Positions 1 to 64,000 of a stretch of DNA of 64,000 nt are shown in pieces. The notes under the pieces were generated by a model, which saw nothing but the letters and a program-made list of their open reading frames with translations, ran no database searches and had not been told where the DNA came from. The position numbers were made by a program, and so were the translations under genes. The stretch spans positions 204,865 through 268,864 of the forward strand of contig CATZIT010000002.1 of assembly GCA_958420225.1 (NCBI GenBank), given 5' to 3'. This stretch comes from an uncultured Roseburia sp. (GTDB lineage Bacteria > Bacillota > Clostridia > Lachnospirales > Lachnospiraceae). Every line of letters begins with the position of its first letter. Positions within the stretch are counted from its first letter, which is position 1.

Positions 1-44
1 TTGTGGCTATTGCAGTCGTGTGGGTTCAAGTCCCATCTTCCGCA
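1..44 (+). tRNA. 3' portion of a tRNA gene (long variable arm, T-arm GTGGG-TTCAAGT-CCCAT, acceptor CTTCCGC-A); truncated by the window start; serves as attL core
   Basis: T-loop consensus TTCAAGT with 5-bp T-stem, 7-nt acceptor 3' strand plus discriminator, followed by a hairpin terminator; the same core recurs at 2494-2530 and 3862-3897. Confidence 0.45.
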
Positions 45-56
45 TTCAATGAAAAG

Positions 57-97
57 ATGAGGAAACCTTTATTATAGAGGTTCCCTTATTTTTTTGT
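57..97 (+). terminator. rho-independent terminator downstream of the tRNA 3' end (stem GAGGAAACC/GGTTCCC + T-run)
   Basis: GC-rich hairpin followed by TTATTTTTTTG; homologous copies at 2543-2580 and 6234-6272. Confidence 0.6.
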
Positions 98-99
98 TA

Positions 100-975
100 T
101 TATAATGTCTGAACACTGTTGAACACGTTATTCATCTTGCTACCGATAGCTGTTTCGTAGGAACTGGAACGATTGTCCATAGTATCAGTGACATACATAT
201 AATGTTTGGCAGTTGTAGAAAAATCTTTATGTCCAGCAAACATTCTGATTTCTTCATCTGTAAGAACTTTAGATGCTCCCATGTTAGAAATGCAAGTTTT
301 GCGAATGCTATGATTTCCCTTTTGTGGTGTTTTTAACATACGATTTAATCTTCGCAATACATTATTGATTGCATCATTGTTCATTCTGGTTCCATCTTTC
401 GTAAGCATCAAATATTCAGATTTAAAACCACGCATTTGGTTTGCTTGAACAATCATTGAAAAGAATACTTTTGCTTCTTTTATCAAATAAAGTTCTCTAT
501 CCGAATTTATACTTTTTAGATATGGAGAAATTTCATATCCATTTCTTCTGATTTTCCCATTCGACAGTTTTTCATATACTTTAATTTCTTGTCTTTGAAT
601 ATGTACTGTATCTTCTTCAAAATCAGAAACCTTTAAAGCTACAACTTCTCCGACTCGTAAAGCTAATGCGAAGTTTAAGCACACTGCTAAGTAAGCTGTA
701 TTTTTTGTTTTATAGTATTGCTTTATTGCTAATTCTATAAGTCGTGTTTCTTCGTCATTGACAAATACTTGTTCAGTTACAGCTTTTGTAGGGTTAACAG
801 AAAATTTTTTTCGTGATATATTACGAATTAAACGTGATATATTTTGGGTACAAATTTTCTTTTCAATAGCATAATCAAAAAGCATATTCAACAATGACTT
901 CATTTCTTTAAACTGACGTGCAGTCAAATTATATTGTGTAATTTTATTAAGATACCAAGTTTTTAAAGTTGGCAC
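100..975 (-). CDS. tyrosine-type site-specific recombinase/integrase (Tn916-Int-like C-terminus); reading frame stays open upstream to 1305 without an in-frame ATG
   Basis: C-terminal catalytic-domain motifs (…GHKDFSTTAKHYMYV… with the catalytic Tyr region; LRVGEV; HSIRKT) plus adjacency to the tRNA 3' end; N-terminal-like sequence (DNRYRTYLPSTEKDGKRK) lies in frame upstream of the GTG start. Confidence 0.8.
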   Translation of the reverse strand: MPTLKTWYLNKITQYNLTARQFKEMKSLLNMLFDYAIEKKICTQNISRLIRNISRKKFSVNPTKAVTEQVFVNDEETRLIELAIKQYYKTKNTAYLAVCLNFALALRVGEVVALKVSDFEEDTVHIQRQEIKVYEKLSNGKIRRNGYEISPYLKSINSDRELYLIKEAKVFFSMIVQANQMRGFKSEYLMLTKDGTRMNNDAINNVLRRLNRMLKTPQKGNHSIRKTCISNMGASKVLTDEEIRMFAGHKDFSTTAKHYMYVTDTMDNRSSSYETAIGSKMNNVFNSVQTL

Positions 976-1354
976 ATCAATTTTTAAAATTTCATTTTTT
1001 ATGAATGCATCATTCTTATAAAACTTATTCCATACCCAATCTAATTTATTGGCATTAGCTAAAGAGGTATCAGTTGACTTGTATTCAAGAAAATCTGGAT
1101 ATAGATTTTCGATAGTATATACTGGTGCTTTTTGTTCAAGCTTTTTATAGAATTGAATTATTTTATTTTCAAGGTTCTCTTTTGATACACTTGTTATAGG
1201 TTTTCGTTTTCCATCCTTTTCGGTAGATGGAAGATATGTTCTATAACGATTATCTGCTTTTGAAAAATAAACAAAAATCCAATTCCAATGATGATAGTTA
1301 AAAAATTATACATAATTTAGTCTCCTTTCCTAGATGTTGTGGGGCTAGCAAAGT

Positions 1355-1428
1355 GTGACACATTTTTGACGCATGTCAAGGGTATATAAACGCGCTGCGC
1401 GCGCCCTTGACATGTTTTCAAAAATGTG
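1355..1428. repeat. long imperfect palindrome (25-bp arms CACATTTTTGACGCATGTCAAGGG / CCCTTGACATGTTTTCAAAAATGTG) around a GC-rich centre
   Basis: Read directly; lies between the integrase and the upstream hypothetical gene; no flanking T-run. Confidence 0.5.
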
Positions 1429-1457
1429 AAATATGGTAATCAAGCCCCACAAAAGCA

Positions 1458-1904
1458 TTAAGCATCAAGCTTAACGGCGTAATCTTCAGCTCTGAAGTAA
1501 ACATTATTCCTTGAATCAATAAAAGAAATTTGGAGATTTTTAAATGTTACCACGTAATCTGTTTCAGAAAGTTGATTTTCAGTAATTTTTAATGGTGCAT
1601 TTGGAATTTTAACTGAAAATCTGCATCGGGAAAGCGCATCGTATCCCTTTTGTACTTCTGCTTCAATTCGGATAAACGATGATGTTTCTCCAGTTTCTTT
1701 ATCAACGGAAGTTTCTGAACTGATTGAAATCAAATCATTTGGGACATCAGAAAGAGTCGTTTCGACGTAATTTTTCATTGCGGAATATATAGTTTTTTTC
1801 AATATTATCACCTCACAAATGATATAAAAAATGTTTATTAATTTCTCTAACAAGCTTGCTATGCTAATATTATATGGTACTAAAATTGAGTAGTCTATTA
1901 GCAA
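1458..1904 (-). CDS. hypothetical protein (island cargo, 148 aa)
   Basis: ORF only; no recognisable motif. Confidence 0.4.
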   Translation of the reverse strand: MLIDYSILVPYNISIASLLEKLINIFYIICEVIILKKTIYSAMKNYVETTLSDVPNDLISISSETSVDKETGETSSFIRIEAEVQKGYDALSRCRFSVKIPNAPLKITENQLSETDYVVTFKNLQISFIDSRNNVYFRAEDYAVKLDA

Positions 1905-2036
1905 AAGAAAACGAAAATTTTAAGTTGGAAATCAAATAGTCGAGTTGGTTCTCGAAATAATAGAGTGCAATAATTTTTTTAAAAAAATGAATATAGAAAT
2001 CATCATTTTATTAAAAATCGTTAATGCCGTGAATTG

Positions 2037-2058
2037 TCTTTGTGCAATTTGCACAAAG
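2037..2058. promoter_or_regulatory. perfect 10-bp inverted repeat CTTTGTGCAA-N2-TTGCACAAAG in a divergent AT-rich intergenic region (putative operator)
   Basis: Palindrome read directly between divergent ORFs 1904(-) and 2163(+). Confidence 0.4.
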
Positions 2059-2162
2059 CAAACTTACGATAATGTATCAGTTTGAAATTCATCTAGCAAA
2101 TAGAACATTATTAGTGTATACTTGCTCTATAAATAGAAAGTTATATGTGGAGGAGGATTATT

Positions 2163-2411
2163 ATGAATACAGTTAGAATGATTTTATGTGGAAATGTTGA
2201 AGATAGCAGAATGAATCCAAGTGAAAAGGTAGGAGTAGTATCAGTGGTTTTTGTTTCTACAGAGGAGGAAAAAATTAAGAATAAACTTAAAAAATTGCAA
2301 GATAAAAATCCTGAAAAATTTTATATGGAATACGTTACTCCATTAGATGTTGACTTAACAAGTTTAGAACACTATCCATCGATTGAAATATCAAAAAATG
2401 ATTTACAATAA
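2163..2411 (+). CDS. small hypothetical protein (82 aa)
   Basis: ORF with RBS GGAGGAGGA 6 nt upstream of ATG at 2163. Confidence 0.4.
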   Translation: MNTVRMILCGNVEDSRMNPSEKVGVVSVVFVSTEEEKIKNKLKKLQDKNPEKFYMEYVTPLDVDLTSLEHYPSIEISKNDLQ

Positions 2412-2493
2412 CAACTTTCAGTTTGTGAAGTTGAACACCTTTTTGAACACGTTATGATAGAAGTACACTGAAAGCCTTTCTGTTATTCGGTTG

Positions 2494-2530
2494 GTTTGTG
2501 GAGCAATGGGTTCAAGTCCCATCTTCCGCA
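2494..2530 (+). repeat. second copy of the tRNA 3'-end att core (GTTTGTGGAGCAATGGGTTCAAGTCCCATCTTCCGCA)
   Basis: 37-nt match to 3862-3897 and 23-nt match to 22-44. Confidence 0.7.
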
Positions 2531-2542
2531 TTATATGAAGAG

Positions 2543-2580
2543 AAAAGGAAGCCTTTCATTATGGAGGGCTTCCTTTTTTT
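2543..2580 (+). terminator. hairpin terminator homologous to the one at 57-97
   Basis: AAGGAAGCC…GGCTTCC + T7. Confidence 0.55.
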
Positions 2581-2599
2581 GCGTTGTGCTTTAACCTGT

Positions 2600-2716
2600 G
2601 CAAGACATTGTAATTTCACAATAAAGGATTATCGATTTCGGGATTATCTGGCAAATGTATTGTTGGTAGTGTATACTTATTTTACAAAGTCGGAATTTTT
2701 ATGTGTAAAGGAGAAA
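2600..2716 (+). promoter_or_regulatory. conserved ~115-bp leader module, copy A (TTCACAATAAA…GATTATCTGGCAAAT…TATTG(T)TGGT(A)GTGTATA…TTTTACAAAGTCGGAATT)
   Basis: Alignable to 3900-4026 and partly to 5560-5618; sits immediately upstream of a CDS. Confidence 0.5.
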
Positions 2717-2719
2717 CGA

Positions 2720-3238
2720 ATGAAACTACTTGTGATAGATATACAAAAAGGAATAACAGATAGTAGACTTTTTAATTTTGAAGCGTTTATTGATGATACT
2801 ATAAGAATTATAAAAGCAGCTAGAGATAATCAAATAGAGGTTATCTATTTTCAACATGATGATGGACCAGGAACGGGGTTTTCAATCGGTGATGATGACT
2901 TTGAAATTGCAGAACAAGTGATTCCAAAGGATGGGGAAAAGATATTTATAAAAAATATCAATAGTTGTTTTGGAAATAAAGATTTTACAGATTATGTTAA
3001 AGATGATAACACATTAATGATAGTGGGACTACAGACAAACTTCTGTATAGATGCAACTGTGAAATCTGCTTTTGAAAGAGGATATAAAGTAATTGTTCCA
3101 CAAGGGGCAAATTCAACATTTGATAATGACTATATGACTGGAGAAGAAACCTATAAATATTACAATGATATGATGTGGCCAACGAGATATGCTACATGTG
3201 TATCTGTTGATGAAGCAATTCAATTGATGGAAAGTTAA
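2720..3238 (+). CDS. isochorismatase-family cysteine hydrolase
   Basis: MKLLVIDIQ… start with RBS AAAGGAG; IVGLQTNFCIDATVKSAFERGYKV matches the isochorismatase-family catalytic Cys region. Confidence 0.75.
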   Translation: MKLLVIDIQKGITDSRLFNFEAFIDDTIRIIKAARDNQIEVIYFQHDDGPGTGFSIGDDDFEIAEQVIPKDGEKIFIKNINSCFGNKDFTDYVKDDNTLMIVGLQTNFCIDATVKSAFERGYKVIVPQGANSTFDNDYMTGEETYKYYNDMMWPTRYATCVSVDEAIQLMES

Positions 3239-3257
3239 ATCTGGAATTGACAAGGAG

Positions 3258-3848
3258 ATGTCTATGCATATTAAATTGAAATATGGAAATACGAATACAT
3301 TCTTTATTCGCGGAATGAGTGGAAATTTACTAGTTGATACAGACTATGCAGGGACATTGCCTACATTTTATAGAGCCATTAAAGATTGCAAAATAAAAAT
3401 AAGCGATATTACTTATATTTTGGCAACACATTATCATCCTGACCATATTGGCTTGGTAAGCGAATTGATGAATCAAGGAGTTAAGCTTCTTGTAATAGAC
3501 ATACAATGCTCCTATATACATTTTGCGGATAACATTTTTGCTAGAGATAAGAAATTGGCTTATGAACCTATTCATGCGGATAATGCAATCATCATCAGCA
3601 CAGAGGAAAGCAGAGTATTTCTTAGAAATATAGGCATTGATGGGGAAATTGTAGCCACTACAAGTCACAGTGAGGACAGCATATCTCTCATTTTAGATAG
3701 TGGCGAATGTTTTGTTGGAGATTTAGAGCCTGTTGAATATCTTGGTGCTTATGAACAAAATGATAGGCTAAAATATGATTGGGAACTTGTTATGCATTAT
3801 GCTCCTAAAAAAATTTATTATGCCCACGCAAATGAAAAAATACTGTGA
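3258..3848 (+). CDS. MBL-fold metallo-hydrolase
   Basis: HYHPDH (HxHxDH) zinc-binding motif. Confidence 0.75.
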   Translation: MSMHIKLKYGNTNTFFIRGMSGNLLVDTDYAGTLPTFYRAIKDCKIKISDITYILATHYHPDHIGLVSELMNQGVKLLVIDIQCSYIHFADNIFARDKKLAYEPIHADNAIIISTEESRVFLRNIGIDGEIVATTSHSEDSISLILDSGECFVGDLEPVEYLGAYEQNDRLKYDWELVMHYAPKKIYYAHANEKIL

Positions 3849-3861
3849 TTGACAGTTTCAA

Positions 3862-3897
3862 GTTTGTGGAGCAATGGGTTCAAGTCCCATCTTCCGC
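3862..3897 (+). repeat. third copy of the tRNA 3'-end att core
   Basis: Identical 36 nt to 2494-2529. Confidence 0.7.
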
Positions 3898-3899
3898 GT

Positions 3900-4026
3900 A
3901 AGTTCACAATAAAAGATAAGATATCAAATTCGAGATTATCTGGCAAATATAGAAGTATTGGTGTATATTTGTTTTGTAAAGCGGGATTGACCGAGCTGGT
4001 TCGATATACGAAACGGAAGGTATTGA
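3900..4026 (+). promoter_or_regulatory. conserved leader module, copy B
   Basis: Contains TTCACAATAAA, GATTATCTGGCAAAT and TATTGGTGTATATTTGTTTTGTAAAGCGGGATT. Confidence 0.5.
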
Positions 4027-4032
4027 TTGAAT

Positions 4033-4647
4033 ATGAGTAAATTCACGGAATATATAGGGAAACAATTTGGAAATCCACATGGTTTTGTTGGTAAAGTTTG
4101 TTGTGCCATAATGAATATTATTAATAAAGCTATGTATAGGAAGACAGTTTCACTGCTTCCTATATCTGATAATGATAATGTATTGGATATTGGTTATGGA
4201 AATGGATATTTGCTCAAGTGTATTTACAAGAAAGCAAAAGTTAATCTATATGGCATAGATATTTCCGAAGATATGAAAGTTCTGGCAAGTAAAAGAAACA
4301 AAAAAGCGATGAGTGACGGAAGATTGTTTCTTGAGATTGGGGATTGCTGCAAGCTGAAATATGCAGAAAAATATTTTGATGCAATTACATCAATTAATAC
4401 AGTTTATTTCTGGAGTGATACGGTAAAAGGTTTATCGGAAATATATAGAACGCTTAAAGAAGATTCTTCATTTTATAATGTTGTATATACAAAGGAATGG
4501 CTGGACAAACTTTCGTATACAGAGAAAGGGTTTAAAAAATATGAGCCGGAGCAGTTGATTGAATTTGGAAAACAAGCTGGATTTGATAATATTGAAGTTA
4601 GGGAGATTTTAAAGGGAAAAAGTTTTGTTGTGATTTATACGAAGTGA
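4033..4647 (+). CDS. class I SAM-dependent methyltransferase
   Basis: Motif I LDIGYGNGY; ORF track offers a TTG start at 4027. Confidence 0.75.
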   Translation: MSKFTEYIGKQFGNPHGFVGKVCCAIMNIINKAMYRKTVSLLPISDNDNVLDIGYGNGYLLKCIYKKAKVNLYGIDISEDMKVLASKRNKKAMSDGRLFLEIGDCCKLKYAEKYFDAITSINTVYFWSDTVKGLSEIYRTLKEDSSFYNVVYTKEWLDKLSYTEKGFKKYEPEQLIEFGKQAGFDNIEVREILKGKSFVVIYTK

Positions 4648-4692
4648 TTCTGAAAATTTATTATCAGCAAAAGCGCGGGGGAGCACAGAATT

Positions 4693-5503
4693 ATGGTTGA
4701 TAAAAGATATTATGAGAAACTGGATGGCTTTTCTTAGGTCTTAGGTGAACTGAGAAAGAAGATTGGCACACAACAGACGGATGTTATGATGACGGATGCC
4801 GTAACCCTTTGCAACGAATTATGTGAAAAATATAAAGTTCTGCCTAAAAAGGAGAGGATACATACCGAACAGATGATATTCCCGAGAGCTGCCTTTTATC
4901 TACAGATGATGAAATATATTTCACGCGAAGAAGCACTCAGTTCATCATTTAGCAGTTTTTGTATCAAGATTATGGCAAATCCATATATTTTGTGAAGGTA
5001 ATACCAGAACTACAGCAGTGTTTTTTATTAAGTATTTGCGCACATTAGGATTTGATGCTACAAATGATATTTTTGCTGAGAATGCATGGTACTTTAGGAA
5101 TTCTTTGGTAAGAGCAAATTATAATAATCTGAAAAACGGTGTTCATGAAACTACAGAATATTTAGAGTTGTTTCTTAGAAATTTGCTTTTGGATGAAAAG
5201 AATGAGCTTCATAATCGTTCCATGCACATAAGTGGGTTGCTAAAATCGGACATTGAAGATACAAAATCGGACATTGAAAAGTGTTTGGCAAATATTGACG
5301 AATCTGTTAGAAATAAAACTGCTATGCATGTAGTTACTTTGTTTGAAAAATGTGGTAGAGATACTATCTTCGGACGTTCTATTGTTGAACAGGTCACTGG
5401 ATTAAAATCATCTCGTGCATCAGAAATCATAAATCTGATGTTGGAGAATGAAATAATAGAGTCTGTTAAAGGTCATGGAAAAGGGAAATATAGATTCAAG
5501 TGA
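4693..5503 (+). pseudogene. Fic/DOC-family protein gene disrupted by an in-frame stop (TAG 4735) and a frameshift near 4915-4960
   Basis: Fic motif HIFCEGNTRTTAVFF (HxFxEGNxR) is read in frame 2, whereas the N-terminal part is in frame 1. Confidence 0.55.
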
Positions 5504-5570
5504 TTGAGAGATAAAATTCAGTTTATAAAATTGCCCAAGTGGCTATATAAAAAATGGAAAGATATATAAT

Positions 5571-5603
5571 TATTGGTGTATATTTGTTTTATCAATCGGG
5601 ATT
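5571..5603 (+). promoter_or_regulatory. conserved leader motif, copy C (TATTGGTGTATATTTGTTTTATCAATCGGGATT)
   Basis: 31/33 identical to 3957-3988; 15 nt upstream of the ATG at 5619. Confidence 0.5.
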
Positions 5604-5618
5604 TGGAGGTAAAATTAT

Positions 5619-6167
5619 ATGATACAACTTGATAATTTTGTTAATATGATGACGGGACATTTTAATAACAAAGAACAGTTTGATATGATGCAGGCAACAG
5701 GAAAAATATATCCTTATGCAGAACATATAAATACCGTTTGTAATGATAAAGTAAAAAATCTTCCTAAGGATTTCAATGGCAAATTTGTTGTTGAAGAAAG
5801 CTATTATGAAACGAACGGTAAACGTCATGCTTCACCGCATCTTTTTCTTATCACAGAAAGCGAGAATGGAATTTTGCTTTCATCTTACGAAATTCCGGAA
5901 GGAGAAGATAAAAATACATTTTCATACAAGACTATGAAAAATGTTGATTATAGTGAATTGAAAAAATCTGAAAAGTTTACCCCGGCACTTTACCATGAAA
6001 AGGATGGTGCATGGGAAGGAGGCAGCACAAGCCGGTTTTCACCAGTCATGACATTTAAACTTTGGGAAAAATTTTCGGACAGTCGTTTGGAAGTATCTGA
6101 AAGTATGGATGTTAATGGAAAGAGGACATTTGGATATGATGATCCAATCATTTATAAGAGAGTGTAA
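5619..6167 (+). CDS. CpcT/CpeT-like (DUF1001) protein
   Basis: N-terminus MTGHFNNKEQFDMMQATGKIYPYAEHINTV resembles the CpcT signature MAGDFSNQAQAF…FYAHIRV. Confidence 0.5.
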   Translation: MIQLDNFVNMMTGHFNNKEQFDMMQATGKIYPYAEHINTVCNDKVKNLPKDFNGKFVVEESYYETNGKRHASPHLFLITESENGILLSSYEIPEGEDKNTFSYKTMKNVDYSELKKSEKFTPALYHEKDGAWEGGSTSRFSPVMTFKLWEKFSDSRLEVSESMDVNGKRTFGYDDPIIYKRV

Positions 6168-6233
6168 CATGGGAGTTGCCGGTATCGCATTTGTTATGAT
6201 TAAGTCGGGAGAGAAAAAATGAGATAGCAGCTG

Positions 6234-6272
6234 AAAAAGGAAACCTTTTATGACAGAGGTTTCTTTTTTGCG
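6234..6272 (+). terminator. hairpin terminator, third homolog of the tRNA-downstream terminator
   Basis: AAAAGGAAACCTTTTATGACAGAGGTTTCTTTTTTGCG is alignable to 2543-2582. Confidence 0.55.
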
Positions 6273-6416
6273 TTCCATATCTGAGCATGATATAATGAGC
6301 GAAAGAACTACTTACTCGAACAGATGATTGGAAGTATGAAAGAAAACCCCGTGATTACAGAAGCCGATAAGAAAAAATATCTGGTATTTGAGGAGCTCAA
6401 ATAGGGGCAGTTATTA

Positions 6417-6677
6417 TGATAAGAGGACTACAAGAAGCAGATATCATGAAAGTGGCAGACTATGGCTGGATATGTGTATGAGAGTAAGGGGAAAATACAG
6501 GGATTTGTAGGATTAAACGGAGAATATATGGAAGGCATTTTTGTGTGTGATAAATTGCAGTCACAGGGCATAGGAAAACTTCTGCTGGATTTTGTAAAGA
6601 AAAGCCGGATATGCCTACATTGTTTGATGGATGCAGCTCTGGGAGGAAAACATAAAAGATTGAATATTGGAATTTGA
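6417..6677 (+). pseudogene. GNAT acetyltransferase remnant (N-terminal piece in one frame, C-terminal piece with QSQGIGKLLL in another; middle missing)
   Basis: MIRGLQEADIMKV… stops at 6480; frame-shifted continuation carries GNAT motif A. Confidence 0.45.
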
Positions 6678-6865
6678 TATGATAAAGTAATGGAAATATC
6701 TTATTTGAAAGAGGTGAAATCAATATGAAATTTATCCGAGGTAACGACTCAGTACAGTTGATGTAAACTGTTGGCAGATTGTGCTGAGGTGAAAAGAAAC
6801 TTGCTGGCAGTCGTTGACTGTACTGTCCTTATGATTGAAATACGATAATATAAAGGAGTACAGTT

Positions 6866-8551
6866 ATGCGCTATATAAAAGAAGTATTAAAGAAAAACAG
6901 AATATGGGTATTCGTCTACATTGGACTGGGTGTATTGAATGCGTTCATGGCGAATTACAAGACGGACTATTTCCAAAAGGTCATTGATGGATTGGCGGAT
7001 AGAACACTTACGTTTGCAGGAGTTGTAACATATGGAGCTATTCTGCTGGTAAATTATTGTATGAATTATCTGGATAATTATCCGGAAAAGAAATTGGAAC
7101 ATGGGATTTATCTGGATTTTAAGCTTTTGTCACTTAGAAAAATAAGTAACATTGATTATGCAGAATATCAGAAAATTGGTACTGGCAAACTTGTTCAAAG
7201 GATTGAGAATGGTTCATCAGCGGGCAGAAATGTAGTATTCGATTTCTGGCTATGTTTGATTCGGAACTTAATACCTACAATTGTCTTTGGCGTATACTTT
7301 ATTTGGAAAATAGATAAAAAAGTTACTTATGTATTGTTTGCAGGCTATCTGCTTGTTTTTGTAATAACCAACATTTTACTAAAGTTTTTATATAAAATAA
7401 AAGAAAAAATTTTGAACAGTGAGGAGCTGTTCAATCATTATCTGGTCAGAGGCTTTATGGAAATGCTGGTATTTCGTATGAGCAACCAGTTTCCAAATGA
7501 AATAAAGAAAACCCGTAATGCCAAAGAGGAGATTGTTTCATCGAAAGTAAAAATGAATATGATTCATGAAGCATTTTTTACAATATTTGCGCTGCTTGTG
7601 GCAATGTTAGATATCGGGATTCTTTTTTACGCATGGAAAACGCAAAACCTTACAGTAGGTTCTGTAGTTGCGCTGGTTACACTGATTGAAAATGCTTATA
7701 CGCCAATTGCTATTTTTAATGTACTTTATGTTCAATATAAATTGGACAGGGCGTCCTATAAGAGATTTGAAGAATTTTTAGATTTAAAAGAGGATGTTCA
7801 ATTAGCGAACGGTAATGCAATCAACACGGATGTTGGCGAAATAGCAGTCAGAAACTTATCATTCCAGTATGAGGAACGAAAAATTATTGATGATTTGAGC
7901 CTGTCCATAAAAAAGGGGGAAAAGATAGCTTTTGTAGGAGAAAGTGGTTCCGGAAAATCGACCTTGATTAAGATATTACTGGGGTTATTAAAATACAATC
8001 AGGGAAAAGTTCGCTTGGGAGACATGGAGTTAAGTGGAATTTGTCTTAATGATTTGTATGACAGAGTTAGTTATGTATCACAGGATGCCCCTGTTTTTGA
8101 TGGAACAATAAAGGAAAATCTGGTATTTGACAAAAAGGTGCCGGAAGAACATATGCTGGATGCTTTGAGGGAAGTGCAGCTATCTCATTTGGTTGAGAAT
8201 CTTGCGGAAGGATTAGATACTGAAATTGGTGAGAAAGGTACTTGCTTATCCGGCGGGGAAAAACAAAGACTTGCATTAGCACGCTTATGGTTTGAAGACA
8301 CAGACCTTGTCATTTTGGATGAAGCGACATCTGCAATGGACAATTTAACAGAAGAAAATGTAATGAAATCAGTTATGCAAAAAATGAAAGATAAAACCGT
8401 CATTGCAATTGCGCATAGATTAAATTCCGTTTCTGGTTTTGACAGAATGATTCTATTTCGCGAAGGGAAAATTGTCGGACAGGGGACGTTTGAAGAACTG
8501 CTGCGTACGGATTCTTATTTTATGGACCTGTATCATGCGAGTGTGCAATAA
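6866..8551 (+). CDS. ABC transporter ATP-binding/permease fusion protein (exporter type)
   Basis: Six TM helices followed by an NBD with Walker A GESGSGKST, signature LSGGEKQR and Walker B ILDEATSAMD. Confidence 0.9.
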   Translation: MRYIKEVLKKNRIWVFVYIGLGVLNAFMANYKTDYFQKVIDGLADRTLTFAGVVTYGAILLVNYCMNYLDNYPEKKLEHGIYLDFKLLSLRKISNIDYAEYQKIGTGKLVQRIENGSSAGRNVVFDFWLCLIRNLIPTIVFGVYFIWKIDKKVTYVLFAGYLLVFVITNILLKFLYKIKEKILNSEELFNHYLVRGFMEMLVFRMSNQFPNEIKKTRNAKEEIVSSKVKMNMIHEAFFTIFALLVAMLDIGILFYAWKTQNLTVGSVVALVTLIENAYTPIAIFNVLYVQYKLDRASYKRFEEFLDLKEDVQLANGNAINTDVGEIAVRNLSFQYEERKIIDDLSLSIKKGEKIAFVGESGSGKSTLIKILLGLLKYNQGKVRLGDMELSGICLNDLYDRVSYVSQDAPVFDGTIKENLVFDKKVPEEHMLDALREVQLSHLVENLAEGLDTEIGEKGTCLSGGEKQRLALARLWFEDTDLVILDEATSAMDNLTEENVMKSVMQKMKDKTVIAIAHRLNSVSGFDRMILFREGKIVGQGTFEELLRTDSYFMDLYHASVQ

Positions 8552-8574
8552 TTGGATTTAAAAGGTAGAAGAAA

Positions 8575-9120
8575 ATGGAATATAAAGAAAAAGTAGTTTT
8601 GAAAAATGGTCAGGATTGCATCATACGAAATGCCATCTATGAAGATGGTTCTGAGATGTCGGATTTGTATGCAGTGACACATAGTGAATCTGATTATCTG
8701 CTTTCTTACCCGGAAGAGCATATTTTGGATGCAGAGGGCGAGAGCGAATTTCTTCAAAAAAGAGCCGAAAGTGATAACGAAGTAATGTTAGTAGCTGTTG
8801 TAAATGACAGAATAGTTGCAACAGCAGGTATTTCTGCGGTGGGGAACAAGTATAAGGTCAGACATCGTGCTGAATTTGGAATTGATGTTGTAGAGGAATA
8901 CTGGGGGCTTGGTATCGGGAAGGCGATGATGAAAGCTTGTGTGCAATGTGCCCAAAATGCAGGGTATCAGCAATTAGAGTTGGAGGTAGTTGCAGAGAAC
9001 CAAAGAGCAGAGAATATGTATAAAAGCATTGGATTTGTGGAGTATGGACGTAATCCGCTGGGATTTATTTCAAAGTATTCCGGTCCGCAGGAACTGGTGT
9101 ATATGAGATTGATATTATGA
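8575..9120 (+). CDS. GNAT family N-acetyltransferase
   Basis: GNAT motif A region LGIGKAMM… and overall length and size. Confidence 0.7.
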   Translation: MEYKEKVVLKNGQDCIIRNAIYEDGSEMSDLYAVTHSESDYLLSYPEEHILDAEGESEFLQKRAESDNEVMLVAVVNDRIVATAGISAVGNKYKVRHRAEFGIDVVEEYWGLGIGKAMMKACVQCAQNAGYQQLELEVVAENQRAENMYKSIGFVEYGRNPLGFISKYSGPQELVYMRLIL

Positions 9121-10400
9121 AGTTAAAAAAAAGAGCATTGTGTTGTGTCTGCATCTGGATGATGGCATTCTTATCCGGTTGCACTAAGCCGGAAACCGTG
9201 CAGTCGGATAGTGCGTTGGAAGACAGTGTGTCAGCGGACAGCATGGCATCAGAAATTCAGAATGCACAAACTACAGACATAGACACAACAGAAGAATTGG
9301 AAGAAGAGACCGAAGCGGTCCAAAGAGAATATAAAATTGTCATGGTGGGCGATGTGCTGCTGCATACTCCGGTAGAGGAAAGCTGTAAGCAGGAGGATGG
9401 AAGCTATGATTATGACACTTTGTTTGTGCATACGAAGGATGAGATTTTAGCGGCCGACCTGGCACTCGTGAATCAGGAGGTGATTATAGGCGGCGGAGAG
9501 CTTGGAATTTCCGGGTATCCAAATTTCAATGCGGATTTTAGTCTCTGCGATTCGCTGGTGCGCGCAGGCTTTGATGTGATTTGCCATGCGACGAACCACG
9601 CGCTGGACAAGGGGCGCGTGGGACTGGTAAACTGTGCAAGGCACTGGAAGGAGCAGTATCCGCAGATTACAATTTTAGGAATTCATGATACCGCAGATAC
9701 ATCCACATCCTGCGGTGCGGACCCGACAATTATCGAACTGCCGGACATGAGCATTGCGGTTTTGAATTATACATATGGAACAAACGGGATTCCACTTCCG
9801 GAGGATATGCCATATGCAGTGGATTTGCTGGATGAGAAGCAGGTGGCAGCAGATATCCGCAGGGCAGGAGAACTGGCGGATTTTACCATTGTCTGCCCGC
9901 ACTGGGGTACAGAATACCAGCTGACGCCGGATGCCTCGCAGGAAAAATGGACAAAGATTTTTGTGGAAAATGGTGCAGACCTGGTTCTTGGCACTCACCC
10001 TCACGTCATTGAACCAATCGAATGGGTGGCGGATGAGGAGAGTGGTCATGAAATGCTGGTTTATTATTCGCTGGGCAATTTTGTGAACTGGACTTCCGGC
10101 ACCGGAGAAGGTGTCGCAAACCGCATGGTGGGCGGTATGGCAGAGGTGACCATCACAAAGGGCGATTCCGGTGAGGTTAAGATTACAGACTACGGAGTAC
10201 ATCCGGTCGTAAGTCATGTGACATCCGGTTCCGGCGGTGTAACGACGTATTTCCTTGAGGACTATTCGGAAGAACTGGAAGAGGAAAATGAAATCGTTTT
10301 CCAGGATTCGGATTTTTCCAGGGAATATTGTATTGATTTGTGTAATTCGGTATGGGGGGACCTCTGGAATGCGGAGAAGATTGAGAATTATAAAGACTAA
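9117..10400 (+). CDS. CapA-family (poly-gamma-glutamate biosynthesis/metallophosphatase) lipoprotein
   Basis: Lipoprotein signal …AFLSGC; CapA motifs VMVGDVLLH, CHATNHALD, CPHWGTEYQ, GTHPHV. Confidence 0.8.
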   Translation: MKLKKRALCCVCIWMMAFLSGCTKPETVQSDSALEDSVSADSMASEIQNAQTTDIDTTEELEEETEAVQREYKIVMVGDVLLHTPVEESCKQEDGSYDYDTLFVHTKDEILAADLALVNQEVIIGGGELGISGYPNFNADFSLCDSLVRAGFDVICHATNHALDKGRVGLVNCARHWKEQYPQITILGIHDTADTSTSCGADPTIIELPDMSIAVLNYTYGTNGIPLPEDMPYAVDLLDEKQVAADIRRAGELADFTIVCPHWGTEYQLTPDASQEKWTKIFVENGADLVLGTHPHVIEPIEWVADEESGHEMLVYYSLGNFVNWTSGTGEGVANRMVGGMAEVTITKGDSGEVKITDYGVHPVVSHVTSGSGGVTTYFLEDYSEELEEENEIVFQDSDFSREYCIDLCNSVWGDLWNAEKIENYKD

Positions 10401-10412
10401 AATACATGATAG

Positions 10413-11693
10413 GTGGTGGATGCGATGGAGAAAAATTTACAAAACGAATATCTGGCAATTTTGAAAGAGGAACTGGTTCCGGCGATGGGCTGCACGGAGC
10501 CTATCTCCCTTGCTTATGCGGCAGCGGAAGGACGAAGACACCTGGGATGTGAACCTGAGAAGATTGTTGCGAAATGTTCTGGAAATATGATAAAGAATGT
10601 GCGCTGTGTTACAATTCCAAACTCAGGAGGACTGACCGGAATAGAAACAGCCTGTGTGCTTGGCGCTGTTGCAGGAGATGCAGATGGCAAAATGGAGGTG
10701 CTTGAGCATGTTGATGATGCAGGGAGAGCAAGGGCAAAGGAACTTCTGGAAAAGAAAATATGTACCGTTACATTTTTAGACTCTGAAATACCGCTTCATT
10801 ATATTTTGGAATTGTATGCGGGAGAGGATACAGTTGTTGTTGAGGTCAGACATAGTCATACAAATATTGTGTCTATTATAAAGAATGGGACAACCATATT
10901 TGAGAAGCCAAAGGAATTTGCCCAGACAGGATATATGACAGACAGGAGCTGTTTGTCTATAGAGGCAATTAAGGCTTTTGCAGATGAAGTAGAGCTTGAC
11001 AGGATAAAAGATATATATGAGCGTCAGATTCGTTATAATATGGATATTGCATATGAGGGAATCTCAGGTGATTACGGGCTCGGAATAGGGCGTGTGATTC
11101 GGGAATCCTACGCAGATGGAGTCATTACACGAATGAAAGCGTATGCAGCCGCAGCGTCAGAAGCACGTATGGGGGGATGCGATATGCCTGTAATCATTAA
11201 TTCCGGAAGTGGCAACCAGGGAATCGCATCATCGGTTCCTGTCATTGTGTACGCAAGAGAAAAGAATATTCCAACGGAAAAACTATATCGTGCGCTGGCT
11301 TTTTCATCCTTGCTTACGATTTATCAAAAAGAGTTTATAGGAAAGCTGTCAGCGTTCTGTGGCGCCGTCTCGGCATCCTGTGCGTCTGCAGCGGCAATTA
11401 CATATCTGGTGGGGGGAAGTATCTCACAGATTAAGGCAACGATTGATAATACGCTGGCAAACATTCCGGGTATTATTTGTGATGGTGCAAAGATTTCATG
11501 CGCTGCAAAGATAGCGTCGAGTCTTGACGCAGCCATGATGGCACACCATCTTGCAATGAAAAACAGGAAATATGAAGCCTATACAGGAATATTAAAAGAG
11601 AATGCAGGAGAAACTATAAGCTGCGTTGGGTATATTGGAAAGGTTGGAATGCATCAGACGGATAAAGAGATTATCAAAATGATGCTAGAGTAG
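10413..11693 (+). CDS. L-cysteine desulfidase / serine dehydratase-like family protein (UPF0597, YhaM-like)
   Basis: N-terminal MGCTEPISLAYAAA motif characteristic of the family; ~425 aa. Confidence 0.7.
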   Translation: MVDAMEKNLQNEYLAILKEELVPAMGCTEPISLAYAAAEGRRHLGCEPEKIVAKCSGNMIKNVRCVTIPNSGGLTGIETACVLGAVAGDADGKMEVLEHVDDAGRARAKELLEKKICTVTFLDSEIPLHYILELYAGEDTVVVEVRHSHTNIVSIIKNGTTIFEKPKEFAQTGYMTDRSCLSIEAIKAFADEVELDRIKDIYERQIRYNMDIAYEGISGDYGLGIGRVIRESYADGVITRMKAYAAAASEARMGGCDMPVIINSGSGNQGIASSVPVIVYAREKNIPTEKLYRALAFSSLLTIYQKEFIGKLSAFCGAVSASCASAAAITYLVGGSISQIKATIDNTLANIPGIICDGAKISCAAKIASSLDAAMMAHHLAMKNRKYEAYTGILKENAGETISCVGYIGKVGMHQTDKEIIKMMLE

Positions 11694-11704
11694 AGGAAAT
11701 TGAT

Positions 11705-12565
11705 ATGTACGATTGTATTATTGTAGGAACAGGACCAGCAGGTCTCTCAGCAGCACTTAATTTGAAGACTTATAACAAGGATTTTATATGGTTTGGCTCA
11801 AAGCGGTTATCGGAAAAGGTTGTAAAGGCAGAAAAGATTATGAATTATCCGGGAATCCCGGCTGTGACAGGCAGGGAGCTTTTCGACAGGTTTAACGAAC
11901 ATATAAAGGAAGCTGACCTCGAAATTACGGAGAAGACAGTTACCAATATTATGAACGCGGGCGATTACTATATGCTTCTTGCGGATAATGAGATTTATGA
12001 GACGAAAACAGTAATCCTTTGTATGGGGGTAATGAGTGCCAGGGCACTGGATAACGAGGATGCCCTGCTTGGCAAGGGCGTAAGTTACTGCGCAACCTGT
12101 GATGGAATGTTTTACAAAAATAAAAAAATAGCAGTTATCTCAAATGATCCTAAATATGAGCATGAAGTGGAATATCTGGCGGATCTGGCATCGGAGGTAA
12201 CATTTTTCCCAAGCTATAAGGATGCAAAGATTGAGCATGAGAATGTGACAATTTCTACAGATGCACCGGTTGCTGTGAATGGAGAAAATCATGTGTCATC
12301 TTTAACATTGCGAAGCGGGAAAATGATAGAGCTTGATGGGATATTTTGTCTGCGCAATGCAATTGCCCCTGCAAAATTACTTCCAGGGATTGAAATTGAC
12401 AATGGACATATTGTGGTAAACCGAGAGATGGAGACGAACCTTAAGGGCTGCTTTGCGGCAGGAGACTGCACAGGAAGGCCATACCAGTACACAAAGGCTG
12501 TTGGAGAAGGAAATGTTGCGGCTCATTCGTGTATCGAATATCTGGCAGAAATTAAGGAAAAATGA
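11705..12565 (+). CDS. thioredoxin-reductase-like NAD(P)/FAD-dependent oxidoreductase
   Basis: GTGPAG dinucleotide fold, redox CATCDG, C-terminal GDCTGRPYQ. Confidence 0.8.
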   Translation: MYDCIIVGTGPAGLSAALNLKTYNKDFIWFGSKRLSEKVVKAEKIMNYPGIPAVTGRELFDRFNEHIKEADLEITEKTVTNIMNAGDYYMLLADNEIYETKTVILCMGVMSARALDNEDALLGKGVSYCATCDGMFYKNKKIAVISNDPKYEHEVEYLADLASEVTFFPSYKDAKIEHENVTISTDAPVAVNGENHVSSLTLRSGKMIELDGIFCLRNAIAPAKLLPGIEIDNGHIVVNREMETNLKGCFAAGDCTGRPYQYTKAVGEGNVAAHSCIEYLAEIKEK

Positions 12566-12782
12566 GTAAGAAAAGGTTGACTTCAAATATAATTAGAACA
12601 GTGGAATTATGCTTGAGAATGTCAGAGGACTTGTTCGGCATATAATGATGGTATAATTTGTATATCGGCAGTGGCTGGAAGGAAATCAACAAATTAGAGA
12701 ATACGGTATAGAGGCATTTTGGAAAAATAATTCTGAAAATCCGCATTATAAACCGTATAAAAAGTAATTAAAATTCTAATGT

Positions 12783-13325
12783 ATGTGTAGACGGACTGAT
12801 ACAGATGAAAAAGGACCTTGGCAGGGGAAAGGATTTTGCAGATATTGCATTAATAAAAAAATGGTTGATTTATATACACCACAATATGAAGATTTATGGT
12901 TTCGCGAGATGCTTATGAGTGATGAAGCTACGATGTCCTATAACCACGCCTATGGAGGAACGATTGATTTCCCGGAAAGTATATGGATGGATTGGTATGA
13001 GCGCTGGATTCAAAATACGGATGGAAAAAGATTTTACCAATATTTGCGAAATGGGAAACAGGAATTTGTCGGTGAAATTGCGTATTATTACGATGGCAAA
13101 AGAAATATTGCAAATGTAATCATCTATTCCAGGTATCGGGGAAAAGGATATGGAAGGGAAGGACTTCGCTTACTCTGCGAGGAGGCAAAAAAGCGGGGAA
13201 TTGAGGAATTGTATGACGACATTGCAATAGACAATCCCGCAATTACGTTATTCCTGCAAATGGGGTTTGTTGAGGAGTATAGAACAGAAGAAATTGTGAT
13301 GTTAAAGAAAAAGCTGGCAGAGTGA
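12783..13325 (+). CDS. GNAT family N-acetyltransferase (true start possibly 12850)
   Basis: RGKGYGREGLRLL GNAT motif A; extended -10 TGGTATAAT at ~12651. Confidence 0.65.
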   Translation: MCRRTDTDEKGPWQGKGFCRYCINKKMVDLYTPQYEDLWFREMLMSDEATMSYNHAYGGTIDFPESIWMDWYERWIQNTDGKRFYQYLRNGKQEFVGEIAYYYDGKRNIANVIIYSRYRGKGYGREGLRLLCEEAKKRGIEELYDDIAIDNPAITLFLQMGFVEEYRTEEIVMLKKKLAE

Positions 13326-13529
13326 AATTTTTTTATTAAAAAAACAATGGAGAAAAATAACATGAAAATATACGAAGCCGAGAAGAGGATACTTTTACAG
13401 GATGCTCTTTGAGAAATCTGGGAGGATTCTGTCAGAGCAACACATCTGTTCCTTTCGGATGCAGAGATTGGTCAAAACAGAGAGTATGTTCCTCCGCTTT
13501 TGTATATGAAACGGCAGAAGGAGGATTTT

Positions 13530-14330
13530 ATGTATACAGCATTAACGATTGCAGGGAGTGATTCCTGTGGAGGTGCCGGCATCCAGGCAGATATTAAGAC
13601 GATGACCGCAAACCGTGTTTACGCAATGAGTGTCATTACGGCTCTGACAGCACAGAATACAACCGGCGTAACGGATATTATGGAAGTGCCACCGAAATTT
13701 CTGGCGGAGCAGCTCGACAGTATTTTTACGGATATCCGTCCGGATGCGGTTAAAATCGGAATGGTTTCCTCGGGGAAACTGATTGAGACAATTGCGGAAA
13801 AATTGACAGAGTACCATGCAAAAAACATTGTCGTGGATCCGGTCATGGTGGCAACCAGTGGGGCGAGACTGATGGACGAGGATGCCATTGACATTCTGAA
13901 AAGAAAATTACTGCCCCTTGCAACGGTTATCACGCCCAATATCCCGGAGGCAGAGGTGCTTTCCGGAATGGAAATCCAAACAGCGGAAGATATGGAAAAA
14001 GCAGCAGAAATCATTTGTAACACTTTAGGCGGTGCGGTTTTGCTGAAGGGAGGTCATCAGTTAAATGATGCCAACGACCTTCTTTTCCAGAAAGGGAGAG
14101 ACCCGGTATGGTTCCATGGAAAGAGAATTGACAATCCCAATACCCATGGAACAGGCTGTACGCTTTCGTCTGCAATCGCATCGAATCTTGCGAAGGGAAG
14201 AGACTTAGAAACTTCTGTTAAGTATGCAAAAAATTATATTTCCGGTGCACTTGCCGACATGCTTGATCTTGGAAAAGGAAGCGGGCCTATGAACCATGCA
14301 TTTGCAATCGAAGGGGAATACAAAGAATAA
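13530..14330 (+). CDS. thiD: hydroxymethylpyrimidine/phosphomethylpyrimidine kinase
   Basis: MYTALTIAGSDSCGGAGIQADIKT N-terminus typical of ThiD/PdxK; RBS GAAGGAGGA. Confidence 0.85.
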   Translation: MYTALTIAGSDSCGGAGIQADIKTMTANRVYAMSVITALTAQNTTGVTDIMEVPPKFLAEQLDSIFTDIRPDAVKIGMVSSGKLIETIAEKLTEYHAKNIVVDPVMVATSGARLMDEDAIDILKRKLLPLATVITPNIPEAEVLSGMEIQTAEDMEKAAEIICNTLGGAVLLKGGHQLNDANDLLFQKGRDPVWFHGKRIDNPNTHGTGCTLSSAIASNLAKGRDLETSVKYAKNYISGALADMLDLGKGSGPMNHAFAIEGEYKE

Positions 14331-14436
14331 GTAAAATGATATAAAAACGTATGAAGATGAAGGAAGAGCATTTGCAGAAAATATCATTATTAGAAAATTT
14401 GAAAAAGCGCCGTGCTGGTATCAGGGTATCCGGTTT

Positions 14437-15474
14437 TCACCAGATACCCTGAATATGCTGCATACCTAAACTTGTAAGTGTAATGCCGACCCAGCAGCAT
14501 AAGCCAAGGAGAAGCGGCTTGCCGCCTGATTTGATAAGCTGCGGGACATTGCTGTTTAAGCCGATGGCAGCCATTGCCATAATGATAAAGAATTTGGACA
14601 GCTCTTTTAACGGTGTAAATACACTGGCATCAATTCCGGCGTGGATACAGAGTGTCGTAACGATGGATGCAGCGATAAAATAAAGAATAAACATCGGAAA
14701 TGCTTTTTTGATGCTGAATCCGTTTGTTTTTGTTCCGTTTTTTGCAGCTTTTTTTGTGCGTATCCAGGAGAGCACCAGCGTAATCGGAATGATGGCGAGC
14801 GTTCTGGTCAGTTTTACAGTTACGGCAGTATTTAAAGTTTCACTGCCGAGATTCCACATACTGTCCCAGGTGGATGCGGCGGCGGTTACGGAGGAAGTGT
14901 CGTTGATAGCTGTTCCGGCAAAGATACCGAAGGAAGTACCGGTTGTTGTGTCAAATCCCAATGCGCTGCCGAGCATCGGGAAAAAGATGGCAGCAAGTAC
15001 ATTGAAGAAAAAGATGACGGAAATAGACTGTGCCACTTCTGTGTCATCCGCATCGATGACCGGAGCTGTCGCCGCAATTGCGGAACCACCGCAGATAGAG
15101 GAACCAACGCCAACCAGTGTCGCAGTGTTAGAAGGAATGTGCATGACTTTGTGGAGAATCCATGCAATGAGTAACGAGACACTGATGGTGCTTAAAATAA
15201 TTGGGAGGGACTGTTTTCCGGTCTGTAAAATGACGCCGAGGTTCATGCCAAAGCCAAGCAGGACAACCGCCGTCTGAAGAATATATTTTGACGTCCACTT
15301 AATACCGGATGCCGCGGTTCCTTTTTCGCTCCAGAACAGGGTGATAATCATTCCGGCTAAGATTGCAATCACAGCTCCGCCAATGATGGGAAACTGTTTT
15401 CCGAGCAGCCAGGATGGCACAGCAATTAACAGGCAGACCAGGATTCCGCTGCCGTTTTTCTTAAAAAAATTCAT
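14437..15474 (-). CDS. YeiH/UPF0324 family putative sulfate exporter-type membrane transporter
   Basis: ~10 TM helices; N-terminal pattern matches the YeiH family. Confidence 0.7.
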
Positions 15475-15667
15475 AAGATACTCCTCACTTTCTTTTGATA
15501 CTGTCTTATCTTAACATTTCAAAATCATATGTCAAACAAATATATTTTGCAGAGGAGAATTTCTGCGTGATTCCACAAAATCAATTGATAAAAGGATTAT
15601 TTCCCGATATAATAAGCGCAGACAATGTATCGGATGTGGCAGCAGATGCTGCATCAGGAGGAAAATA

Positions 15668-16111
15668 ATGAATGACAACAGTAATAAAAACCGGGATGAA
15701 GGACTTCTTGGAAATGAACGGATAGAGGAGGCAATCGTTGCACTTCAGAAAGAGTCGACGCAGGAACAGCTCGCTCATACTCTGACGGTCATCAGACGGC
15801 GCATAAGAGAGGGCGGTCAGATGATTGTTGCAGTTGAGCCGGTGCCGGGCAATGCGCAGATGAGTCTTAAGACGGTTCAGACCGGGGACGGGCTTAGCTG
15901 GTGGTATGCATTTACCAGCTTTGAGGAGGAATTAAAAGGAGCAGAGAATGTTAAGTCAACGTTTCTTGCAGATATCGGGAAACTGTTCGAGACGGCGCTT
16001 GGTGTTCCGGAGATAGAGGGGATTATCGTAAATCCGTGGAATAAAACCATTATGCTGGATAAGAAGCTCATACGGATTATCCGGAACCGGATACAGTTGC
16101 CGGAAAATTAA
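15668..16111 (+). CDS. SseB-family-like protein
   Basis: Weak resemblance only. Confidence 0.3.
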   Translation: MNDNSNKNRDEGLLGNERIEEAIVALQKESTQEQLAHTLTVIRRRIREGGQMIVAVEPVPGNAQMSLKTVQTGDGLSWWYAFTSFEEELKGAENVKSTFLADIGKLFETALGVPEIEGIIVNPWNKTIMLDKKLIRIIRNRIQLPEN

Positions 16112-16144
16112 CAATTTTAAAATCAAAATGGCAGGATAAAGAGG

Positions 16145-16636
16145 ATGCAGAATCTGACAATTGAAAAGGCGGAGTTGAACGATTTACCGAAGATGATGGA
16201 GATCTATGCGTATGCCCGCGAGTTTATGAAAAAGACAGGAAATCCAAACCAGTGGAGTGACAAATTTCCCGAGGAGGCGGTGCTCCGTGACGATATTCAG
16301 GCGGGAAATCTGTATGTGATAAAAGAAAATGGATCGATTCATGCTGTGTTTGCGCTTATTATCGGGGAAGACCCGACATATGTGCACATTGAGCAGGGGG
16401 CGTGGCATTCGGATGCAACGTATGGAACCATCCACCGGGTGGCAGGAGACGGAAAGCTTCATGGCATTTTTGCGTTGGTGACAGAGTTTTGCAGCAGGAA
16501 AATCAGCCATCTGCGCGTGGATACACACCGGGACAATCAGGTGATGCAGCATCTGATTTTGCGGAACGGTTTTGAAGAATGTGGCGTCATTTATGTGGCA
16601 GACGGAACGCCCCGCCTTGCCTATGAGAAATTGTAA
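16145..16636 (+). CDS. GNAT family N-acetyltransferase
   Basis: Size and motif. Confidence 0.6.
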   Translation: MQNLTIEKAELNDLPKMMEIYAYAREFMKKTGNPNQWSDKFPEEAVLRDDIQAGNLYVIKENGSIHAVFALIIGEDPTYVHIEQGAWHSDATYGTIHRVAGDGKLHGIFALVTEFCSRKISHLRVDTHRDNQVMQHLILRNGFEECGVIYVADGTPRLAYEKL

Positions 16637-16726
16637 AATTTTGATTGCGTATTCTCCTCAAAAGCGTTATAAATAAAATATGAATGATTGCTCATATAAA
16701 CATATGAAGGCGGAGGTGCAGAGGTT

Positions 16727-17359
16727 ATGAAGTATGTGGGAATGCCGATGGGCATGTGGGTTGTGTTTGGCAAATCATTTCGGAAGAATCTGACAACTGT
16801 TTTGGGGCTGGACGAAAAAACGGCAAAGCAGGTGAGTGCGAAGGCAAAGGTAAAATATAAGGAAATCATTGCAAAGTTACCGGATTTTGAAAAAGAAGAC
16901 CGGTTTCAGATGAACCTGGTAAACTGCGCAATGCTTTCCTCTTTTTTGTTAAATCTGCCCAAAAGACCAAACGTAGAGAAGACGACCGAGTACTATAAAC
17001 GGGCGATGATGACAAAGCTTATGAAGTGGTTTTGCAGACAGAGCGGCAAAGGAAAGTATTCTGCAAAGGACATACAGGCGATGAAGAAAACAGCAGAATT
17101 AAAAGCGGCGGATCGTAATCCGTATTCCTGGAACATGGATTTTTATGAGTATGAGGATGGAAGCGGCTATGAAGCGCGGTTTACAAAATGTGGAATCTGT
17201 GTTCTGATGAAGGAATTGGGGCTGACAGAACTGATTCCTGCGATGTGCAGGCTGGACTACACGATGAGTGAGGCAGGCGGAGTGACGAACTTTGTAAGAG
17301 AATATACGCTGGCATCCGGAGGACCGTACTGTGACTGCGGATATAAAAAGAAAGCATAA
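16727..17359 (+). CDS. L-2-amino-thiazoline-4-carboxylate hydrolase-like (ATC hydrolase family) protein
   Basis: Cys-rich C-terminal signature …TKCGICVLMKELG…CRLDYT…GGPYCDC. Confidence 0.45.
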   Translation: MKYVGMPMGMWVVFGKSFRKNLTTVLGLDEKTAKQVSAKAKVKYKEIIAKLPDFEKEDRFQMNLVNCAMLSSFLLNLPKRPNVEKTTEYYKRAMMTKLMKWFCRQSGKGKYSAKDIQAMKKTAELKAADRNPYSWNMDFYEYEDGSGYEARFTKCGICVLMKELGLTELIPAMCRLDYTMSEAGGVTNFVREYTLASGGPYCDCGYKKKA

Positions 17360-17379
17360 AATGGGGAGAGCAGGAGAAA

Positions 17380-17652
17380 ATGAACGAGAAAGTCAGAAAA
17401 CACATTCTTTTTTATGGGCGCGTTCAGGGAGTCGGTTTTCGCTATTACGCTGTCCACAAAGCTAGTCAGCTCGGGTTGACAGGATGGGTGCGAAACCTGT
17501 ACGATGGAAGTGTGGAGATGGAAGTGGAGGGGCAGGAGCCCCTGATTGATGAACTGATTCTTTTTTTGCAGAATCGCAGTTATATCTGGATTGAAAACAT
17601 GGAGGCAAAGTCGATTCCGCTAGAGCATGACACTGGATTTTATGAAAGGTAG
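17380..17652 (+). CDS. acylphosphatase
   Basis: GRVQGVGFRYY signature. Confidence 0.85.
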   Translation: MNEKVRKHILFYGRVQGVGFRYYAVHKASQLGLTGWVRNLYDGSVEMEVEGQEPLIDELILFLQNRSYIWIENMEAKSIPLEHDTGFYER

Positions 17653-17658
17653 GATGGA

Positions 17659-17971
17659 ATGTTTCCGACAATTGAAGAGGCGAGAAAAGAACTGGAACTG
17701 GCAGAAAAATTAAATCCCGGTCCGTGGGTTAAACATTCGATAAATGCAGGCATTCTATGGATTTGTAATTCTGGAAAAACGGTTTGTGGATGTAACGCGC
17801 AGATATGGAATTATGAAAACTTATATACAGGGGTGGGACACAACGTTTCACAATAAAGAGTATTTTGAAGAAAAAATGGGCTGTTCCATTTATGATGTGT
17901 TGCCGGATATTGGAAGAACAACGTTATTATGCCCGCCACCGTGGAAGCCGACGGGAAAGAAGGATAGCTGA
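17659..17971 (+). pseudogene. two overlapping ORFs in different frames; N-terminus resembles YqeK-type HD phosphohydrolases (…NPGPWVKHS…); possibly a frameshifted gene
   Basis: ORFs 17659-17856 and 17744-17971 overlap out of frame. Confidence 0.25.
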
Positions 17972-18017
17972 ATAAGCTCTCTATTTGCTGAAAATAATAA
18001 TTCTATATAAGAGTAAA

Positions 18018-18068
18018 AAAGTGCAGAAAATGCACTTTTTTGATTGACATAGTGCAGAAAATGCACTA
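18018..18068 (+). promoter_or_regulatory. two copies of the palindrome AGTGCAGAAAATGCACT flanking a TTGACA -35 element (putative autoregulatory operators)
   Basis: Read directly upstream of the HTH-MNT gene. Confidence 0.5.
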
Positions 18069-18090
18069 CCGTATATATAGAGGTGCAAAT

Positions 18091-18564
18091 ATGGGAGAAC
18101 TGAAAGAATTAAGGACAGAAAAAAAATTAACACAGCAACAGGTTGCGGATTTGATTGGGATTTCTTTGCGCTCATATAAGTCGTATGAAAATGATGAGAA
18201 AAAGAGTGATACTTTAAAATACCGTTATATTGTAGAAAAACTTGCAGAGGTAAATCCTATTGATGAGGAACATGGAATACTTGAGGTTGAAGATATAAGA
18301 CAAAAATGTGAAAAAGTGTTTGAAAAGTACGAGATAGAATTTTGCTATCTTTTTGGGTCATATGCAAAATCCAAGGCGAAACCGTCAAGTGATGTAGACT
18401 TATTGATTTCTTCAAATGTAAAAGGATTGAGATTTTATGGATTGGTAGAGGAAATAAGAATTGCATTGCATAAAAAAGTAGATGTGCTGGATTTGAACCA
18501 ACTGAATGGAAATTTAGAATTGACGAGGGAAATACTAAGGGATGGAATAAAGATATATGGATAA
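18091..18564 (+). CDS. XRE-family HTH fused to an MNT-type nucleotidyltransferase (antitoxin of a HepT/MNT pair)
   Basis: HTH LTQQQVADLIGISLRSYKSYE; NTase motif LFGSYAKSKAKPSSDVDLLI. Confidence 0.75.
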   Translation: MGELKELRTEKKLTQQQVADLIGISLRSYKSYENDEKKSDTLKYRYIVEKLAEVNPIDEEHGILEVEDIRQKCEKVFEKYEIEFCYLFGSYAKSKAKPSSDVDLLISSNVKGLRFYGLVEEIRIALHKKVDVLDLNQLNGNLELTREILRDGIKIYG

Positions 18565-18895
18565 TTTGAAAAATGATAATTACTATATACAAAAAATTAA
18601 ACAGGACCTGGAATTCATACAATTACATATGAAGAATATAGGATTAGAAGAATTAAGTGCAAATGAGATACTGTTGGATTCTATGCTGTTTCGTATGATT
18701 CAGATTTCTGAAAATGCAAGGAAATTGTCTGATGAGTATAAACAAAAAAGAGGAAATATTCCTTGGAATGCGATGTATGGATTAAGAAATCGAATTGTAC
18801 ATGATTATGGAAATGTGGATTTGAAGGTTGTTTTTGATACATTAAAAAATGACATACCGGAATTGCTGGAGATGATTCTGGAGCAAATAACGTAG
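18557..18895 (+). CDS. HepT-like (DUF86) toxin
   Basis: Rx4HxY motif RNRIVHDY; 8-bp overlap with the upstream MNT gene. Confidence 0.75.
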   Translation: MDNLKNDNYYIQKIKQDLEFIQLHMKNIGLEELSANEILLDSMLFRMIQISENARKLSDEYKQKRGNIPWNAMYGLRNRIVHDYGNVDLKVVFDTLKNDIPELLEMILEQIT

Positions 18896-18916
18896 GAATA
18901 AAAAGGACAAGCAATA

Positions 18917-19153
18917 ATGAAATTAAAAAATATTTTAATCGTAGTAAAAGATATCGAAAAATCAAAACAATTTTATCATGACCTATTTGGCTTAAATCCG
19001 ATACTTGACAATGATGGAAACATGATTTTAACAGAGGGGCTTGTGCTTCAGGATGATGTAAACAGGCTTATGACGCATAGCTGGGGGCAGAAAGTCATTC
19101 GTTTTTATGATTTGGACGGGAATCTGATTGAGGTGGGAACACCGGTGGAATAA
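18917..19153 (+). CDS. small VOC/glyoxalase-family protein
   Basis: N-terminal beta-alpha-beta-beta-beta-like pattern LKNILIVVKDIEKSKQFYHDLFG. Confidence 0.4.
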   Translation: MKLKNILIVVKDIEKSKQFYHDLFGLNPILDNDGNMILTEGLVLQDDVNRLMTHSWGQKVIRFYDLDGNLIEVGTPVE

Positions 19154-19174
19154 AAATGAGGTAATAACAAAAAC

Positions 19175-20086
19175 ATGGAAAAATTAAAAAAAGAGACAGC
19201 ATACTATCACCTTCCCGGTCTGTTTGAATTTTATGAGCTGTACCGCGTATTTTTGCCGCTATTCCGGAAGAACAGGGAATACTTTTACGACTGGTGCGAG
19301 ATAGGCTCTATCTATGGCGCACCGGCAGACTGCATCTGGGGCGGCGGCCGTGTCGGTGGCGGAGACTGTGAAGCCAGGGAGGTGCTGGCGCTGATGCAGG
19401 AATACGGAATTTCTGCAAGACTGACGTTCAGTAATTCCCTGCTTACAGAGGAGCACCTTTTCGATAAAAAATGTAATGCGCTCTGTGCACTGTTTGAAGA
19501 AACAAAAGAGGTGCAAAATGGCGTGATTGTCCACTCAGATTTGCTGCTTAATTATCTACAAACAAATTACCCGGGACTGTATTTTGTTTCCTCTACAACA
19601 AAAACACTGACCGGTTTTGAAGAATTTTTAAACGAGGTAAAGCGTGACGATTTCCGATATGTCGTGCCGGATTTTCGCTTGAATAAAGTGTTTGACAAGT
19701 TACAGACGTTGTCAGAAGAGCAGAAAGACAAGGTGGAATTTCTGTGCAATGAGTGCTGCTGGTTTGGCTGTAAGGACAGAAAGTTCTGCTACGAAGCGGT
19801 CAGCCGTAGAAATCTTGGAGAAACCTGTCAGGAGTACCGCTGCAGTGCACCGGATGTAGCGGAGGGCTACCGTTTTTCAAAGGCGATGAAAAACCCCGGA
19901 TTTATCGGCATAGAGAACATAAAAAACAGCTATTTGCCGATGGGATTTTCCAATTTTAAAATTGAGGGCAGAGGGCTTGGCAGTGCGTTGGTTTTAGAAT
20001 TTCTGCTCTATTACATGACAAAGCCCGAATGTCAGTTGCAGGTCAGAGAAGAAATCTATCTGGATAATATGTTGGATTTATTTTGA
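19175..20086 (+). CDS. hypothetical Cys-rich protein (CNECCWFGC…CYEAV…C…C cluster)
   Basis: ORF only. Confidence 0.45.
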   Translation: MEKLKKETAYYHLPGLFEFYELYRVFLPLFRKNREYFYDWCEIGSIYGAPADCIWGGGRVGGGDCEAREVLALMQEYGISARLTFSNSLLTEEHLFDKKCNALCALFEETKEVQNGVIVHSDLLLNYLQTNYPGLYFVSSTTKTLTGFEEFLNEVKRDDFRYVVPDFRLNKVFDKLQTLSEEQKDKVEFLCNECCWFGCKDRKFCYEAVSRRNLGETCQEYRCSAPDVAEGYRFSKAMKNPGFIGIENIKNSYLPMGFSNFKIEGRGLGSALVLEFLLYYMTKPECQLQVREEIYLDNMLDLF

Positions 20087-21001
20087 ATCAAGTGTTACTG
20101 AGATGGAATATTTCTTTGGGGAAATGCCAAACTCCTGTTTGAATACACGGCTGAAATAATACTGGTCGCAGAAGCCGGTCTGTTCGCTGATTTCACTCAT
20201 TTTTAACTGGGTTGTCGTGAGCAGTTCGCGGGCATGGTTTAGGCGCACCTGTTTCAGGTAATGAAAAATGGGAACACCGGTCTCCTGTTTGAAAAGCCGG
20301 TTTAAGGAATCAAAATTGATGTCGAAGTATTCGGACAGCCAGTCACCGCTTATCGGTTCTGCATAGTGGTTATGCAGGTAATGAATAAGTGAGTATACTT
20401 TATCGGAGTTTTCAGAAGAACCGCCTTGAAGATATTCCGGGAAAAGGTTAGCGACAAAATCTCTTGAAAGCAGAATCATTATCTGGATGAAAAGAGAAGA
20501 GCAGATTAATTTATAATGAGACATCTGCCGCTTCTCGGAAAGCAGGGCTTCATCTATGCAGGCTGTGATTTGCTGCAGGGTAGAGTGGAAGTAAATATGG
20601 CGGTCTTTTGGAACAAACAGTTTGTATTTCGTGTAAAGCTCGTCACCAAATGGGTCACATTGGTAGACGAGTTTTTTGTTGTCTAAAATAATTTGCATAA
20701 TCTGAGGAATTTCGGCGCAGTCCCATCCACTCAGACAGTCAGAAGGAAAATGGATGTAACAGTATTCGCACTGGGAGTATTTGTAGCCAAAATGAGTGTG
20801 CATGGGATGTAAAAAAATATAGTCTCCCCGCCGGAGAACATAGCGTTTTTCATCTTCCTGTAAATACATTTCACCGGAGAGGATAATAAAAAGAATATAT
20901 TCGTTCGTTGTGCGCCTTGGATGTTTCCAGTGTTCCGGTGTGGAGCATCTGTTCATGAAGGAAATATGCGGTAAAATCGTTGTGTTGAAGCTGAAATACA
21001 T
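20078..21001 (-). CDS. AraC-family transcriptional regulator (cupin sensor domain + HTH)
   Basis: C-terminal AraC HTH (…ISEQTGFCDQYYFSRVFK…); start chosen at MYFSFNTT with RBS GGGGGAG. Confidence 0.8.
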   Translation of the reverse strand: MYFSFNTTILPHISFMNRCSTPEHWKHPRRTTNEYILFIILSGEMYLQEDEKRYVLRRGDYIFLHPMHTHFGYKYSQCEYCYIHFPSDCLSGWDCAEIPQIMQIILDNKKLVYQCDPFGDELYTKYKLFVPKDRHIYFHSTLQQITACIDEALLSEKRQMSHYKLICSSLFIQIMILLSRDFVANLFPEYLQGGSSENSDKVYSLIHYLHNHYAEPISGDWLSEYFDINFDSLNRLFKQETGVPIFHYLKQVRLNHARELLTTTQLKMSEISEQTGFCDQYYFSRVFKQEFGISPKKYSISVTLDSK

Positions 21002-21160
21002 ATTTAAACTCCCCCTGTCGGTTAATAAGATTATTTTAACACAGAAAAACAAATCGAGCAATTGTCGCTGTAACACAAAAAAGTGTAGCCTGCGTACATT
21101 TACTTTACGGGAGGATTTTTTATAATAAAATCAGTAAAATGATTGGAAAGGGGAAATAAA

Positions 21161-22147
21161 ATGTATCAGGCAAGTGAAAATCGTTATGAGAATATGAAAT
21201 ATTTAAGATGTGGAAAAAGCGGATTGCTGCTTCCGAGAATTGCACTCGGACTCTGGCACAATTTTGGTTCCTGCGACCGTTTTGACAATATGAAGGAGAT
21301 GCTGTTTGAAGCGTTTGACCAGGGAATTACACATTTTGATCTGGCAAATAATTATGGGCCGGTTCCGGGTTCTGCGGAGGAAAATTTAGGAAGAATCCTT
21401 GAAAGTGATTTGCGCCCTTACCGGGATGAATTAATCATCTCCACCAAAGCAGGGTATGATATGTGGAAGGGACCTTATGGAAATTTTGGTTCAAGAAAAT
21501 ATCTTATGGCAAGTATTGACCAGAGTTTAAAACGCATGAAGTTAGACTATGTGGACATTTTTTACCATCACCGAGCAGATCCGGATACGCCGCTTGAGGA
21601 AACGATGGGGGCGCTGTCAGATATTGTAAAGCAGGGAAAAGCGTTGTATGTGGGACTGTCCAATTATGATGCAGAACAGTTAAAAGAAGCGGCAAAAATT
21701 TTAAAAGACAACGGGACACCACTTTTGATTGTCCAGCCTTATTATAATATGTTAGAACGCTGGGCAGAAGAATCCGGGCTTTTAGATGCGGCGGCAGAGG
21801 TTGGTGCGGGAGTTATCTGTTACAGTCCACTTGCACAGGGCGTGCTGACAGACCGTTATTTAAACGGAATTCCAACGGACAGCCGGGCTGCGAGAAATTA
21901 TTTTTTGCAGAAAGACAGTATTACCAAAGAAAAGGTAGAGACGGTAAGAAAGTTGCAGGAAGTAGCCGCAGGCAGGGGACAAAGTGTTGCAGAAATGGCA
22001 TTGTGCTGGAATCTGCGTAAGGATAAGGTGACAACGGTTCTGATGGGCGCAAGCCGGAAAGAGCAGATTACAAACAATGTAAAAATTGTAAATCACCTGG
22101 ATTTTACAGAAGAGGAACTGCGGGCAATCGAAGAAATTTTAAGCTGA
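21161..22147 (+). CDS. aldo/keto reductase, L-glyceraldehyde-3-phosphate reductase (YghZ/Gpr)-like
   Basis: N-terminus YENMKYLRCGKSGLLLPRIALGLWHNFG matches the Gpr family. Confidence 0.8.
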   Translation: MYQASENRYENMKYLRCGKSGLLLPRIALGLWHNFGSCDRFDNMKEMLFEAFDQGITHFDLANNYGPVPGSAEENLGRILESDLRPYRDELIISTKAGYDMWKGPYGNFGSRKYLMASIDQSLKRMKLDYVDIFYHHRADPDTPLEETMGALSDIVKQGKALYVGLSNYDAEQLKEAAKILKDNGTPLLIVQPYYNMLERWAEESGLLDAAAEVGAGVICYSPLAQGVLTDRYLNGIPTDSRAARNYFLQKDSITKEKVETVRKLQEVAAGRGQSVAEMALCWNLRKDKVTTVLMGASRKEQITNNVKIVNHLDFTEEELRAIEEILS

Positions 22148-22316
22148 CAGATAAAAACGAAAAAAATTAAAATTTATTTGAAAAAATTAGCACTCACCTC
22201 TTGACAATGCTAATGAAAAGGACTATAACGTAGTCAGTAACAAAGAAAAAGCAAAACCGCGGTGAAAGCAAACAAAAAATAAGGGTTATATGCCATGTAA
22301 GAAAGGGATGATAGAT

Positions 22317-22397
22317 ATGGCAGATAAGAATCCAAAACACATTTTAAAGAAAAAACAGGTAAAGAGCAAAGAGAAAAAGAAACACGTATATGAATAA
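22317..22397 (+). CDS. stand-alone 26-aa lysine-rich peptide (MADKNPKHILKKKQVKSKEKKKHVYE)
   Basis: Own promoter (TTGACA 22201-22206, 17-bp spacer, TATAAC 22224-22229), RBS AAGAAAGGGATGATAGAT and a downstream terminator. Confidence 0.35.
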   Translation: MADKNPKHILKKKQVKSKEKKKHVYE

Positions 22398-22432
22398 TGG
22401 ATAGATGCCATTTGTATACGCACACATAAAGA

Positions 22433-22469
22433 AGCGCCACCGGACAGGATTCCTGTCCGGTGGCGTTTT
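22433..22469 (+). terminator. rho-independent terminator (GCGCCACCGGACAGG…CCTGTCCGGTGGCG + TTTT)
   Basis: Perfect 14-bp stem and T-run. Confidence 0.7.
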
Positions 22470-22601
22470 GCGTCTGTGGAACATTTACCATTTGACAGGG
22501 CAGACACTTTGTAGGATACTTATCGTGGTTCGTCAGAGGAATTTATGAAAAAATGACGTTTGCGGAAAGAAAAAATTGCAGGAACAAATGAGGGAGAAAA
22601 G

Positions 22602-23492
22602 ATGGAAATAGGACAGTTTGAAATAGAGGTTAAAAACGAAGAGATAGCACAGATTGTTGCAGAGATAACGGGGGAACCGGCAAAAAGCATCCGCCAGGTG
22701 TGCGAGCAGTACGGGGACGAAGCGGAGGAGGTCCGCTACTATGATGTCTATATCGTTGAGACGGCATATGCCAAAAAAGTGCTGAAAAAAGCAGGAAAAC
22801 GGGAATTTTTTAATTATGAGACCTATTTAAAAAACGGAGATTTTCCGGTCCCGGCGTATTACGGAAAATGCCACAGAGGGGACGATGACTGGATTTTAAT
22901 CGAGCACATCAATGGAACGGATTTAAGAGATATGACAGATGAGATTGCGGCGGCAGACAGTCTGACAGAGATTCAGAATGCTTTCTGGGAAGAGCCGGAC
23001 GGAGCGGATGACCGGTTTTTAGTCTATCAGAACCGGATTAAGAAACGGTATCAGTATCTTGTAGAGCATGACGAGAAGCTTTTAGGTGAAGCGTATAAGC
23101 TGTTTTTGGAACGTCAGAAGACCGCACCAAGGACGTTGGCAAACGGAGATTTTTTACAGTTTAATGTCGTTTCCCATGACGGAAAAGTAACGATTATCGA
23201 CTGGGGATTTGGTGGAAAGATGCCGTATTCTCTGGATATTGCAAGGTTTATTGCGCATGGAACCGAGGACAGGGCGACGTTTCCGTTTTATATGACGGAT
23301 GGGCAGAAGAAAATTTTTCTGGACAGAGTCTACGAACAATTAAAACAGAAGCCGGACCGGAAACAATTTATTACAGATGTAAAACTTGCGGTTTTAAATG
23401 AGTACGTGGAATTTGTCGAGGCGGAAGAAGACGAGGGCAACTGGTACTATGACCATGCGGCAGCGCTCGCAAAGGAATTATTAGAAGGATAG
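22602..23492 (+). CDS. phosphotransferase-family (APH/CotS/choline-kinase-like fold) protein
   Basis: …NGDFLQFNVVSHDGKVTIIDWGFGG resembles the catalytic loop and DFG-equivalent region. Confidence 0.55.
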   Translation: MEIGQFEIEVKNEEIAQIVAEITGEPAKSIRQVCEQYGDEAEEVRYYDVYIVETAYAKKVLKKAGKREFFNYETYLKNGDFPVPAYYGKCHRGDDDWILIEHINGTDLRDMTDEIAAADSLTEIQNAFWEEPDGADDRFLVYQNRIKKRYQYLVEHDEKLLGEAYKLFLERQKTAPRTLANGDFLQFNVVSHDGKVTIIDWGFGGKMPYSLDIARFIAHGTEDRATFPFYMTDGQKKIFLDRVYEQLKQKPDRKQFITDVKLAVLNEYVEFVEAEEDEGNWYYDHAAALAKELLEG

Positions 23493-23498
23493 GGAAAA

Positions 23499-24122
23499 AT
23501 GGAACTTGAAATACAACGGATAAACAGTTACACGGATGAGCGTTTTCACGAAAACGTGTTAAAGCAGCATGGCGCATTTCTGGTACAGGAAGCCTTGCCG
23601 TACGAGGTGGAAATAACGGGAAAAGACAGTGCCGTTGTCCGTGGAGAAAAGGAAGAATATTTTGAGGCAGTGATAGAAGAATTCCGTTTTTTTGCGGAGC
23701 ATATCACAAAATTTTATGATAAAAACAACCGGCTGCTCAAACAATATGATGAGGTTCCGGTTTTTACCGTGGAACTGGCACAGATTCAGCCATCCCAGTT
23801 TTATGTGGATAAAGAGAAAAAGAAAGCGGTTGCCTCGTTTGTGCAGAGCGGAGAGGATGTGATTGTTCCGGTGATACCGTACGGGGAGCGCTACATTTCG
23901 TTTGACGGGCATACCAGAATGGCAGTAGCTGCGGACAAAGGAATTACAAAAATAAAAGCATTTTTTGGAGAAGATGCGGAATATATTCACGATTTTGTTG
24001 CGGAAGCGGTCAGACGCGGAGTGACGACCCCATATGACCTGCCGGAGCTGCCGCACGGGGAGTACGAGGTGAAATGGAATCAGTTCTGCGATGCGTATTT
24101 TGCGGAGGATGAGGAAGAATAA
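23499..24122 (+). CDS. ParB/Srx-like nuclease-domain protein
   Basis: …IQPSQFYVDKEK…VIVPVIPYGERYISFDGHTRMAVAADKGITKIKAF matches the ParB N-terminal domain including the DGHxR motif. Confidence 0.5.
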   Translation: MELEIQRINSYTDERFHENVLKQHGAFLVQEALPYEVEITGKDSAVVRGEKEEYFEAVIEEFRFFAEHITKFYDKNNRLLKQYDEVPVFTVELAQIQPSQFYVDKEKKKAVASFVQSGEDVIVPVIPYGERYISFDGHTRMAVAADKGITKIKAFFGEDAEYIHDFVAEAVRRGVTTPYDLPELPHGEYEVKWNQFCDAYFAEDEEE

Positions 24123-24141
24123 CAGACAGGAGGAATGAGAG

Positions 24142-24675
24142 ATGGGATTTGAACGCTTAGAACAGAGTCTTGTGGACGTCATCAAGGAAGAGCAGGCAAA
24201 ACTTGGATTTCGTGAGGAGAACATCCGCCTTTATTATCCGCTCAGTTCCCTGAATCATTTTTTTGAGGCAGAGGATACCGAAGAGGAGATGGCGGAACGA
24301 TTAGAACATCTGCCGGGGGAGCTTACCGCAAAGCTTGGGGAGATAGAGGTTTCCCATAAAAAGGAACGCTTTTGTTTTTTGATTCCACCGGAGGGAAGCG
24401 TCTATGTGCATGAGCATACGGCGGACAATGAATTTATCAGAGAACTTATCGCGTTAGTCGGAACCCATGGCTGTACGTTACAGGATATCATCGGCCTGTT
24501 TGAAAAATACACGGATAACGTGATTTGTGAAAAAATTGACAATGGAGAGTTCGACTATCTGCTGCGCTTCCCGGAGGAGATGGGGGACAGCTATTATTAC
24601 TGCTTCAAGGACGAGGGCTGCCATATCATTTATCATCGTTTCCTGCCGGAAGATTATGCGGATTTTGACTTTTAA
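24142..24675 (+). CDS. hypothetical protein (177 aa)
   Basis: ORF tightly linked (20 nt) to the upstream gene. Confidence 0.45.
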   Translation: MGFERLEQSLVDVIKEEQAKLGFREENIRLYYPLSSLNHFFEAEDTEEEMAERLEHLPGELTAKLGEIEVSHKKERFCFLIPPEGSVYVHEHTADNEFIRELIALVGTHGCTLQDIIGLFEKYTDNVICEKIDNGEFDYLLRFPEEMGDSYYYCFKDEGCHIIYHRFLPEDYADFDF

Positions 24676-24781
24676 ATAAAAAACAGCAGGAATTTTTTGA
24701 AAAATAAAGGAAATTGTCCCGACACGCGGAATATATATTTATGTAGTCTTGTTGGCTGTTGCCGAAAAGAGGAGAAAATAT

Positions 24782-25795
24782 ATGTCGATACGTGAAGATA
24801 TTGAGCAGATGGAGCGGGAAATCTTAAGCCCTTATGCGACACTCAGTGTCAATTCAAAGGGAAGGGATAAGCCGGAGGAACCCTGTGATATCCGGCCGGT
24901 GTTTCAGAGGGACAGAGACCGGATTCTCCACTGCAAAGCGTTTCGCAGATTAAAAAATAAGACACAGGTGTTTCTGACGCCGAAAGGGGACCATTACCGC
25001 ACCAGGCTGTCACACACCTTGGAGGTATCGCAGAATGCGAGAACGATTGCCAAAGCACTGCGGCTGAATGAAGATTTAGTGGAGGCGATAGCGCTCGGGC
25101 ATGACCTTGGGCATACCCCGTTTGGGCATGCCGGAGAGTTCATCTTAAATGAAATCTGCGAGGACGGATTCCGCCATAATGAACAAAGCGTAAGGGTCGT
25201 CGAGAAGCTTGAAAAGTCCGGCGAGGGATTAAACCTCACCTGGGAGGTAAGGGATGGAATCTTAAATCACCAGACCAGACTGATGCCGCATACCTTAGAG
25301 GGAAAAATTGTGCGGTTGTCGGATAAGATTGCCTATGTCAACCATGACATTGACGATGCCATCCGTGCACAGATACTGACGGAGGATGATATTCCGCTGG
25401 AATTAAAGAAAACACTCGGATTTTCGACCAGACAGCGGTTAAATACGCTGATACATAATATCGTCCGCAACAGTATGGGAAAAGATGACATCATCATGTC
25501 CGCAGAGATTGAAGAGGCGATGAAGGATCTGCGTAAATTTATGTTTGAGAACGTCTACAAGAATCCGGTGGCAAAAGGGGAAGAGGTAAAAGCAAAGGCG
25601 ATGATAAAACAGTTGTTTTACTACTACAACGACCATATCGACCTGCTTCCAAGCAAATATCTGCAGATGATGGAGGAAGGAGAAAAGGCAGAGCGCGTCA
25701 TCAGCGATTATATTGCAGGCATGACCGACCAGTACGCCATCACAAAGTTCAGTGAATATTTCATGCCCCAAGCATGGCAGGTGGATGGATATTAA
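24782..25795 (+). CDS. dgt: dGTP triphosphohydrolase-like HD-domain protein
   Basis: HD motif …LSHTLEVSQ…HDLGHTPFGH. Confidence 0.85.
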   Translation: MSIREDIEQMEREILSPYATLSVNSKGRDKPEEPCDIRPVFQRDRDRILHCKAFRRLKNKTQVFLTPKGDHYRTRLSHTLEVSQNARTIAKALRLNEDLVEAIALGHDLGHTPFGHAGEFILNEICEDGFRHNEQSVRVVEKLEKSGEGLNLTWEVRDGILNHQTRLMPHTLEGKIVRLSDKIAYVNHDIDDAIRAQILTEDDIPLELKKTLGFSTRQRLNTLIHNIVRNSMGKDDIIMSAEIEEAMKDLRKFMFENVYKNPVAKGEEVKAKAMIKQLFYYYNDHIDLLPSKYLQMMEEGEKAERVISDYIAGMTDQYAITKFSEYFMPQAWQVDGY

Positions 25796-25831
25796 AACGG
25801 TTTCTATGAGTCAGTGGGAAAGGAGCGGAAG

Positions 25832-27661
25832 ATGCCGTATTATTCAGATGAAATCATAGAAGAAGTACGCTCCAGAAACGACATTGTGGATGTCATATCC
25901 CAATATGTGCGCCTGCAGAAAAAGGGAAGCACATATTTCGGCTTATGTCCGTTCCACAATGAGAAAACAGGTTCTTTCTCTGTGTCGCCAAACAAGCAGA
26001 TGTACTACTGCTTTGGCTGCGGAGCGGGAGGAAATGTATTTACCTTTATAAAGGAATATGAGAATTTTACGTTTGGAGAGGCGATGGAGTATCTCGCAGA
26101 CCGTGCGGGAATTGAGCTTCCCAAGCAGGAATACAGCACGGCGCAGAGACAGGAAGCCGACAGGCGTGCCAAACTTCTGGAAATCAACAAAGAGGCAGGA
26201 AAATATTTTTACACGCTGCTTCGGAGTGAAAGAGGGGCGCGGGCGCTTCAATATTTCAGAAAACGTGAATTGTCGGATGAGACGATGAAGAAGTTCGGAC
26301 TGGGATATTCTGACCAGTACAGTGATGACCTTTACCGCTATCTGAGGTCAAAGGGATATGAGGACGAGCTGTTGCAGGAATCCGGTCTTGTCACGATTGA
26401 TGAGAGACGGGGCGGACACGATAAGTTCTGGAACCGTGCGATGTTTCCGATTATGGATGTGCACAATAAGGTGATTGGATTCGGCGGCCGTGTGATGGGA
26501 GAGGGAGAGCCGAAATACTTAAACTCTCCGGAGACCAAAATCTTTGACAAGAGCCGCAATCTCTACGGGCTTAATTTTGCAAGGAGCACCAAGAAGCCAC
26601 AGCTTCTTTTGTGCGAGGGCTATATGGATGTCATTGCCCTGCATCAGGCAGGATTTGACAATGCGGTGGCATCGCTTGGAACAGCGTTGACGAGTGGTCA
26701 TGCCAACCTGTTAAAGCGTTACACCAAAGAAGTTTATCTGACCTATGACAGTGACGGTGCCGGTGTGAAAGCGGCACTGCGGGCGATTCCGATTTTAAAG
26801 GAAGTAGGAATTACTACAAAGATAATAAACATGCGCCCCTACAAAGACCCGGATGAATTTATCAAGGCACTTGGAGCGGAGGCGTATCAGGAACGAATCA
26901 ATCAGGCGGAAAACAGCTTCCTGTTTGAAATCCGTATTCTGTCACAGCAGTATGATTTGGGAGACCCGGAGGGCAAGAATGCATTTTACAATGCAGCGGC
27001 AGAAAAGCTGTTAGGATTTGAAGAAAAACTCGAACGGGATACCTATGTGGATGCGGTGGCAGATGAATATATGATACCGAGAGCGGATTTTCACCATCTT
27101 GTGAATAAGCTCGGGACCAGAATCGGTCTTGCCGGAAGGGCGAGAGAGCAGACAATGGCGAGGACTTCTGACAGGGAAGAGGCGGTAAGACGCCACGGTA
27201 CAAAGAAAGAAGATGGGATGAAGCAGTCCCAGAAGCTGTTGCTTACCTGGCTGATTGAAAAACCCGGACTATTTTCGCAGATAAAGAAATATATTGCTCC
27301 GGAGGATTTTACAGAGGAGCTTTATCACAAGGCGGCGCAGATGGTATATGCACAGTTTGAAGAGGCGGGAGCGGTCAATCCCGCACAGATTGTCAATCAT
27401 TTTCCGTTAGAGGAAGAACAGCGCGAAATTGCCGGACTCTTTAACGCCAGAATTGTCTCGAATACGACAGAAGAAGACACGGCGTTAGATACCGCTTCCT
27501 TTGAGAAAGCAGTCAAAGAAACAGTGATTCGGGTCAAAAGAAACAGTATGGAGTATCGTTCAAAGCATCTCGCTGCGACAGATTTACAGGGCTTACAGAG
27601 CCTTGTGGCAGATAAGCGTGCGTTAGAAGAATTAGAAAAACTGCATATTTCTGCGGATTAA
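25832..27661 (+). CDS. dnaG: DNA primase
   Basis: Zn-ribbon CPFHNEKTGSFSV…CFGCG, TOPRIM EGYMDV…DSDGAG. Confidence 0.95.
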   Translation: MPYYSDEIIEEVRSRNDIVDVISQYVRLQKKGSTYFGLCPFHNEKTGSFSVSPNKQMYYCFGCGAGGNVFTFIKEYENFTFGEAMEYLADRAGIELPKQEYSTAQRQEADRRAKLLEINKEAGKYFYTLLRSERGARALQYFRKRELSDETMKKFGLGYSDQYSDDLYRYLRSKGYEDELLQESGLVTIDERRGGHDKFWNRAMFPIMDVHNKVIGFGGRVMGEGEPKYLNSPETKIFDKSRNLYGLNFARSTKKPQLLLCEGYMDVIALHQAGFDNAVASLGTALTSGHANLLKRYTKEVYLTYDSDGAGVKAALRAIPILKEVGITTKIINMRPYKDPDEFIKALGAEAYQERINQAENSFLFEIRILSQQYDLGDPEGKNAFYNAAAEKLLGFEEKLERDTYVDAVADEYMIPRADFHHLVNKLGTRIGLAGRAREQTMARTSDREEAVRRHGTKKEDGMKQSQKLLLTWLIEKPGLFSQIKKYIAPEDFTEELYHKAAQMVYAQFEEAGAVNPAQIVNHFPLEEEQREIAGLFNARIVSNTTEEDTALDTASFEKAVKETVIRVKRNSMEYRSKHLAATDLQGLQSLVADKRALEELEKLHISAD

Positions 27662-27712
27662 ATTCCGCTATTAAGGACAAAATAGTAACGAACTATGAGA
27701 GGATGAAACAAA

Positions 27713-28891
27713 ATGGCAAAAAAGAAAGAAAACAACGAGAATTTGGGAGCAGCACAGAATACAAACGGTGCAGACCAGACACAGGAAAATTTCCGCGAGA
27801 AATTTCAGGAAAAATTAAAAGACCTGCAGGCGCTTGCAAAGAAAAAGAAAAATATGCTGGAATATCAGGAAATCAGCGATTTCTTTTCTGATATGCAGTT
27901 AAATGCGGAGCAGTTTGAAAGAATCTTAGATTTCCTTGAGGCAAACAACATCGATGTGCTCCGCATCACAGAGGATGACAGTGATGAGGATATCCTTTTA
28001 GATGTAGAGGACGAAGATGATGTGGAAGTGGAAAAGATTGACCTGTCTGTTCCGGACGGCGTTTCCATCGAAGACCCGGTTCGTATGTATTTAAAAGAAA
28101 TCGGAAAGGTTCCGCTCCTAAGCGCCGAGGAAGAGATTGAGCTTGCAAAACGTATGGAGTTAGGAGACCAGGAGGCAAAGAAGCGTCTTGCAGAGGCAAA
28201 CTTACGTCTTGTAGTCAGCATTGCAAAGCGTTATGTGGGACGTGGAATGTTATTCCTTGACCTCATTCAGGAAGGAAACTTAGGACTGATTAAGGCGGTA
28301 GAGAAATTTGATTACCGCAAGGGTTATAAGTTTTCCACCTATGCAACCTGGTGGATTCGTCAGGCAATCACGCGTGCCATCGCAGATCAGGCGCGTACCA
28401 TCCGTATCCCGGTTCATATGGTTGAAACTATCAACAAACTCATCCGCGTTTCCAGACAGTTATTACAGGAGTTAGGACGTGAACCCACTCCTGAGGAAAT
28501 CGCAGCAGAGATGAATATGCCGGTGGAGCGTGTCCGTGAAATCTTAAAGATTTCGCAGGAGCCGGTTTCTTTGGAGACCCCAATCGGTGAAGAGGAAGAC
28601 AGCCATTTAGGAGATTTCATCCAGGATGATAATGTTCCCGTACCGGCAGATGCAGCAGCATTTACCCTGTTAAAGGAACAGCTTGAGGAAGTGCTTGGAA
28701 CACTGACCGAGCGTGAGCAGAAGGTACTGACCTTACGTTTCGGACTCGAGGACGGACGTGCCAGAACCCTTGAAGAGGTAGGAAAAGAGTTTAATGTCAC
28801 ACGTGAGCGTATTCGTCAGATTGAGGCAAAGGCACTGCGCAAGCTGCGTCACCCGAGCAGAAGCCGCAAATTAAAGGATTATTTAGAGTAA
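27713..28891 (+). CDS. rpoD: RNA polymerase sigma factor RpoD/SigA
   Basis: Regions 2-4 (…[27 protein letters not shown]…; region 4.2 HTH). Confidence 0.95.
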
Positions 28892-29664
28892 TGTTAAAGA
28901 TATCAGAACGATTAAAGGCGGTAGCCGCAATGGTTCCGGAAGGAAGCGTGTTAGCCGATGTGGGGACGGATCACGGTTATGTTCCCATCTATCTGTTGGA
29001 ACAAAAGAAGATTCCACATGCGATTGCAATGGATATCAGAAGCGGCCCGTTAGCGCGTGCCAAGGAGCACATTGCGGATTACGGTATGGGGGACTACATA
29101 CAGACCCGCCTTTCGGACGGGGTGGCAGCGCTTGCGCCGGGGGAAGCGGATACGATATTGATTGCCGGAATGGGCGGAGGACTTGTGATGCACATCTTAA
29201 GAGAGGGAGAAGCAGTCTGCCACGCGGCAAAACATATCATACTACAACCACAGTCTGAACTTGCAAGAGTACGTGCCTGGCTCTGTCAGAGGGGGTATGT
29301 GACAGAGCTTGAGGACATGGTGGAGGAAGACGGCAAATATTATCCGATGCTTCGGGTGCACTACGAGGCAGACGGAGAGAGCAATGCTCTGACAGAGGAC
29401 GAAAAGCTCGATGCCTGGATAGAGGAAGTGGCAGAAGAAGAGCAGCTTGGATTTTATTATGGAAGCGGGCTGCTTGAAATGCACCATCCGGTATTGAAAA
29501 AATATCTGCTCTGGGAGGCAGAAATCTGCAGCTCCATTGAGAGCGGGCTAAAAAAACAGTCCGAATCGGAGCGTATCAGTGCAAGAAGCAGAGAACTTGT
29601 GCGGCAGAAAGCGCGCAACAGGGAAGCTCTGCGAAGAATGGAGATGGAAGAAAGTGATGAATGA
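28891..29664 (+). CDS. trmK: tRNA (adenine22-N1)-methyltransferase
   Basis: N-terminus LKISERLKAVAAMVPEGSVLADVGTDHGYVPIYL matches TrmK/YqfN; conserved position after sigA. Confidence 0.8.
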   Translation: MLKISERLKAVAAMVPEGSVLADVGTDHGYVPIYLLEQKKIPHAIAMDIRSGPLARAKEHIADYGMGDYIQTRLSDGVAALAPGEADTILIAGMGGGLVMHILREGEAVCHAAKHIILQPQSELARVRAWLCQRGYVTELEDMVEEDGKYYPMLRVHYEADGESNALTEDEKLDAWIEEVAEEEQLGFYYGSGLLEMHHPVLKKYLLWEAEICSSIESGLKKQSESERISARSRELVRQKARNREALRRMEMEESDE

Positions 29665-31339
29665 AAAAATGGTCACATTAGAGATTGGCGGGGAAAAGAA
29701 GCAATATCCTTTTGGAACCAGTTTTGAGAAGATTGCAGCAGAGTATCAGAAACAGCAGAAGGACGAGATTGTGCTGGTGCTCTACAACAATCGTCTGCGG
29801 GAACTGAATAAAAAGGCGGAAAAAGACGGAACGCTTACCTTTATCACGGCGGCGGACAACACCGGAAAGAAAACCTACCGGAGAAGTGCGACGCTTCTGA
29901 TGCAGAAGGCGGTCTTTAATCTTTGGGGAGATGCACATATTTCTGTGCGTGTGATGTATTCGATTTCCCAGAGCTACTACTGCGAACTGATTCGCAGGGA
30001 AGAAGGAAAGCAGGAAACCGTTCCATTTGACGAGAATAAGGCGAAAGAGTTAAAAGAAGAGATGGACCGTCTGGTTGCCGCAGATATTCCGATTGAAAAG
30101 TGGAACATGAATACGGATGATGCCATTGTCCTTTTTAAGGAGCTTGGAATGAGCGATAAGGAAAAATTATTCCGTTACAGAAGAAGCTCCCGGGTGAATC
30201 TTTATGTGCTTGACCATTATAAGGACTATTTTTACGGATTTATGGTTCCGTCGACCGGTTATCTGCGTGCCTATGACATCAAGCCTTACGAAGACGGCTT
30301 TGTACTGCTGTTTCCTGGAAAAGATACGAACGAGGTGGCACCGTTTGAACCGTCCGGTAAGCTGTTTTACACCTTAAAGCGCTCAAGAGAATGGGGAAAA
30401 ATGCTTGAGATTGACACCGTCGGCGCTTTAAATGATGCGATTACGGCGGGCAGGACGCAGGATATTATCCTGACACAGGAAGCATTATTTGAGGAGCAGA
30501 TTGGTAATCTTGCGGATGAGATTTTAAAGAGCGGCAAAAAGAAGTTTGTCATGATTGCGGGACCGTCTTCTTCCGGAAAGACCACTTTTTCTCACAGGCT
30601 TTCCATCCAGCTCACGGCAAAGGGATTAAAACCACACCCGTTTCCACTCGATGATTACTACATCGACCGTGCCAGATGTCCGCGTGATGAGAATGGCGAA
30701 TTGGATTTAGAGTGCCTTGAAGCACTGGATGTGGAGCTTTTCAACCACGATATGAATGAGCTTCTGGCAGGAAAAAGAGTGAATCTTCCGATTTTTAATT
30801 TTAAGACCGGAAAGCGCGAGTATAAGGACAAATATATGCAGCTTGGACCGGACGATGTGCTGGTAATCGAAGGAATCCATGGACTTAATGACAAGCTTTC
30901 CTATTCCCTTCCGGTGGAAAGCAAGTACAAGATTTATATCAGTGCGCTGACCCAGCTCAATATTGATGAGCATAACTGTCTGCCTACCACGGACGGCAGA
31001 CTGTTACGACGCATCGTAAGGGATGCGAGAACAAGAGGTGCAAGCGCAAAAGATACGATTGCGATGTGGGATTCTGTCCGCCGCGGAGAGGAAAAATATA
31101 TTTTCCCCTTCCAGGAGGGGGCAGATGCAATGTTTAATTCCGCACTGATATACGAGCTGGCGGTTTTAAAGCTTTATGCGGAGCCGTTATTGTTTGCAAT
31201 CGACCGGGACAGCGAGGAATACCTGGAAGCAAAACGACTTTTGAAGTTTCTTGACTATTTCCTTCCGATGCCCGGAGATATGATTGGGCAGAACTCGATT
31301 TTACGGGAGTTTATCGGAGGGTCCTGCTTTAACGTATAA
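29657..31339 (+). CDS. TGS-like N-terminal domain fused to a P-loop nucleoside/uridine-kinase-like domain
   Basis: Walker A GPSSSGKTT; start overlaps the trmK stop (ATGAATGA). Confidence 0.6.
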   Translation: MNEKMVTLEIGGEKKQYPFGTSFEKIAAEYQKQQKDEIVLVLYNNRLRELNKKAEKDGTLTFITAADNTGKKTYRRSATLLMQKAVFNLWGDAHISVRVMYSISQSYYCELIRREEGKQETVPFDENKAKELKEEMDRLVAADIPIEKWNMNTDDAIVLFKELGMSDKEKLFRYRRSSRVNLYVLDHYKDYFYGFMVPSTGYLRAYDIKPYEDGFVLLFPGKDTNEVAPFEPSGKLFYTLKRSREWGKMLEIDTVGALNDAITAGRTQDIILTQEALFEEQIGNLADEILKSGKKKFVMIAGPSSSGKTTFSHRLSIQLTAKGLKPHPFPLDDYYIDRARCPRDENGELDLECLEALDVELFNHDMNELLAGKRVNLPIFNFKTGKREYKDKYMQLGPDDVLVIEGIHGLNDKLSYSLPVESKYKIYISALTQLNIDEHNCLPTTDGRLLRRIVRDARTRGASAKDTIAMWDSVRRGEEKYIFPFQEGADAMFNSALIYELAVLKLYAEPLLFAIDRDSEEYLEAKRLLKFLDYFLPMPGDMIGQNSILREFIGGSCFNV

Positions 31340-31394
31340 AATTTTCTTGCAGAAAAGCACGTTATGCGGTATAGTTAGGTACAGATTTTGAAAA

Positions 31395-31765
31395 TAAGTA
31401 AGACAAATGATCGCGGCCCGGTTCCGGTAACGGTTTCCGGGGTGAGGAAAGTCCGGGCTTCACAGGGCAGGATGCCGGATAACGTCCGGTGGAGGCGACT
31501 CCAAGGATAGTGCAACAGAAATGTACCGCCAGTTCTGACGATGTCAGAACTGGTAAGGGTGGAAGGGCAGTGTAAGAGACTACCGCCTCACTGGTAACAG
31601 GGAGGGCATATGTAAACCCCATCCGAAGCAAGACCGAATCAAAGCGTTTACGTGGCCCGCCAGCTTTAGGTAGGTTGCTTGAGGTGGCTGGCGACAGTCA
31701 TCCTAGATAGATGATCATTCTCCCGCCTTTGGCGGGACGACATAACCCGGCTTATCGTCTTGCTT
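31395..31765 (+). ncRNA. rnpB: RNase P RNA (bacterial type B)
   Basis: Universally conserved GAGGAAAGTCCGGGC (31444-31458), ACAGAAATGTACCGCC, and a 3' region AGATAGATGAT…CGCC similar to Bacillus rnpB. Confidence 0.8.
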
Positions 31766-31865
31766 ATTTCTCAAAAATCTTATTGAAATCTAAAATGTTT
31801 ATTAAAAGAGAATAGATTGGTTGACAGTCTTTCCTGCAAAGGATTAACATAGTCACATGGACAAA

Positions 31866-31900
31866 AACGGTGCCATATTTCATGGTACCGTTTTTATACA
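31866..31900 (+). terminator. hairpin ACGGTGCCATAT…CATGGTACCGT followed by a T-run
   Basis: Read directly. Confidence 0.5.
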
Positions 31901-31921
31901 ATAGGAAAGGTCGTGTAAACC

Positions 31922-32317
31922 ATGAGAGAAAAATTTCAGAGATTTATGGCAGGGCGTTACGGTGTGGATGAACTGTCGAAGTTTTTAAACATTGTACTGC
32001 TGGTACTGTTAGTACTGTCTATCTTTATCCGGTCAGGAATCTTATATCTGTTAGCGCTTGGAATCCTTATCTATTCGTATTTTCGAATGTTTTCCAGGAA
32101 CATTTCAAAGCGTTACGAGGAAAATCAGAAGTTTGTGAATTTCCGTTACCGGAATGTGGTAAAATGGAACAATTTTAAGAAACGTTTTGCCCAGAGGAAA
32201 GAATACCGTTTTTATCACTGCCCGCAGTGCAAACAGACGGTGCGTGTTCCAAGGGGAAGAGGGAAAATCTGTATCACCTGTCCGAAATGCCGGACGGAAT
32301 TTGTGAAAAAGAGCTGA
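31922..32317 (+). CDS. small membrane protein with a C-terminal zinc ribbon (CPQC…CPKC)
   Basis: Two hydrophobic helices plus CxxC-x17-CxxC. Confidence 0.55.
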   Translation: MREKFQRFMAGRYGVDELSKFLNIVLLVLLVLSIFIRSGILYLLALGILIYSYFRMFSRNISKRYEENQKFVNFRYRNVVKWNNFKKRFAQRKEYRFYHCPQCKQTVRVPRGRGKICITCPKCRTEFVKKS

Positions 32318-32335
32318 TAAAGGGGATTCGTTCTT

Positions 32336-33190
32336 GTGTTTGGATATATTAATATCAATCAAAAGGAATTGACGGAAGAAAACAAAAAAGCGTATCAGGC
32401 ATATTATTGTGGACTTTGCCGCAGATTAAAGGCCAGCTGCGGGGCAAAGGGACAGATGCTTTTGAATTACGATATGACGTTTTTGGTTGTTCTTCTGACC
32501 GGACTTTATGAACTGGAAAATACAAAAGAAGATTTTACCTGTGCCCTTCATCCGGCAAAGAAACGGGAAGCATGGATAAACGAGGCGACCGATTATGCGG
32601 CGGATATGAATCTGGTGCTCGCCTACCACAATCTGTTAGATGACTGGAGAGATGACAAGGCATATGTAAAAAAAGCATTTGTCAAAATATTGGATAAGGA
32701 TTATACTCGTATCATGTCACGTTATCCAAGACAGGTCAAAGCGGTGGAAGAGTATATGCGAAAGACAGAGGAGGCGGAAAAGGCGCAGGAGACAAACCTG
32801 GATGTCATTTCCGGTTATACCGGTGAGATGCTCGGAGAGATTTTCTGCTGGAAAGAAGACGAATGGGCCAATGAACTTCGGACTTTGGGATTTTATATGG
32901 GCAAGTTCATTTATCTGATGGATGCCTGTGAGGACTACGAGGACGACGTCAAAAAGAAACATTATAATCCACTGATATATGTAGAAAAAGGCAGCGACCA
33001 GGACTTCGATACTTTGTGCAGACTGTTACTTACAAGTATGGTGTCGGAATGTGCCAAATCGTTTGAGAGACTTCCGATTCTGCTTCACGCAGATATCCTT
33101 CGGAATATTCTCTATTCGGGCGTCTGGTCAAAATATGAATTTTTACAGTTAAAGAAGCGCAGACAGGAAGAGAAGGCAAAAAAGAAATAG
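32336..33190 (+). CDS. hypothetical protein (284 aa)
   Basis: GTG start; tightly linked to its neighbours. Confidence 0.5.
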   Translation: MFGYININQKELTEENKKAYQAYYCGLCRRLKASCGAKGQMLLNYDMTFLVVLLTGLYELENTKEDFTCALHPAKKREAWINEATDYAADMNLVLAYHNLLDDWRDDKAYVKKAFVKILDKDYTRIMSRYPRQVKAVEEYMRKTEEAEKAQETNLDVISGYTGEMLGEIFCWKEDEWANELRTLGFYMGKFIYLMDACEDYEDDVKKKHYNPLIYVEKGSDQDFDTLCRLLLTSMVSECAKSFERLPILLHADILRNILYSGVWSKYEFLQLKKRRQEEKAKKK

Positions 33191-33214
33191 CGCTGGAAAG
33201 GCAAAAGGAGCAGT

Positions 33215-33862
33215 ATGACAGATCCGTATCAGGTGCTTGGGGTATCGAGAGGTGCCTCAGATGAAGAAATAAAAAAAGCATATCGGAACTTAAGCCGGAA
33301 ATATCATCCGGATGCCAATATCAACAATCCTAACAAAGCACAGGCAGAGGAAAAGTTTAAAGAAGTACAGCAGGCGTATGACCAGATTATGAAGGAAAAA
33401 CAGCAGGGCGGCGCGTTTAGCGGCGGATATGGCTATAACACCGCTGGTGGAGGTGCCGGTGGTTACGGTTACGGCGGAAACAGAAGCTATAGCGGTACCG
33501 CAGATTCCCCACAGCTTACGGCGGCTGCAAATTACATTGCAAACCACTGCTATGCAGAGGCACTCAATGTCTTAAATGGCATCCCGTTTGGGGACAGAAA
33601 GGCGCGTTGGTATTATTACAGTGCGCTGGCAAATCAGGGCGCCGGAAACAATCTGATGGCAAGAGAGCACGCAGCGCGTGCGGTGGAGATGGAGCCAAGC
33701 AACTTGGAATACCGTCAGTTCTTGCAGCATCTGGAATATGGCGGAACCTGGTACAGCAATATGGGAAGCAGTTATGAGAGACCGTATCAGAGCGCAGGAA
33801 ATCTGTGTCTGAATCTGTGCCTTTTAAATATGCTCTGCAACTGCTGCTGCCGTCCATTTTAA
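33215..33862 (+). CDS. J-domain (DnaJ-like) protein with a Gly/Tyr-rich linker and a Cys-rich C-terminal tail
   Basis: J-domain [29 protein letters not shown]; tail …[18 protein letters not shown]. Confidence 0.7.
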
Positions 33863-33972
33863 AAGTTATAGAGTAAATAAAAAAGATGGCTCGTAAACAA
33901 TTTACTGTTTGCGGGTCATCTTTTTTTGCGGGAAGATATCCCATTGCCGGCACAGCCGGACAATTATCATTA

Positions 33973-34410
33973 TTATCTGCGGTTTGGATTGGTGTATTTC
34001 TCTTCGCAGTATTTGCAGCGGTAGACTTCTTTCTCCGGGTCAGTCAGTAGGAAAATCTGGTCAAGACCCTGTTCTACAGAAGTAATGCAACGCGGGTTCT
34101 TACATTTGATAACATTTTTGACCTGCTTTGGAAGCTGTAATTTTTTCTTCTCGACTTTCTTGTCATCCTTGATGACATTGACGGTGATATTGTGGTCGAT
34201 GAATCCTAAGATGTCTAAATCTAAGGCCTCCACCGGACATTCTACCTTTAAAATATCCTTTTTGCCCATCTTATTGCTCTTGGCGTTCTTGATGATGGCA
34301 ACGGTGCAGTCTAACTGGTCTAATTTCAAATCGTGGTAAATCTGTAAGCTCATACCCGGCTGGATATGATCTAATACAAAACCTTCATGGATTCCACTGA
34401 TATTTAACAT
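33973..34410 (-). CDS. pyrI: aspartate carbamoyltransferase regulatory subunit
   Basis: Zn-binding CxxC…CxxC (CKNPRC…CKYC). Confidence 0.85.
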   Translation of the reverse strand: MLNISGIHEGFVLDHIQPGMSLQIYHDLKLDQLDCTVAIIKNAKSNKMGKKDILKVECPVEALDLDILGFIDHNITVNVIKDDKKVEKKKLQLPKQVKNVIKCKNPRCITSVEQGLDQIFLLTDPEKEVYRCKYCEEKYTNPNRR

Positions 34411-34419
34411 AAGTTCCTC

Positions 34420-35340
34420 CTAATCTACGGTGATGTCAAGCAGTGTAAGAATTAACGCCATGCGCACATAAACACCGTACTGTGCCTGTTTGAAGTAAGC
34501 TGCTCTCGGGTCGTCATCGACCTCCACGGAAATCTCATTGACACGCGGCAGAGGATGAAGGACTAACATATCTTCTTTTGCAAGCTCCATCTGAGCCTTG
34601 GTGAGAATATAGTAGTTTTTCAGACGTACGTAATCTTCTTCGTTGAAGAAACGTTCTTTCTGGACACGAGTCATATAAAGGATATCAAGGTCCGGCATTG
34701 CCTCGTCTAAGCGTTCTACCTCGGTAAACGGAATATTATTCGCATTTAACACATCCTCGCGGATATAGCTTGGAATACGAAGTTCTTCCGGGGAAATCAG
34801 AATAAAACGGATATTCGGATAACGGATTAACGCATTGATGAGAGAGTGGACGGTACGACCGAATTTTAAATCTCCGCAGAGACCAATCGTCATGTTGTCA
34901 AGATGTCCTTTTAAGGAACGAATCGTAAGAAGGTCGGTTAAAGTCTGGGTTGGATGCTGATGACCACCATCACCGGCATTGATGACTGGAATCTGGGATT
35001 TCTGGGAAGCTACGAGAGCAGCGCCTTCCTTTGGATGACGTATAGCACAGATATCTGCATAACAGGAAATGATGCGAAGCGTATCAGAAACACTTTCTCC
35101 TTTCGCTGCGGAAGAGGAGTCAGCACTGGAAAAACCTAAAACAGAACCACCAAGATTTAACATGGCAGCTTCAAAACTGAGTCGTGTGCGGGTACTCGGT
35201 TCGTAGAAACAGGTTGCAAGTTTTTTCCCATCACAGGCGTGTGCATATTTTTGTGGGTACTTCTCGATATCATTGGCAAGGGTCAAAAGCCTGTCCAATT
35301 CATCGACGGAGAAGTCCAATGGGCTCATTAGATGACGCAT
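34420..35340 (-). CDS. pyrB: aspartate carbamoyltransferase catalytic subunit
   Basis: STRTR carbamoyl-phosphate-binding motif; HPLP. Confidence 0.9.
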
Positions 35341-35564
35341 ATTAATCCTCCTTATAAATATAGTCTTGATTATTAGTTGGAAGCCTTATGTCTTCCAGGC
35401 ATTTTTACCATCATATAATAATAAATGGGCGATTTCAATAGGAAAATTATTTACGTTATATTAGTGCAAAATCCACTAATTTTCAGATATTTTGTTGCAG
35501 ATTAGCAGGATGTGCGGTAAAATGGCAGAAGCGAAATAGAAGTTGCCGGAAAGGAGTTTTACAA

Positions 35565-35966
35565 GTGGCTGAAGAAAAAAATACATTTGGATCAGAAAAT
35601 GAAATCAAGTACCAGGAGAGGAAGCGGATTCTGTTTTTCGGGCTTCCATGGACCTTTACCAGATACACGATTGCACCGGATTGTATCACGGTAAATGAGG
35701 GTCTATTAAAGATTGAGGAAAATGACTGCTATATGTATAAGGTGCAGGATGTGAAGCTGACTGCTACCCTGGCAGAGCGAATCGTGGGAGTTGGCACGAT
35801 TACCTGCTACACCGGAGATGTAACGAACCAGGAACTGCGTCTGGTGCACATCAAGCACGCAAGAGAAATCAAGAATTATCTGCTGAAGGCTTCCGAGGAG
35901 GCGAGAATCCGCCACCGCACCTTAAGTATGCAAAATGTCGGTGCGGATATTGACGGAATCGACTAA
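35565..35966 (+). CDS. bacterial PH-domain (bPH_2/YdbT-like) protein
   Basis: GTG start; …LFFGLPWTF…TIAPDCITVNEGLLK pattern. Confidence 0.5.
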   Translation: MAEEKNTFGSENEIKYQERKRILFFGLPWTFTRYTIAPDCITVNEGLLKIEENDCYMYKVQDVKLTATLAERIVGVGTITCYTGDVTNQELRLVHIKHAREIKNYLLKASEEARIRHRTLSMQNVGADIDGID

Positions 35967-36358
35967 GAGACATCAGTCTGCCTTAGAATCCGCTCAAAAA
36001 GCAGCCCGGCTGCCATCCATAAAGGTGCATAATCCAAACGGATGACACCATTGATATTTGTTTTTGCATCACTGTAGTCCCAGGGACACAGGTGAAGCTT
36101 TTTGAGCAGGGAGCCGGTCAGATATTCGAAGGAAAAGATAGCAAGCGTATAGACACTGCCCCGGAAAAGTGTGGATTTTCCTTTTATTTTCTGGTACACT
36201 GGTGCAATCAGTGCAGCCATTCCATAGATGGGAAACATCCAGACGGATGTGTGACCAATCATCCTGCCATCATGGTGCAGCAGGGAGCCTGCGGAGGTGA
36301 ACAGAATTTCCATACACCATCCGGTGAGACCGCAGATTGCGAATTTTTTTGCTTTCAT
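35963..36358 (-). CDS. small polytopic membrane protein (putative ABC-transporter type IV/DUF1113-like, CPWDYS motif)
   Basis: Four TM segments; CPWDY motif. Confidence 0.45.
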   Translation of the reverse strand: MKAKKFAICGLTGWCMEILFTSAGSLLHHDGRMIGHTSVWMFPIYGMAALIAPVYQKIKGKSTLFRGSVYTLAIFSFEYLTGSLLKKLHLCPWDYSDAKTNINGVIRLDYAPLWMAAGLLFERILRQTDVS

Positions 36359-36457
36359 AGCGCATCCTCCTCTGAAAAAAGAGTAAGAGTATCAGGGATA
36401 GTTTTCCATGGAAGACGGAAGAATATGCACGGAAGGAAAGAAAAATGAGGTGAATCA

Positions 36458-38689
36458 ATGGCGGAATATGCAAATGTCATTGTGGATATTTCCCATGAAA
36501 AACTGGATAAGACATTTCAATACCGGATACCGGAGCACCTGAAAGAGCAGATATCCATTGGAGTGCAGGTGAATATTCCGTTTGGAAACCGTAAACTTAC
36601 GGGATATGTAGTGGATTTATCAGACATTCCGGAGTACGAGCCGGAAAAAACAAAGGAATTGCTTTCCATTGTGGAGGGCAGCATCCCGATTGAAGCCCAG
36701 ATGATTGCGCTTGCGGCGTGGATGCGCAGAAATTACGGCGGTACGATGAATCATGCACTAAAGACCGTCATTCCCATCAAGGAGAAGAAGACGCACAAGG
36801 AACAGAAGACCGTGCGGCTTGCAGTGCATCCGATGGAAGCAAAAAATCTGCTTGGCGAGTACCAAAGGAAGCACAGCACAGCGCGCGCAAGACTTCTTGC
36901 TGCGCTCTTAGAGCAGGGAGCGCTTGACTGGAATCTGATTACCGGAAAACTTCAGGTGTCGGGAAGCGTTATCCGCGCATTGGAAGAACAGGGCATTGTT
37001 AAGATATTGTCAAAGACGTATTACCGCAATCCGGTGGAGCACCTAAAACAGAGCGGGACGCAAAAGGTGTTAAACGAAGAACAGCGCTATGCGGTGGAGA
37101 AAATCTTAACAGGGCTTTCGGAGGAACATCCTAAGCCATGGCTTCTAAAGGGGGTCACCGGAAGCGGCAAGACAGAAGTTTATATGGAATTAATTGCAGC
37201 GGTGGTTGCAAAGGGGCAGCAGGCAATTGTACTGATTCCGGAAATTGCGCTTACCTTTCAGACTGTGATGAGGTTTTACGACCGGTTTGGCGACCGGGTT
37301 TCTATCATGAATTCAAGGCTTTCGCCCGGAGAACGCTACGATCAGTTTGAACGCGCTAAAAAGGGAGAACTCGACATCATGATTGGACCCCGGTCAGCGC
37401 TTTTTACTCCCTTTCCCAATCTTGGGCTGATTATCATCGATGAGGAACACGAAACCTCCTACAAAAGCGAGACGGTTCCGAGATATCATGCCAGGGAAAC
37501 TGCAATTGAGCGTGCAAAGATGGCGGGGGCGGGTGTTGTATTAGGTTCGGCAACCCCTTCCGTGGACAGTTACTATGCGGCACAAAACGGTGAATATGAG
37601 CTTTTAGAGTTAAAGCACCGGGTAAAGAGCCGTCCGCTGCCGGAGTGTGTGGTTGTGGATTTGCGGGAAGAACTAAAGGCGGGCAACCGTTCCATCTTAA
37701 GCAGGCATCTTCAGCAGAAAATGGAGGAGCGATTAAAAAAAGGCGAGCAGACCATGCTATTTATAAACCGCAGGGGGCTTGCGGGTTTTATCTCTTGCAG
37801 AGCCTGCGGTCATGTGATAAAATGTCCGCATTGTGATGTATCATTAAGCCAGCATACAGGTGGGCGGATGGTGTGTCATTACTGCGGCTATGAGGAGCCG
37901 GTTCCTGCGGTCTGTCCGGCGTGCGGTTCCAAGTACATCGGAGGCTTTAAAGCCGGAACGGAGCGCATTGAACAGGTCGTGCGTGCACGGTTTCCATCGG
38001 CGAGGGTCCTTCGAATGGATTACGATACGACGCGAAGCAAGGAAAGCTACGAGCAGATTCTTTCTGCATTCGGAAACGGCGAGGCAGATATTCTGATTGG
38101 AACACAGATGATTGTAAAAGGTCATGATTTTCCGAATGTGACACTGGTAGGGGTTCTTGCAGCGGATATGTCACTTCATGTGAGCGATTATCACAGCGCG
38201 GAGCGGACCTTTGAACTTTTGACACAGGCTGCCGGAAGAGCCGGGCGCGGAACGCTTGCAGGCGAAGTGGTCATCCAGACCTATGACCCGGCACATTACA
38301 GCATTGTCACCGCACAGAAACAGGATTACGAAGCCTTTTATGAGAAAGAAATTGCATACCGCACACTGCTTCGGTATCCGCCGGTGTGGAACCTGTTAGT
38401 CATTTTGTGTGCGGCAAAGGAAGAATGTCTTGCGGCATCTGCGGCAGAACAGCTAAAGCAGCTTTTGACAGAGCATATGGCAGAAGAACGACAATTATCG
38501 TTAATTGGACCTGCGGACGCGGCGATTGCGAAGGTAAATGATATTTATAAAAAAGTTCTTTATCTGAAAGCGCCACATTATGAGACGTTAGTGCACTTAA
38601 AAGATGTGTCAGAGCAGTTTTTACAGGACAACGGGGCACTAAAAGATGTGACGGTTCAGTTTGATTTTAATCCGGTAAACGGATTTTAA
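36458..38689 (+). CDS. priA: primosomal protein N'
   Basis: Walker A GVTGSGKTEVY, DEAH-like IIDEEHE, Cys4 zinc-binding region. Confidence 0.95.
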   Translation: MAEYANVIVDISHEKLDKTFQYRIPEHLKEQISIGVQVNIPFGNRKLTGYVVDLSDIPEYEPEKTKELLSIVEGSIPIEAQMIALAAWMRRNYGGTMNHALKTVIPIKEKKTHKEQKTVRLAVHPMEAKNLLGEYQRKHSTARARLLAALLEQGALDWNLITGKLQVSGSVIRALEEQGIVKILSKTYYRNPVEHLKQSGTQKVLNEEQRYAVEKILTGLSEEHPKPWLLKGVTGSGKTEVYMELIAAVVAKGQQAIVLIPEIALTFQTVMRFYDRFGDRVSIMNSRLSPGERYDQFERAKKGELDIMIGPRSALFTPFPNLGLIIIDEEHETSYKSETVPRYHARETAIERAKMAGAGVVLGSATPSVDSYYAAQNGEYELLELKHRVKSRPLPECVVVDLREELKAGNRSILSRHLQQKMEERLKKGEQTMLFINRRGLAGFISCRACGHVIKCPHCDVSLSQHTGGRMVCHYCGYEEPVPAVCPACGSKYIGGFKAGTERIEQVVRARFPSARVLRMDYDTTRSKESYEQILSAFGNGEADILIGTQMIVKGHDFPNVTLVGVLAADMSLHVSDYHSAERTFELLTQAAGRAGRGTLAGEVVIQTYDPAHYSIVTAQKQDYEAFYEKEIAYRTLLRYPPVWNLLVILCAAKEECLAASAAEQLKQLLTEHMAEERQLSLIGPADAAIAKVNDIYKKVLYLKAPHYETLVHLKDVSEQFLQDNGALKDVTVQFDFNPVNGF

Positions 38690-38707
38690 ATGTAAGGAGG
38701 AAACACG

Positions 38708-39184
38708 ATGGCACTTAGAACAATCCGGATTCAGGGTGATCCGGTACTGACCAAAAAATGCAGAGAGATTACGGAAATGACGCCAAAGCTTATGACACTC
38801 ATTGAGGATATGTTAGATACCATGTACGAGGCAAACGGCGTAGGGCTTGCAGCACCGCAGGTAGGCATTTTAAAACGAATCGTAGTAATTGATGTCGGTG
38901 AGGGACCGGTTGTCATGATTAACCCGGAGATTATCGAAAGCTCCGGCGAACAGACCGGGGATGAGGGCTGCTTAAGCCTTCCGGGAAAAGCAGGTGTTGT
39001 GACAAGACCAAACTATGTCAGGGCGCGTGCACTTGATGAGAATATGGAAGAGTATGAGATTGAGGGAACAGAACTTCTGGCACGTGCCATCTGCCACGAA
39101 CTCGATCATCTTGACGGACATATGTATACAGAGAAAGTGGAGGGAGCACTCCACGATGTAAATTATGAAGAGGATGCAGAGTAA
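38708..39184 (+). CDS. def: peptide deformylase
   Basis: GVGLAAPQVG, EGCLS, HELDHLDG. Confidence 0.95.
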   Translation: MALRTIRIQGDPVLTKKCREITEMTPKLMTLIEDMLDTMYEANGVGLAAPQVGILKRIVVIDVGEGPVVMINPEIIESSGEQTGDEGCLSLPGKAGVVTRPNYVRARALDENMEEYEIEGTELLARAICHELDHLDGHMYTEKVEGALHDVNYEEDAE

Positions 39185-40119
39185 TGAAAGTAATGTTTAT
39201 GGGAACACCGGATTTTGCGGTGGGAACACTCGAAGAAATTATAAAAGCAGGACATGAGGTAGTACTTGTCGTATCACAGCCGGATAAAGCGGTCGGCAGA
39301 AGTAAGGCGTTAAAATATACACCGGTCAAGGCATGTGCACTTGAGCATGGACTTGAGGTATACCAGCCGGAGCGCGTAAAAAGTCCGGAATGTGTGGAAT
39401 ATCTGAAAACATTTGAGCCGGATTTGATTGTAGTGGAAGCATTTGGGCAGATTATATCCAAAGAGATTTTGGAGCTGCCAAAATACTGCTGTATCAATGT
39501 CCATGCGTCTCTTTTGCCGAAATACCGCGGTGCGTCCCCGATTCAGTGGGCAGTCATCAACGGAGATGAGGAGACCGGGGTTACTATCCAGCGTATGGAC
39601 GAAGGAGTAGACACCGGTGACATTATTGCGACAGAGACGGTGACGCTTGCCAAAGATGAGACAGCGGGCAGTCTGTTTGACCGTCTTGCAGAGGTTGGAG
39701 CAAAGCTTTGTGTCAAAACAATGGAAGCAATTGAAAATGGAACGGCAACCTTTACGCCACAGGATTCTTCCAAGGCAACCCATACCGGAAAAATTCACAA
39801 AGAGATGGGAAATATCGACTGGAGCAGCAGTGCAAAGCAGATTGAGTGCCTGGTTCGTGGTTTGAATCCATGGCCGAGTGCCTATACGAAGCTTGGTGAT
39901 AAGAGCCTTAAAATCTGGAAGGCACAGGTGAAACCAGGGGAGAAAAAGGCGGCACCCGGGTGTATCTTAGCTGTCGGAAAAGAGGGAATAGAGGTTCAGA
40001 CCGGAGATGGAATTCTTTCTTTGACCGAGATTCAGTTAGAGGGCAAAAAACGGATGTCCACGGAAGCATTTTTAAACGGATATACCGTGGAAACAGGAAC
40101 TTATTTTAAAAAGTGCTAA
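39184..40119 (+). CDS. fmt: methionyl-tRNA formyltransferase
   Basis: N-terminal FMGTPDFAV, INVHASLLPKYRG. Confidence 0.95.
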   Translation: MKVMFMGTPDFAVGTLEEIIKAGHEVVLVVSQPDKAVGRSKALKYTPVKACALEHGLEVYQPERVKSPECVEYLKTFEPDLIVVEAFGQIISKEILELPKYCCINVHASLLPKYRGASPIQWAVINGDEETGVTIQRMDEGVDTGDIIATETVTLAKDETAGSLFDRLAEVGAKLCVKTMEAIENGTATFTPQDSSKATHTGKIHKEMGNIDWSSSAKQIECLVRGLNPWPSAYTKLGDKSLKIWKAQVKPGEKKAAPGCILAVGKEGIEVQTGDGILSLTEIQLEGKKRMSTEAFLNGYTVETGTYFKKC

Positions 40120-40125
40120 AGGAGG

Positions 40126-40839
40126 ATGCATATGCCATATTACTATTATTGGGACCCGACGTATTTTCTGGTGGTAATCGGCGCAGTAATCTGTCTGATT
40201 GCATCAGCGCGGGTAAAATCTACCTTCAATAAATATTCAAAGTATCGCAGCATGTCAGGAATGACGGGCGCACAGGCAGCCGAGCGTATCTTAAACCGTG
40301 CCGGAATCTATGATGTCACGATTATGCGTGTTTCCGGCAATCTGACTGATCATTATAATCCGGCAAAGAAGACTCTGAATCTGTCGGAATCGGTCTATGA
40401 CGCGACATCTGTAGCTGCAATCGGTGTAGCAGCCCATGAGTGCGGCCATGCAATCCAGCATCAGCAGGGCTATGTGCCATTGTCGCTGCGCACGGCAATC
40501 GTTCCGGTGGCAAATATCGGTTCGACACTGTCCTGGCCGTTGATTCTGATTGGACTGTTTTTTACGAGCAGTACAGGAAATTTCTTAATTAATCTTGGAA
40601 TTATCTGCTTTTCCTTTGCAGTAATCTTCCAGCTTGTGACACTGCCGGTAGAGTTCAATGCATCACGCAGGGCGCTTCGGATGTTAGGGGAGCAGGGAAT
40701 TTTGAGCGAGAGTGAGCTTCCTTACACGAAGAAGGTATTAAAAGCGGCAGCACTTACGTATGTAGCGAGTGCGGCAGCTGCAATTTTACAGCTCCTTCGT
40801 CTGGTGCTTTTATTTGGAGGAAGAGACCGAAATGACTGA
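40126..40839 (+). CDS. YugP-type putative neutral zinc metallopeptidase (membrane)
   Basis: HExxH AAHECGHAIQH. Confidence 0.8.
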   Translation: MHMPYYYYWDPTYFLVVIGAVICLIASARVKSTFNKYSKYRSMSGMTGAQAAERILNRAGIYDVTIMRVSGNLTDHYNPAKKTLNLSESVYDATSVAAIGVAAHECGHAIQHQQGYVPLSLRTAIVPVANIGSTLSWPLILIGLFFTSSTGNFLINLGIICFSFAVIFQLVTLPVEFNASRRALRMLGEQGILSESELPYTKKVLKAAALTYVASAAAAILQLLRLVLLFGGRDRND

Positions 40840-42151
40840 TTCTGCAAATATCCGGGAACTGGTACTTGGAATTTTGATGGAGGTCACCGAAAAGGGAAAT
40901 TACAGCCATCTGGTTATCCGCTCGGTACTTGAAAAGTATCAGTATCTCGAAAAGAGAGACCGCGCGTTTTTGACGCGCTTAGCAGAGGGAACGATTCAGA
41001 GGATGGTGGAGATTGATTACATCCTTGATCAGTTCTCAAAAGTGAAAACGACGAAAATGAAACCGGTCATCCGCAATATTCTGCGGATGAGCGTGTATCA
41101 GCTAAAATACATGGATTCCGTTCCGGCTGCAGCAGCGTGCAATGAGGCAGTAAAACTTGCCCGAAAAAAAGGTTTTTCCACGCTGAGCGGTTTTGTGAAC
41201 GGAGTTTTGCGTAACATTGCAAGAAATCTTGACCAGATAAAATATCCGGATGAGAACAAAAACGAGGTATTATATTTATCAGTGAAATATTCGATGCCGG
41301 AGTGGATTGTCACACAGTGGCTTAGAGATTACGGAAAGGAACGCACGGTTGAAATCTTACAGGCGTTTCTTACGGAAGCACCGATTACGATTCGCACCAA
41401 CCTGTTAAAGACGACACCGGAAAAATTACAGGAGATTTTAAGGGATGAGGGAGTTACGGCGAAGCCTCTTGATACAGAGGAATATCCGGGACTTTCCTAT
41501 GCGTTTGTGCTGGAAGATTTTGACCATCTTGGCGCACTTTCATCTTTCCGGGAAGGACTTTTTTATGTGCAGGATTTAAGTTCCATGATGACAGCGGAGC
41601 TTGCAGCGCCGGAGAAGGGTGATACGGTCATTGATGTCTGTGCGGCGCCGGGCGGAAAGAGTATTCACCTTGCGGAGAAACTCGAAGGGACCGGATGCGT
41701 GGATGCCAGAGACCTGACGGAATACAAAGTGGAACTGATAGAAGAGAACATAAACCGCTGCGGCTGTACCAATGTTACGGCAAAGGTATGGGATGCAACG
41801 GCATTTGACACATCTTCCGTGGAAAAGGCAGATATTTTAATTGCCGACCTTCCGTGCTCCGGACTTGGCGTGATGCGCAAAAAGACAGACATCAAATACA
41901 AGATGACCCTTGAAGGAGAAAAAAATCTTGTCCAGCTACAGCGTCAGATTTTAGATACGGTGAGCAGCTATGTAAAACATGGCGGCAGGATGCTGTACTC
42001 TACCTGTACGATAGACCGTATGGAGAATGAAGAAAACGTAACTTATTTTCTGGAACAGCATCCGGAATATGAACTTGAGGAAATGCACCAGATTTTTCCA
42101 AAGGAAATTTTAGGAGATGGATTTTTCCTGGCAAGATTGAGGAGAAACTAA
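40832..42151 (+). CDS. rsmB: 16S rRNA (cytosine967-C5)-methyltransferase
   Basis: NusB-like N-terminus plus SAM MTase (DVCAAPGGKS; PCSGLGV; TCT). Confidence 0.9.
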   Translation: MTDSANIRELVLGILMEVTEKGNYSHLVIRSVLEKYQYLEKRDRAFLTRLAEGTIQRMVEIDYILDQFSKVKTTKMKPVIRNILRMSVYQLKYMDSVPAAAACNEAVKLARKKGFSTLSGFVNGVLRNIARNLDQIKYPDENKNEVLYLSVKYSMPEWIVTQWLRDYGKERTVEILQAFLTEAPITIRTNLLKTTPEKLQEILRDEGVTAKPLDTEEYPGLSYAFVLEDFDHLGALSSFREGLFYVQDLSSMMTAELAAPEKGDTVIDVCAAPGGKSIHLAEKLEGTGCVDARDLTEYKVELIEENINRCGCTNVTAKVWDATAFDTSSVEKADILIADLPCSGLGVMRKKTDIKYKMTLEGEKNLVQLQRQILDTVSSYVKHGGRMLYSTCTIDRMENEENVTYFLEQHPEYELEEMHQIFPKEILGDGFFLARLRRN

Positions 42152-42153
42152 GA

Positions 42154-43233
42154 ATGTCTACGATGGAAGAAAGCAAGATTGATATCAAATCGTTCAATTT
42201 AACGGAACTGACGGAACTGTTGGTGTCCATGGGCGAAAAGGGCTTTCGGGCAAAACAGATTTATCAGTGGCTTCATGTAAAGCAGGTGGAGTCCTTTGAA
42301 GAAATGACAAATATAGGGAAAAATCTGCTGCAAAAGCTTGAGGAAACCTGTGAGCTTGTGACGTTAAAAAAAGAGGCAGTACAGATTTCAAAAGAAGATG
42401 GCACCAGAAAGTACCTTTTTTTATTAGAAGATGGGAATGTTATTGAGAGTGTGCTGATGCGGTATAAGCATGGTAATTCTGTCTGCATCTCCTCACAGGT
42501 TGGATGCAGGATGGGATGCAGGTTCTGCGCATCGACATTAGACGGTCTGGTACGTGGCTTAAGACCATCCGAAATGCTTGACCAGATTTATCAGATTGGA
42601 AAAGATATCGGGGAACGGATTTCAAATGTTGTTGTCATGGGAACCGGGGAACCGATGGATAATTATGACAATCTGCTGCGTTTTATTCATATGCTTTCAG
42701 ATGAAAATGGATTAAATATCAGTCAGCGGAATCTTACGGTTTCCACCTGCGGCGTTGTGCCAAAGATGCGCGAGCTTGCAGACGAAGGGCTTCAGATTAC
42801 ACTGGCATTGTCACTTCACGCATCCTCGCAGGAAAAGCGCCTTGAACTCATGCCGGTTGCCAACAAGTATGAGATTCATGAGGTTGTGGAAGCGTGCCGC
42901 TATTATTTTGAAAAGACCGGGCGCAGGGTGACCTTCGAGTACAGCTTAGTGGGCGGTGTCAACGACACTGAGGAGGATGCAAGAGCACTTGTGGCACTGA
43001 TTCATGGGATGAACTGCCATGTGAATCTGATTCCGGTCAACCCAATCAAGGAACGCTCCTATGTGCAGCCGAACCATGAAGCAATTCTTAATTTTAAAAA
43101 TAGACTTGAAAAAAATGGGATTAACGTTACAATTAGAAGGGAAATGGGCAGGGATATTGACGGAGCCTGCGGACAGCTGCGCAAGCGCTATATGGGCAGC
43201 GAAAGTGACAGAAAGGAAGGAAGCAGCAGATGA
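42154..43233 (+). CDS. rlmN: 23S rRNA (adenine2503-C2)-methyltransferase, radical SAM
   Basis: CRMGCRFCAS radical-SAM cluster motif. Confidence 0.95.
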   Translation: MSTMEESKIDIKSFNLTELTELLVSMGEKGFRAKQIYQWLHVKQVESFEEMTNIGKNLLQKLEETCELVTLKKEAVQISKEDGTRKYLFLLEDGNVIESVLMRYKHGNSVCISSQVGCRMGCRFCASTLDGLVRGLRPSEMLDQIYQIGKDIGERISNVVVMGTGEPMDNYDNLLRFIHMLSDENGLNISQRNLTVSTCGVVPKMRELADEGLQITLALSLHASSQEKRLELMPVANKYEIHEVVEACRYYFEKTGRRVTFEYSLVGGVNDTEEDARALVALIHGMNCHVNLIPVNPIKERSYVQPNHEAILNFKNRLEKNGINVTIRREMGRDIDGACGQLRKRYMGSESDRKEGSSR

Positions 43234-43976
43234 AGACGTTTTCCATGACAGATGTGGGAATACGGCGGGAGTCAAACCAGGATTATATGTATACATCAGA
43301 GACGGCTGTCGGAAATCTGCCGAATCTTTTCCTTTTAGCAGATGGAATGGGCGGACACGCAGCAGGGGATTATGCCTCACGTTTTACGGTCGAAAAGGTT
43401 GCAGAACTTGTTGGGAAATCGACATTTACAGAGCCGGTTGCCATTTTAAAACAGGCAATCAGTGAGGCAAATGCGTTATTGCTTGCGGAAGCCGATAAGG
43501 ATGTAAGCAGACAGGGCATGGGCACAACATTAGTGACAGCTACGATTATAGACGACAGGATGTATGTTTCAAATGTCGGTGACAGCCGTCTGTACTTAGT
43601 CAGTGACGATAAAATGATTCAGGTTACAAGAGACCACTCTCTGGTGGAAGAAATGGTACGGCTTGGAGAGATGGATAAAGAGGATGCGAAAGTTCATCCG
43701 GATAAAAACATTATTACAAGAGCAGTTGGAGTGCTCCCAGAGGTTTCTGCGGACTTTTTTGAGGTGGAGTTAGAACCGGGGGATATGATTTTAATGTGCT
43801 CGGATGGGCTGACGAATATGGTGCGGGATGAGGAAATCCGCCAGATTATATTAGGACAGCGTGATATTGTTGAGAAAGCAGAAAAATTAGTGGAAACTGC
43901 CAACAAGAATGGTGGCAGAGATAATATAACGGTTGTATTGATAGAACCATTTTCTGATGAGGTGAAAGAATGTTGA
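43230..43976 (+). CDS. stp: PP2C-family Ser/Thr phosphatase (Stp/PrpC)
   Basis: …LLADGMGGHAAGDYAS…. Confidence 0.9.
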   Translation: MKTFSMTDVGIRRESNQDYMYTSETAVGNLPNLFLLADGMGGHAAGDYASRFTVEKVAELVGKSTFTEPVAILKQAISEANALLLAEADKDVSRQGMGTTLVTATIIDDRMYVSNVGDSRLYLVSDDKMIQVTRDHSLVEEMVRLGEMDKEDAKVHPDKNIITRAVGVLPEVSADFFEVELEPGDMILMCSDGLTNMVRDEEIRQIILGQRDIVEKAEKLVETANKNGGRDNITVVLIEPFSDEVKEC

Positions 43977-46108
43977 CAGAGGGAATGTATATAGCAGACC
44001 GCTATGAGATTATCGGTAAGATTGGCGCAGGCGGGATGTCTGATGTATATAAGGCAAAAGATCTCACATTAGGACGTTTTGTAGCAATCAAGGTGTTAAA
44101 ACCGGAGTTTTCCGAGGATGTCGGATTTGTGACAAAGTTCCGCACTGAAGCACAGTCAGCGGCTGCGCTGCAACATCCGAATATTGTAAATATTTATGAT
44201 GTAGGAAGTGAAAATGGTCTGCATTATATCGTGATGGAATATGTAGAGGGAATCACATTAAAAACCTACATTGAGAAAAAGGGACAGCTTTCTTTTAAGG
44301 AAGCAGTCAGCATTGCCATCCAGGTGGGACGTGGAATTGAGGCAGCACACAACAACCAGATTATTCACCGGGATATTAAGCCGCAGAATATTATGATTTC
44401 CACTGAGGGAAAAGTGAAAGTCATGGATTTTGGAATTGCCCGTGCAGCATCGTCAAATACCATCAGTTCTGACGTGATGGGTTCTGTGCATTACTCCTCG
44501 CCGGAGCAGGCAAGAAATGGCTTTGTGGACGGAAAGAGTGATATCTATTCCCTTGGAATCGTCATGTATGAGATGGTAACCGGAAGGGTTCCGTTTGACG
44601 GAGATACTACGGTTGCAGTTGCAATCCAGCACTTACAGGAAGAGATGGTAAAACCAAGTGCGTATGCGCCGAATCTTCCAATCAGCATGGAAAAGATTAT
44701 CTTAAAATGTACACAGAAGAATCCGGACAGACGTTATGAGAATATGTCCGCACTGCTTTCTGATTTACGAAAAGCACTTGTAAGTCCGAATGAGGATTTT
44801 GTGGTGATGGTTTCGCCGCTCAGCCAGGATAAGACCCGTGTCATCGGGGAAGAGGATGTGAACCGGATTCGCCAGGAGGCAAACACGGTTCATATCGGGG
44901 AACAGCTTTTAAAAGAAGCAGACCGTGAGATGGGAATTGAGGAAGACGTAGAGGATGATGAACTTGACGATGAGGACGATGACGGCGAATTAAATCCGAA
45001 GATGGAAAAAGCAATCACCATTATGGGAATTGTGACAGCGATTGTCATCGTCGGAATTATCATATACCTGATTGGAAGCTTTTTTGGTCTGTTCCAGTTT
45101 GCTTCAAACAATAAAGAAAATAACACACAGACAACGGAAACACAGCAGACGGAGGCATCTGAGAGCAAGACATCCGAGAGCGAAGCGCTGACAGATGAAA
45201 ATTCCGTCGAGATGATTGACGTAAAAGGGCTGACCTATGAAGAGGCACAGAAACAGTTAAATGCCATTGGGCTTGGAATCCACGAGGAGAGCACAGCGTC
45301 ATCCGATGAATATGAGGCGGGAAGAATTTTACAGCAGAGTGTGGAAAAGGGAGTACGCGTGGAACTTCATACAACGATTACTGTAGTTATAAGCAGTGGA
45401 AGCGGTAGCATAGAGGTGCCTTCCGTTACCGGCAGTACCGCAGAAAACGCAGAGAGCACGCTTACAGCACAGGGATTTACGGTATCGAAGGAATACGCAT
45501 ATGATAATTCGGTTGCACAGGGAAATGTCATTTCACAGAGTCCGGCATCCGGCTCTTCTGCAAAAAAAGGTGACACAATTACGATTACCATCAGTCAGGG
45601 TGCAGAACCGGCTGTCGTGCCGAATGTAGTCGGTCAGACCGAGGATAATGCGAAAGCCATGCTTTCAAATGTTGGGTTAAATTATAATATTACCTCCGTT
45701 TACAGCAGCACAGTGGAGGCTGGCTATATAGTGGAACAGAATATTACGGCAGAATCTCAAGTCCAGAAGGGTACGACGGTGAACCTGACGGTAAGCCTTG
45801 GTGCAGAACCGGTGGAGGATGTGACGACGACAACCTATAGGGCAAGTTTCCGGGTACAAAAATTAAGCGGGGATGTTTCAAATGTCTCCGGTGCGAATAT
45901 TCTTCTTTATGATGGTCAGGATGGATCTGGAAATGTTTTAGAACAGTGGATGAATCAGTCGATTGATTCGTTTGGTGAGGATGGTTTGTCACTTTCAAAA
46001 GGCGGGCTTCTGGTAAGCGGTGGGTCCGTTATGGTACAATGGCTGGATTTGGATGGAAATGTAATTGGTACACCACAGATACAGAACATGACCTTTAATA
46101 GGGAATAA
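43970..46108 (+). CDS. prkC: Ser/Thr protein kinase with extracellular PASTA repeats (PrkC/StkP-like)
   Basis: Kinase VAIK, HRDIKPQN, DFG; TM helix; three PASTA-like repeats. Confidence 0.9.
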   Translation: MLTEGMYIADRYEIIGKIGAGGMSDVYKAKDLTLGRFVAIKVLKPEFSEDVGFVTKFRTEAQSAAALQHPNIVNIYDVGSENGLHYIVMEYVEGITLKTYIEKKGQLSFKEAVSIAIQVGRGIEAAHNNQIIHRDIKPQNIMISTEGKVKVMDFGIARAASSNTISSDVMGSVHYSSPEQARNGFVDGKSDIYSLGIVMYEMVTGRVPFDGDTTVAVAIQHLQEEMVKPSAYAPNLPISMEKIILKCTQKNPDRRYENMSALLSDLRKALVSPNEDFVVMVSPLSQDKTRVIGEEDVNRIRQEANTVHIGEQLLKEADREMGIEEDVEDDELDDEDDDGELNPKMEKAITIMGIVTAIVIVGIIIYLIGSFFGLFQFASNNKENNTQTTETQQTEASESKTSESEALTDENSVEMIDVKGLTYEEAQKQLNAIGLGIHEESTASSDEYEAGRILQQSVEKGVRVELHTTITVVISSGSGSIEVPSVTGSTAENAESTLTAQGFTVSKEYAYDNSVAQGNVISQSPASGSSAKKGDTITITISQGAEPAVVPNVVGQTEDNAKAMLSNVGLNYNITSVYSSTVEAGYIVEQNITAESQVQKGTTVNLTVSLGAEPVEDVTTTTYRASFRVQKLSGDVSNVSGANILLYDGQDGSGNVLEQWMNQSIDSFGEDGLSLSKGGLLVSGGSVMVQWLDLDGNVIGTPQIQNMTFNRE

Positions 46109-46118
46109 CAGCAGACAT

Positions 46119-46997
46119 ATGCAAGGAAAAATAATCAAAGGAATTTCCGGATTCTACTACGTTCATGTAAGAGAGTCCGGAATTTATGAATGTAAGGCAA
46201 AGGGAGTTTTCCGCAACCAGAAAATCAAACCGCTTGTAGGGGATGATGTGGAAATTGCGGTGATTGACGAGGCGGAGGGAAAAGGAAATGTGGAGAAAAT
46301 CCTTCCGAGAAGAAATGAATTAATCCGTCCCGCAGTGGCAAATATTGATTTGGCACTGATTATTTTTGCGGCGGCGAAACCGCAGCCGAATTTTAATCTT
46401 TTGGACCGGTTTCTTGTCATGATGGGCTATCAGAATGTACCGGTAAGCATCTGTTTTAATAAGACAGATTTAGTGAGTGAAAAAGAACTTCATGAGTTTG
46501 CAGATATCTATGTAGCATGCGGTTATCCGGTATTGTTTACAAGCGCAAAGGAACATGATGGAATTGAAATATTACGAAGCTGCCTGGCGGGGAAAACGAC
46601 TGCAGTGGCAGGTCCCTCGGGGGTAGGAAAGTCTTCGCTTGTAAACAGTCTCCAGTCGGATATTAAAATGGAGACGGGAAGCATCAGTACCAAAATTGAG
46701 CGCGGAAAGCACACGACCCGCCATTCGGAAATTATCCCGATTTGTGGGGATGGCTATATTATGGATACTCCAGGGTTTTCCACATTATATATACCGGGGT
46801 TTGAAAAAGAAAAATTGCAGAATTTTTATCCGGAGTTTGCGGCATTTGAGCCGGAATGCAGGTTCCAGGGATGCAGTCATATCAGTGAACCGGACTGCGG
46901 CGTTAAAAATGCTTTGATGGAAAAGAAAATCAGCAGTATTCGCTATGAAAATTACAAGCTTTTGTATGAGGAGCTTAAAGGTGCAAAGAAATACTAG
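46119..46997 (+). CDS. rsgA: ribosome small-subunit-dependent GTPase A
   Basis: Circularly permuted GTPase with C-terminal Zn knuckle CRFQGCSH…C. Confidence 0.9.
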   Translation: MQGKIIKGISGFYYVHVRESGIYECKAKGVFRNQKIKPLVGDDVEIAVIDEAEGKGNVEKILPRRNELIRPAVANIDLALIIFAAAKPQPNFNLLDRFLVMMGYQNVPVSICFNKTDLVSEKELHEFADIYVACGYPVLFTSAKEHDGIEILRSCLAGKTTAVAGPSGVGKSSLVNSLQSDIKMETGSISTKIERGKHTTRHSEIIPICGDGYIMDTPGFSTLYIPGFEKEKLQNFYPEFAAFEPECRFQGCSHISEPDCGVKNALMEKKISSIRYENYKLLYEELKGAKKY

Positions 46998-47020
46998 AAC
47001 CACTGACAGGGAGGAAACTT

Positions 47021-47674
47021 ATGAATTGCTTATCACCGTCTATTCTGTCGGCAGACTTTTCGAGACTGGGAGAACAGGTAAGACTGCTCGATGAGACCGG
47101 AGCACAGTATGTCCATATTGATGTGATGGATGGAATGTTTGTGCCAAGCATTACTTACGGAGCACCGGTTATGAAATCCATCCGGGAATGTACAGAGCGA
47201 ATCTTTGATGTCCATCTTATGATTGAGGAGCCCATACGTTATATCAAGGATTTTGCAGATGCCGGGGCAGACCTTATCACGGTGCATGCAGAAGCCTGCA
47301 CACATCTTGACCGCACGATTCAGGCAATCAAGGAGAGAGGCATTCTTGCCGGAGTTGCATTAAATCCTGCGACACCGCTTTCCACGGTGGAATATATCCT
47401 GCCGGAAGTGGACATGGTACTTGTGATGACCGTAAATCCGGGATTTGGCGGGCAGAAACTGATTCCCTACACGGTAGAGAAAGTGCGTGATTTAAAGAAA
47501 CTGATTGATAAGCGTGGATTAAAGACAGACATTGAAGTGGATGGCGGTATTAACCTTGAAAATGTGGCAGAGGTTATGGATGCCGGAGCTAATATTATCG
47601 TCGCTGGAAGTGCAGTATTTAATGGAGATGTGCAGGAGAACGTAGAGGCATTTCTTTCCATTATTAATTCATGA
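47021..47674 (+). CDS. rpe: ribulose-phosphate 3-epimerase
   Basis: SILSADFSRLGE…HIDVMDG. Confidence 0.9.
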   Translation: MNCLSPSILSADFSRLGEQVRLLDETGAQYVHIDVMDGMFVPSITYGAPVMKSIRECTERIFDVHLMIEEPIRYIKDFADAGADLITVHAEACTHLDRTIQAIKERGILAGVALNPATPLSTVEYILPEVDMVLVMTVNPGFGGQKLIPYTVEKVRDLKKLIDKRGLKTDIEVDGGINLENVAEVMDAGANIIVAGSAVFNGDVQENVEAFLSIINS

Positions 47675-48357
47675 AAATGCAGACAGGAAAGGGAGAAGCT
47701 GCCGGAATGAAAAAATGTGTGATTGTTTCCGGGGGAACTGCGACAGAGACGTTTGTAGCGCAGACATTGAAGGAACAGAAGCCGGATTTTGTGATAGCGG
47801 CAGATTCCGGGATGGAAGTGCTGCGAAAGTGTGCGGTGAAACCGGATATCATTATTGGAGATTTTGATTCTGTTCGGGAAGAGACATTTGCCTATTATAA
47901 GGAACAGCCCGGAATTGTGTGGCATACATTAAATCCGATGAAGGATGACACGGATACGGAATTTGCAATCCGGCTTGCCATCAGAGAAGGAGCAGAGCAG
48001 ATTTGTTTACTTGGTGCAACCGGAAGCCGTCTTGACCATGTGCTTGGAAATATCGAGCTGCTTGGAATCGGGTTTGAACAGAAGGTTGCAATGGAACTGT
48101 TAGACGAACATAATCGTGTGCGGATGATTGACGGACCTATTCAGATTGCAAAGAAGGAACAGTACGGAAAATACGTTTCATTGATTCCGTATTCACTGCA
48201 GGTGGAGCATCTGACCCTGGAAGGATTTGTATATCCGTTGTCAGATTTCTGTCTGAAAGGCTTCTGCTCACTTGGTGTTAGCAACGAGATAACCGAAGAG
48301 ATAGCAAAAATTACATTTGAAGATGGAATTTTGATTGTAATTGAATCAAGAGATTAA
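47671..48357 (+). CDS. thiN: thiamine diphosphokinase
   Basis: Conserved position after rpe; IIGDFDS motif; alternative start at 47706 (MKKCVIVSGG). Confidence 0.8.
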   Translation: MKMQTGKGEAAGMKKCVIVSGGTATETFVAQTLKEQKPDFVIAADSGMEVLRKCAVKPDIIIGDFDSVREETFAYYKEQPGIVWHTLNPMKDDTDTEFAIRLAIREGAEQICLLGATGSRLDHVLGNIELLGIGFEQKVAMELLDEHNRVRMIDGPIQIAKKEQYGKYVSLIPYSLQVEHLTLEGFVYPLSDFCLKGFCSLGVSNEITEEIAKITFEDGILIVIESRD

Positions 48358-48519
48358 AGGAAAACCTGCAATTGCGCAGGTTTTTTGTTCCATTTTATTA
48401 AAAAAATAAAGAAAAAACTAAGAATTAAAGTGTGCGTGATTAGTTGACACAAATTGGGAAAAGTTGTACCTTGGAGGTATAGATTTATCCTAGATACAGG
48501 ATATAAGGGAGGATATGGA

Positions 48520-51500
48520 ATGAAGTTGAAAAAAATATTAGCTGCGGGTCTGAGCATGACACTGGCAATGTCCATGGTGGTGACGGGCAGCGTATATGCC
48601 AGCGAACCGGACAGCGTACAGATACTTGAACGTGAGGAAGAGACAACCGGGGAAAACGAAGCAACAGAAGAAACGGAGATAACCGGAGAAAACGGAACAG
48701 CAGAAGAAACTGAGGCAGTTGAGGAAACTGAGGCAGCCGAGGAGACCGAAGCAACGGAGACGACAGAAGAGACCGAAGCAACCGAGGCAACGGAAGAGAC
48801 AGAGGCAACAGAAGAGACCGAGGCAACAGAAGAGACAGAGGTCACGGAAGAGACAGAAGAGACAGAGGTTACGGAAGAGACAGAGGTTACGGAAGAGACA
48901 GAGGCAACGGAAGAGACAGAGGTAACCGAGGCAATGGAAGAGACAGAAGTAACGGAAACAACCGAGGATGTTGAAATTACAGACGAACAGGTACTTGCAA
49001 AGGGTTCTACCGTGTCTGTCAAAGATTACGGTGCAAATGGAACGGACAAGAAGGTAGATACAGCCGCAATCCAGAAAGCATTAAATGCAATTAAAAAAGC
49101 AGGCGGAGGTACAGTGACAGTACCAAAGGGAACTTATTACATCGATAAAAGTCTTGTCATTTATTCCAACACGAAATTGCATCTGGATGATTCAGCAACG
49201 ATAAAACGTTCTTCAAATTTTTTGGATAAAACATATGATGACACAATCGGAGATTATGTCTATGGTCCTATGTTAAAAAACTATCAGAATACAGAGGACG
49301 TGTTAGACGGCTATGGTTATGATTATTCCAATAATATTACGATTGAAGGCGGAACCTGGAATGGTGGTGCAGGAAAAGCCGGAACAACATCAGAAAAGCC
49401 GGGAAATCTGTTCCAGATTTATTGTGCGACCGAAGTTACGATTCAGAAGGTGAAATTAAGAAGCGTTTGCGGACTTCATCATATCAGACTGGCATCGGTG
49501 CAGAACGCCAAAATCTCAAATGTAGCGTTTTCTGAATTTGTATACTATAAGTGGGCAGATTACGATGGCATCGAAAGCGGTATGGAAGATGACAGCGATT
49601 TGAATGCGGGTGCCTCTATCACATCGGAGGCATTACAGCTTGACAATTATTCTGCGACAAATATCTGTAATGAGATTGAAGTTACAGGATGTACATTCCA
49701 GGATGTTTTAAGTGGTGTTGGAAATCACCGCAGCAAAGTAGGCGGAAGTATTTCTAAAATCGGTGCTGAGAATATCAAGATTACCAATAATACCTTCCAG
49801 AATGTTGCGAATACATGCATCAATCTGTATGATTTCGGGGCAGTGGATATTTCTGGAAACACTGCACAAAATGTGCGTTCTTTCGCAAGAGTTTATAAAG
49901 GAAAAGATTGTGTAATCTCCAATAATAATATTGCTGCACTTACAAGCGGAAATCAGTATGATGTATTCCGTATCAGTAACGGTGCAAAGCTTACGGTTAT
50001 CGGAAATACCATCTCCGGAGCTGGAAATACGGCTGTCAAGGTGGAATCTAAGTCAACGGCAGATATTACGGCGAATACGTTTAAGGGAGCAATTTCTTAT
50101 AATGCAGTCGGTGTGGAAAATTCAACAGCAAATGTAGGCAGAAATACGTTTACAGAGGGCAGCATCGGAAATATTGCAGTTTATTTTATTGGAAGTAAAG
50201 GAAGCATCAGCAACAATACGATAAGCACGGCAAAGGTACGGCCGATTGGGGTACAGAATGCCAGCAGTATCACACAGATAAACGGAAACAACGTGAGCGG
50301 AGGAAGAAGCCAGGGAATTTATGTACTTAATTCCACGGTGCAGCAGATAAGCTCCAATACGGTGAAAGCTTCCGGAGCGGAAGGAATTGGCATCAGCGGA
50401 AGCAAAGCTTCTGTGGAAAACATGACACTGAATACCATAAGCAATGCCGGAACCGAGGGAATCCGCGTGGGAGAGAGTGCGAAGGTGACTAATATCGGAG
50501 GAAGCAAGACAACCGGAAATACGATTTCTGCTTCTACGGGAATCGGTATTTATGCAGGTGCTTCAAATGTAACAAATATTTCACACAACAAGATAGAACA
50601 GACAGGCAGTACCTCTATCCGTGTAGTGAACGCTGCTTCAAAGACGAAGATAACAAGCAACACAATTTCAAACGGAAAAGAACGTGGAATTTATGTATCC
50701 GGTTCTGAAATTGCCATTACTTCCAACAAGATTAACAAATCGGCCGCTACTGCAATTCAGGTAGAGAATGGAAAGGGAACCATCCGGAAGAATACTGTTA
50801 AAACCACACTTTCCGGTGATGGAATTCTTGTTTCCGGAAAAGCAAATATCTCAAGTATGAATGAGAATACGGTTACGTCTGCAAAGAAAAATGGTATTGA
50901 GGTGTCTGGAAAGGCAGCCGTAAAATACATAGGAGAAAAAAAGAATACCGGAAATACGATAGATAAGGCGGGTGTAAACGGTATTTATGTAAAAGAGGGA
51001 ACAAACGTTTCAAATATATGTTACAATACGGTGAAGTCTTCAAAGTCTGCCAATATTAATGCAGAAAAGACAAAGAAAACACTGACAGTAGCGAACAATA
51101 CCCTTACTTCAGCGAAAAAGCAGGGAATTTATATCAAGAATGCAAAAGTGAAAATTACCAATAACAAAATTTCCAAGTCTGCAGCATGTGGAATTTATCT
51201 TGATGGTAAAAAAGAAAATGCAACCGTAAAGGGAAATACGATTGATACTGTTTCTAAGGGAAATGGAATCCGGGTATGCAGTGGAAAGGCATCACTTGCC
51301 GCAAACACCATAAAGAAAACAAAGACCGAGGGAATTTATATCGCAAAAGGAACGGTTACAATCAGTAATGATAACAAGGTAAGCGAAGCGGGAAGCAAGC
51401 AGTCAATTGCAATTAAGGGTGGAACAATCTTTATGACATCCGGAAATGCAAAGATGCAGTTGAAATCCAGAAATCTTATTGTATGCGGTGCCACTTCTTC

Positions 51501-51846
51501 TTCTGCCACGAAAGTTACCATTCCGGAGAACGTTAAAATCGGAAATGTGACTTATAAGGTAACACAGATTGAAAGCAAAGCATTTAAGGGCAATAAAAAG
51601 CTGAAAACGCTGACGATAGGAAGCAATGTGAAGAAAATTGGCAGTTCTGCGTTTGAAGGATGTGCATCACTTGAGACAGTTACGGTGAATACTTCCGGCT
51701 TAACGGAGAAAAATGTTGGGGATGCTGCCTTCAAGGGTGTGAAAGCCAAATGTACATTTAAAGTTCCGAAGGACAAGACGACTACATATAAGAGCCTGTT
51801 TAGAAAGAAGGGCGCGGCAGAAGGAATTAAGGTTGTAAATAAATAG
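48520..51846 (+). CDS. giant secreted/cell-surface protein: signal peptide, ~110-aa (E-E-T-E-A/V-T)n acidic repeat, parallel beta-helix (pectate-lyase-like) repeats, C-terminal BspA-type leucine-rich repeats
   Basis: Signal peptide MKLKKILAAGLSMTLAMSMVVTGSVYA; NxxISGxxxxGI beta-helix periodicity; C-terminal …IPENVKIGNVTYKVTQIESKAFKGNKKLKTLTIGSNVKKIGSSAFEGC. Confidence 0.8.
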   Translation: MKLKKILAAGLSMTLAMSMVVTGSVYASEPDSVQILEREEETTGENEATEETEITGENGTAEETEAVEETEAAEETEATETTEETEATEATEETEATEETEATEETEVTEETEETEVTEETEVTEETEATEETEVTEAMEETEVTETTEDVEITDEQVLAKGSTVSVKDYGANGTDKKVDTAAIQKALNAIKKAGGGTVTVPKGTYYIDKSLVIYSNTKLHLDDSATIKRSSNFLDKTYDDTIGDYVYGPMLKNYQNTEDVLDGYGYDYSNNITIEGGTWNGGAGKAGTTSEKPGNLFQIYCATEVTIQKVKLRSVCGLHHIRLASVQNAKISNVAFSEFVYYKWADYDGIESGMEDDSDLNAGASITSEALQLDNYSATNICNEIEVTGCTFQDVLSGVGNHRSKVGGSISKIGAENIKITNNTFQNVANTCINLYDFGAVDISGNTAQNVRSFARVYKGKDCVISNNNIAALTSGNQYDVFRISNGAKLTVIGNTISGAGNTAVKVESKSTADITANTFKGAISYNAVGVENSTANVGRNTFTEGSIGNIAVYFIGSKGSISNNTISTAKVRPIGVQNASSITQINGNNVSGGRSQGIYVLNSTVQQISSNTVKASGAEGIGISGSKASVENMTLNTISNAGTEGIRVGESAKVTNIGGSKTTGNTISASTGIGIYAGASNVTNISHNKIEQTGSTSIRVVNAASKTKITSNTISNGKERGIYVSGSEIAITSNKINKSAATAIQVENGKGTIRKNTVKTTLSGDGILVSGKANISSMNENTVTSAKKNGIEVSGKAAVKYIGEKKNTGNTIDKAGVNGIYVKEGTNVSNICYNTVKSSKSANINAEKTKKTLTVANNTLTSAKKQGIYIKNAKVKITNNKISKSAACGIYLDGKKENATVKGNTIDTVSKGNGIRVCSGKASLAANTIKKTKTEGIYIAKGTVTISNDNKVSEAGSKQSIAIKGGTIFMTSGNAKMQLKSRNLIVCGATSSSATKVTIPENVKIGNVTYKVTQIESKAFKGNKKLKTLTIGSNVKKIGSSAFEGCASLETVTVNTSGLTEKNVGDAAFKGVKAKCTFKVPKDKTTTYKSLFRKKGAAEGIKVVNK
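48640..48965 (+). repeat. in-frame tandem 18-nt repeats (GAAGAGACAGAGGYRACG) encoding EETEAT/EETEVT
   Basis: ~18 consecutive near-identical units; they generate the artefactual minus-strand ORFs 48354-49022. Confidence 0.85.
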
Positions 51847-52013
51847 CAGAATAAAATGATTTAAAATAAGCCGGAAAGTGCGCCGGCTTATTTTAAGTTA
51901 GAAAGCTTTTTCCGGATTTGATATAGGAAAATATATCTATATAATATTGACGAAAAATAAAACAATATTATAATTATAGGTAGTGATTATTTTTGAAAAA
52001 AGGGGAATGGTAT

Positions 52014-53996
52014 ATGAAAAGACAAAAGATTATTTCTATTAAAACAAAATTGTTAGGAATCATCATTCCGGTTGTAATGGTGATTGTAGCAGTTCTTGTT
52101 ATTGTTGCATATCAGATGTCGGCAAAGATTATTGAGCGGTATTCCAAGAATCTCTTGGAATCTTCTGTTGCAAATCAGGCATCAAGTATTGAGGGATGGC
52201 TGAATGAAAACCTGGCATCTTTTCAGATGGCAAAGGAAACCATTGAAAAGCTTCATCCGGATGATGCACAGCTGCAGACGATTTTAAATGGTTATTACGG
52301 ATATAATGACAATTATCCGGATGGACTTTATGTCGCAGATGAGAGCGGAAAACTGATAAAAGCAGAGGATTCCGACAAGCAGGAAGCAAACCCGACGGAA
52401 AGTACCTGGTATCGGGAGGGCCTCACCAGAGTAAATATGGCAGTTGGCACAGCGTACCAGAATGCGCAGGGGGTAAATGTAATCAGTGCGTCTGGTATTT
52501 TAAACGATGGTTCCAATCATATCCGTGTGATTTCTGCCGATATGACTCTGGACCGTATTGCAGTTATTGTAAACTCGTTTATTGAGATGAACGATGCAGA
52601 GGCATTTTTGGTAGATAAAAACAGTGCAAAAATTCTGGCAAACCGTGACAGCAGCCTTATTTCACAGACCCTTGGCGCAGACGGTCAGAGCAATTTCTAT
52701 CGACTGGCTGCTGAAAAGATTGTGGCAAAAGATTATAGTTTTACAACCTTAGACGGCAACATGACCGTTTTTGAGGAAGTGGAAGGAACAGACTGGCTTC
52801 TTGTCTCTTACATTCCAACAAGCGAAGTGCTTGCGGACCTGGCACAGCTTCGTACCATTATGATTGTCATCAGTATTGTATGTATGGTATTGTTATGTAT
52901 TCTCATTGAGCGGCTGACCCATGTTGTCATCAAACCGGTAAAAGAAATAACAAAGGTAATCACAACGATGACAGATGGTGATTTTACTGTATCGATTAAC
53001 AGCAGAGGAAACGATGAAATTGCAGTGATGGGACAGAGCGTCAATCGTTTTATCGGCTCTATGAAACAGATGATTACAGAGATGGGCGATGTCTCCGGAA
53101 AACTCAAAAATCAGGCAGATACCAGTAAGAATGTTTCCGGTGAAATGAATTCTGCTGCCGGTATCCAGTCACAGTCGATGGGCGAACTGAATGCAACGGT
53201 TGACCAGCTCTCTGTTTCTGTCAATGAGATTGCGCAGAATGCTACACAGCTTGCAGGTGTGGCAGCAGATACCAAGACAGACAGTGATATGGTTGAGAAT
53301 AAGATGCTAGAGACCGTGCAGATATCCGAAAAAGGACGTAAGGATATGGAACGTGTCGGAGAAGCACTGGATAATATTGAAGTGTCTATCCGTAATCTCG
53401 AAGAAGCAGTTAATAAGGTTGGAACAGCCTCCGGTGAGATTGTTCAGATTATCAAATTGATTGGCGATATCGCAGATGAAACAAATCTGCTTTCCTTAAA
53501 TGCATCGATTGAGGCTGCAAGAGCCGGAGAGGCAGGAAGAGGATTTGCGGTTGTTGCAACTGAAATTGGAACGCTTGCAAAGAACAGTGCGGATTCGGTT
53601 GCACATATTACGGAACTGATTACGGAAATCAACCGTCTTGTGGAAGACGCGGTACGTCAGGCAGGAGACAGCGCAGGCGCAATTTCCGGAAGTGCGGAGC
53701 TGATTCATACGGCGGTTGATACATTTGACAGTATCTTCCAGAATATTCAGGATACCAACGCACTCATCCGCGGCGTTGTGGATAAGATTAATCAGGTTGA
53801 CCAGGTTGCTACAAATGTAGCAGCTATTTCGGAAGAGCAGGCGGCAAGCTCTGATGAGATTTTGGCAACATCAGAATCTATGTTGCAGCAGGCAAAGAAC
53901 ATTTCCAAGAACAGCGGACAGGTGGAATCAGAAGCCGAAAATCTTGCGACGTCGGCAGACCAGCTGGCAGATCAGGTAAAACAGTTTCGGATATAA
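52014..53996 (+). CDS. methyl-accepting chemotaxis protein (Cache-like extracellular domain, HAMP, MA signalling domain)
   Basis: TM1, ~270-aa periplasmic domain, TM2, then a highly conserved MCP signalling region …[24 protein letters not shown]…. Confidence 0.9.
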
Positions 53997-54011
53997 GGGA
54001 GGAAGCGCGAA

Positions 54012-54986
54012 ATGAAAAAAGGATTATGTTTGATTATGTGTCTGATATTGCTGACCGGCTGTCTTGCCGGCTGTGGACAGACAACAGGAAATGCGGCAGC
54101 GAACGGAAACGGAATCCGGATACTTCTATCTCTTTCACAGGCGGACACATTCCGAAGTGCGCTTGCGCAACAGGCAAAAGCGACAGCCGAGGCAAACGGA
54201 GCAACATTAGATATTTTTGATGCCGAGAATTCTATTGAAAATCAGGTGGAGCATATCAAAAAAGCAGTAGCGGAAAATTATGATGTTATTTTGTGCGGCC
54301 CGGTGGATGCTGATACTACGTTGGAACTGGAAGCACTTGCGGGAGATTTGCCCATTGTATTTTTTAATAGTTGTCCGGATGAATCAAGACTGGAGTCAGG
54401 GCGTTATATGTATGTGGGGTCAGATGAAAAAGTGGCAGGACAGTATCAGGCGGAGTATATTTTAGAGCAGTTTTCCTCTGCAAATGAAATTAGCGTTGCG
54501 TTGTTAAAAGGAGCGAAGAGCCACTCTGCAACAAAGGGGCGGTCAAATGCACTTAAGGACACGTTAAATGATTCTGGTAAAACCATCCATTATGTGTTTG
54601 AGGATAATGCAAACTGGGATCAGGCGCAGGCAAAGGAGATGTTTGAACTCTTTTTAAAGACAGGACAGGATTGTGATGTGGCAGTCTGTAATAACGATTC
54701 GATGGCACTTGGTGTGTTAGAAGCGTGCGAGGCGGCTGGCAGAAGCGACATTCTGGTGCTTGGAATCGATGCAACCGCAGATGGCTGTGCCGCTATTGCG
54801 ACTGGCAAAATGGCATTTACCGTTTATCAGTCAGCGGTTGGACAGGGAGAGATGGCAGTTCAGACGGCACTTGCGCTTGCGTCTGGAAGCAGTATCTCAA
54901 ATCTTGAGGGCGTTTCGGAAGACGGAAAGTATGTCTGGGTTCCATTTGAAAAAGTAGACAGCACGAATGTTAAGAATTACCAGTAA
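54012..54986 (+). CDS. periplasmic sugar-binding lipoprotein (LacI/RbsB-type PBP fold)
   Basis: Lipobox LLTGCLAGC; type-I PBP pattern. Confidence 0.7.
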
Positions 54987-55014
54987 ATAATAGGGGATAA
55001 GAGAGGAATACTGC

Positions 55015-56406
55015 ATGGAAATGCACGAATCTTGCAATAAAGTGAAAGCGTTGGAGCAGGAGGTTTTGGAGAAGTGTGGCATAGATACCGCACGTGTGTT
55101 GGAATGTTGTGCAGAGATTGAAGAATATGCCAGGAAGACGGATGATGTTCGTCTGCTTGGTTTTGCGCATTATTACAGAGGCGCAAATTACTATATGTTA
55201 AATGATTCGCAGAATATGAGCCTTAATATTGCAAAGGCAATTGGTTATCTGGATCAGTCCGGACAGTGGGAACTGGTCGGGAGATCCTATAATCTGCTTG
55301 CAATTATGTCTGTAAATAAAGGAAATCCGTCTCTCGCAGTGGATTATTACCTGACCGGTTTAAATTACTGTGCACGCTATGGGGTCAATAAGGTAGAGAG
55401 TATGATAGAGATGAATCTTGGATATCTTTATCTGGAAAACAAGGTATTCCGGGAAGCACAGCACTATTTTGGGCGTGCGTACCAGAATTATATGAACACA
55501 CCTGAGAACAAGCGGAGTATTGCGAGCCTGATTATGATTTACAGTAATCTTGCAACCTGTTATATTCAGTGCGGAAATCTGGAGGGTGCAGAAGATTATC
55601 TTGAAAAGTTAGATACAGAGTGCAAGCCCTATTTTAGAAATATGGACTATATTTATATTGATTGTATGAAGACCAGGTATTACCAGCTTTCCGGTGAGAC
55701 GACACTTCGGGATGCGTGCATTGACGATATCAGACAGCGTCTTTCCGATAAGGTACTGATACTTGATTTGTTTGATGACCTCTATGATTTCGGCGGATTA
55801 ATGCTTGATATCGGGCGTGAAGATGTGCTGTTAGAACTGCTGGGTCAGTTGGAAGAAACCGTAGAACAGACTGGAATTGTAAACTTACAGCGGAAACTGT
55901 TGTCTCTTAAACTTAAATACTATGGCAAATATAAAGTGCTGGAGAAATGCCTTGCAAACGGGCAGCCGCTGTCATTTGAAATACTCGACATTGATTATTT
56001 CAAACAGTACAACGATAATTACGGACATCAGGCAGGAGACGAGTGTGTGAAAGCAGTTGCGAACCTGTTAAGAGGGATGGAAAATGAAAAAATTTTCTGT
56101 GCCCGCTATGGAGGAGACGAATTTGTTATTATCTATAACGGTACGAGTGAAAAGGAAGTGTTTGAGTGCGCCGAAAGACTCAGACAGGAAGTGATGAGAT
56201 TAAATCTGGAACATCTGTATTCGGATGTATACCCGACGGTTGCGATTTCACAGGGAATTTGTCACAGCATTCCAAAAGATGGAAACAGAATCTGGGATTT
56301 CCTTCATGCGGCGGATACGCTTTTGTATCAGGTAAAGAAGAAAAATCGTAACAGCCTGTGTATTGGAGATATCAATGGGCAGGAATTCAAGGCAGATTTC
56401 ACATAA
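55015..56406 (+). CDS. GGDEF-domain diguanylate cyclase with an N-terminal TPR-like domain
   Basis: RYGGDEF active-site motif. Confidence 0.85.
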   Translation: MEMHESCNKVKALEQEVLEKCGIDTARVLECCAEIEEYARKTDDVRLLGFAHYYRGANYYMLNDSQNMSLNIAKAIGYLDQSGQWELVGRSYNLLAIMSVNKGNPSLAVDYYLTGLNYCARYGVNKVESMIEMNLGYLYLENKVFREAQHYFGRAYQNYMNTPENKRSIASLIMIYSNLATCYIQCGNLEGAEDYLEKLDTECKPYFRNMDYIYIDCMKTRYYQLSGETTLRDACIDDIRQRLSDKVLILDLFDDLYDFGGLMLDIGREDVLLELLGQLEETVEQTGIVNLQRKLLSLKLKYYGKYKVLEKCLANGQPLSFEILDIDYFKQYNDNYGHQAGDECVKAVANLLRGMENEKIFCARYGGDEFVIIYNGTSEKEVFECAERLRQEVMRLNLEHLYSDVYPTVAISQGICHSIPKDGNRIWDFLHAADTLLYQVKKKNRNSLCIGDINGQEFKADFT

Positions 56407-56409
56407 TTT

Positions 56410-56640
56410 TGGCAAGGATGTACCGTAAGGTTGCCGGATTATTCCAGTTAGAGCCGGGATATAAGAAATTCCAGGTAAAACCAATGTTTGTAAAAGATAT
56501 TGAAGAATGGGGCACAGAGTTTGAATTTGTTTACGGAAGGATTGTGGCAAATACATCCTGCAAGAATGGAAAATCCATGTCCATGTAGAAGTTCCGGCTA
56601 ATACAACAGCTGTGATGGTTCTCCCTGAGAAAGAAGAGGT
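56410..56640 (+). pseudogene. 3' remnant of an alpha-L-rhamnosidase (GH78) gene, frameshifted
   Basis: …FQLEPGYKKFQVKPMF…EFEFVYGRIVANTSCKNGK then, in the adjacent frame, HVHVEVPANTTAVMVLPEKEE; this matches the GH78 C-terminal region (…PGYK…IRIKP…SPYG.I.S.W…V.IPANTTA.V.LP). Confidence 0.5.
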
Positions 56641-56642
56641 AC

Positions 56643-57617
56643 ATGAAGCAGAAGCTGTTAGATGAACTGATGAAGATATCCGAAGAAGAACAGAAATATC
56701 TTGCTGGTCAGGGTGATATCGAAAAACAATTGTATGCAAAGGAACAGATAGGGGAAATAGACAGGGAGCTGCTGCTTAAAAGAGGACAGCTTATTACGGT
56801 ACGCCCACATAGCCGCTTTGTCGATTTCCCTGAACACAGACACAATTATGTAGAGATTATGTATGTGGCACAGGGCAGCATTACGCATTTCATAGAGGGA
56901 AAGGAATTAGTGCTTCATAAGGGTGATGTTCTGATGCTGAACCAGCAGGTAGTGCATTCGATAAAAAGAGCGGATTATCAGGACATAGGCATAAATTTTA
57001 TCGCACTGCCTGAATTCTTTGAGGTACCCTTATCTATGCTTGGCGGGGAAAATGTTCTTGCACGGTTTGTGACAAGCGTATTCAGGCAAAAGGATCCGGT
57101 GTCGCATTACCTTCTGTTTCGACTTCAGGAAAATGAGCAGGTTGAAAACCTTATGGAAAACATGGTGGAATCCATGCTGCACGGATATGCAAACGAAGAT
57201 ATCATAAACCAATATTCCATGGGAATTGTATTTTTGTATCTTCTGAATCATCTGGAAAATCTAAGCCATAACTCTTCTATGGACTATAAGGAGACAGTAG
57301 TCCAGGCAGTGCTCGGATATATTAACAGCGATTGTAAAAATGCAAGTCTGATGAGAATTGCAGAGGATACGCATCAGTCTATAACGGCCTTAAGCAAACT
57401 GATAAAGCAAAAAACCGGATACAATTTTAAAGAGCTTCTGCAAAGGAAAAGATTTCAGATGGCAGTTCATCTGCTGTGCGATACAAAGCTTTCGATTGAA
57501 GAAATAGCCCTTGATGTCGGGTATGAGAATCAAAGCTATTTTTTCAGGCAATTTAAGGAGCGTTACGGGATGACCCCGCATAAATACAGGAAAGAAAAAT
57601 TAAATAAAAAACGATAA
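56643..57617 (+). CDS. AraC-family regulator (cupin + HTH; RhaR/RhaS-like by context)
   Basis: C-terminal AraC HTH; located upstream of rhaB. Confidence 0.8.
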   Translation: MKQKLLDELMKISEEEQKYLAGQGDIEKQLYAKEQIGEIDRELLLKRGQLITVRPHSRFVDFPEHRHNYVEIMYVAQGSITHFIEGKELVLHKGDVLMLNQQVVHSIKRADYQDIGINFIALPEFFEVPLSMLGGENVLARFVTSVFRQKDPVSHYLLFRLQENEQVENLMENMVESMLHGYANEDIINQYSMGIVFLYLLNHLENLSHNSSMDYKETVVQAVLGYINSDCKNASLMRIAEDTHQSITALSKLIKQKTGYNFKELLQRKRFQMAVHLLCDTKLSIEEIALDVGYENQSYFFRQFKERYGMTPHKYRKEKLNKKR

Positions 57618-57626
57618 AAAATGGAA

Positions 57627-57683
57627 AATAAGGACAGTTTTTTGAACTAATGAGGTTCTAAAAAACTGTCCTTATTTTTGCTA
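57627..57683 (+). terminator. long hairpin (AATAAGGACAGTTTTTTGAAC / GTTCTAAAAAACTGTCCTTATT) followed by a T-run
   Basis: Read directly. Confidence 0.5.
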
Positions 57684-57747
57684 TATTGAGTATAGAAAAC
57701 GGGGAACTATTCAGAACCACTGAGAACAAACAGAAAGGAACGCACAT

Positions 57748-59157
57748 ATGGATACGAGATATTATCTTGCTGTTGACATTGGCGCTTCAAGCGGCAGACA
57801 CATGCTTGCACACATGGAAAATGGAAAGATGGTGCTTGAGGAAATCTACCGCTTTCCAAACAGCATGACAGAAAAAGCGGGGCATAAGGTGTGGGAAGTG
57901 GACAGGCTTTTTGAGGAAATACTTACAGGCATGAAAAAGTGTCTGGAAATGGGGAAAATTCCTCACAGCATGGGAATTGACACATGGGCTGTGGATTTTG
58001 TCCTGTTAGATGAAAACGACAAAATGCTCGGAGATGCGGCTGCCTACAGGGATGACAGAACAAAAGACATTGACAAAGCAGTGTATCAGTTTGTATCGGA
58101 GACAGAACTGTACACAAGAACAGGAATTCAGAAGCAGAACTTTAATACGATTTATCAGCTGATGGCTGTAAAAAAGCAAAATCCACAATTGTTTTCAAAA
58201 GCAAAGACAATGCTTATGATACCTGATTACTTTCATTTCCTTTTAACAGGGAAAAGGGCTCAGGAATATACAAACGCAACAACTACCCAGCTGGTAAATG
58301 CAACTACCAGGGACTGGGATTATCAGCTCATAGATAAGCTTGGATATCCACAGGAACTGTTTTTAGAAATAAAGAATCCGGGATATGAGCTGGGAGACTT
58401 AACAAATTCCATTCAGAAAAAGGTGGGATTCAACTGCAAGGTCATTCTCCCGCCAACCCACGATACGGCGTCTGCTGTTATGGCTATTCCAACGCAGGAG
58501 GATGATGCTTTGTATATCAGCTCAGGAACATGGTCACTCATGGGAACAGAGCTTAAAGCAGCAGACTGTACAGCGGACAGCATGAAGTGTAATCTGACAA
58601 ACGAAGGCGGTTATGATTACAGATTCCGTTACCTGAAAAATATTATGGGACTGTGGATGATACAGTCGGTAAAGAAAGAAATCGCACAGGATATGAGCTT
58701 TGCTGAAATATGTGAAATGGCAGCAAAAGAGGACATAAAATCAGTGGTGGATGCAAACGATGACAGATTCTTAGCACCAGAAAACATGACAGAGGAAGTA
58801 AAAAAAGCCTGCAGTGAGAGTGGGCAGCAGATTCCACAGTCGGCCGCAGAGGTGGCAGCCGTTATCTATAACAGCCTGGCAAAATGCTATGCTGGGACTG
58901 CTCACGAGATAGAGGAGCTGACAGGAAAGAAGTATTCCCATATATATGTAGTAGGTGGAGGCTCTAATGCGGCTTACCTGAATAAACTTACCGCAAAGGA
59001 AACAGGAATGACTGTTTATGCGGGACCAGGCGAAGCCACTGCGATAGGAAATATAGCTTCACAAATGATTGCTGCTAAGGAGCTATGCGATTTAAAAGCT
59101 GCAAGACAGTGCATTTTCGATTCTTTTGAAATAAAGGAATATAGTCTGAATCTATAA
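57748..59157 (+). CDS. rhaB: rhamnulokinase
   Basis: FGGY-kinase N-terminus YLAVDIGASSGRHMLAH; context with rhaD. Confidence 0.8.
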   Translation: MDTRYYLAVDIGASSGRHMLAHMENGKMVLEEIYRFPNSMTEKAGHKVWEVDRLFEEILTGMKKCLEMGKIPHSMGIDTWAVDFVLLDENDKMLGDAAAYRDDRTKDIDKAVYQFVSETELYTRTGIQKQNFNTIYQLMAVKKQNPQLFSKAKTMLMIPDYFHFLLTGKRAQEYTNATTTQLVNATTRDWDYQLIDKLGYPQELFLEIKNPGYELGDLTNSIQKKVGFNCKVILPPTHDTASAVMAIPTQEDDALYISSGTWSLMGTELKAADCTADSMKCNLTNEGGYDYRFRYLKNIMGLWMIQSVKKEIAQDMSFAEICEMAAKEDIKSVVDANDDRFLAPENMTEEVKKACSESGQQIPQSAAEVAAVIYNSLAKCYAGTAHEIEELTGKKYSHIYVVGGGSNAAYLNKLTAKETGMTVYAGPGEATAIGNIASQMIAAKELCDLKAARQCIFDSFEIKEYSLNL

Positions 59158-59199
59158 ATGATAAATACAAATTGCTATCACAAAGAAGGGAGAAAACAA

Positions 59200-60636
59200 A
59201 TGTTAGTAGAGACAAAAGCAAGAGTTGGTGTATTTTCGATAGCACTCGGCGCATACCTGCCACAGTTTCCAACACTCGTTCCTGAGTTTGAGGCACAGTA
59301 TGAGGCCTTTAAAAAGACGATACCGGATTCCGTTGAGCTGGTGGATGGTGGAATTGTTACCACAAAAGAGCTTTCCATGAAGGCAGGAGACAAATTCAGG
59401 GCAGCGGATGTAGATCTGGTAATTTTACAGCTTCTTACATATGCCACAAGCTACAATATGCTTCCTGCAATCAGAGATTTAAATGTGCCGGTTGTTCTTG
59501 TGAATGTTCAAAAGCTCAAGGCACCGGATTATGCGAATACGGACACACCGAAATGGCTTGGTGAGCTGTACGCATGCGGGGCAGTGGGAGAGATGGTTGC
59601 AGACCTTGAGAGAGCAGGCAAGAGACATGCAGTAATTACGGGCGTAGTGGAAGGCGGAGACGACTACGTGGCAGTGGAGATAGCACAGTGGTGTAAGGCA
59701 GCCCAGGTCAGAAGGAGATTCCGCTATACCAATATCGCGCAGATTGGAAGACCTTATCCGGGAATGATGGATCTGTACATTGATGAGACAAATCTGTATA
59801 ACCGCATGGGTCTTTACACTAAGCAGTTTGACTGGGAGAAAATGTGGGCAATCGCTGACCATATCACAGATGAGAATGCAATCAGGGCAAAGGCTGAGGA
59901 TATACTTGCGACATTTGATATAGCACCGGACAAGACCGGAAAAGTAGCTACAGTTGAGACTGTATGGGATATGGCAAGATATGTTGTGGCATTTGAGGAA
60001 TGGGTAAAGGAAGAAGAACTTGGTATGATAGCCTCTCATTATGACGGTTTTGCCCAGGGAATAGCAGGAAAGCTTGACAGTATGCTGATACCGGCGTTTT
60101 CAATGCTGATAAAGCAGGGAACAGCCTGTGCAGTGGAGGGAGATATCAAGGTTGCCATGGCGATGAGCATCTTAAAGACAATTGCCGGAACAGGACAGCT
60201 TTCGGAGATGTATTCTATTGATTTTAATGAGGATATCTGTATTATAGGCCATTCAGGTTCAGGAGATGCGGATATTTCACAGGCGAAAAAGCCAACCATG
60301 AAAATTGTGGACGTATTTCACGGGAAAACAGGCGGTGGATATCTGACACAGTTTTATCCGCCGGTCGGAGATGTAACATATCTTGGAATCACTCAGGATA
60401 TGAACGGAAAATTTAAGTTTGTTGTGGCAGAGGGCGTAAACGAGGATGGTCCGATATTCACATTTGGAGATACAAATATGAGAACGCGCTTTTCAATCGG
60501 AGCAAGAGAATTTTGTAACCGTTGGAGCGAAGCAGGACCTACACATCACATGGCAGCAGCGGTTGGCAGACATATCGATACAATACTCAAGGTGGCAAAG
60601 ATACTGGATGTGCCGGTTGATATTGTATGCAGGTAA
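59200..60636 (+). CDS. L-arabinose/L-fucose-isomerase-family sugar isomerase (candidate L-rhamnose isomerase of this cluster)
   Basis: C-terminus …WSEAGPTHHMAAAVGRH… resembles the AraA/FucI family; sits between rhaB and rhaD. Confidence 0.55.
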   Translation: MLVETKARVGVFSIALGAYLPQFPTLVPEFEAQYEAFKKTIPDSVELVDGGIVTTKELSMKAGDKFRAADVDLVILQLLTYATSYNMLPAIRDLNVPVVLVNVQKLKAPDYANTDTPKWLGELYACGAVGEMVADLERAGKRHAVITGVVEGGDDYVAVEIAQWCKAAQVRRRFRYTNIAQIGRPYPGMMDLYIDETNLYNRMGLYTKQFDWEKMWAIADHITDENAIRAKAEDILATFDIAPDKTGKVATVETVWDMARYVVAFEEWVKEEELGMIASHYDGFAQGIAGKLDSMLIPAFSMLIKQGTACAVEGDIKVAMAMSILKTIAGTGQLSEMYSIDFNEDICIIGHSGSGDADISQAKKPTMKIVDVFHGKTGGGYLTQFYPPVGDVTYLGITQDMNGKFKFVVAEGVNEDGPIFTFGDTNMRTRFSIGAREFCNRWSEAGPTHHMAAAVGRHIDTILKVAKILDVPVDIVCR

Positions 60637-60686
60637 TCAGGTACAAAATACTAGTTTAAATATAGTAGAAAAGTGAGGAAAATATC

Positions 60687-61508
60687 ATGAAATTTTTAGA
60701 TGCAGAATTTGTAAAAGGATTTATACGTATGGCAAATGACGGATGGGAGCAGGGCTGGCACGAAAGAAACGGCGGAAACCTTTCATATCGTGTGAAGGCA
60801 GATGAGGTAGAGTCAGTAAAAGAAAATTTTGAGCCAAAAGAGTGGCAGCCAATCGGAACAACAGTGCCAAATCTTGCAGGAGAGTATTTTCTTGTGACAG
60901 GAAGCGGAAAATATTTCAGAAACGTGATAATCAAACCGGAGGATTCCATCTGTATGATAGAGCTTGATGAAAAGGGCGAAAACTACCGTATCGTATGGGG
61001 GCTTGTAAATGGTGGAAGACCAACAAGTGAACTGCCAAGCCACCTTATGAATCTCGAGGTAAAGAAGCTTAAGAATCCAAATTACAGAGTAGTATATCAT
61101 GCACATACAACTAACATCATAGCGCTTACATTTGTTCTTCCGCTTGAGGATAAAGTCTTTACAAGAGAGCTTTGGGAAATGGCAACAGAGTGTCCGGTAG
61201 TATTTCCTGATGGAATCGGTGTAGTTCCATGGATGGTTCCGGGAGGAAGAGAAATTGCAGTAGCGACAAGTGAGCTTATGAAGAAATATGATCTTGCCAT
61301 ATGGGCACATCATGGAATGTTTGCCGCAGGGGAGGATTTTGATCTTACATTTGGACTCATGCATACAGCAGAAAAATCAGCAGAGATTCTGGTAAAAATG
61401 CTGTCAATGAGACCTGATAAACTGCAGACAATTACACCTGATGATTTCAGACATCTGGCTAAAGATTTTAATGTTACTCTTCCAGAAGAGTTTCTATATG
61501 ATAAATAA
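60687..61508 (+). CDS. rhaD: rhamnulose-1-phosphate aldolase (class II aldolase/adducin family)
   Basis: N-terminus FVKGFIRMANDGWEQGWHERNGGNLSYRV closely parallels E. coli RhaD. Confidence 0.85.
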   Translation: MKFLDAEFVKGFIRMANDGWEQGWHERNGGNLSYRVKADEVESVKENFEPKEWQPIGTTVPNLAGEYFLVTGSGKYFRNVIIKPEDSICMIELDEKGENYRIVWGLVNGGRPTSELPSHLMNLEVKKLKNPNYRVVYHAHTTNIIALTFVLPLEDKVFTRELWEMATECPVVFPDGIGVVPWMVPGGREIAVATSELMKKYDLAIWAHHGMFAAGEDFDLTFGLMHTAEKSAEILVKMLSMRPDKLQTITPDDFRHLAKDFNVTLPEEFLYDK

Positions 61509-61589
61509 AAGATTTCATGTTGATTTTACATATTCTTCATGCGACAAGTAATCTGTGACTTTTGGGAGATACCTTATGTGTAGTAATAT

Positions 61590-61926
61590 GTAGAAATATG
61601 ACACCTACGCTTGACAATATGCTTATGAGCGTGGTGTTGACGAAGGTATCAGCAATACGCCGATGGATTTGGTTACGTTTTGCAGGAAAAATGAGATTGC
61701 GGTAGAGCCACATTCCCCGATTGCATACGGTGTGATTTTAAACCAGACAGAAATTAAGGAGATGGCAGATAAATATGGTGTACGGTGGAAAATTGTAGGA
61801 GAAAAGAGGGGCCGGAATAAAACGGTCTCTTTTTTTGTCATAAATCTTGAAAAAATAGAAAATTATGGCAAAATAATAGTGATAGGTGATGAAAATCGTA
61901 GTATAAGAGTACAAAGGAGTACGTAA
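61590..61926 (+). pseudogene. C-terminal remnant of an aldo/keto reductase gene
   Basis: …FCRKNEIAVEPHSPIAYGVILNQTEIKEMADKYGV… matches the AKR C-terminal region; no intact N-terminus upstream. Confidence 0.35.
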
Positions 61927-61928
61927 TA

Positions 61929-63821
61929 ATGGAAGCACATGAGAAGTCATTTACTTTTATGAATGGACCGATTAGAATTGAAATACCGTTCTTCCAGAGA
62001 GGTTATGTCTGGAATAAGGATAACTGGAGAGATTTAATAGAAGATTTGCTGGATGAAAAAAGCAGTCATTTTCTGGGTTCTATTATTCTTAAAGCAATTA
62101 AGACTGAGAGTGGAGAAATACCAAGATGGTCATTGATTGACGGACAACAGAGACTTACTACGTTAAGTGTGCTTTTACGTGCATGCTATGACAATTTACC
62201 ATTAAGTACCTATGATGACGAAATACAGGCAGACTTGAAGAAGCAGATGCAGGATATGCTGTTTTATAAAGAGAAGAGCATCAGTGCGGTCAGAAAGGCT
62301 AAAATTCAGCACTCACTTGTTGATTCACCTGCCTTTGGCAAAGTGATTCATGGCGAAATGTCAGATAAACTGGATGGTATCGTTTTGGCAGAAGAAGCAT
62401 CCAAAGAGAAGAAAGCCTCTGATGGTATTCTTCAATGTTATAAATTCTTTTGCAAATATCTGGACAAAGACGAAGAGAAAACGTCCAGGCTATGGGAACT
62501 TTTACAGAATCAAAATGCGAAGATTCTTGTAAAAATTGATTTGGAAGCGGATGAGAATGAACAGGCAATTTTTGATACGGTCAATAGTGCAGGAGTAAGG
62601 CTTACCTGTGCAGATACGATTAAGAATAGTATTTTCCAGTATGCTATTGATAAAGCTGAGGAAAACAGGAAAAATCACGAAGTGGTCGAAGTGAAATTAA
62701 AGGATGATACGGTACATATTGAATCAAAGGAAGATGTAATAGGGCTTTATAAAAGTACCTGGGAAAATACGTTTAGCTGCGATGGGGATACCATTGGATA
62801 CTGGGCAACAATAAGACCACTTGGCCGAATTACCAGAGATAATCTTGAAATATTACTTCATTGTATTGCCCTGATAGAAGGAATCTATAATCCGGAAGAA
62901 CATAAAATATCGGATTTGCCAGATATTTATAAAGAATATACGAAGAATCTTACGACAAAAGAGTTAATGGAATTTATAATTGAAATTTGCAGCTACGGAG
63001 AAATATACAGAAAATTCTTTTGCTCGTTTGATGCAACGACACTATATTCTTATAAGAAACCGATACAGCGACTGTTCCATATTTTAAACGTATGTGATAT
63101 TTCAACATTTCATGCTTATATTCTTAAACTGTTAAGCAAATACAGTAATTTGGATGAAGATAAATTGCCGGCAGATATTTTAAAAGAATTGCATAATCTT
63201 GAGATAATTGCAATCCGGTATGTGATTTGTGGCTCTTCTACCAAGAATTTTAACAAAAATTGTGCGGACCTATTGGCGGATAAAACAACGACAGCTGACC
63301 TGATAAACGACAGACAGGATGAAATTAAAGATGCTATTCTGGCACAGAAAGTAAAGGATATTTCAAATAAACATGCGGCACTCTTTTTATTCTGGCTTGA
63401 GCTAAAACGGCGTTCGGAAGATGAAAAGTGTGCAGAGAAAGAACTTAAGTATTGTTATACATTAGAACATATTATGCCTCAGAAATGGCAGGAGTTTTGG
63501 CCGGTTTATAACCCTGTAGTAAAGGATGAGAATGGGCAGGATATCACGGATGGCGAAACCGCTGAAGAAATGAGAAGTGCTGCAGTGTATGAAATTGGAA
63601 ATATGGCATTGTTAGTATCGAGCTTGAATACTTCCATTCGAAATTATGAATTTAAAAGAAAAATGGAAGGGGAAGGCAGAAAAGCTGGTGTAAAGAAATA
63701 CGACTATCTGCTTTACACAAAGGATATCACTGCACTCTATGACAAAGGTGATATTTGGGATGAGACGAAGATTCATAACAGAACCAGACAGCTGACAGAT
63801 GAAATCCTGAAAATGTGGTGA
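61929..63821 (+). CDS. GmrSD-like type IV restriction enzyme family protein (DUF262 N-terminal, DUF1524/His-Me-finger C-terminal)
   Basis: DGQQRLTT motif of DUF262; C-terminal …LEHIMPQ… HNH-like motif. Confidence 0.75.
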   Translation: MEAHEKSFTFMNGPIRIEIPFFQRGYVWNKDNWRDLIEDLLDEKSSHFLGSIILKAIKTESGEIPRWSLIDGQQRLTTLSVLLRACYDNLPLSTYDDEIQADLKKQMQDMLFYKEKSISAVRKAKIQHSLVDSPAFGKVIHGEMSDKLDGIVLAEEASKEKKASDGILQCYKFFCKYLDKDEEKTSRLWELLQNQNAKILVKIDLEADENEQAIFDTVNSAGVRLTCADTIKNSIFQYAIDKAEENRKNHEVVEVKLKDDTVHIESKEDVIGLYKSTWENTFSCDGDTIGYWATIRPLGRITRDNLEILLHCIALIEGIYNPEEHKISDLPDIYKEYTKNLTTKELMEFIIEICSYGEIYRKFFCSFDATTLYSYKKPIQRLFHILNVCDISTFHAYILKLLSKYSNLDEDKLPADILKELHNLEIIAIRYVICGSSTKNFNKNCADLLADKTTTADLINDRQDEIKDAILAQKVKDISNKHAALFLFWLELKRRSEDEKCAEKELKYCYTLEHIMPQKWQEFWPVYNPVVKDENGQDITDGETAEEMRSAAVYEIGNMALLVSSLNTSIRNYEFKRKMEGEGRKAGVKKYDYLLYTKDITALYDKGDIWDETKIHNRTRQLTDEILKMW

Positions 63822-64000
63822 TTCTGGCAGGAGTGCTTATAAAAGCCGGATGAAAGTAATTGTACAGAAGAAAGAAATGTACATTTTGGCCCTGATGTGG
63901 TACACTATATGTTGCCGTGTCAGGGTTTTTGCCTGGCAAACGTTGTTTGATAAAAGAACAAATACTTTAAGAAGGAGAATATAGACATATGAAATTAGGA

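Follow-up and report, generated by a model that had tools for sequence, protein, structure and literature searches.

Known arrays of tRNA-targeting integrative elements

In the Firmicutes, tandem arrays of integrative elements are described as arising when an integrated element decays to a CIME and a further element then accretes to it (PMC5704250; PMC12084326). In the parts of these accounts available to us, from Guedon and colleagues (PMC5704250) and from a Faecalibacterium survey (PMC12084326), integration at the 3' end of a tRNA gene is by a tyrosine integrase, every unit is flanked by direct repeats of that end, the newest unit adjoins the tRNA gene and older ones lose recombination and replication genes by deletion, a rolling-circle initiator-type protein is the replication or relaxase candidate, and adaptive cargo is kept. 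All these features recur in the locus analysed here, which lies within a 64-kb stretch of DNA from Roseburia sp. (the window) and is a tandem accretion and decay array of the IME/CIME type, a known kind of genomic-island array. The elements of the window family differ from those of IME/CIME arrays in being very small (4-5 kb), with mobilization a candidate function; apart from Rep, neither a relaxase nor a coupling protein was seen in them. Their cargo is usually a single ORF between a conserved promoter-leader, as predicted below, and the att arm. Their Rep belongs to PF23343 (ORF2/G2P type), whereas the available part of PMC5704250 names the rolling-circle families Rep_trans, Rep_2, PHA00330 and Viral_Rep.

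The tycheposons of Prochlorococcus (bioRxiv 10.1101/2020.12.28.424599), in the sections of that preprint at hand, share with the window family a tyrosine recombinase combined with a small replication module and cargo, integration at tRNA genes, re-integration that pushes old copies inward and leaves partial tRNAs and degenerated remnants, and cargo that forms a plug-in unit. According to the same sections, they differ in their hosts, in using a primase, helicase or polymerase where the window family has an HUH-type Rep, and in a cargo that frequently comprises a multi-gene operon, up to 10 kb long; these sections mention no conserved promoter-leader module ahead of the cargo. Genomic islands stacked in tandem at ssrA are also reported for Dehalococcoides, and in the available part of that report they are much larger and involve another integrase and another target (PMC3146451).

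The integron platform (intI, attI, Pc promoter and attC-bounded cassettes) resembles the locus in its short single-gene units with a repeated site between them, its strain-variable content, its cargo bounded near ORF ends and its element-supplied expression signals. Integrons rely on one common Pc and on an attC hairpin, whereas the window family has a putative promoter copy in every unit, repeats the 3' end of the target tRNA, derives its units from whole int-rep elements and shows no IntI-type integrase feature. For the Dehalococcoides ssrA islands, we know of no shared promoter module.

A repeated module precedes four different genes

Four copies of a repeated module (Z, A, B and C) were located in the window, all on the plus strand and each upstream of a different gene (Table 1). 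Alignment of A (2610-2697) with B (3898-3988) yielded 69/92 identities with 5 gap positions. With A as a single query sequence, nhmmer recovered B from the 64-kb window at E=1.2e-6, and an HMM based on A and B alone recovered Z (E=5e-5) and C (E=4e-3), with no other match better than E=4 in the window. These results confirm the repeat, which stands well above chance. The first-pass annotation had listed three copies, two of them alignable along some 115 bp and the third partial, each preceding a different cargo gene. Those three copies are present, Z had been missed, and the association with different genes is borne out for all four. The alignable stretch is closer to 90 bp, the final 16-45 nt before the start codons being only partly alignable, and realignment of C (5571-5603) with B (3956-3988) gives 30/33 identical positions in place of 31/33. 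Of the two copies said to lie directly after an att core, B does so, and A lies about 80 nt past core 2 with a hairpin (T2) in between. The gene behind C had been called CpcT-like; a Pfam search assigned its 182-aa product to no family, with no CpcT match even at E<=5.

The copies lie within 3.5 kb of one another on the same strand, a disposition in favour of local segmental duplication, in which the flanking DNA of one gene family is copied within the locus. Against this, the genes behind the copies are unrelated, identity among the copies reaches only 55-75%, and A and B (not Z) are closer to modules elsewhere (87-90%) that lie inside complete or decayed elements. Because A is nearest to the module of locus L016 (87% over 71 nt) and B to that of L015 (90% over 49 nt), with Z and the L016 module reaching only 74%, the copies do not stem from local duplication. 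This origin, which the first-pass annotation had itself named as what would overturn its reading, is refuted by the closer relatives elsewhere and the varied cargo, and we assign it almost no probability.

Table 1. Features of the tRNA-Leu(AAG) locus in the window.
Feature	Position	Strand	Remarks
tRNA-Leu(AAG) 3' end, chromosomal	1-44	+	includes att core 1 (22-43); core match
T1, terminator-like hairpin GGAAACCTTT..AGAGGTTCCC, then T-run	58-100	+	left (P') end of E1
Truncated tyrosine integrase gene, E1	100-1312	-	Pfam PF00589
P' arm, two direct TGAACAC repeats (TGAACACtgTTGAACACGTTAT)	110-131	+	putative integrase arm-type sites
114-aa backbone ORF, E1	1458-1802	-	first gene of leftward operon
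Perfect palindrome TTTGTGCAA-T-TTGCACAAA	2039-2057		just left of Z; putative operator
Module copy Z	2064-2140	+	canonical in-element copy; nhmmer matches and alignment
Z putative promoter	-35 CTAGCA 2093-2098; -10 TATACT 2117-2122	+	
E1 cargo, 82-aa ORF	2163-2411	+	other genes in its place on near-identical backbones
E1 P arm AGTTTGTGAAG	2420-2529	+	ends in att core 2 (2508-2529)
T2, terminator-like hairpin (2547-2580)	2531-2600	+	left end of remnant E2; 84% identical to core-plus-T1 segment
Module copy A	2609-2698	+	repeat alignment, nhmmer
A putative promoter	-35 CTGGCA 2648-2653; -10 TATACT 2672-2677	+	
E2 cargo	2720-3848	+	isochorismatase-family hydrolase 2720-3238 (PF00857); metallo-beta-lactamase-fold protein 3264-3848 (PF00753)
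E2 truncated P arm	3861-3897	+	fused to att core 3 (3876-3897); lacks TTGAACAC repeats
Module copy B	3898-3990	+	abuts att core 3
B putative promoter	-35 CTGGCA 3940-3945; -10 TATATT 3964-3969	+	
E3 remnant cargo	4033-5503	+	SAM methyltransferase 4033-4647 and broken Fic-family gene; Pfam
Module copy C, partial	5555-5603	+	from -35 onward
C putative promoter	-35 TGGAAA 5555-5560; -10 TATATT 5579-5584	+	
182-aa ORF	5619-6167	+	3' of copy C
T3, third terminator-like hairpin (6239-6270) with ~40 nt upstream	6195-6280	+	homologous to left end of L015 element

The module is a fixed part of a small integrative element

Comparison with related loci outlined a family of 4-5 kb integrative elements in gut Lachnospiraceae, of which the module is a fixed part. 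The element opens with an att core that copies the 3' end of tRNA-Leu and a terminator hairpin. Next, on the minus strand, come genes for a tyrosine integrase and a rolling-circle Rep (PF23343), then two small ORFs. Beyond a palindrome, the plus strand bears the module, followed by one or two cargo ORFs and an arm with TTGAACAC repeats, and the att core recurs at the end. The intact elements of L006, L008 and L009 encode an integrase of 446 aa, a Rep of 260 aa (PF23343) and ORFs of 127 and 114 aa on the minus strand; on their plus strand, the module is succeeded by an 82-aa ORF, the arm and the core. The same order of parts is seen in L016, L015/L021, L052, L042, L044 and L065. The palindrome is conserved in L016, L030, L042, L044, L052 and L065, and the same P arm stands 3' of every cargo in related elements, its TTGAACAC repeats being candidate integrase arm sites. 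An identical 114-aa protein adjoins the module in elements that carry other cargo and lie between different chromosomal genes. The module is not native chromosomal sequence, given that an ordinary terminator follows the last core in L016 and L052 and that the native tRNA-Leu promoter bears no relation to it. Much of this comparative evidence comes from metagenome contigs, with the same arrangements recurring in independent samples.

In the window, three such elements (E1 to E3) stand in tandem at tRNA-Leu(AAG) together with fragments of a fourth, all damaged by independent deletions. There are exactly three occurrences of the att core, GGGTTCAAGTCCCATCTTCCGC, where 0 would be expected by chance. 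The complete tRNA is predicted in L005, L006 and L009, syntenic loci that align with the window from position 1. T1 is homologous to T2, to T3 and to the left end of the L015 element. E1 has suffered a 1.49-kb deletion with its junction at 1263-1271 (window 1-1271 corresponds to L006 3837-5107, and window 1263-2529 to L006 6599-7865), which took away the Rep gene together with the integrase N-terminus and the bulk of the 127-aa ORF; the remaining integrase ORF (100-975) covers the C-terminal 291 aa. Its P arm carries TTGAACAC at 2431-2438 and 2443-2450, and within the first 8 kb TGAACAC is confined to the P' pair and the P-arm pair, the former being putative integrase arm-type sites. In E2, the integrase, Rep and small ORFs expected after T2 are deleted, and a half-site remnant of the palindrome (2592-2598) persists left of module A. 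The E3 Fic gene is split into ORF fragments (4786-4995 and 5018-5503), with a deletion junction at 4940; other strains have a 120-aa ORF between the methyltransferase and Fic, and the intact Fic protein, 366 aa in L006, matches PADLOC PDC-S72 at E=2e-198. The right end of E3 (arm and core) was not found in the window. The absence of the 182-aa ORF from L006-type loci is explained by a plain deletion of window 5519-5955. Assigning copy C to a separate element is only a guess, since the module's upstream half is missing from it and neither a core nor an arm adjoins it; T3 is probably what remains of the left end of a fourth element.

The state of the locus has probably arisen through successive integrations into the 3' end of tRNA-Leu(AAG), newcomers pushing older elements outward, with independent deletions subsequently stripping integrase and Rep parts and sparing module and cargo. 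This course left E1 (Z, 82-aa ORF), E2 (A, isochorismatase and metallo-beta-lactamase), E3 (B, methyltransferase plus Fic) and the 182-aa ORF behind copy C. On this reading, the copies of the module are diverged orthologous parts of sibling elements, and hence neither local duplications nor recombination sites.

The array also reads core, module, gene, core, module, gene, and the loci L006, L008 and L009 lack exactly the interval between two 36-bp exact repeats (2494-2529 and 3862-3897), that is, the isochorismatase-metallo-beta-lactamase unit E2 from core to core. Both features, and the bounding of cargo near ORF ends, would suit an integron-like system in which the tRNA-end core is an attC-type site, the module an attI-like site or cassette junction, and the integrase moves single cassettes. 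The cargo (GNAT, MBL, NUDIX, isochorismatase, methyltransferase) presumably resembles integron cassette content as well, in favour of such a system. However, the units are homologous to the whole int-rep element and retain parts of it (terminator stump, palindrome remnant, arm stump). The cores correspond to the target tRNA's 3' end, as for ordinary tRNA-targeting integrases, and the integrase matches only the generic PF00589. E2 lacks both sets of TTGAACAC repeats, and its absence elsewhere is explicable by the 36-bp direct repeats or by ancestry. Furthermore, every unit has its own promoter-like module, which never lies at the crossover point in intact elements, and no imperfect-palindrome attC structure flanks the genes. 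The cassette system with an attC-type core proposed in the first-pass annotation is therefore apt as a description, given the different genes and the core-to-core unit, but its mechanism is unsupported and, in our estimation, very improbable. The module itself was rejected as an attC-type site: it is internal element DNA without an attC hairpin, and the units are stacked, eroded elements.

Evidence for a promoter and leader

Two blocks, CT(G/A)GCAAAT and GTGTATA(C/T)TT, are invariant across all copies and their relatives in other genomes. They are spaced like -35 and -10 elements, with a gap of 18 nt, and are followed by a leader and a ribosome-binding site, which in C is TCGGGATTTGGAGGTAAA, downstream of the putative -10. 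In intact elements the module occupies the divergent intergenic region 5' of the sole rightward gene, and in the array the T2 hairpin separates the upstream unit from module A, which also counts for a promoter. The -35 match is weak (3-4/6), and the promoter scan of this AT-rich DNA found 47 promoter-like sites against 35 expected from shuffles. Judged from sequence, the module would act as a sigma-70-type promoter (CTRGCA-18-TATAYT) and provide the translation start region, and it is most likely a promoter and leader placed ahead of the swappable cargo gene of tiny tRNA-Leu-targeting elements. We regard as probable the wider interpretation, in which it is the cargo-slot promoter, 5' leader and ribosome-binding site of 4-5 kb Lachnospiraceae integrative elements that were stacked and then eroded. 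A shared promoter/operator had been among the earlier proposals, and the anatomy (block spacing, leader and ribosome-binding site, divergent intergenic position) supports it, short of proof.

The upstream half of the module (TATC..TTC..GATTATCT), missing from C, is conserved too and would be dispensable for a simple promoter. It may correspond to an operator or to a leftward promoter on the opposite strand (TTGCYA-17-TAyaTT). An alternative is that the module serves chiefly as a protein-binding control region: Rep would nick it as a double-strand origin or oriT, or it would be the operator of a leftward-promoter switch, the promoter driving the 114-aa, 127-aa, rep and int genes. Its location in a divergent intergenic region beside a perfect palindrome is in keeping with such a role, and the 4 kb must somewhere provide an origin for a Rep-type protein. 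The conserved block, read on the minus strand as TTGCCA/TTGCTA, is a 4-5/6 match to a -35, with a TG-TAcaTT-type -10 at 17 nt in Z, B and L015 (3946-3918 from the scan, the rest from the alignment), and in the B fold a partial inverted repeat, GCAAATATA..TATATTTGC, extends across both blocks. A better-placed leftward promoter, TAGACT-17-TATAAT, lies nearer the 114-aa gene, though (1897-1869), and the module contains, to our knowledge, no recognisable nick-site consensus. Moreover, decayed units that have neither leftward genes nor Rep still keep the module beside intact cargo ORFs, a pattern that fits selection for cargo expression. A mainly regulatory or origin function thus appears unlikely as the main role; it is compatible with a promoter role and could be an added function.

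The position of the module just 5' of start codons would also accommodate a structured RNA (riboswitch, attenuator or small RNA) common to the cargo genes, and a motif, ATTGRCCGAGCT, is common to the B leader and two other elements. The folding analyses point away from this explanation and from the structured 5'-UTR envisaged in the first-pass annotation. Module folds gave MFE z-scores of -1.6 to +0.9 on both strands, with every copy folding in its own way, and RNAalifold predicted 0 pairs for 8 module variants. No Rfam match was obtained at E<=1 across 9 kb, or at E<=10 with the isolated B leader. In addition, the best-conserved blocks lie upstream of the likely transcription start, and a structured RNA must be rated slightly below even the integron-like system in probability.

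Exchange of cargo between conserved backbones

The module precedes different genes in different genomes, the outcome that the earlier note had proposed to look for in related contigs. On backbones that are 97-99% identical, the cargo is an 82-aa ORF, a CN-hydrolase (L042), a GNAT-methyltransferase (L044) or a deaminase (A_deaminase, L065). Other lineages carry a NUDIX protein (L016), a kinase-like protein, an SdpI-like protein (L052, with a diverged module) or an isochorismatase, and L015/L021 an AAA-like protein, accompanied in L015 by a further 97-aa ORF. Elements with the CN-hydrolase are 97-99% identical to L006 up to ...GCTCTATAAAT, and the identity resumes at the arm.

These patterns suggest that cargo passes between the backbones of tandem elements by homologous recombination in the conserved flanks (module/leader and arm). 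Such recombination accounts for exchange between backbones, not for the first capture of cargo so near ORF ends. Left cargo junctions fall within the leader or ribosome-binding site, and right junctions 1-8 nt past the stop codon, at TTC(C/A)AGTTTGTGArG. A cargo slot bounded almost exactly at ORF ends is the sole mildly unusual feature of these elements.

Copies of the module in the window

The repeat proposed in the first-pass annotation was borne out: copies A and B of the module show 69/92 identities, and A, used as sole query against the 64-kb window, retrieved B with an E-value of 1.2e-6. The copies are alignable, but over about 90 bp and not the ~115 bp reported, and of the two placed directly after an att core only B abuts it (core 3), whereas A lies about 80 nt past core 2, behind a terminator-like hairpin. 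The partial copy C is also real, with an identity to B of 30/33 instead of 31/33. A hidden Markov model built from A and B only recovered C (E=4e-3) and revealed a fourth copy (Z, E=5e-5) preceding an 82-aa ORF, which the annotation had overlooked; the rest of the window returned nothing better than E=4. The four copies are all on the + strand and span less than 3.5 kb.

Copy C comprises only the promoter-proximal half of the module, with no core nearby. The 182-aa ORF next to it had been labelled CpcT-like, yet it presents no Pfam match to CpcT. A cassette made up of this ORF and C was discarded as a candidate, the lack of both in L006-type loci being a plain deletion that cuts through the ORF.

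The nearest relatives of the modules differ, with A closest to the module of the L016 element (87%), B to that of the L015 element (90%), and Z only 74% identical to L016. This argues that A, B and Z derive from different lineages of an element family, and not from local duplication. An ordinary terminator without module follows the last core in L016 and L052, and the module bears no relation to the native promoter region of tRNA-Leu(AAG), indicating that the module is element and not chromosomal DNA; the latter observation also led us to reject the idea that the module was copied from the promoter and 5' end of the target tRNA gene.

Positions of the features discussed, in window coordinates unless a related locus is named
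Feature	Position	Remark
att core 1	22-43
att core 2	2508-2529
att core 3	3876-3897
Integrase remnant	100-1312	adjoins tRNA-Leu(AAG) 3' end
Second TGAACAC pair	110-131
E1 deletion junction	1263-1271	L006 5107-6599
Module Z	2064-2140
82-aa ORF	2163-2411
36-bp repeats	2494-2529; 3862-3897
Segment absent in L006, L008, L009	2530-3861
Unit E2	2531-3897
Module A	2610-2697
Module B	3898-3988
ATTG(A/G)CCGAGCT in B leader	3983-3996
Fic-family gene	4786-5503	deletion junction 4940
Segment deleted in L006-type loci	5519-5955
Partial copy C	5571-5603
Homology to L015 left end	6195-6280	L015 7530-7620, 5760-5800
Hairpin T3	6239-6270
Region downstream of T3	6280-6860
GNAT fragment	6462-6677
tRNA-Leu(CAG)	L005/L006 about 3547-3630	before window start
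IS91-family transposase gene	L013 1-912
Isochorismatase-MBL locus	L004 2028-2093
ATTG(A/G)CCGAGCT in L015	about 6320-6340	reverse strand
ATTG(A/G)CCGAGCT in L030	first 60 nt	reverse strand

The intact element and its relatives

An intact form of E1, the decayed unit carrying Z, was found via contigs encoding the same proteins (L006, L008 and L009). Its left end comprises the tRNA-Leu core and a terminator hairpin, and its minus strand encodes a 446-aa integrase, a 260-aa rolling-circle Rep (PF23343; PHROG replication initiator), a 127-aa ORF and a 114-aa ORF. Next comes an intergenic stretch of 360 bp with the perfect palindrome TTTGTGCAAtTTGCACAAA and module Z; the plus strand then holds the 82-aa ORF, an arm starting AGTTTGTGAAG with two TTGAACAC repeats, and the core. 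Z is the canonical in-element copy of the module and accounts for the other copies.

Pfam and PHROGs yielded only generic phage-integrase matches for the integrase, and Rep was the only candidate found for an oriT/relaxase function. Following integrase homologues with identities of up to 65% led to different kinds of element, for instance integrative mobilizable elements (IMEs) encoding FtsK and Rep_trans and devoid of the module, and the integrase is therefore no marker of the family. Among Rep homologues at 60% identity or less, gene order and the divergent position of the cargo are kept and the module sequence is not; nhmmer detected no module at these loci, a search that also missed the clearly homologous, diverged module of L052, found by eye. 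Rep relatives at 57-60% identity (L055-L060, L061-L064) present the order small ORF, ORF, Rep and Int with divergent cargo and no module sequence, together with different integrases (one accompanied by a Tn916-type Xis) and different targets, which indicates that integration modules have been swapped within the wider family. The L015 element lies at a site that is not a tRNA gene, flanked by imperfect direct repeats of ~38 bp, its tRNA-type core truncated to GGGTTCAA, suggesting a second type of target site.

The two-block module pattern matched two GTDB species-representative genomes (an Acetatifactor sp. MAG and a Lachnospiraceae MAG), and a related pattern matched 12 metagenomic stretches (2 of them chance-like); viral contigs gave no match. 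BLAST searches with the whole 4-kb element returned nothing in phages and, among plasmids, no more than a fragment of 78 bp on one from Roseburia. A circular junction was sought in one short contig and not found; L065 is an integrated copy. The family, defined by Int, a PF23343 Rep and a one-gene slot, seems to be undescribed.

A tandem array of decayed elements at tRNA-Leu(AAG)

The att core GGGTTCAAGTCCCATCTTCCGC corresponds to the 3' end of tRNA-Leu(AAG) and occurs three times in the window, with no occurrence expected by chance. A second pair of TGAACAC sites lies across the core from the TTGAACAC arm pair; these four sites, with no others in the first 8 kb, are putative integrase arm sites. 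About 170 bp upstream of tRNA-Leu(AAG), a divergent tRNA-Leu(CAG) gene has the same 3' end with two mismatches. Both genes are possible targets, since the L016 element sits in tRNA-Leu(CAG) and the adjacent tRNA-Leu(AAG) carries no insertion.

Unit E1 is an L006-type element minus 1.49 kb, with 9-bp microhomology at the junction. This deletion took away the N-terminal part of the integrase together with the Rep gene and the bulk of the 127-aa ORF, and hence the newest element in the window strain is also immobile on its own. E2 retains a stump of hairpin T2, half of the palindrome, module A, a pair of cargo genes and a shortened arm joined to the core, having lost all TTGAACAC repeats; its terminator, palindrome and arm remnants align to element parts. 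E3 begins with module B right at core 3. Since end points differ between units, the deletions were independent. Past E3, hairpin T3 and ~40 nt upstream of it share homology with the L015 element's left end, which together with the half copy C suggests further eroded units. The region downstream of T3 looks like more eroded mobile DNA and includes an apparent GNAT pseudogene, a fragment of 71 aa located between T3 and an ABC transporter gene.

The segment absent in L006, L008 and L009 lies exactly between the two 36-bp repeats, and other DNA was found upstream of core 3 in L014 (a variant MBL unit) and L013, where an IS91-family (Y2_Tnp) transposase gene precedes the core and module B. The array thus presents the tested defining features of a tandem array of IMEs and their decayed remnants (CIMEs): direct repeats of the target end (three exact cores) with a tyrosine integrase beside the target, units akin to autonomous intact elements (E1 to L006, L008 and L009, with A and B matching modules inside the L016 and L015 elements, respectively), and presence or absence between strains with breakpoints at att repeats. 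Two sources (PMC5704250, PMC12084326) outline the formation of Firmicutes tandems in three steps, namely integration, decay to a cis-mobilizable remnant and accretion of a new element; the history of the window array matches this route, and likewise bears a resemblance to tycheposon islands.

The first-pass annotation had also considered a cassette system using the tRNA-end core as an attC-type site. An inverted-repeat scan of positions 1-9000 detected no foldable imperfect inverted repeats after the cargo genes, and what recurs is the tRNA end itself, as a direct repeat of 22-36 bp. Whereas integrons serve promoterless cassettes from one platform promoter, here each unit has its own promoter-like module; the window array thus lacks both the attC hairpins and the single shared promoter of integrons. 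On a third integron feature, an IntI-type integrase with its specific additional domain, the searches gave the generic phage-integrase matches mentioned above. The puzzling repeat becomes a readable history of the locus, in which a tRNA-Leu gene of a gut Roseburia has been repeatedly hit by one family of miniature elements, with cargo kept and mobility genes lost.

Cargo variety and exchange

By the test that the annotation had proposed, the module precedes different genes in other genomes, always at the same place in the element.

Cargo associated with the module, compiled from pattern searches and protein-anchored look-ups, with families assigned by Pfam
Cargo	Loci	Remark
CN-hydrolase	L017, L018, L023, L025, L027, L042, L046-L049
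82-aa ORF	L006, L008, L009, window Z
GNAT-methyltransferase fusion	L044
A_deaminase-family protein	L065
NUDIX hydrolase	L016
AAA/kinase-like protein	L015, L021	extra 97-aa ORF in L015
SdpI-like protein	L052	module diverged
Isochorismatase + MBL	window A
Isochorismatase + TfoX_N protein	L019
Methyltransferase + Fic set	window B
182-aa ORF	window C

At least four different enzymes are found on one and the same backbone, with several more on related ones. Such variety despite scarcity in collections points to the element as a compact vehicle for small-molecule-modifying enzymes and a candidate defence gene among Lachnospiraceae, and such cargo could be searched for with module and arm motif as simple sequence tags. 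With PADLOC, only the Fic gene received a convincing defence assignment among the cargo genes: it is broken in the window by an 800-bp deletion relative to L006, and the intact 366-aa protein matches candidate family PDC-S72 (E=2e-198).

CN-hydrolase elements are 97-99% identical to L006 as far as ...GCTCTATAAAT, and identity returns at the arm; the 114-aa protein is identical in the GNAT-methyltransferase and CN-hydrolase elements, and the deaminase element presents a near-identical module and the backbone order. Elements with swapped cargo sit between different chromosomal genes. Right junctions fall 1-8 nt past the stop codon, at TTC(C/A)AGTTTGTGArG, and left junctions lie within the leader, in five cases between the common ribosome-binding stretch GTGGAGG(TAAA) and the ATG, a few nt from the latter. 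The leaders are mosaic, with AAATCGGAAGTTATA common to the 82-aa and deaminase versions and GTTATTTGTrGAG to the CN-hydrolase and GNAT-methyltransferase versions, which suggests that cargo may change by homologous exchange within the two conserved flanks. A tandem array like that of the window would favour this process.

Homologous exchange does not account for the first capture of each ORF so near its ends. On the basis of this first capture, the Int-Rep elements (4-5 kb) could instead be viewed as a dedicated shuttle and expression platform for single ORFs, with a specific mechanism capturing and exchanging them at their exact ends. The element would then supply promoter, ribosome-binding site and att arm, and the HUH-type Rep or the integrase, for example, would act as mediator in place of general recombination and trimming. 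We regard such a platform as improbable; if real, tRNA-Leu stacks would offer gut Lachnospiraceae a store of self-expressed genes comparable to an integron.

In a wastewater metagenome contig (L004), an isochorismatase-MBL pair 99.5% identical to that of the window lies directly downstream of a MatE gene, with only ~35 nt of the module leader left (AAATCGGGATTTTTATGTGTAAAGGAG). This piece either was left behind by a rearrangement or hints at where the leader originated.

The module as a putative promoter and leader

Alignment of eight module variants outlined two invariant blocks, CT(G/A)GCAAAT and GTGTATA(C/T)TT, in which a promoter scan placed CTGGCA/CTAGCA/TGGAAA and TATACT/TATATT with an 18-nt spacer. 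These hexamers are conserved and fall within the 16-18 nt separation of sigma-70 (SigA) promoters, with a modest match (9/12), promoter-like matches being frequent in DNA this rich in AT (47 found, against 35 expected). A leader, AAATCGrrAkTT, follows the -10 element, usually with a GGAGG ribosome-binding site thereafter. The element has a single rightward transcription unit, and the module is its sole candidate promoter. The hairpin beside the core would terminate both convergent units, and in E2 hairpin T2 lies between the upstream unit and module A. At the consensus level, the module fits a sigma-70-type promoter with its leader; of the shared promoter/operator initially proposed, the conserved blocks at putative -35 and -10 positions and their placement agree, but the match remains one of consensus. 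The conserved upstream half may alternatively, or additionally, belong to an operator or a leftward promoter; its minus strand carries TTGCYA-17-TAyaTT, closely followed by the palindrome. Should the module prove to be promoter and ribosome-binding site, it could serve as an expression part for hard-to-engineer anaerobes.

A structured 5'-UTR, also contemplated in the annotation, was not substantiated: fold z-scores ranged from -1.6 to +0.9, and folds were inconsistent between copies. RNAalifold predicted no pairs in the module, with low power given only eight variants, and Rfam returned no match for module and leader. The B leader (GCGGGATTGACCGAGCTGG) looks like a tRNA, but neither ARAGORN nor Rfam supports this. 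This leader contains the motif ATTG(A/G)CCGAGCT, which resembles a type-II tRNA acceptor and D-arm, without a hit in either tool, and which is also present in L030, an element with an 88% identical integrase, and in an intergenic region within the L015 cargo. Leaders of the ATTGRCCGAGCT type also occur among the module and leader sequences.

Follow-up and report, generated by a model that had tools for sequence, protein, structure and literature searches.

The prototype type IV enzymes Eco94GmrSD and EcoCT GmrSD cut DNA that carries glc-5hmC or 5hmC. Solitary GmrSD-like enzymes are, to our knowledge, widespread and largely uncharacterised in gut Firmicutes. The family has been defined by a QR pair, a DGQQR motif, an FxxxN motif and the nuclease residues E/D-H-N-N, with a helical linker of 200-400 residues between its two domains (PMC4619093). 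BrxU provides the template for a mechanism of NTP-gated HNH cleavage of modified DNA, which is the mechanism predicted for the gene described here. In HEC-06, a GmrSD-like defence that is found inside Hma systems and has been validated by experiment, mutants in the DGQQR and EH motifs lose defence (Payne et al. 2024 bioRxiv 10.1101/2024.01.29.577857). EF_B0059, carried by the Enterococcus faecalis plasmid pTEF2, is a type IV restriction enzyme that is inhibited by phage TifA; this enterococcal homologue may not need cytosine methylation, so that modified DNA is not guaranteed to be the target of every member of the family.

Here, we examine a gene of this family in a 64-kb stretch of DNA (the window), together with the variation of its locus among strains of the same species. 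The gene lies immediately upstream of ychF (ATG at 63990), within the variable interval rsgA...ychF. We consider it probable, at roughly 0.8, that the gene is solitary and functional and that its product is a single-chain restriction endonuclease of the GmrSD family, of type IV (modification-dependent), encoded on the chromosome of a Roseburia-like Lachnospiraceae of the human gut. The coordinates of all the features are collected in Table 1.

Table 1. Features of the GmrSD locus, in window positions, with the alleles found in other strains of the species.
Feature	Position	Strand	Basis, remarks or loci
GmrSD-family gene, 630-aa intact ORF	61929..63821	+	ORF list, Pfam, PADLOC, AF2, Foldseek, dN/dS
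DUF262/GmrSD_N (ParB/Srx-like NTPase) domain, aa 12-236	61962..62636	+	Pfam limits, invariant columns
Linker, mostly alpha-helical, about 225 aa	62637..63311	+	DSSP of AF2 model
DUF1524/GmrSD_C His-Me-finger (HNH) nuclease domain, aa 462-624	63312..63800	+	Pfam, invariant residues
Shine-Dalgarno AAAGGAG, 9 nt 5' of the GmrSD ATG	61913..61919	+	Sequence read
Weak terminator-like hairpin in the GmrSD-ychF gap	63918..63938	+	No commoner than in shuffles
AKR pseudogene, in-frame stops and several internal deletions	61498..61869	+	phmmer, tblastn, shuffle tests; both outer limits uncertain
AKR secure core, AKR aa 176-220	61648-61782	+	tblastn E 6.6e-19
AKR N-terminal piece, AKR aa 50-60	61618-61650	+	Shuffle test
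87-aa ORF, product of the AKR pseudogene	61663..61926	+	Not a partner gene
Deletion allele A, 1729 bp missing	61804..63532		L001, L002, L008, L010, L108
Deletion allele B, 1437 bp missing, in frame	62150..63586		L005
Segment replaced in haplotype 2	56422..63436		L109-L116

Architecture and predicted action of the GmrSD gene

The first-pass annotation had read from the sequence a 630-aa protein with the DGQQR of DUF262 and a C-terminal DUF1524/His-Me-finger region, and had proposed a domain search. Both domains were found by Pfam: GmrSD_N (PF03235) over aa 12-236 (E=1.1e-33; 117.5 bits, cut-off 33.2), and GmrSD_C (PF07510) over aa 462-624 (E=2.1e-16; 60.5 bits, cut-off 23). The DUF262 motif IDGQQR occupies aa 70-75 (nt 62136-62153; DGQQR itself aa 71-75, nt 62139-62153) and lies within LIDGQQRLTTLSVLL (aa 69-83), which agrees with the family motif (I/V)(I/V)DGQQRLTT; the QR pair is present in FQR (aa 22-24) and FxxxN in FDTVN (aa 215-219). 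The nuclease motif is EHIMP (aa 513-517, nt 63465-63479), with N558, N567 and N572. In an alignment of 33 homologues, which are 46-88% identical to the window protein, F22, Q23, R24, D71-R75, F215 and N219 were invariant in all 33, as were E513, H514, P517, N558, N567 and N572. The linker has the length and helicity that characterise the family: in the AF2 model (pLDDT 87.3) DSSP assigned helices at aa 227-461, and the pLDDT of aa 237-461 is mostly >80. The PADLOC models matched were Orf5 (1e-46), a name for which we found no explanation in the literature, HEC-06 (7e-43) and mREase_IV (1e-24), and an exact look-up of the 630-aa protein found none on record. The earlier assignment to the GmrSD/BrxU type is thus backed by domains, motifs, structure model and PADLOC matches. 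As judged from its sequence, the gene is an intact and ordinary member of the known GmrSD family, and the locus reveals no new mechanism.

If the protein works as its homologues Eco94GmrSD, BrxU and HEC-06 do, NTP would be bound and hydrolysed through IDGQQR by the ParB/Srx-like DUF262 domain at the N-terminus. This step would license the DUF1524 His-Me-finger nuclease at the C-terminus (E513-H514...N558...N567) to cleave invading DNA, of phage or MGE origin, bearing a base modification that is absent from host DNA. Catalytic activity, substrate and role in defence are all inferred here by analogy with these relatives.

An alternative mode of action would be that of an SspE/DndI-like effector, which senses the phosphorothioate (PT) of its host and attacks unmodified invader DNA by nicking or cutting it. 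The only significant PDB matches of the protein were indeed the DUF262/DUF1524 proteins DndI and SspE, and no classical GmrSD was among them; in Foldseek the top structural matches were DndI (9jfl, E=1e-12) and SspE (7drs, E=1.7e-9), the PDB profile search matched SspE, and the PADLOC SspE models matched the N-terminal domain at 8.7e-16. The sequence matches to SspE are, however, essentially limited to the DUF262 N-terminus, the full-length PADLOC matches go to HEC-06, Orf5 and mREase_IV, the TM-scores are low (0.34-0.46), and the protein has 630 aa where the matched SspE chains have 771. Moreover, no dnd or ssp gene occurs within 10 kb of GmrSD in any of 22 same-species loci, and the large ORFs of the 64-kb window that were scanned include none either. 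We regard PT sensing as very improbable, and retain a modification-dependent nuclease as the preferred reading.

Loss alleles within the species

Presence/absence polymorphism among strains, which the first-pass annotation had suggested looking for, does exist, and it takes the form of deletion and replacement alleles. Allele A keeps just the last ~96 GmrSD codons, and its junction has GAGAA microhomology. The breakpoint of allele B falls inside the DUF262 motif (DGQQ/R); the EH catalytic motif is gone and a 151-aa fusion remains. Haplotype 2 has lost rhaR, rhaB, a rhaA-like gene, rhaD, the aldo/keto-reductase (AKR) pseudogene and GmrSD codons 1-503, and its 1643-bp replacement holds a LysR-HTH fragment, an 84-aa ORF, a 274-aa metallo-beta-lactamase-fold (MBL) gene and a 78-aa ORF; a 115-aa GmrSD_C remnant adjoins ychF, and no AKR sequence was found in the unique 1643 bp. 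The strains with loss alleles stem from independent samples and, since their flanks are 99.5% identical, belong to the same species. There are, then, at least three independent structural loss alleles of GmrSD in one species. Every variant allele keeps pieces of the GmrSD ORF, and hence the polymorphism represents loss of an ancestral full-length gene and not gain or an empty site. In the history that we propose, full-length GmrSD is ancestral in the species and is being lost repeatedly, by deletion or replacement. The lesson for annotation is that polymorphism of the defence gene at this locus means loss and not recent insertion.

Among same-species strains the gene is bordered on one side by rha genes or the MBL cassette, and on the other by ychF, PRC and nrdR. 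The persistence of its 3' end beside ychF in the rha-less haplotype ties GmrSD to ychF and not to the rha cluster; it is anchored there, and is older than the variation to its left.

The three structural loss alleles are common in the population, so that the gene is evidently dispensable, and together with a possible frameshift allele (P0009) they lend some weight to the idea that the window copy is itself decaying and already non-functional or unexpressed. Promoter-like sites 5' of GmrSD were, in addition, no commoner than chance in a promoter/terminator scan, and expression is for this reason judged only from the ribosome-binding site (RBS) and purifying selection. Against such decay, the ORF is intact with all its catalytic motifs kept, the RBS is strong, and full-length variants are found on at least 60 contigs in the cluster listing. 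Furthermore, dN/dS is 0.07-0.25 among same-species full-length alleles and 0.05-0.06 in comparison with homologues in other species. The gene is under purifying selection, and it is unlikely that the window copy has ceased to function.

Recurrent knock-out of this one restriction gene, at least three times and at appreciable frequency, alongside full-length copies kept by purifying selection, might mean that selection on a modification-dependent nuclease is balancing or fluctuating here, a suggestion that we advance tentatively and consider rather doubtful. If it is true, a possible cause would be recurrent conflict with newly arriving prophages, ICEs or methyltransferases that modify DNA and thereby mark the host chromosome as a target. 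The locus provides natural near-isogenic pairs, in which strains of one species with the same flanks carry either the full-length gene or one of three kinds of null allele. Such pairs could show which gut phages carry modified DNA, and also the cost that a modification-dependent nuclease imposes on a commensal.

The AKR pseudogene and the origin of GmrSD

The sequence directly upstream of GmrSD had been described as a ~100-aa remnant of an AKR C-terminus with no N-terminal part. Its AKR origin has held up: an exhaustive phmmer comparison with 1.84 billion representatives gave 59 matches at E<=1e-3, with 60-70% identity over remnant residues 12-57, and Aldo_ket_red (PF00248) was present in 10/10 of the matches tested. 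The rest of the description has not. The strongly AKR-like stretch is only about 45 aa long (61648-61782), and N-terminal sequence is present as well: YAYERGVDEGI (61618-61650), compared with AKR residues 50-60, scored above 100/100 shuffles, and in strain L108 the N-terminal fragment is 109 bp longer and reads ERGVDEGIRTCGIPRERVFVVSKVAAEHKTYE, nearly identical to AKR residues 52-84. Shuffle tests of the flanks gave 0/300 for the N flank and 1/300 for the C flank. Single-sequence Pfam and PDB searches returned no significant match for the remnant, and FliN scored equal to AKRs in single-sequence tests. Taken by themselves, the Pfam and PDB results would have led us to dismiss the AKR identity wrongly.

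The N-terminal, middle and C-terminal pieces of the remnant are colinear. About 125 of the 287 codons are left, with three in-frame stops and at least three internal deletions, and the (alpha/beta)8 barrel ORF, about 280-290 aa when complete, is no longer intact. Short direct repeats (TATCAG, for example) bound the internal deletions, which are located on the GmrSD-distal side of the remnant. Two candidates for the 3' end, NLEKIENYG (61843-61869) and VYGGKL* (61778-61798), are each borderline-significant and mutually non-colinear, and the last ~12 AKR codons cannot be recognised from 61870 up to 61907, where homology to other GmrSD loci begins. Because the pieces are colinear and L108 retains extra N-terminal bases, the AKR has been eroded internally and not severed by GmrSD; it is an independent pseudogene, decaying stepwise by internal deletions, and not the scar of a GmrSD insertion.

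The 87-aa ORF had no Pfam match, a word-index search among 5.8 billion proteins returned same-species copies only, and by blastn it is absent 5' of GmrSD in other species. In some strains it is called as 64 aa or left uncalled, and the 1729-bp deletion cuts into it. A small ORF 5' of GmrSD is here pseudogene debris and no partner gene, which is a caution for annotation.

GmrSD itself has a G+C content of 0.367, compared with 0.424 for the window, and its close homologues (74-88%) occupy unrelated defence islands in other species, where those at 77-87% adjoin AbiEi/AbiEii, SymE, TnpV, a PLD nuclease and an AAA_21 ATPase. Between locus L091 and the window, GmrSD is 87% identical, as against 63% for the flanking rsgA, 49% for prkC and 70% for rlmN, and in blastn the DNA homology to the GmrSD loci of other species is confined to the RBS and ORF (61907-63824). 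In a search for insertion scars, the gene proved to be flanked by neither direct nor inverted repeats, and no tRNA or integrase was found around it. The low G+C and the close homologues in foreign defence islands indicate an older horizontal acquisition, and GmrSD is probably an accessory gene of foreign origin.

The first-pass annotation had explained the same juxtaposition by insertion of the defence gene at the expense of the metabolic gene, just downstream of the rha cluster: GmrSD would have entered, or replaced part of, a resident AKR downstream of the rha operon and deleted its N-terminal part, and strains free of the insertion should then carry an intact AKR. The two sequences do abut directly, GmrSD is clearly mobile between species and lower in G+C than its surroundings, and the unrecognisable 61870-61907 leaves room for a junction. 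Nonetheless, the parts of the AKR that are missing are internal and repeat-bounded, N-terminal fragments survive, and its 5' side faces rhaD and not GmrSD. All the variants are deletions of GmrSD itself and all keep fragments of it, inspection of 22 same-species loci turned up neither an intact AKR nor an empty site (0/22), and no scar was found. An intact AKR conserved alongside GmrSD, which the annotation had named as counting against its proposal, was likewise found in none of these 22 loci. The supposed tie to the rha cluster fails in the haplotype that lacks rha and keeps the GmrSD 3' end by ychF. Elsewhere, the GmrSD loci of other species have no adjacent AKR, and in the sister-species loci inspected rhaD ends in non-coding sequence and not in an AKR (with a hairpin and T-run in L011 and L012). 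A genome scan with RhaD returned 80 other species, in which rhaD never adjoined ychF, GmrSD or an AKR; it did not return the window species, and no ancestral state was therefore recovered. With E. coli DkgA as query, tblastn against all loci found only distant AKRs, none of them adjoining rhaD. The insertion model is largely refuted, and we hold it to be improbable.

Comparison with known systems

SspE and DndI are the best structural PDB matches of the window protein and share its DUF262 N-terminal sequence, but no sspABCD or dndBCDE partners for PT modification are found near the gene. BrxU (PDB 7P9K) has the same two-domain architecture; neither the PDB profile search (E<=1) nor Foldseek (E<=10) recovered it. 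In contrast to BrxU, the window gene has no BREX genes nearby, its neighbours being the rha genes, the AKR pseudogene and ychF, and the nucleotide-binding motif RLFDS is absent from aa 1-236, with WRDLIEDL at the equivalent place.

By domains and motifs, the likeness to Eco94GmrSD and EcoCT GmrSD comprises GmrSD_N and GmrSD_C, (I/V)(I/V)DGQQRLTT, QR, FxxxN, the helical linker and E/D-H-N-N. The host, however, is a Firmicute gut anaerobe, and its phages are not known to carry glc-5hmC. EF_B0059 is, by its description, likewise a GmrSD-like enzyme of a Firmicute gut bacterium, recognised by the same DGQQR and EHxxP criteria; it differs in being plasmid-borne (pTEF2), beside a serine recombinase, and in having EHxxE in place of EHxxP.

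The likeness to HEC-06 is drawn from PADLOC profiles and the published description: both are single chains of DUF262, linker and DUF1524 with DGQQR, neither has RLFDS, and the nuclease motifs, EHICP in HEC-06 and EHIMP here, are both of the EHxxP type. The HEC-06 profiles PDLC04155, PDLC04154 and PDLC04157 matched at 7e-43 to 7e-41, each in two stretches and not end-to-end. Unlike HEC-06, the window GmrSD is solitary and stands outside any Hma, BREX or type I RM system, between a sugar operon with its neighbouring pseudogene and ychF.

A GmrSD-family gene under purifying selection

The first-pass annotation had described a 630-aa protein with the DGQQR motif of DUF262 and a C-terminal DUF1524 region, a description borne out by the open reading frame, the domain search and the motifs (table). 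Pfam places GmrSD_N/DUF262 (PF03235) at aa 12-236 (E=1.1e-33) and GmrSD_C/DUF1524 (PF07510) at aa 462-624 (E=2.1e-16), both far above their gathering cut-offs, and the columns of five motif sets (DGQQR, FQR, FDTVN, EHIMP and GN...LN...N) are invariant across 33 aligned homologues that share 46-88% identity with the protein. These motifs match the family-defining set of DGQQR, a QR pair, FxxxN and E/D-H-N-N (Machnicka et al. 2015, PMC4619093); the (I/V)DGQQR and EHxxP used as criteria by Bullen et al. 2024 are likewise present. Comparison with homologues of 87% and 86% identity gives dN/dS values of 0.06 and 0.05, respectively; between full-length alleles within the species the range is 0.07-0.25, from small counts. 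Because these ratios are low, purifying selection acts on the gene, and the possibility that it is decaying or unexpressed is contradicted both by them and by the intact motifs.

Features of the GmrSD gene, the aldo/keto-reductase (AKR) pseudogene and the alleles of the locus
Feature	Position	Strand	Details
GmrSD ORF	61929-63821	+	630 aa
Shine-Dalgarno AAAGGAG	9 nt upstream of GmrSD ORF	+	sequence read
FQR	aa 22-24		read from sequence
LIDGQQRLTT	aa 69-78		read from sequence
FDTVN	aa 215-219		read from sequence
LEHIMP	aa 512-517		read from sequence
GN...LN...N	aa 557-572		read from sequence
AKR pseudogene, N-terminal piece	61618-61650		YAYERGVDEGI, matching AKR residues 50-60; abuts middle piece
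AKR pseudogene, middle piece	61648-61782		AKR residues 176-220, 53-69% identity; intact member mapped on DNA
Full-length allele			loci L003, L004, L006, L007, L009; also L105, L106, L107 from metagenome scan
Deletion A	61804-63532 absent		1729 bp; GAGAA microhomology at junction; L001, L002, L008, L010, L108
Deletion B	62150-63586 absent		1437 bp, in frame; L005
Replacement	56422-63436		replaced by 1643 bp; L109-L116

The AKR pseudogene upstream

The sequence preceding the gene had been read as the C-terminus of an AKR lacking any N-terminal part; the AKR origin stands, and the lack of N-terminal sequence does not. Pfam finds no match in this remnant even at E<=10, phmmer against PDB sequences returned AKRs at E ~0.4-1 with FliN scoring equally, and a word-index protein search returned same-species copies only. 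An exhaustive phmmer search of 1.84 billion representatives gave 59 matches at E<=1e-3, the best with 60-70% identity across remnant residues 12-57, and Aldo_ket_red (PF00248) is present in all of those tested (10/10). In its intact form this AKR has 287 aa and is conserved at ~90% among many gut Clostridia (e.g., Mediterraneibacter faecis); in the inspected loci of one species it lies in a LysR-flavodoxin-CMD/cupin-AKR-AKR cluster.

The N-terminal piece scores 38 against 22±3 in shuffles (0/100). A gapped frame-1 alignment begins with MINK at 61498, which overlaps the rhaD stop, and ends with ENYG at 61869; its flanks beat shuffles (N flank 0/300, C flank 1/300); the two candidate 3' ends, VYGGKL-stop (61778-61798) and NLEKIENYG (61843-61869), are both borderline and mutually non-colinear. 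There are three in-frame stops. Locus L108 carries 109 additional bases at window position 61652, reading ERGVDEGIRTCGIPRERVFVVSKVAAEHKTYE and near-identical to AKR residues 52-84, and the window's corresponding deletion lies between two TATCAG copies. Since these extra bases match the AKR, sequence comparison identifies the remnant as a genuine AKR pseudogene in which both N-terminal and C-terminal pieces survive. Internal deletions, still polymorphic among strains, have shrunk it; the 87-aa ORF at 61663-61926 is its by-product, not a gene.

An intact 334-aa aldo/keto reductase at 20078-22147, beside a divergent AraC-family regulator, is unrelated to this pseudogene. At window 61591, within the pseudogene region, an AT-rich insertion of 40 bp (AATAGATGATTAATATTCTGATAAAGTTGTATTTTTTAAA) occurs in L005 and is absent from all other strains. 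Many 50%-cluster representatives matching the remnant (P0126-P0151) are chimeric ORFs that join a piece of AKR to a Fic, resolvase, Pol III delta', ATP synthase, LacI-type binding, PLD or CMD domain; they are probably a clustering or assembly artefact enriching odd fragments, but could reflect frequent rearrangement of a highly conserved AKR.

Variation and setting of the rhaD-ychF interval

The host is an uncultured, Roseburia-like Lachnospiraceae of the human gut (a UniRef cluster member is labelled 'Roseburia sp.'), of which GCA_964313045.1 and GCA_052338435.1 are assemblies. Many contigs from human-gut metagenomes encode a RhaD identical to its own, and alignment of the rhaD-ychF interval from ten of these gave three alleles: full-length, deletion A and deletion B. 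Deletion A, found in strains from different samples, leaves a 78-aa C-terminal ORF, and deletion B cuts DGQQR before its final residue and removes the EH motif. A 115-aa C-terminal fragment in the GmrSD 90% cluster (P0317) is present on 33 contigs; its loci, L109-L116, are from this species too, their flanks showing 99.5% identity across 6.3 kb. Here rhaR, rhaB, the isomerase, rhaD, the AKR pseudogene and GmrSD codons 1-503 have been exchanged for a LysR-HTH fragment, an 84-aa ORF, a 274-aa metallo-beta-lactamase-fold gene and a 78-aa ORF (locus ~6321-7963). A 511-aa variant with an apparent 1-nt frameshift (P0009) is known from a single contig.

Presence/absence polymorphism across strains, proposed as a check, was thus found, in the form of loss alleles retaining pieces of GmrSD. 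Because every variant keeps part of the ORF, these sequences indicate that the full-length gene is ancestral in the species and that the polymorphism represents recurrent loss. The same-species loci inspected yielded neither an empty GmrSD site nor an intact AKR at this locus. The proposal that a defence gene was inserted at the expense of a metabolic one is therefore not supported; the pseudogene's anatomy, with its N-terminal pieces and internal deletions, and the direction of the polymorphism both contradict it.

How the gene arrived is a separate matter. Its G+C is 0.367, compared with 0.424 across the window. In other Lachnospiraceae an 86%-identity homologue lies beside AbiEi/AbiEii, SymE, TnpV and a PLD nuclease, and a 77%-identity one beside an AAA_21 ATPase and a dynamin-like GTPase. 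In a different species (L091, 5123-9201) an 87%-identity homologue is likewise situated between rsgA and ychF (cf. window 46997-63990), with an AAA_14/DUF4143 ATPase gene and a fragment of arginyl-tRNA synthetase after it. DNA homology to all three is limited to 61907-63824, the ribosome-binding site and ORF. Since the flanking genes are less conserved between the window and L091 (rsgA 63%, prkC 49%, PP2C 57%, rlmN 70%, ychF 84%) than GmrSD itself (87%), the comparison favours horizontal exchange over vertical inheritance, with a recurrent hotspot upstream of ychF as the point of entry, and the interval from rsgA to ychF appears to be a repeated landing site for accessory and defence genes in these Lachnospiraceae. 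In 80 other species with a related rhaD, no GmrSD, ychF or AKR adjoins it; the sister-species loci inspected have non-coding sequence after the rhaD stop, with a hairpin and T-run in L011 and L012. A search of the GmrSD flanks found no repeats, tRNA or integrase. The sequences support a horizontal acquisition older than the species-level variation, and nothing ties it to the destruction of the AKR.

Other parts of the interval also vary. L109-L116 lack the entire rhamnose cluster, and therefore rhamnose utilisation is itself polymorphic in the species. Upstream of rhaR, L005 (1-5921) has GH3, an MFS transporter, GH43 and a GH78 alpha-L-rhamnosidase instead of the MCP, binding protein and GGDEF genes, and L007 (5732-5902) has a 56-aa rhamnosidase C-terminal remnant at the same position, which suggests that the window's arrangement derives by deletion from a rhamnosidase-bearing one. 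The TPR-GGDEF diguanylate cyclase (55015-56406), a 463-aa ORF in the window and 541 aa in some strains, is split in others among L001-L010 (361+156 or 80+355 aa) and appears to be another gene undergoing breakage. The gene at the rhaA position (59158-60636; 492 aa, 478 aa in other assemblies' calls) has weak Pfam matches, with Fucose_iso_C scoring exactly the cut-off value and Arabinose_Iso_C and AraA_central close to theirs, and no match to a canonical L-rhamnose isomerase family. A beta-helix/pectate-lyase-like/BspA-LRR protein (48454-51846; 1130 aa) measures 1078-1130 aa where present; in strains without it the thiamine pyrophosphokinase gene is followed directly by the MCP gene.

Relation to known systems

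The AlphaFold2 model, built from the 33-sequence alignment, is confident (mean pLDDT 87.3, pTM 0.79), and in it an alpha/beta domain at the N-terminus is followed by ~225 residues of helical linker and then by a C-terminal domain with a beta-beta-alpha element. Foldseek against the PDB gave just four significant matches, all DUF262/DUF1524 proteins, including DndI (9jfl) and SspE (7drs, 7drr), and in a PDB sequence profile search the N-terminal domain matched a DUF262 protein and SspE; BrxU was recovered by neither. These structural matches suggest a phosphorothioate sensor of the SspE/DndI kind, a reading opposed by the lack of partner genes at any locus examined and by sequence similarity that is N-terminal only, PADLOC's SspE models also matching just the N-terminus. 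The top PADLOC models are 'Orf5' (1e-46), HEC-06 (7e-43) and mREase_IV (1e-24). HEC-06 is a GmrSD-like protein with experimentally demonstrated anti-phage defence, whose DGQQR and EH mutants are inactive (10.1101/2024.01.29.577857). We conclude that the window protein is a predicted functional GmrSD-family member, in profile nearest to the HEC-06 type. By analogy with the biochemistry of Eco94GmrSD and BrxU, DUF262 would likely bind and hydrolyse NTP, gating the nuclease step, and the DUF1524 His-Me finger would carry out Mg-dependent cleavage; the presumed target is DNA bearing a modification absent from the host.

What deserves a second look is the recurrent and common loss of GmrSD in one gut species beside selectively maintained full-length copies, a hint that the costs and benefits of modification-dependent restriction fluctuate; the loss alleles are natural null alleles usable in experiments. 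The gene itself is an ordinary type IV restriction gene of the already known GmrSD family: HEC-06 is its closest profile type, whereas the likeness to SspE and DndI is structural, that of SspE in sequence being confined to the N-terminus.
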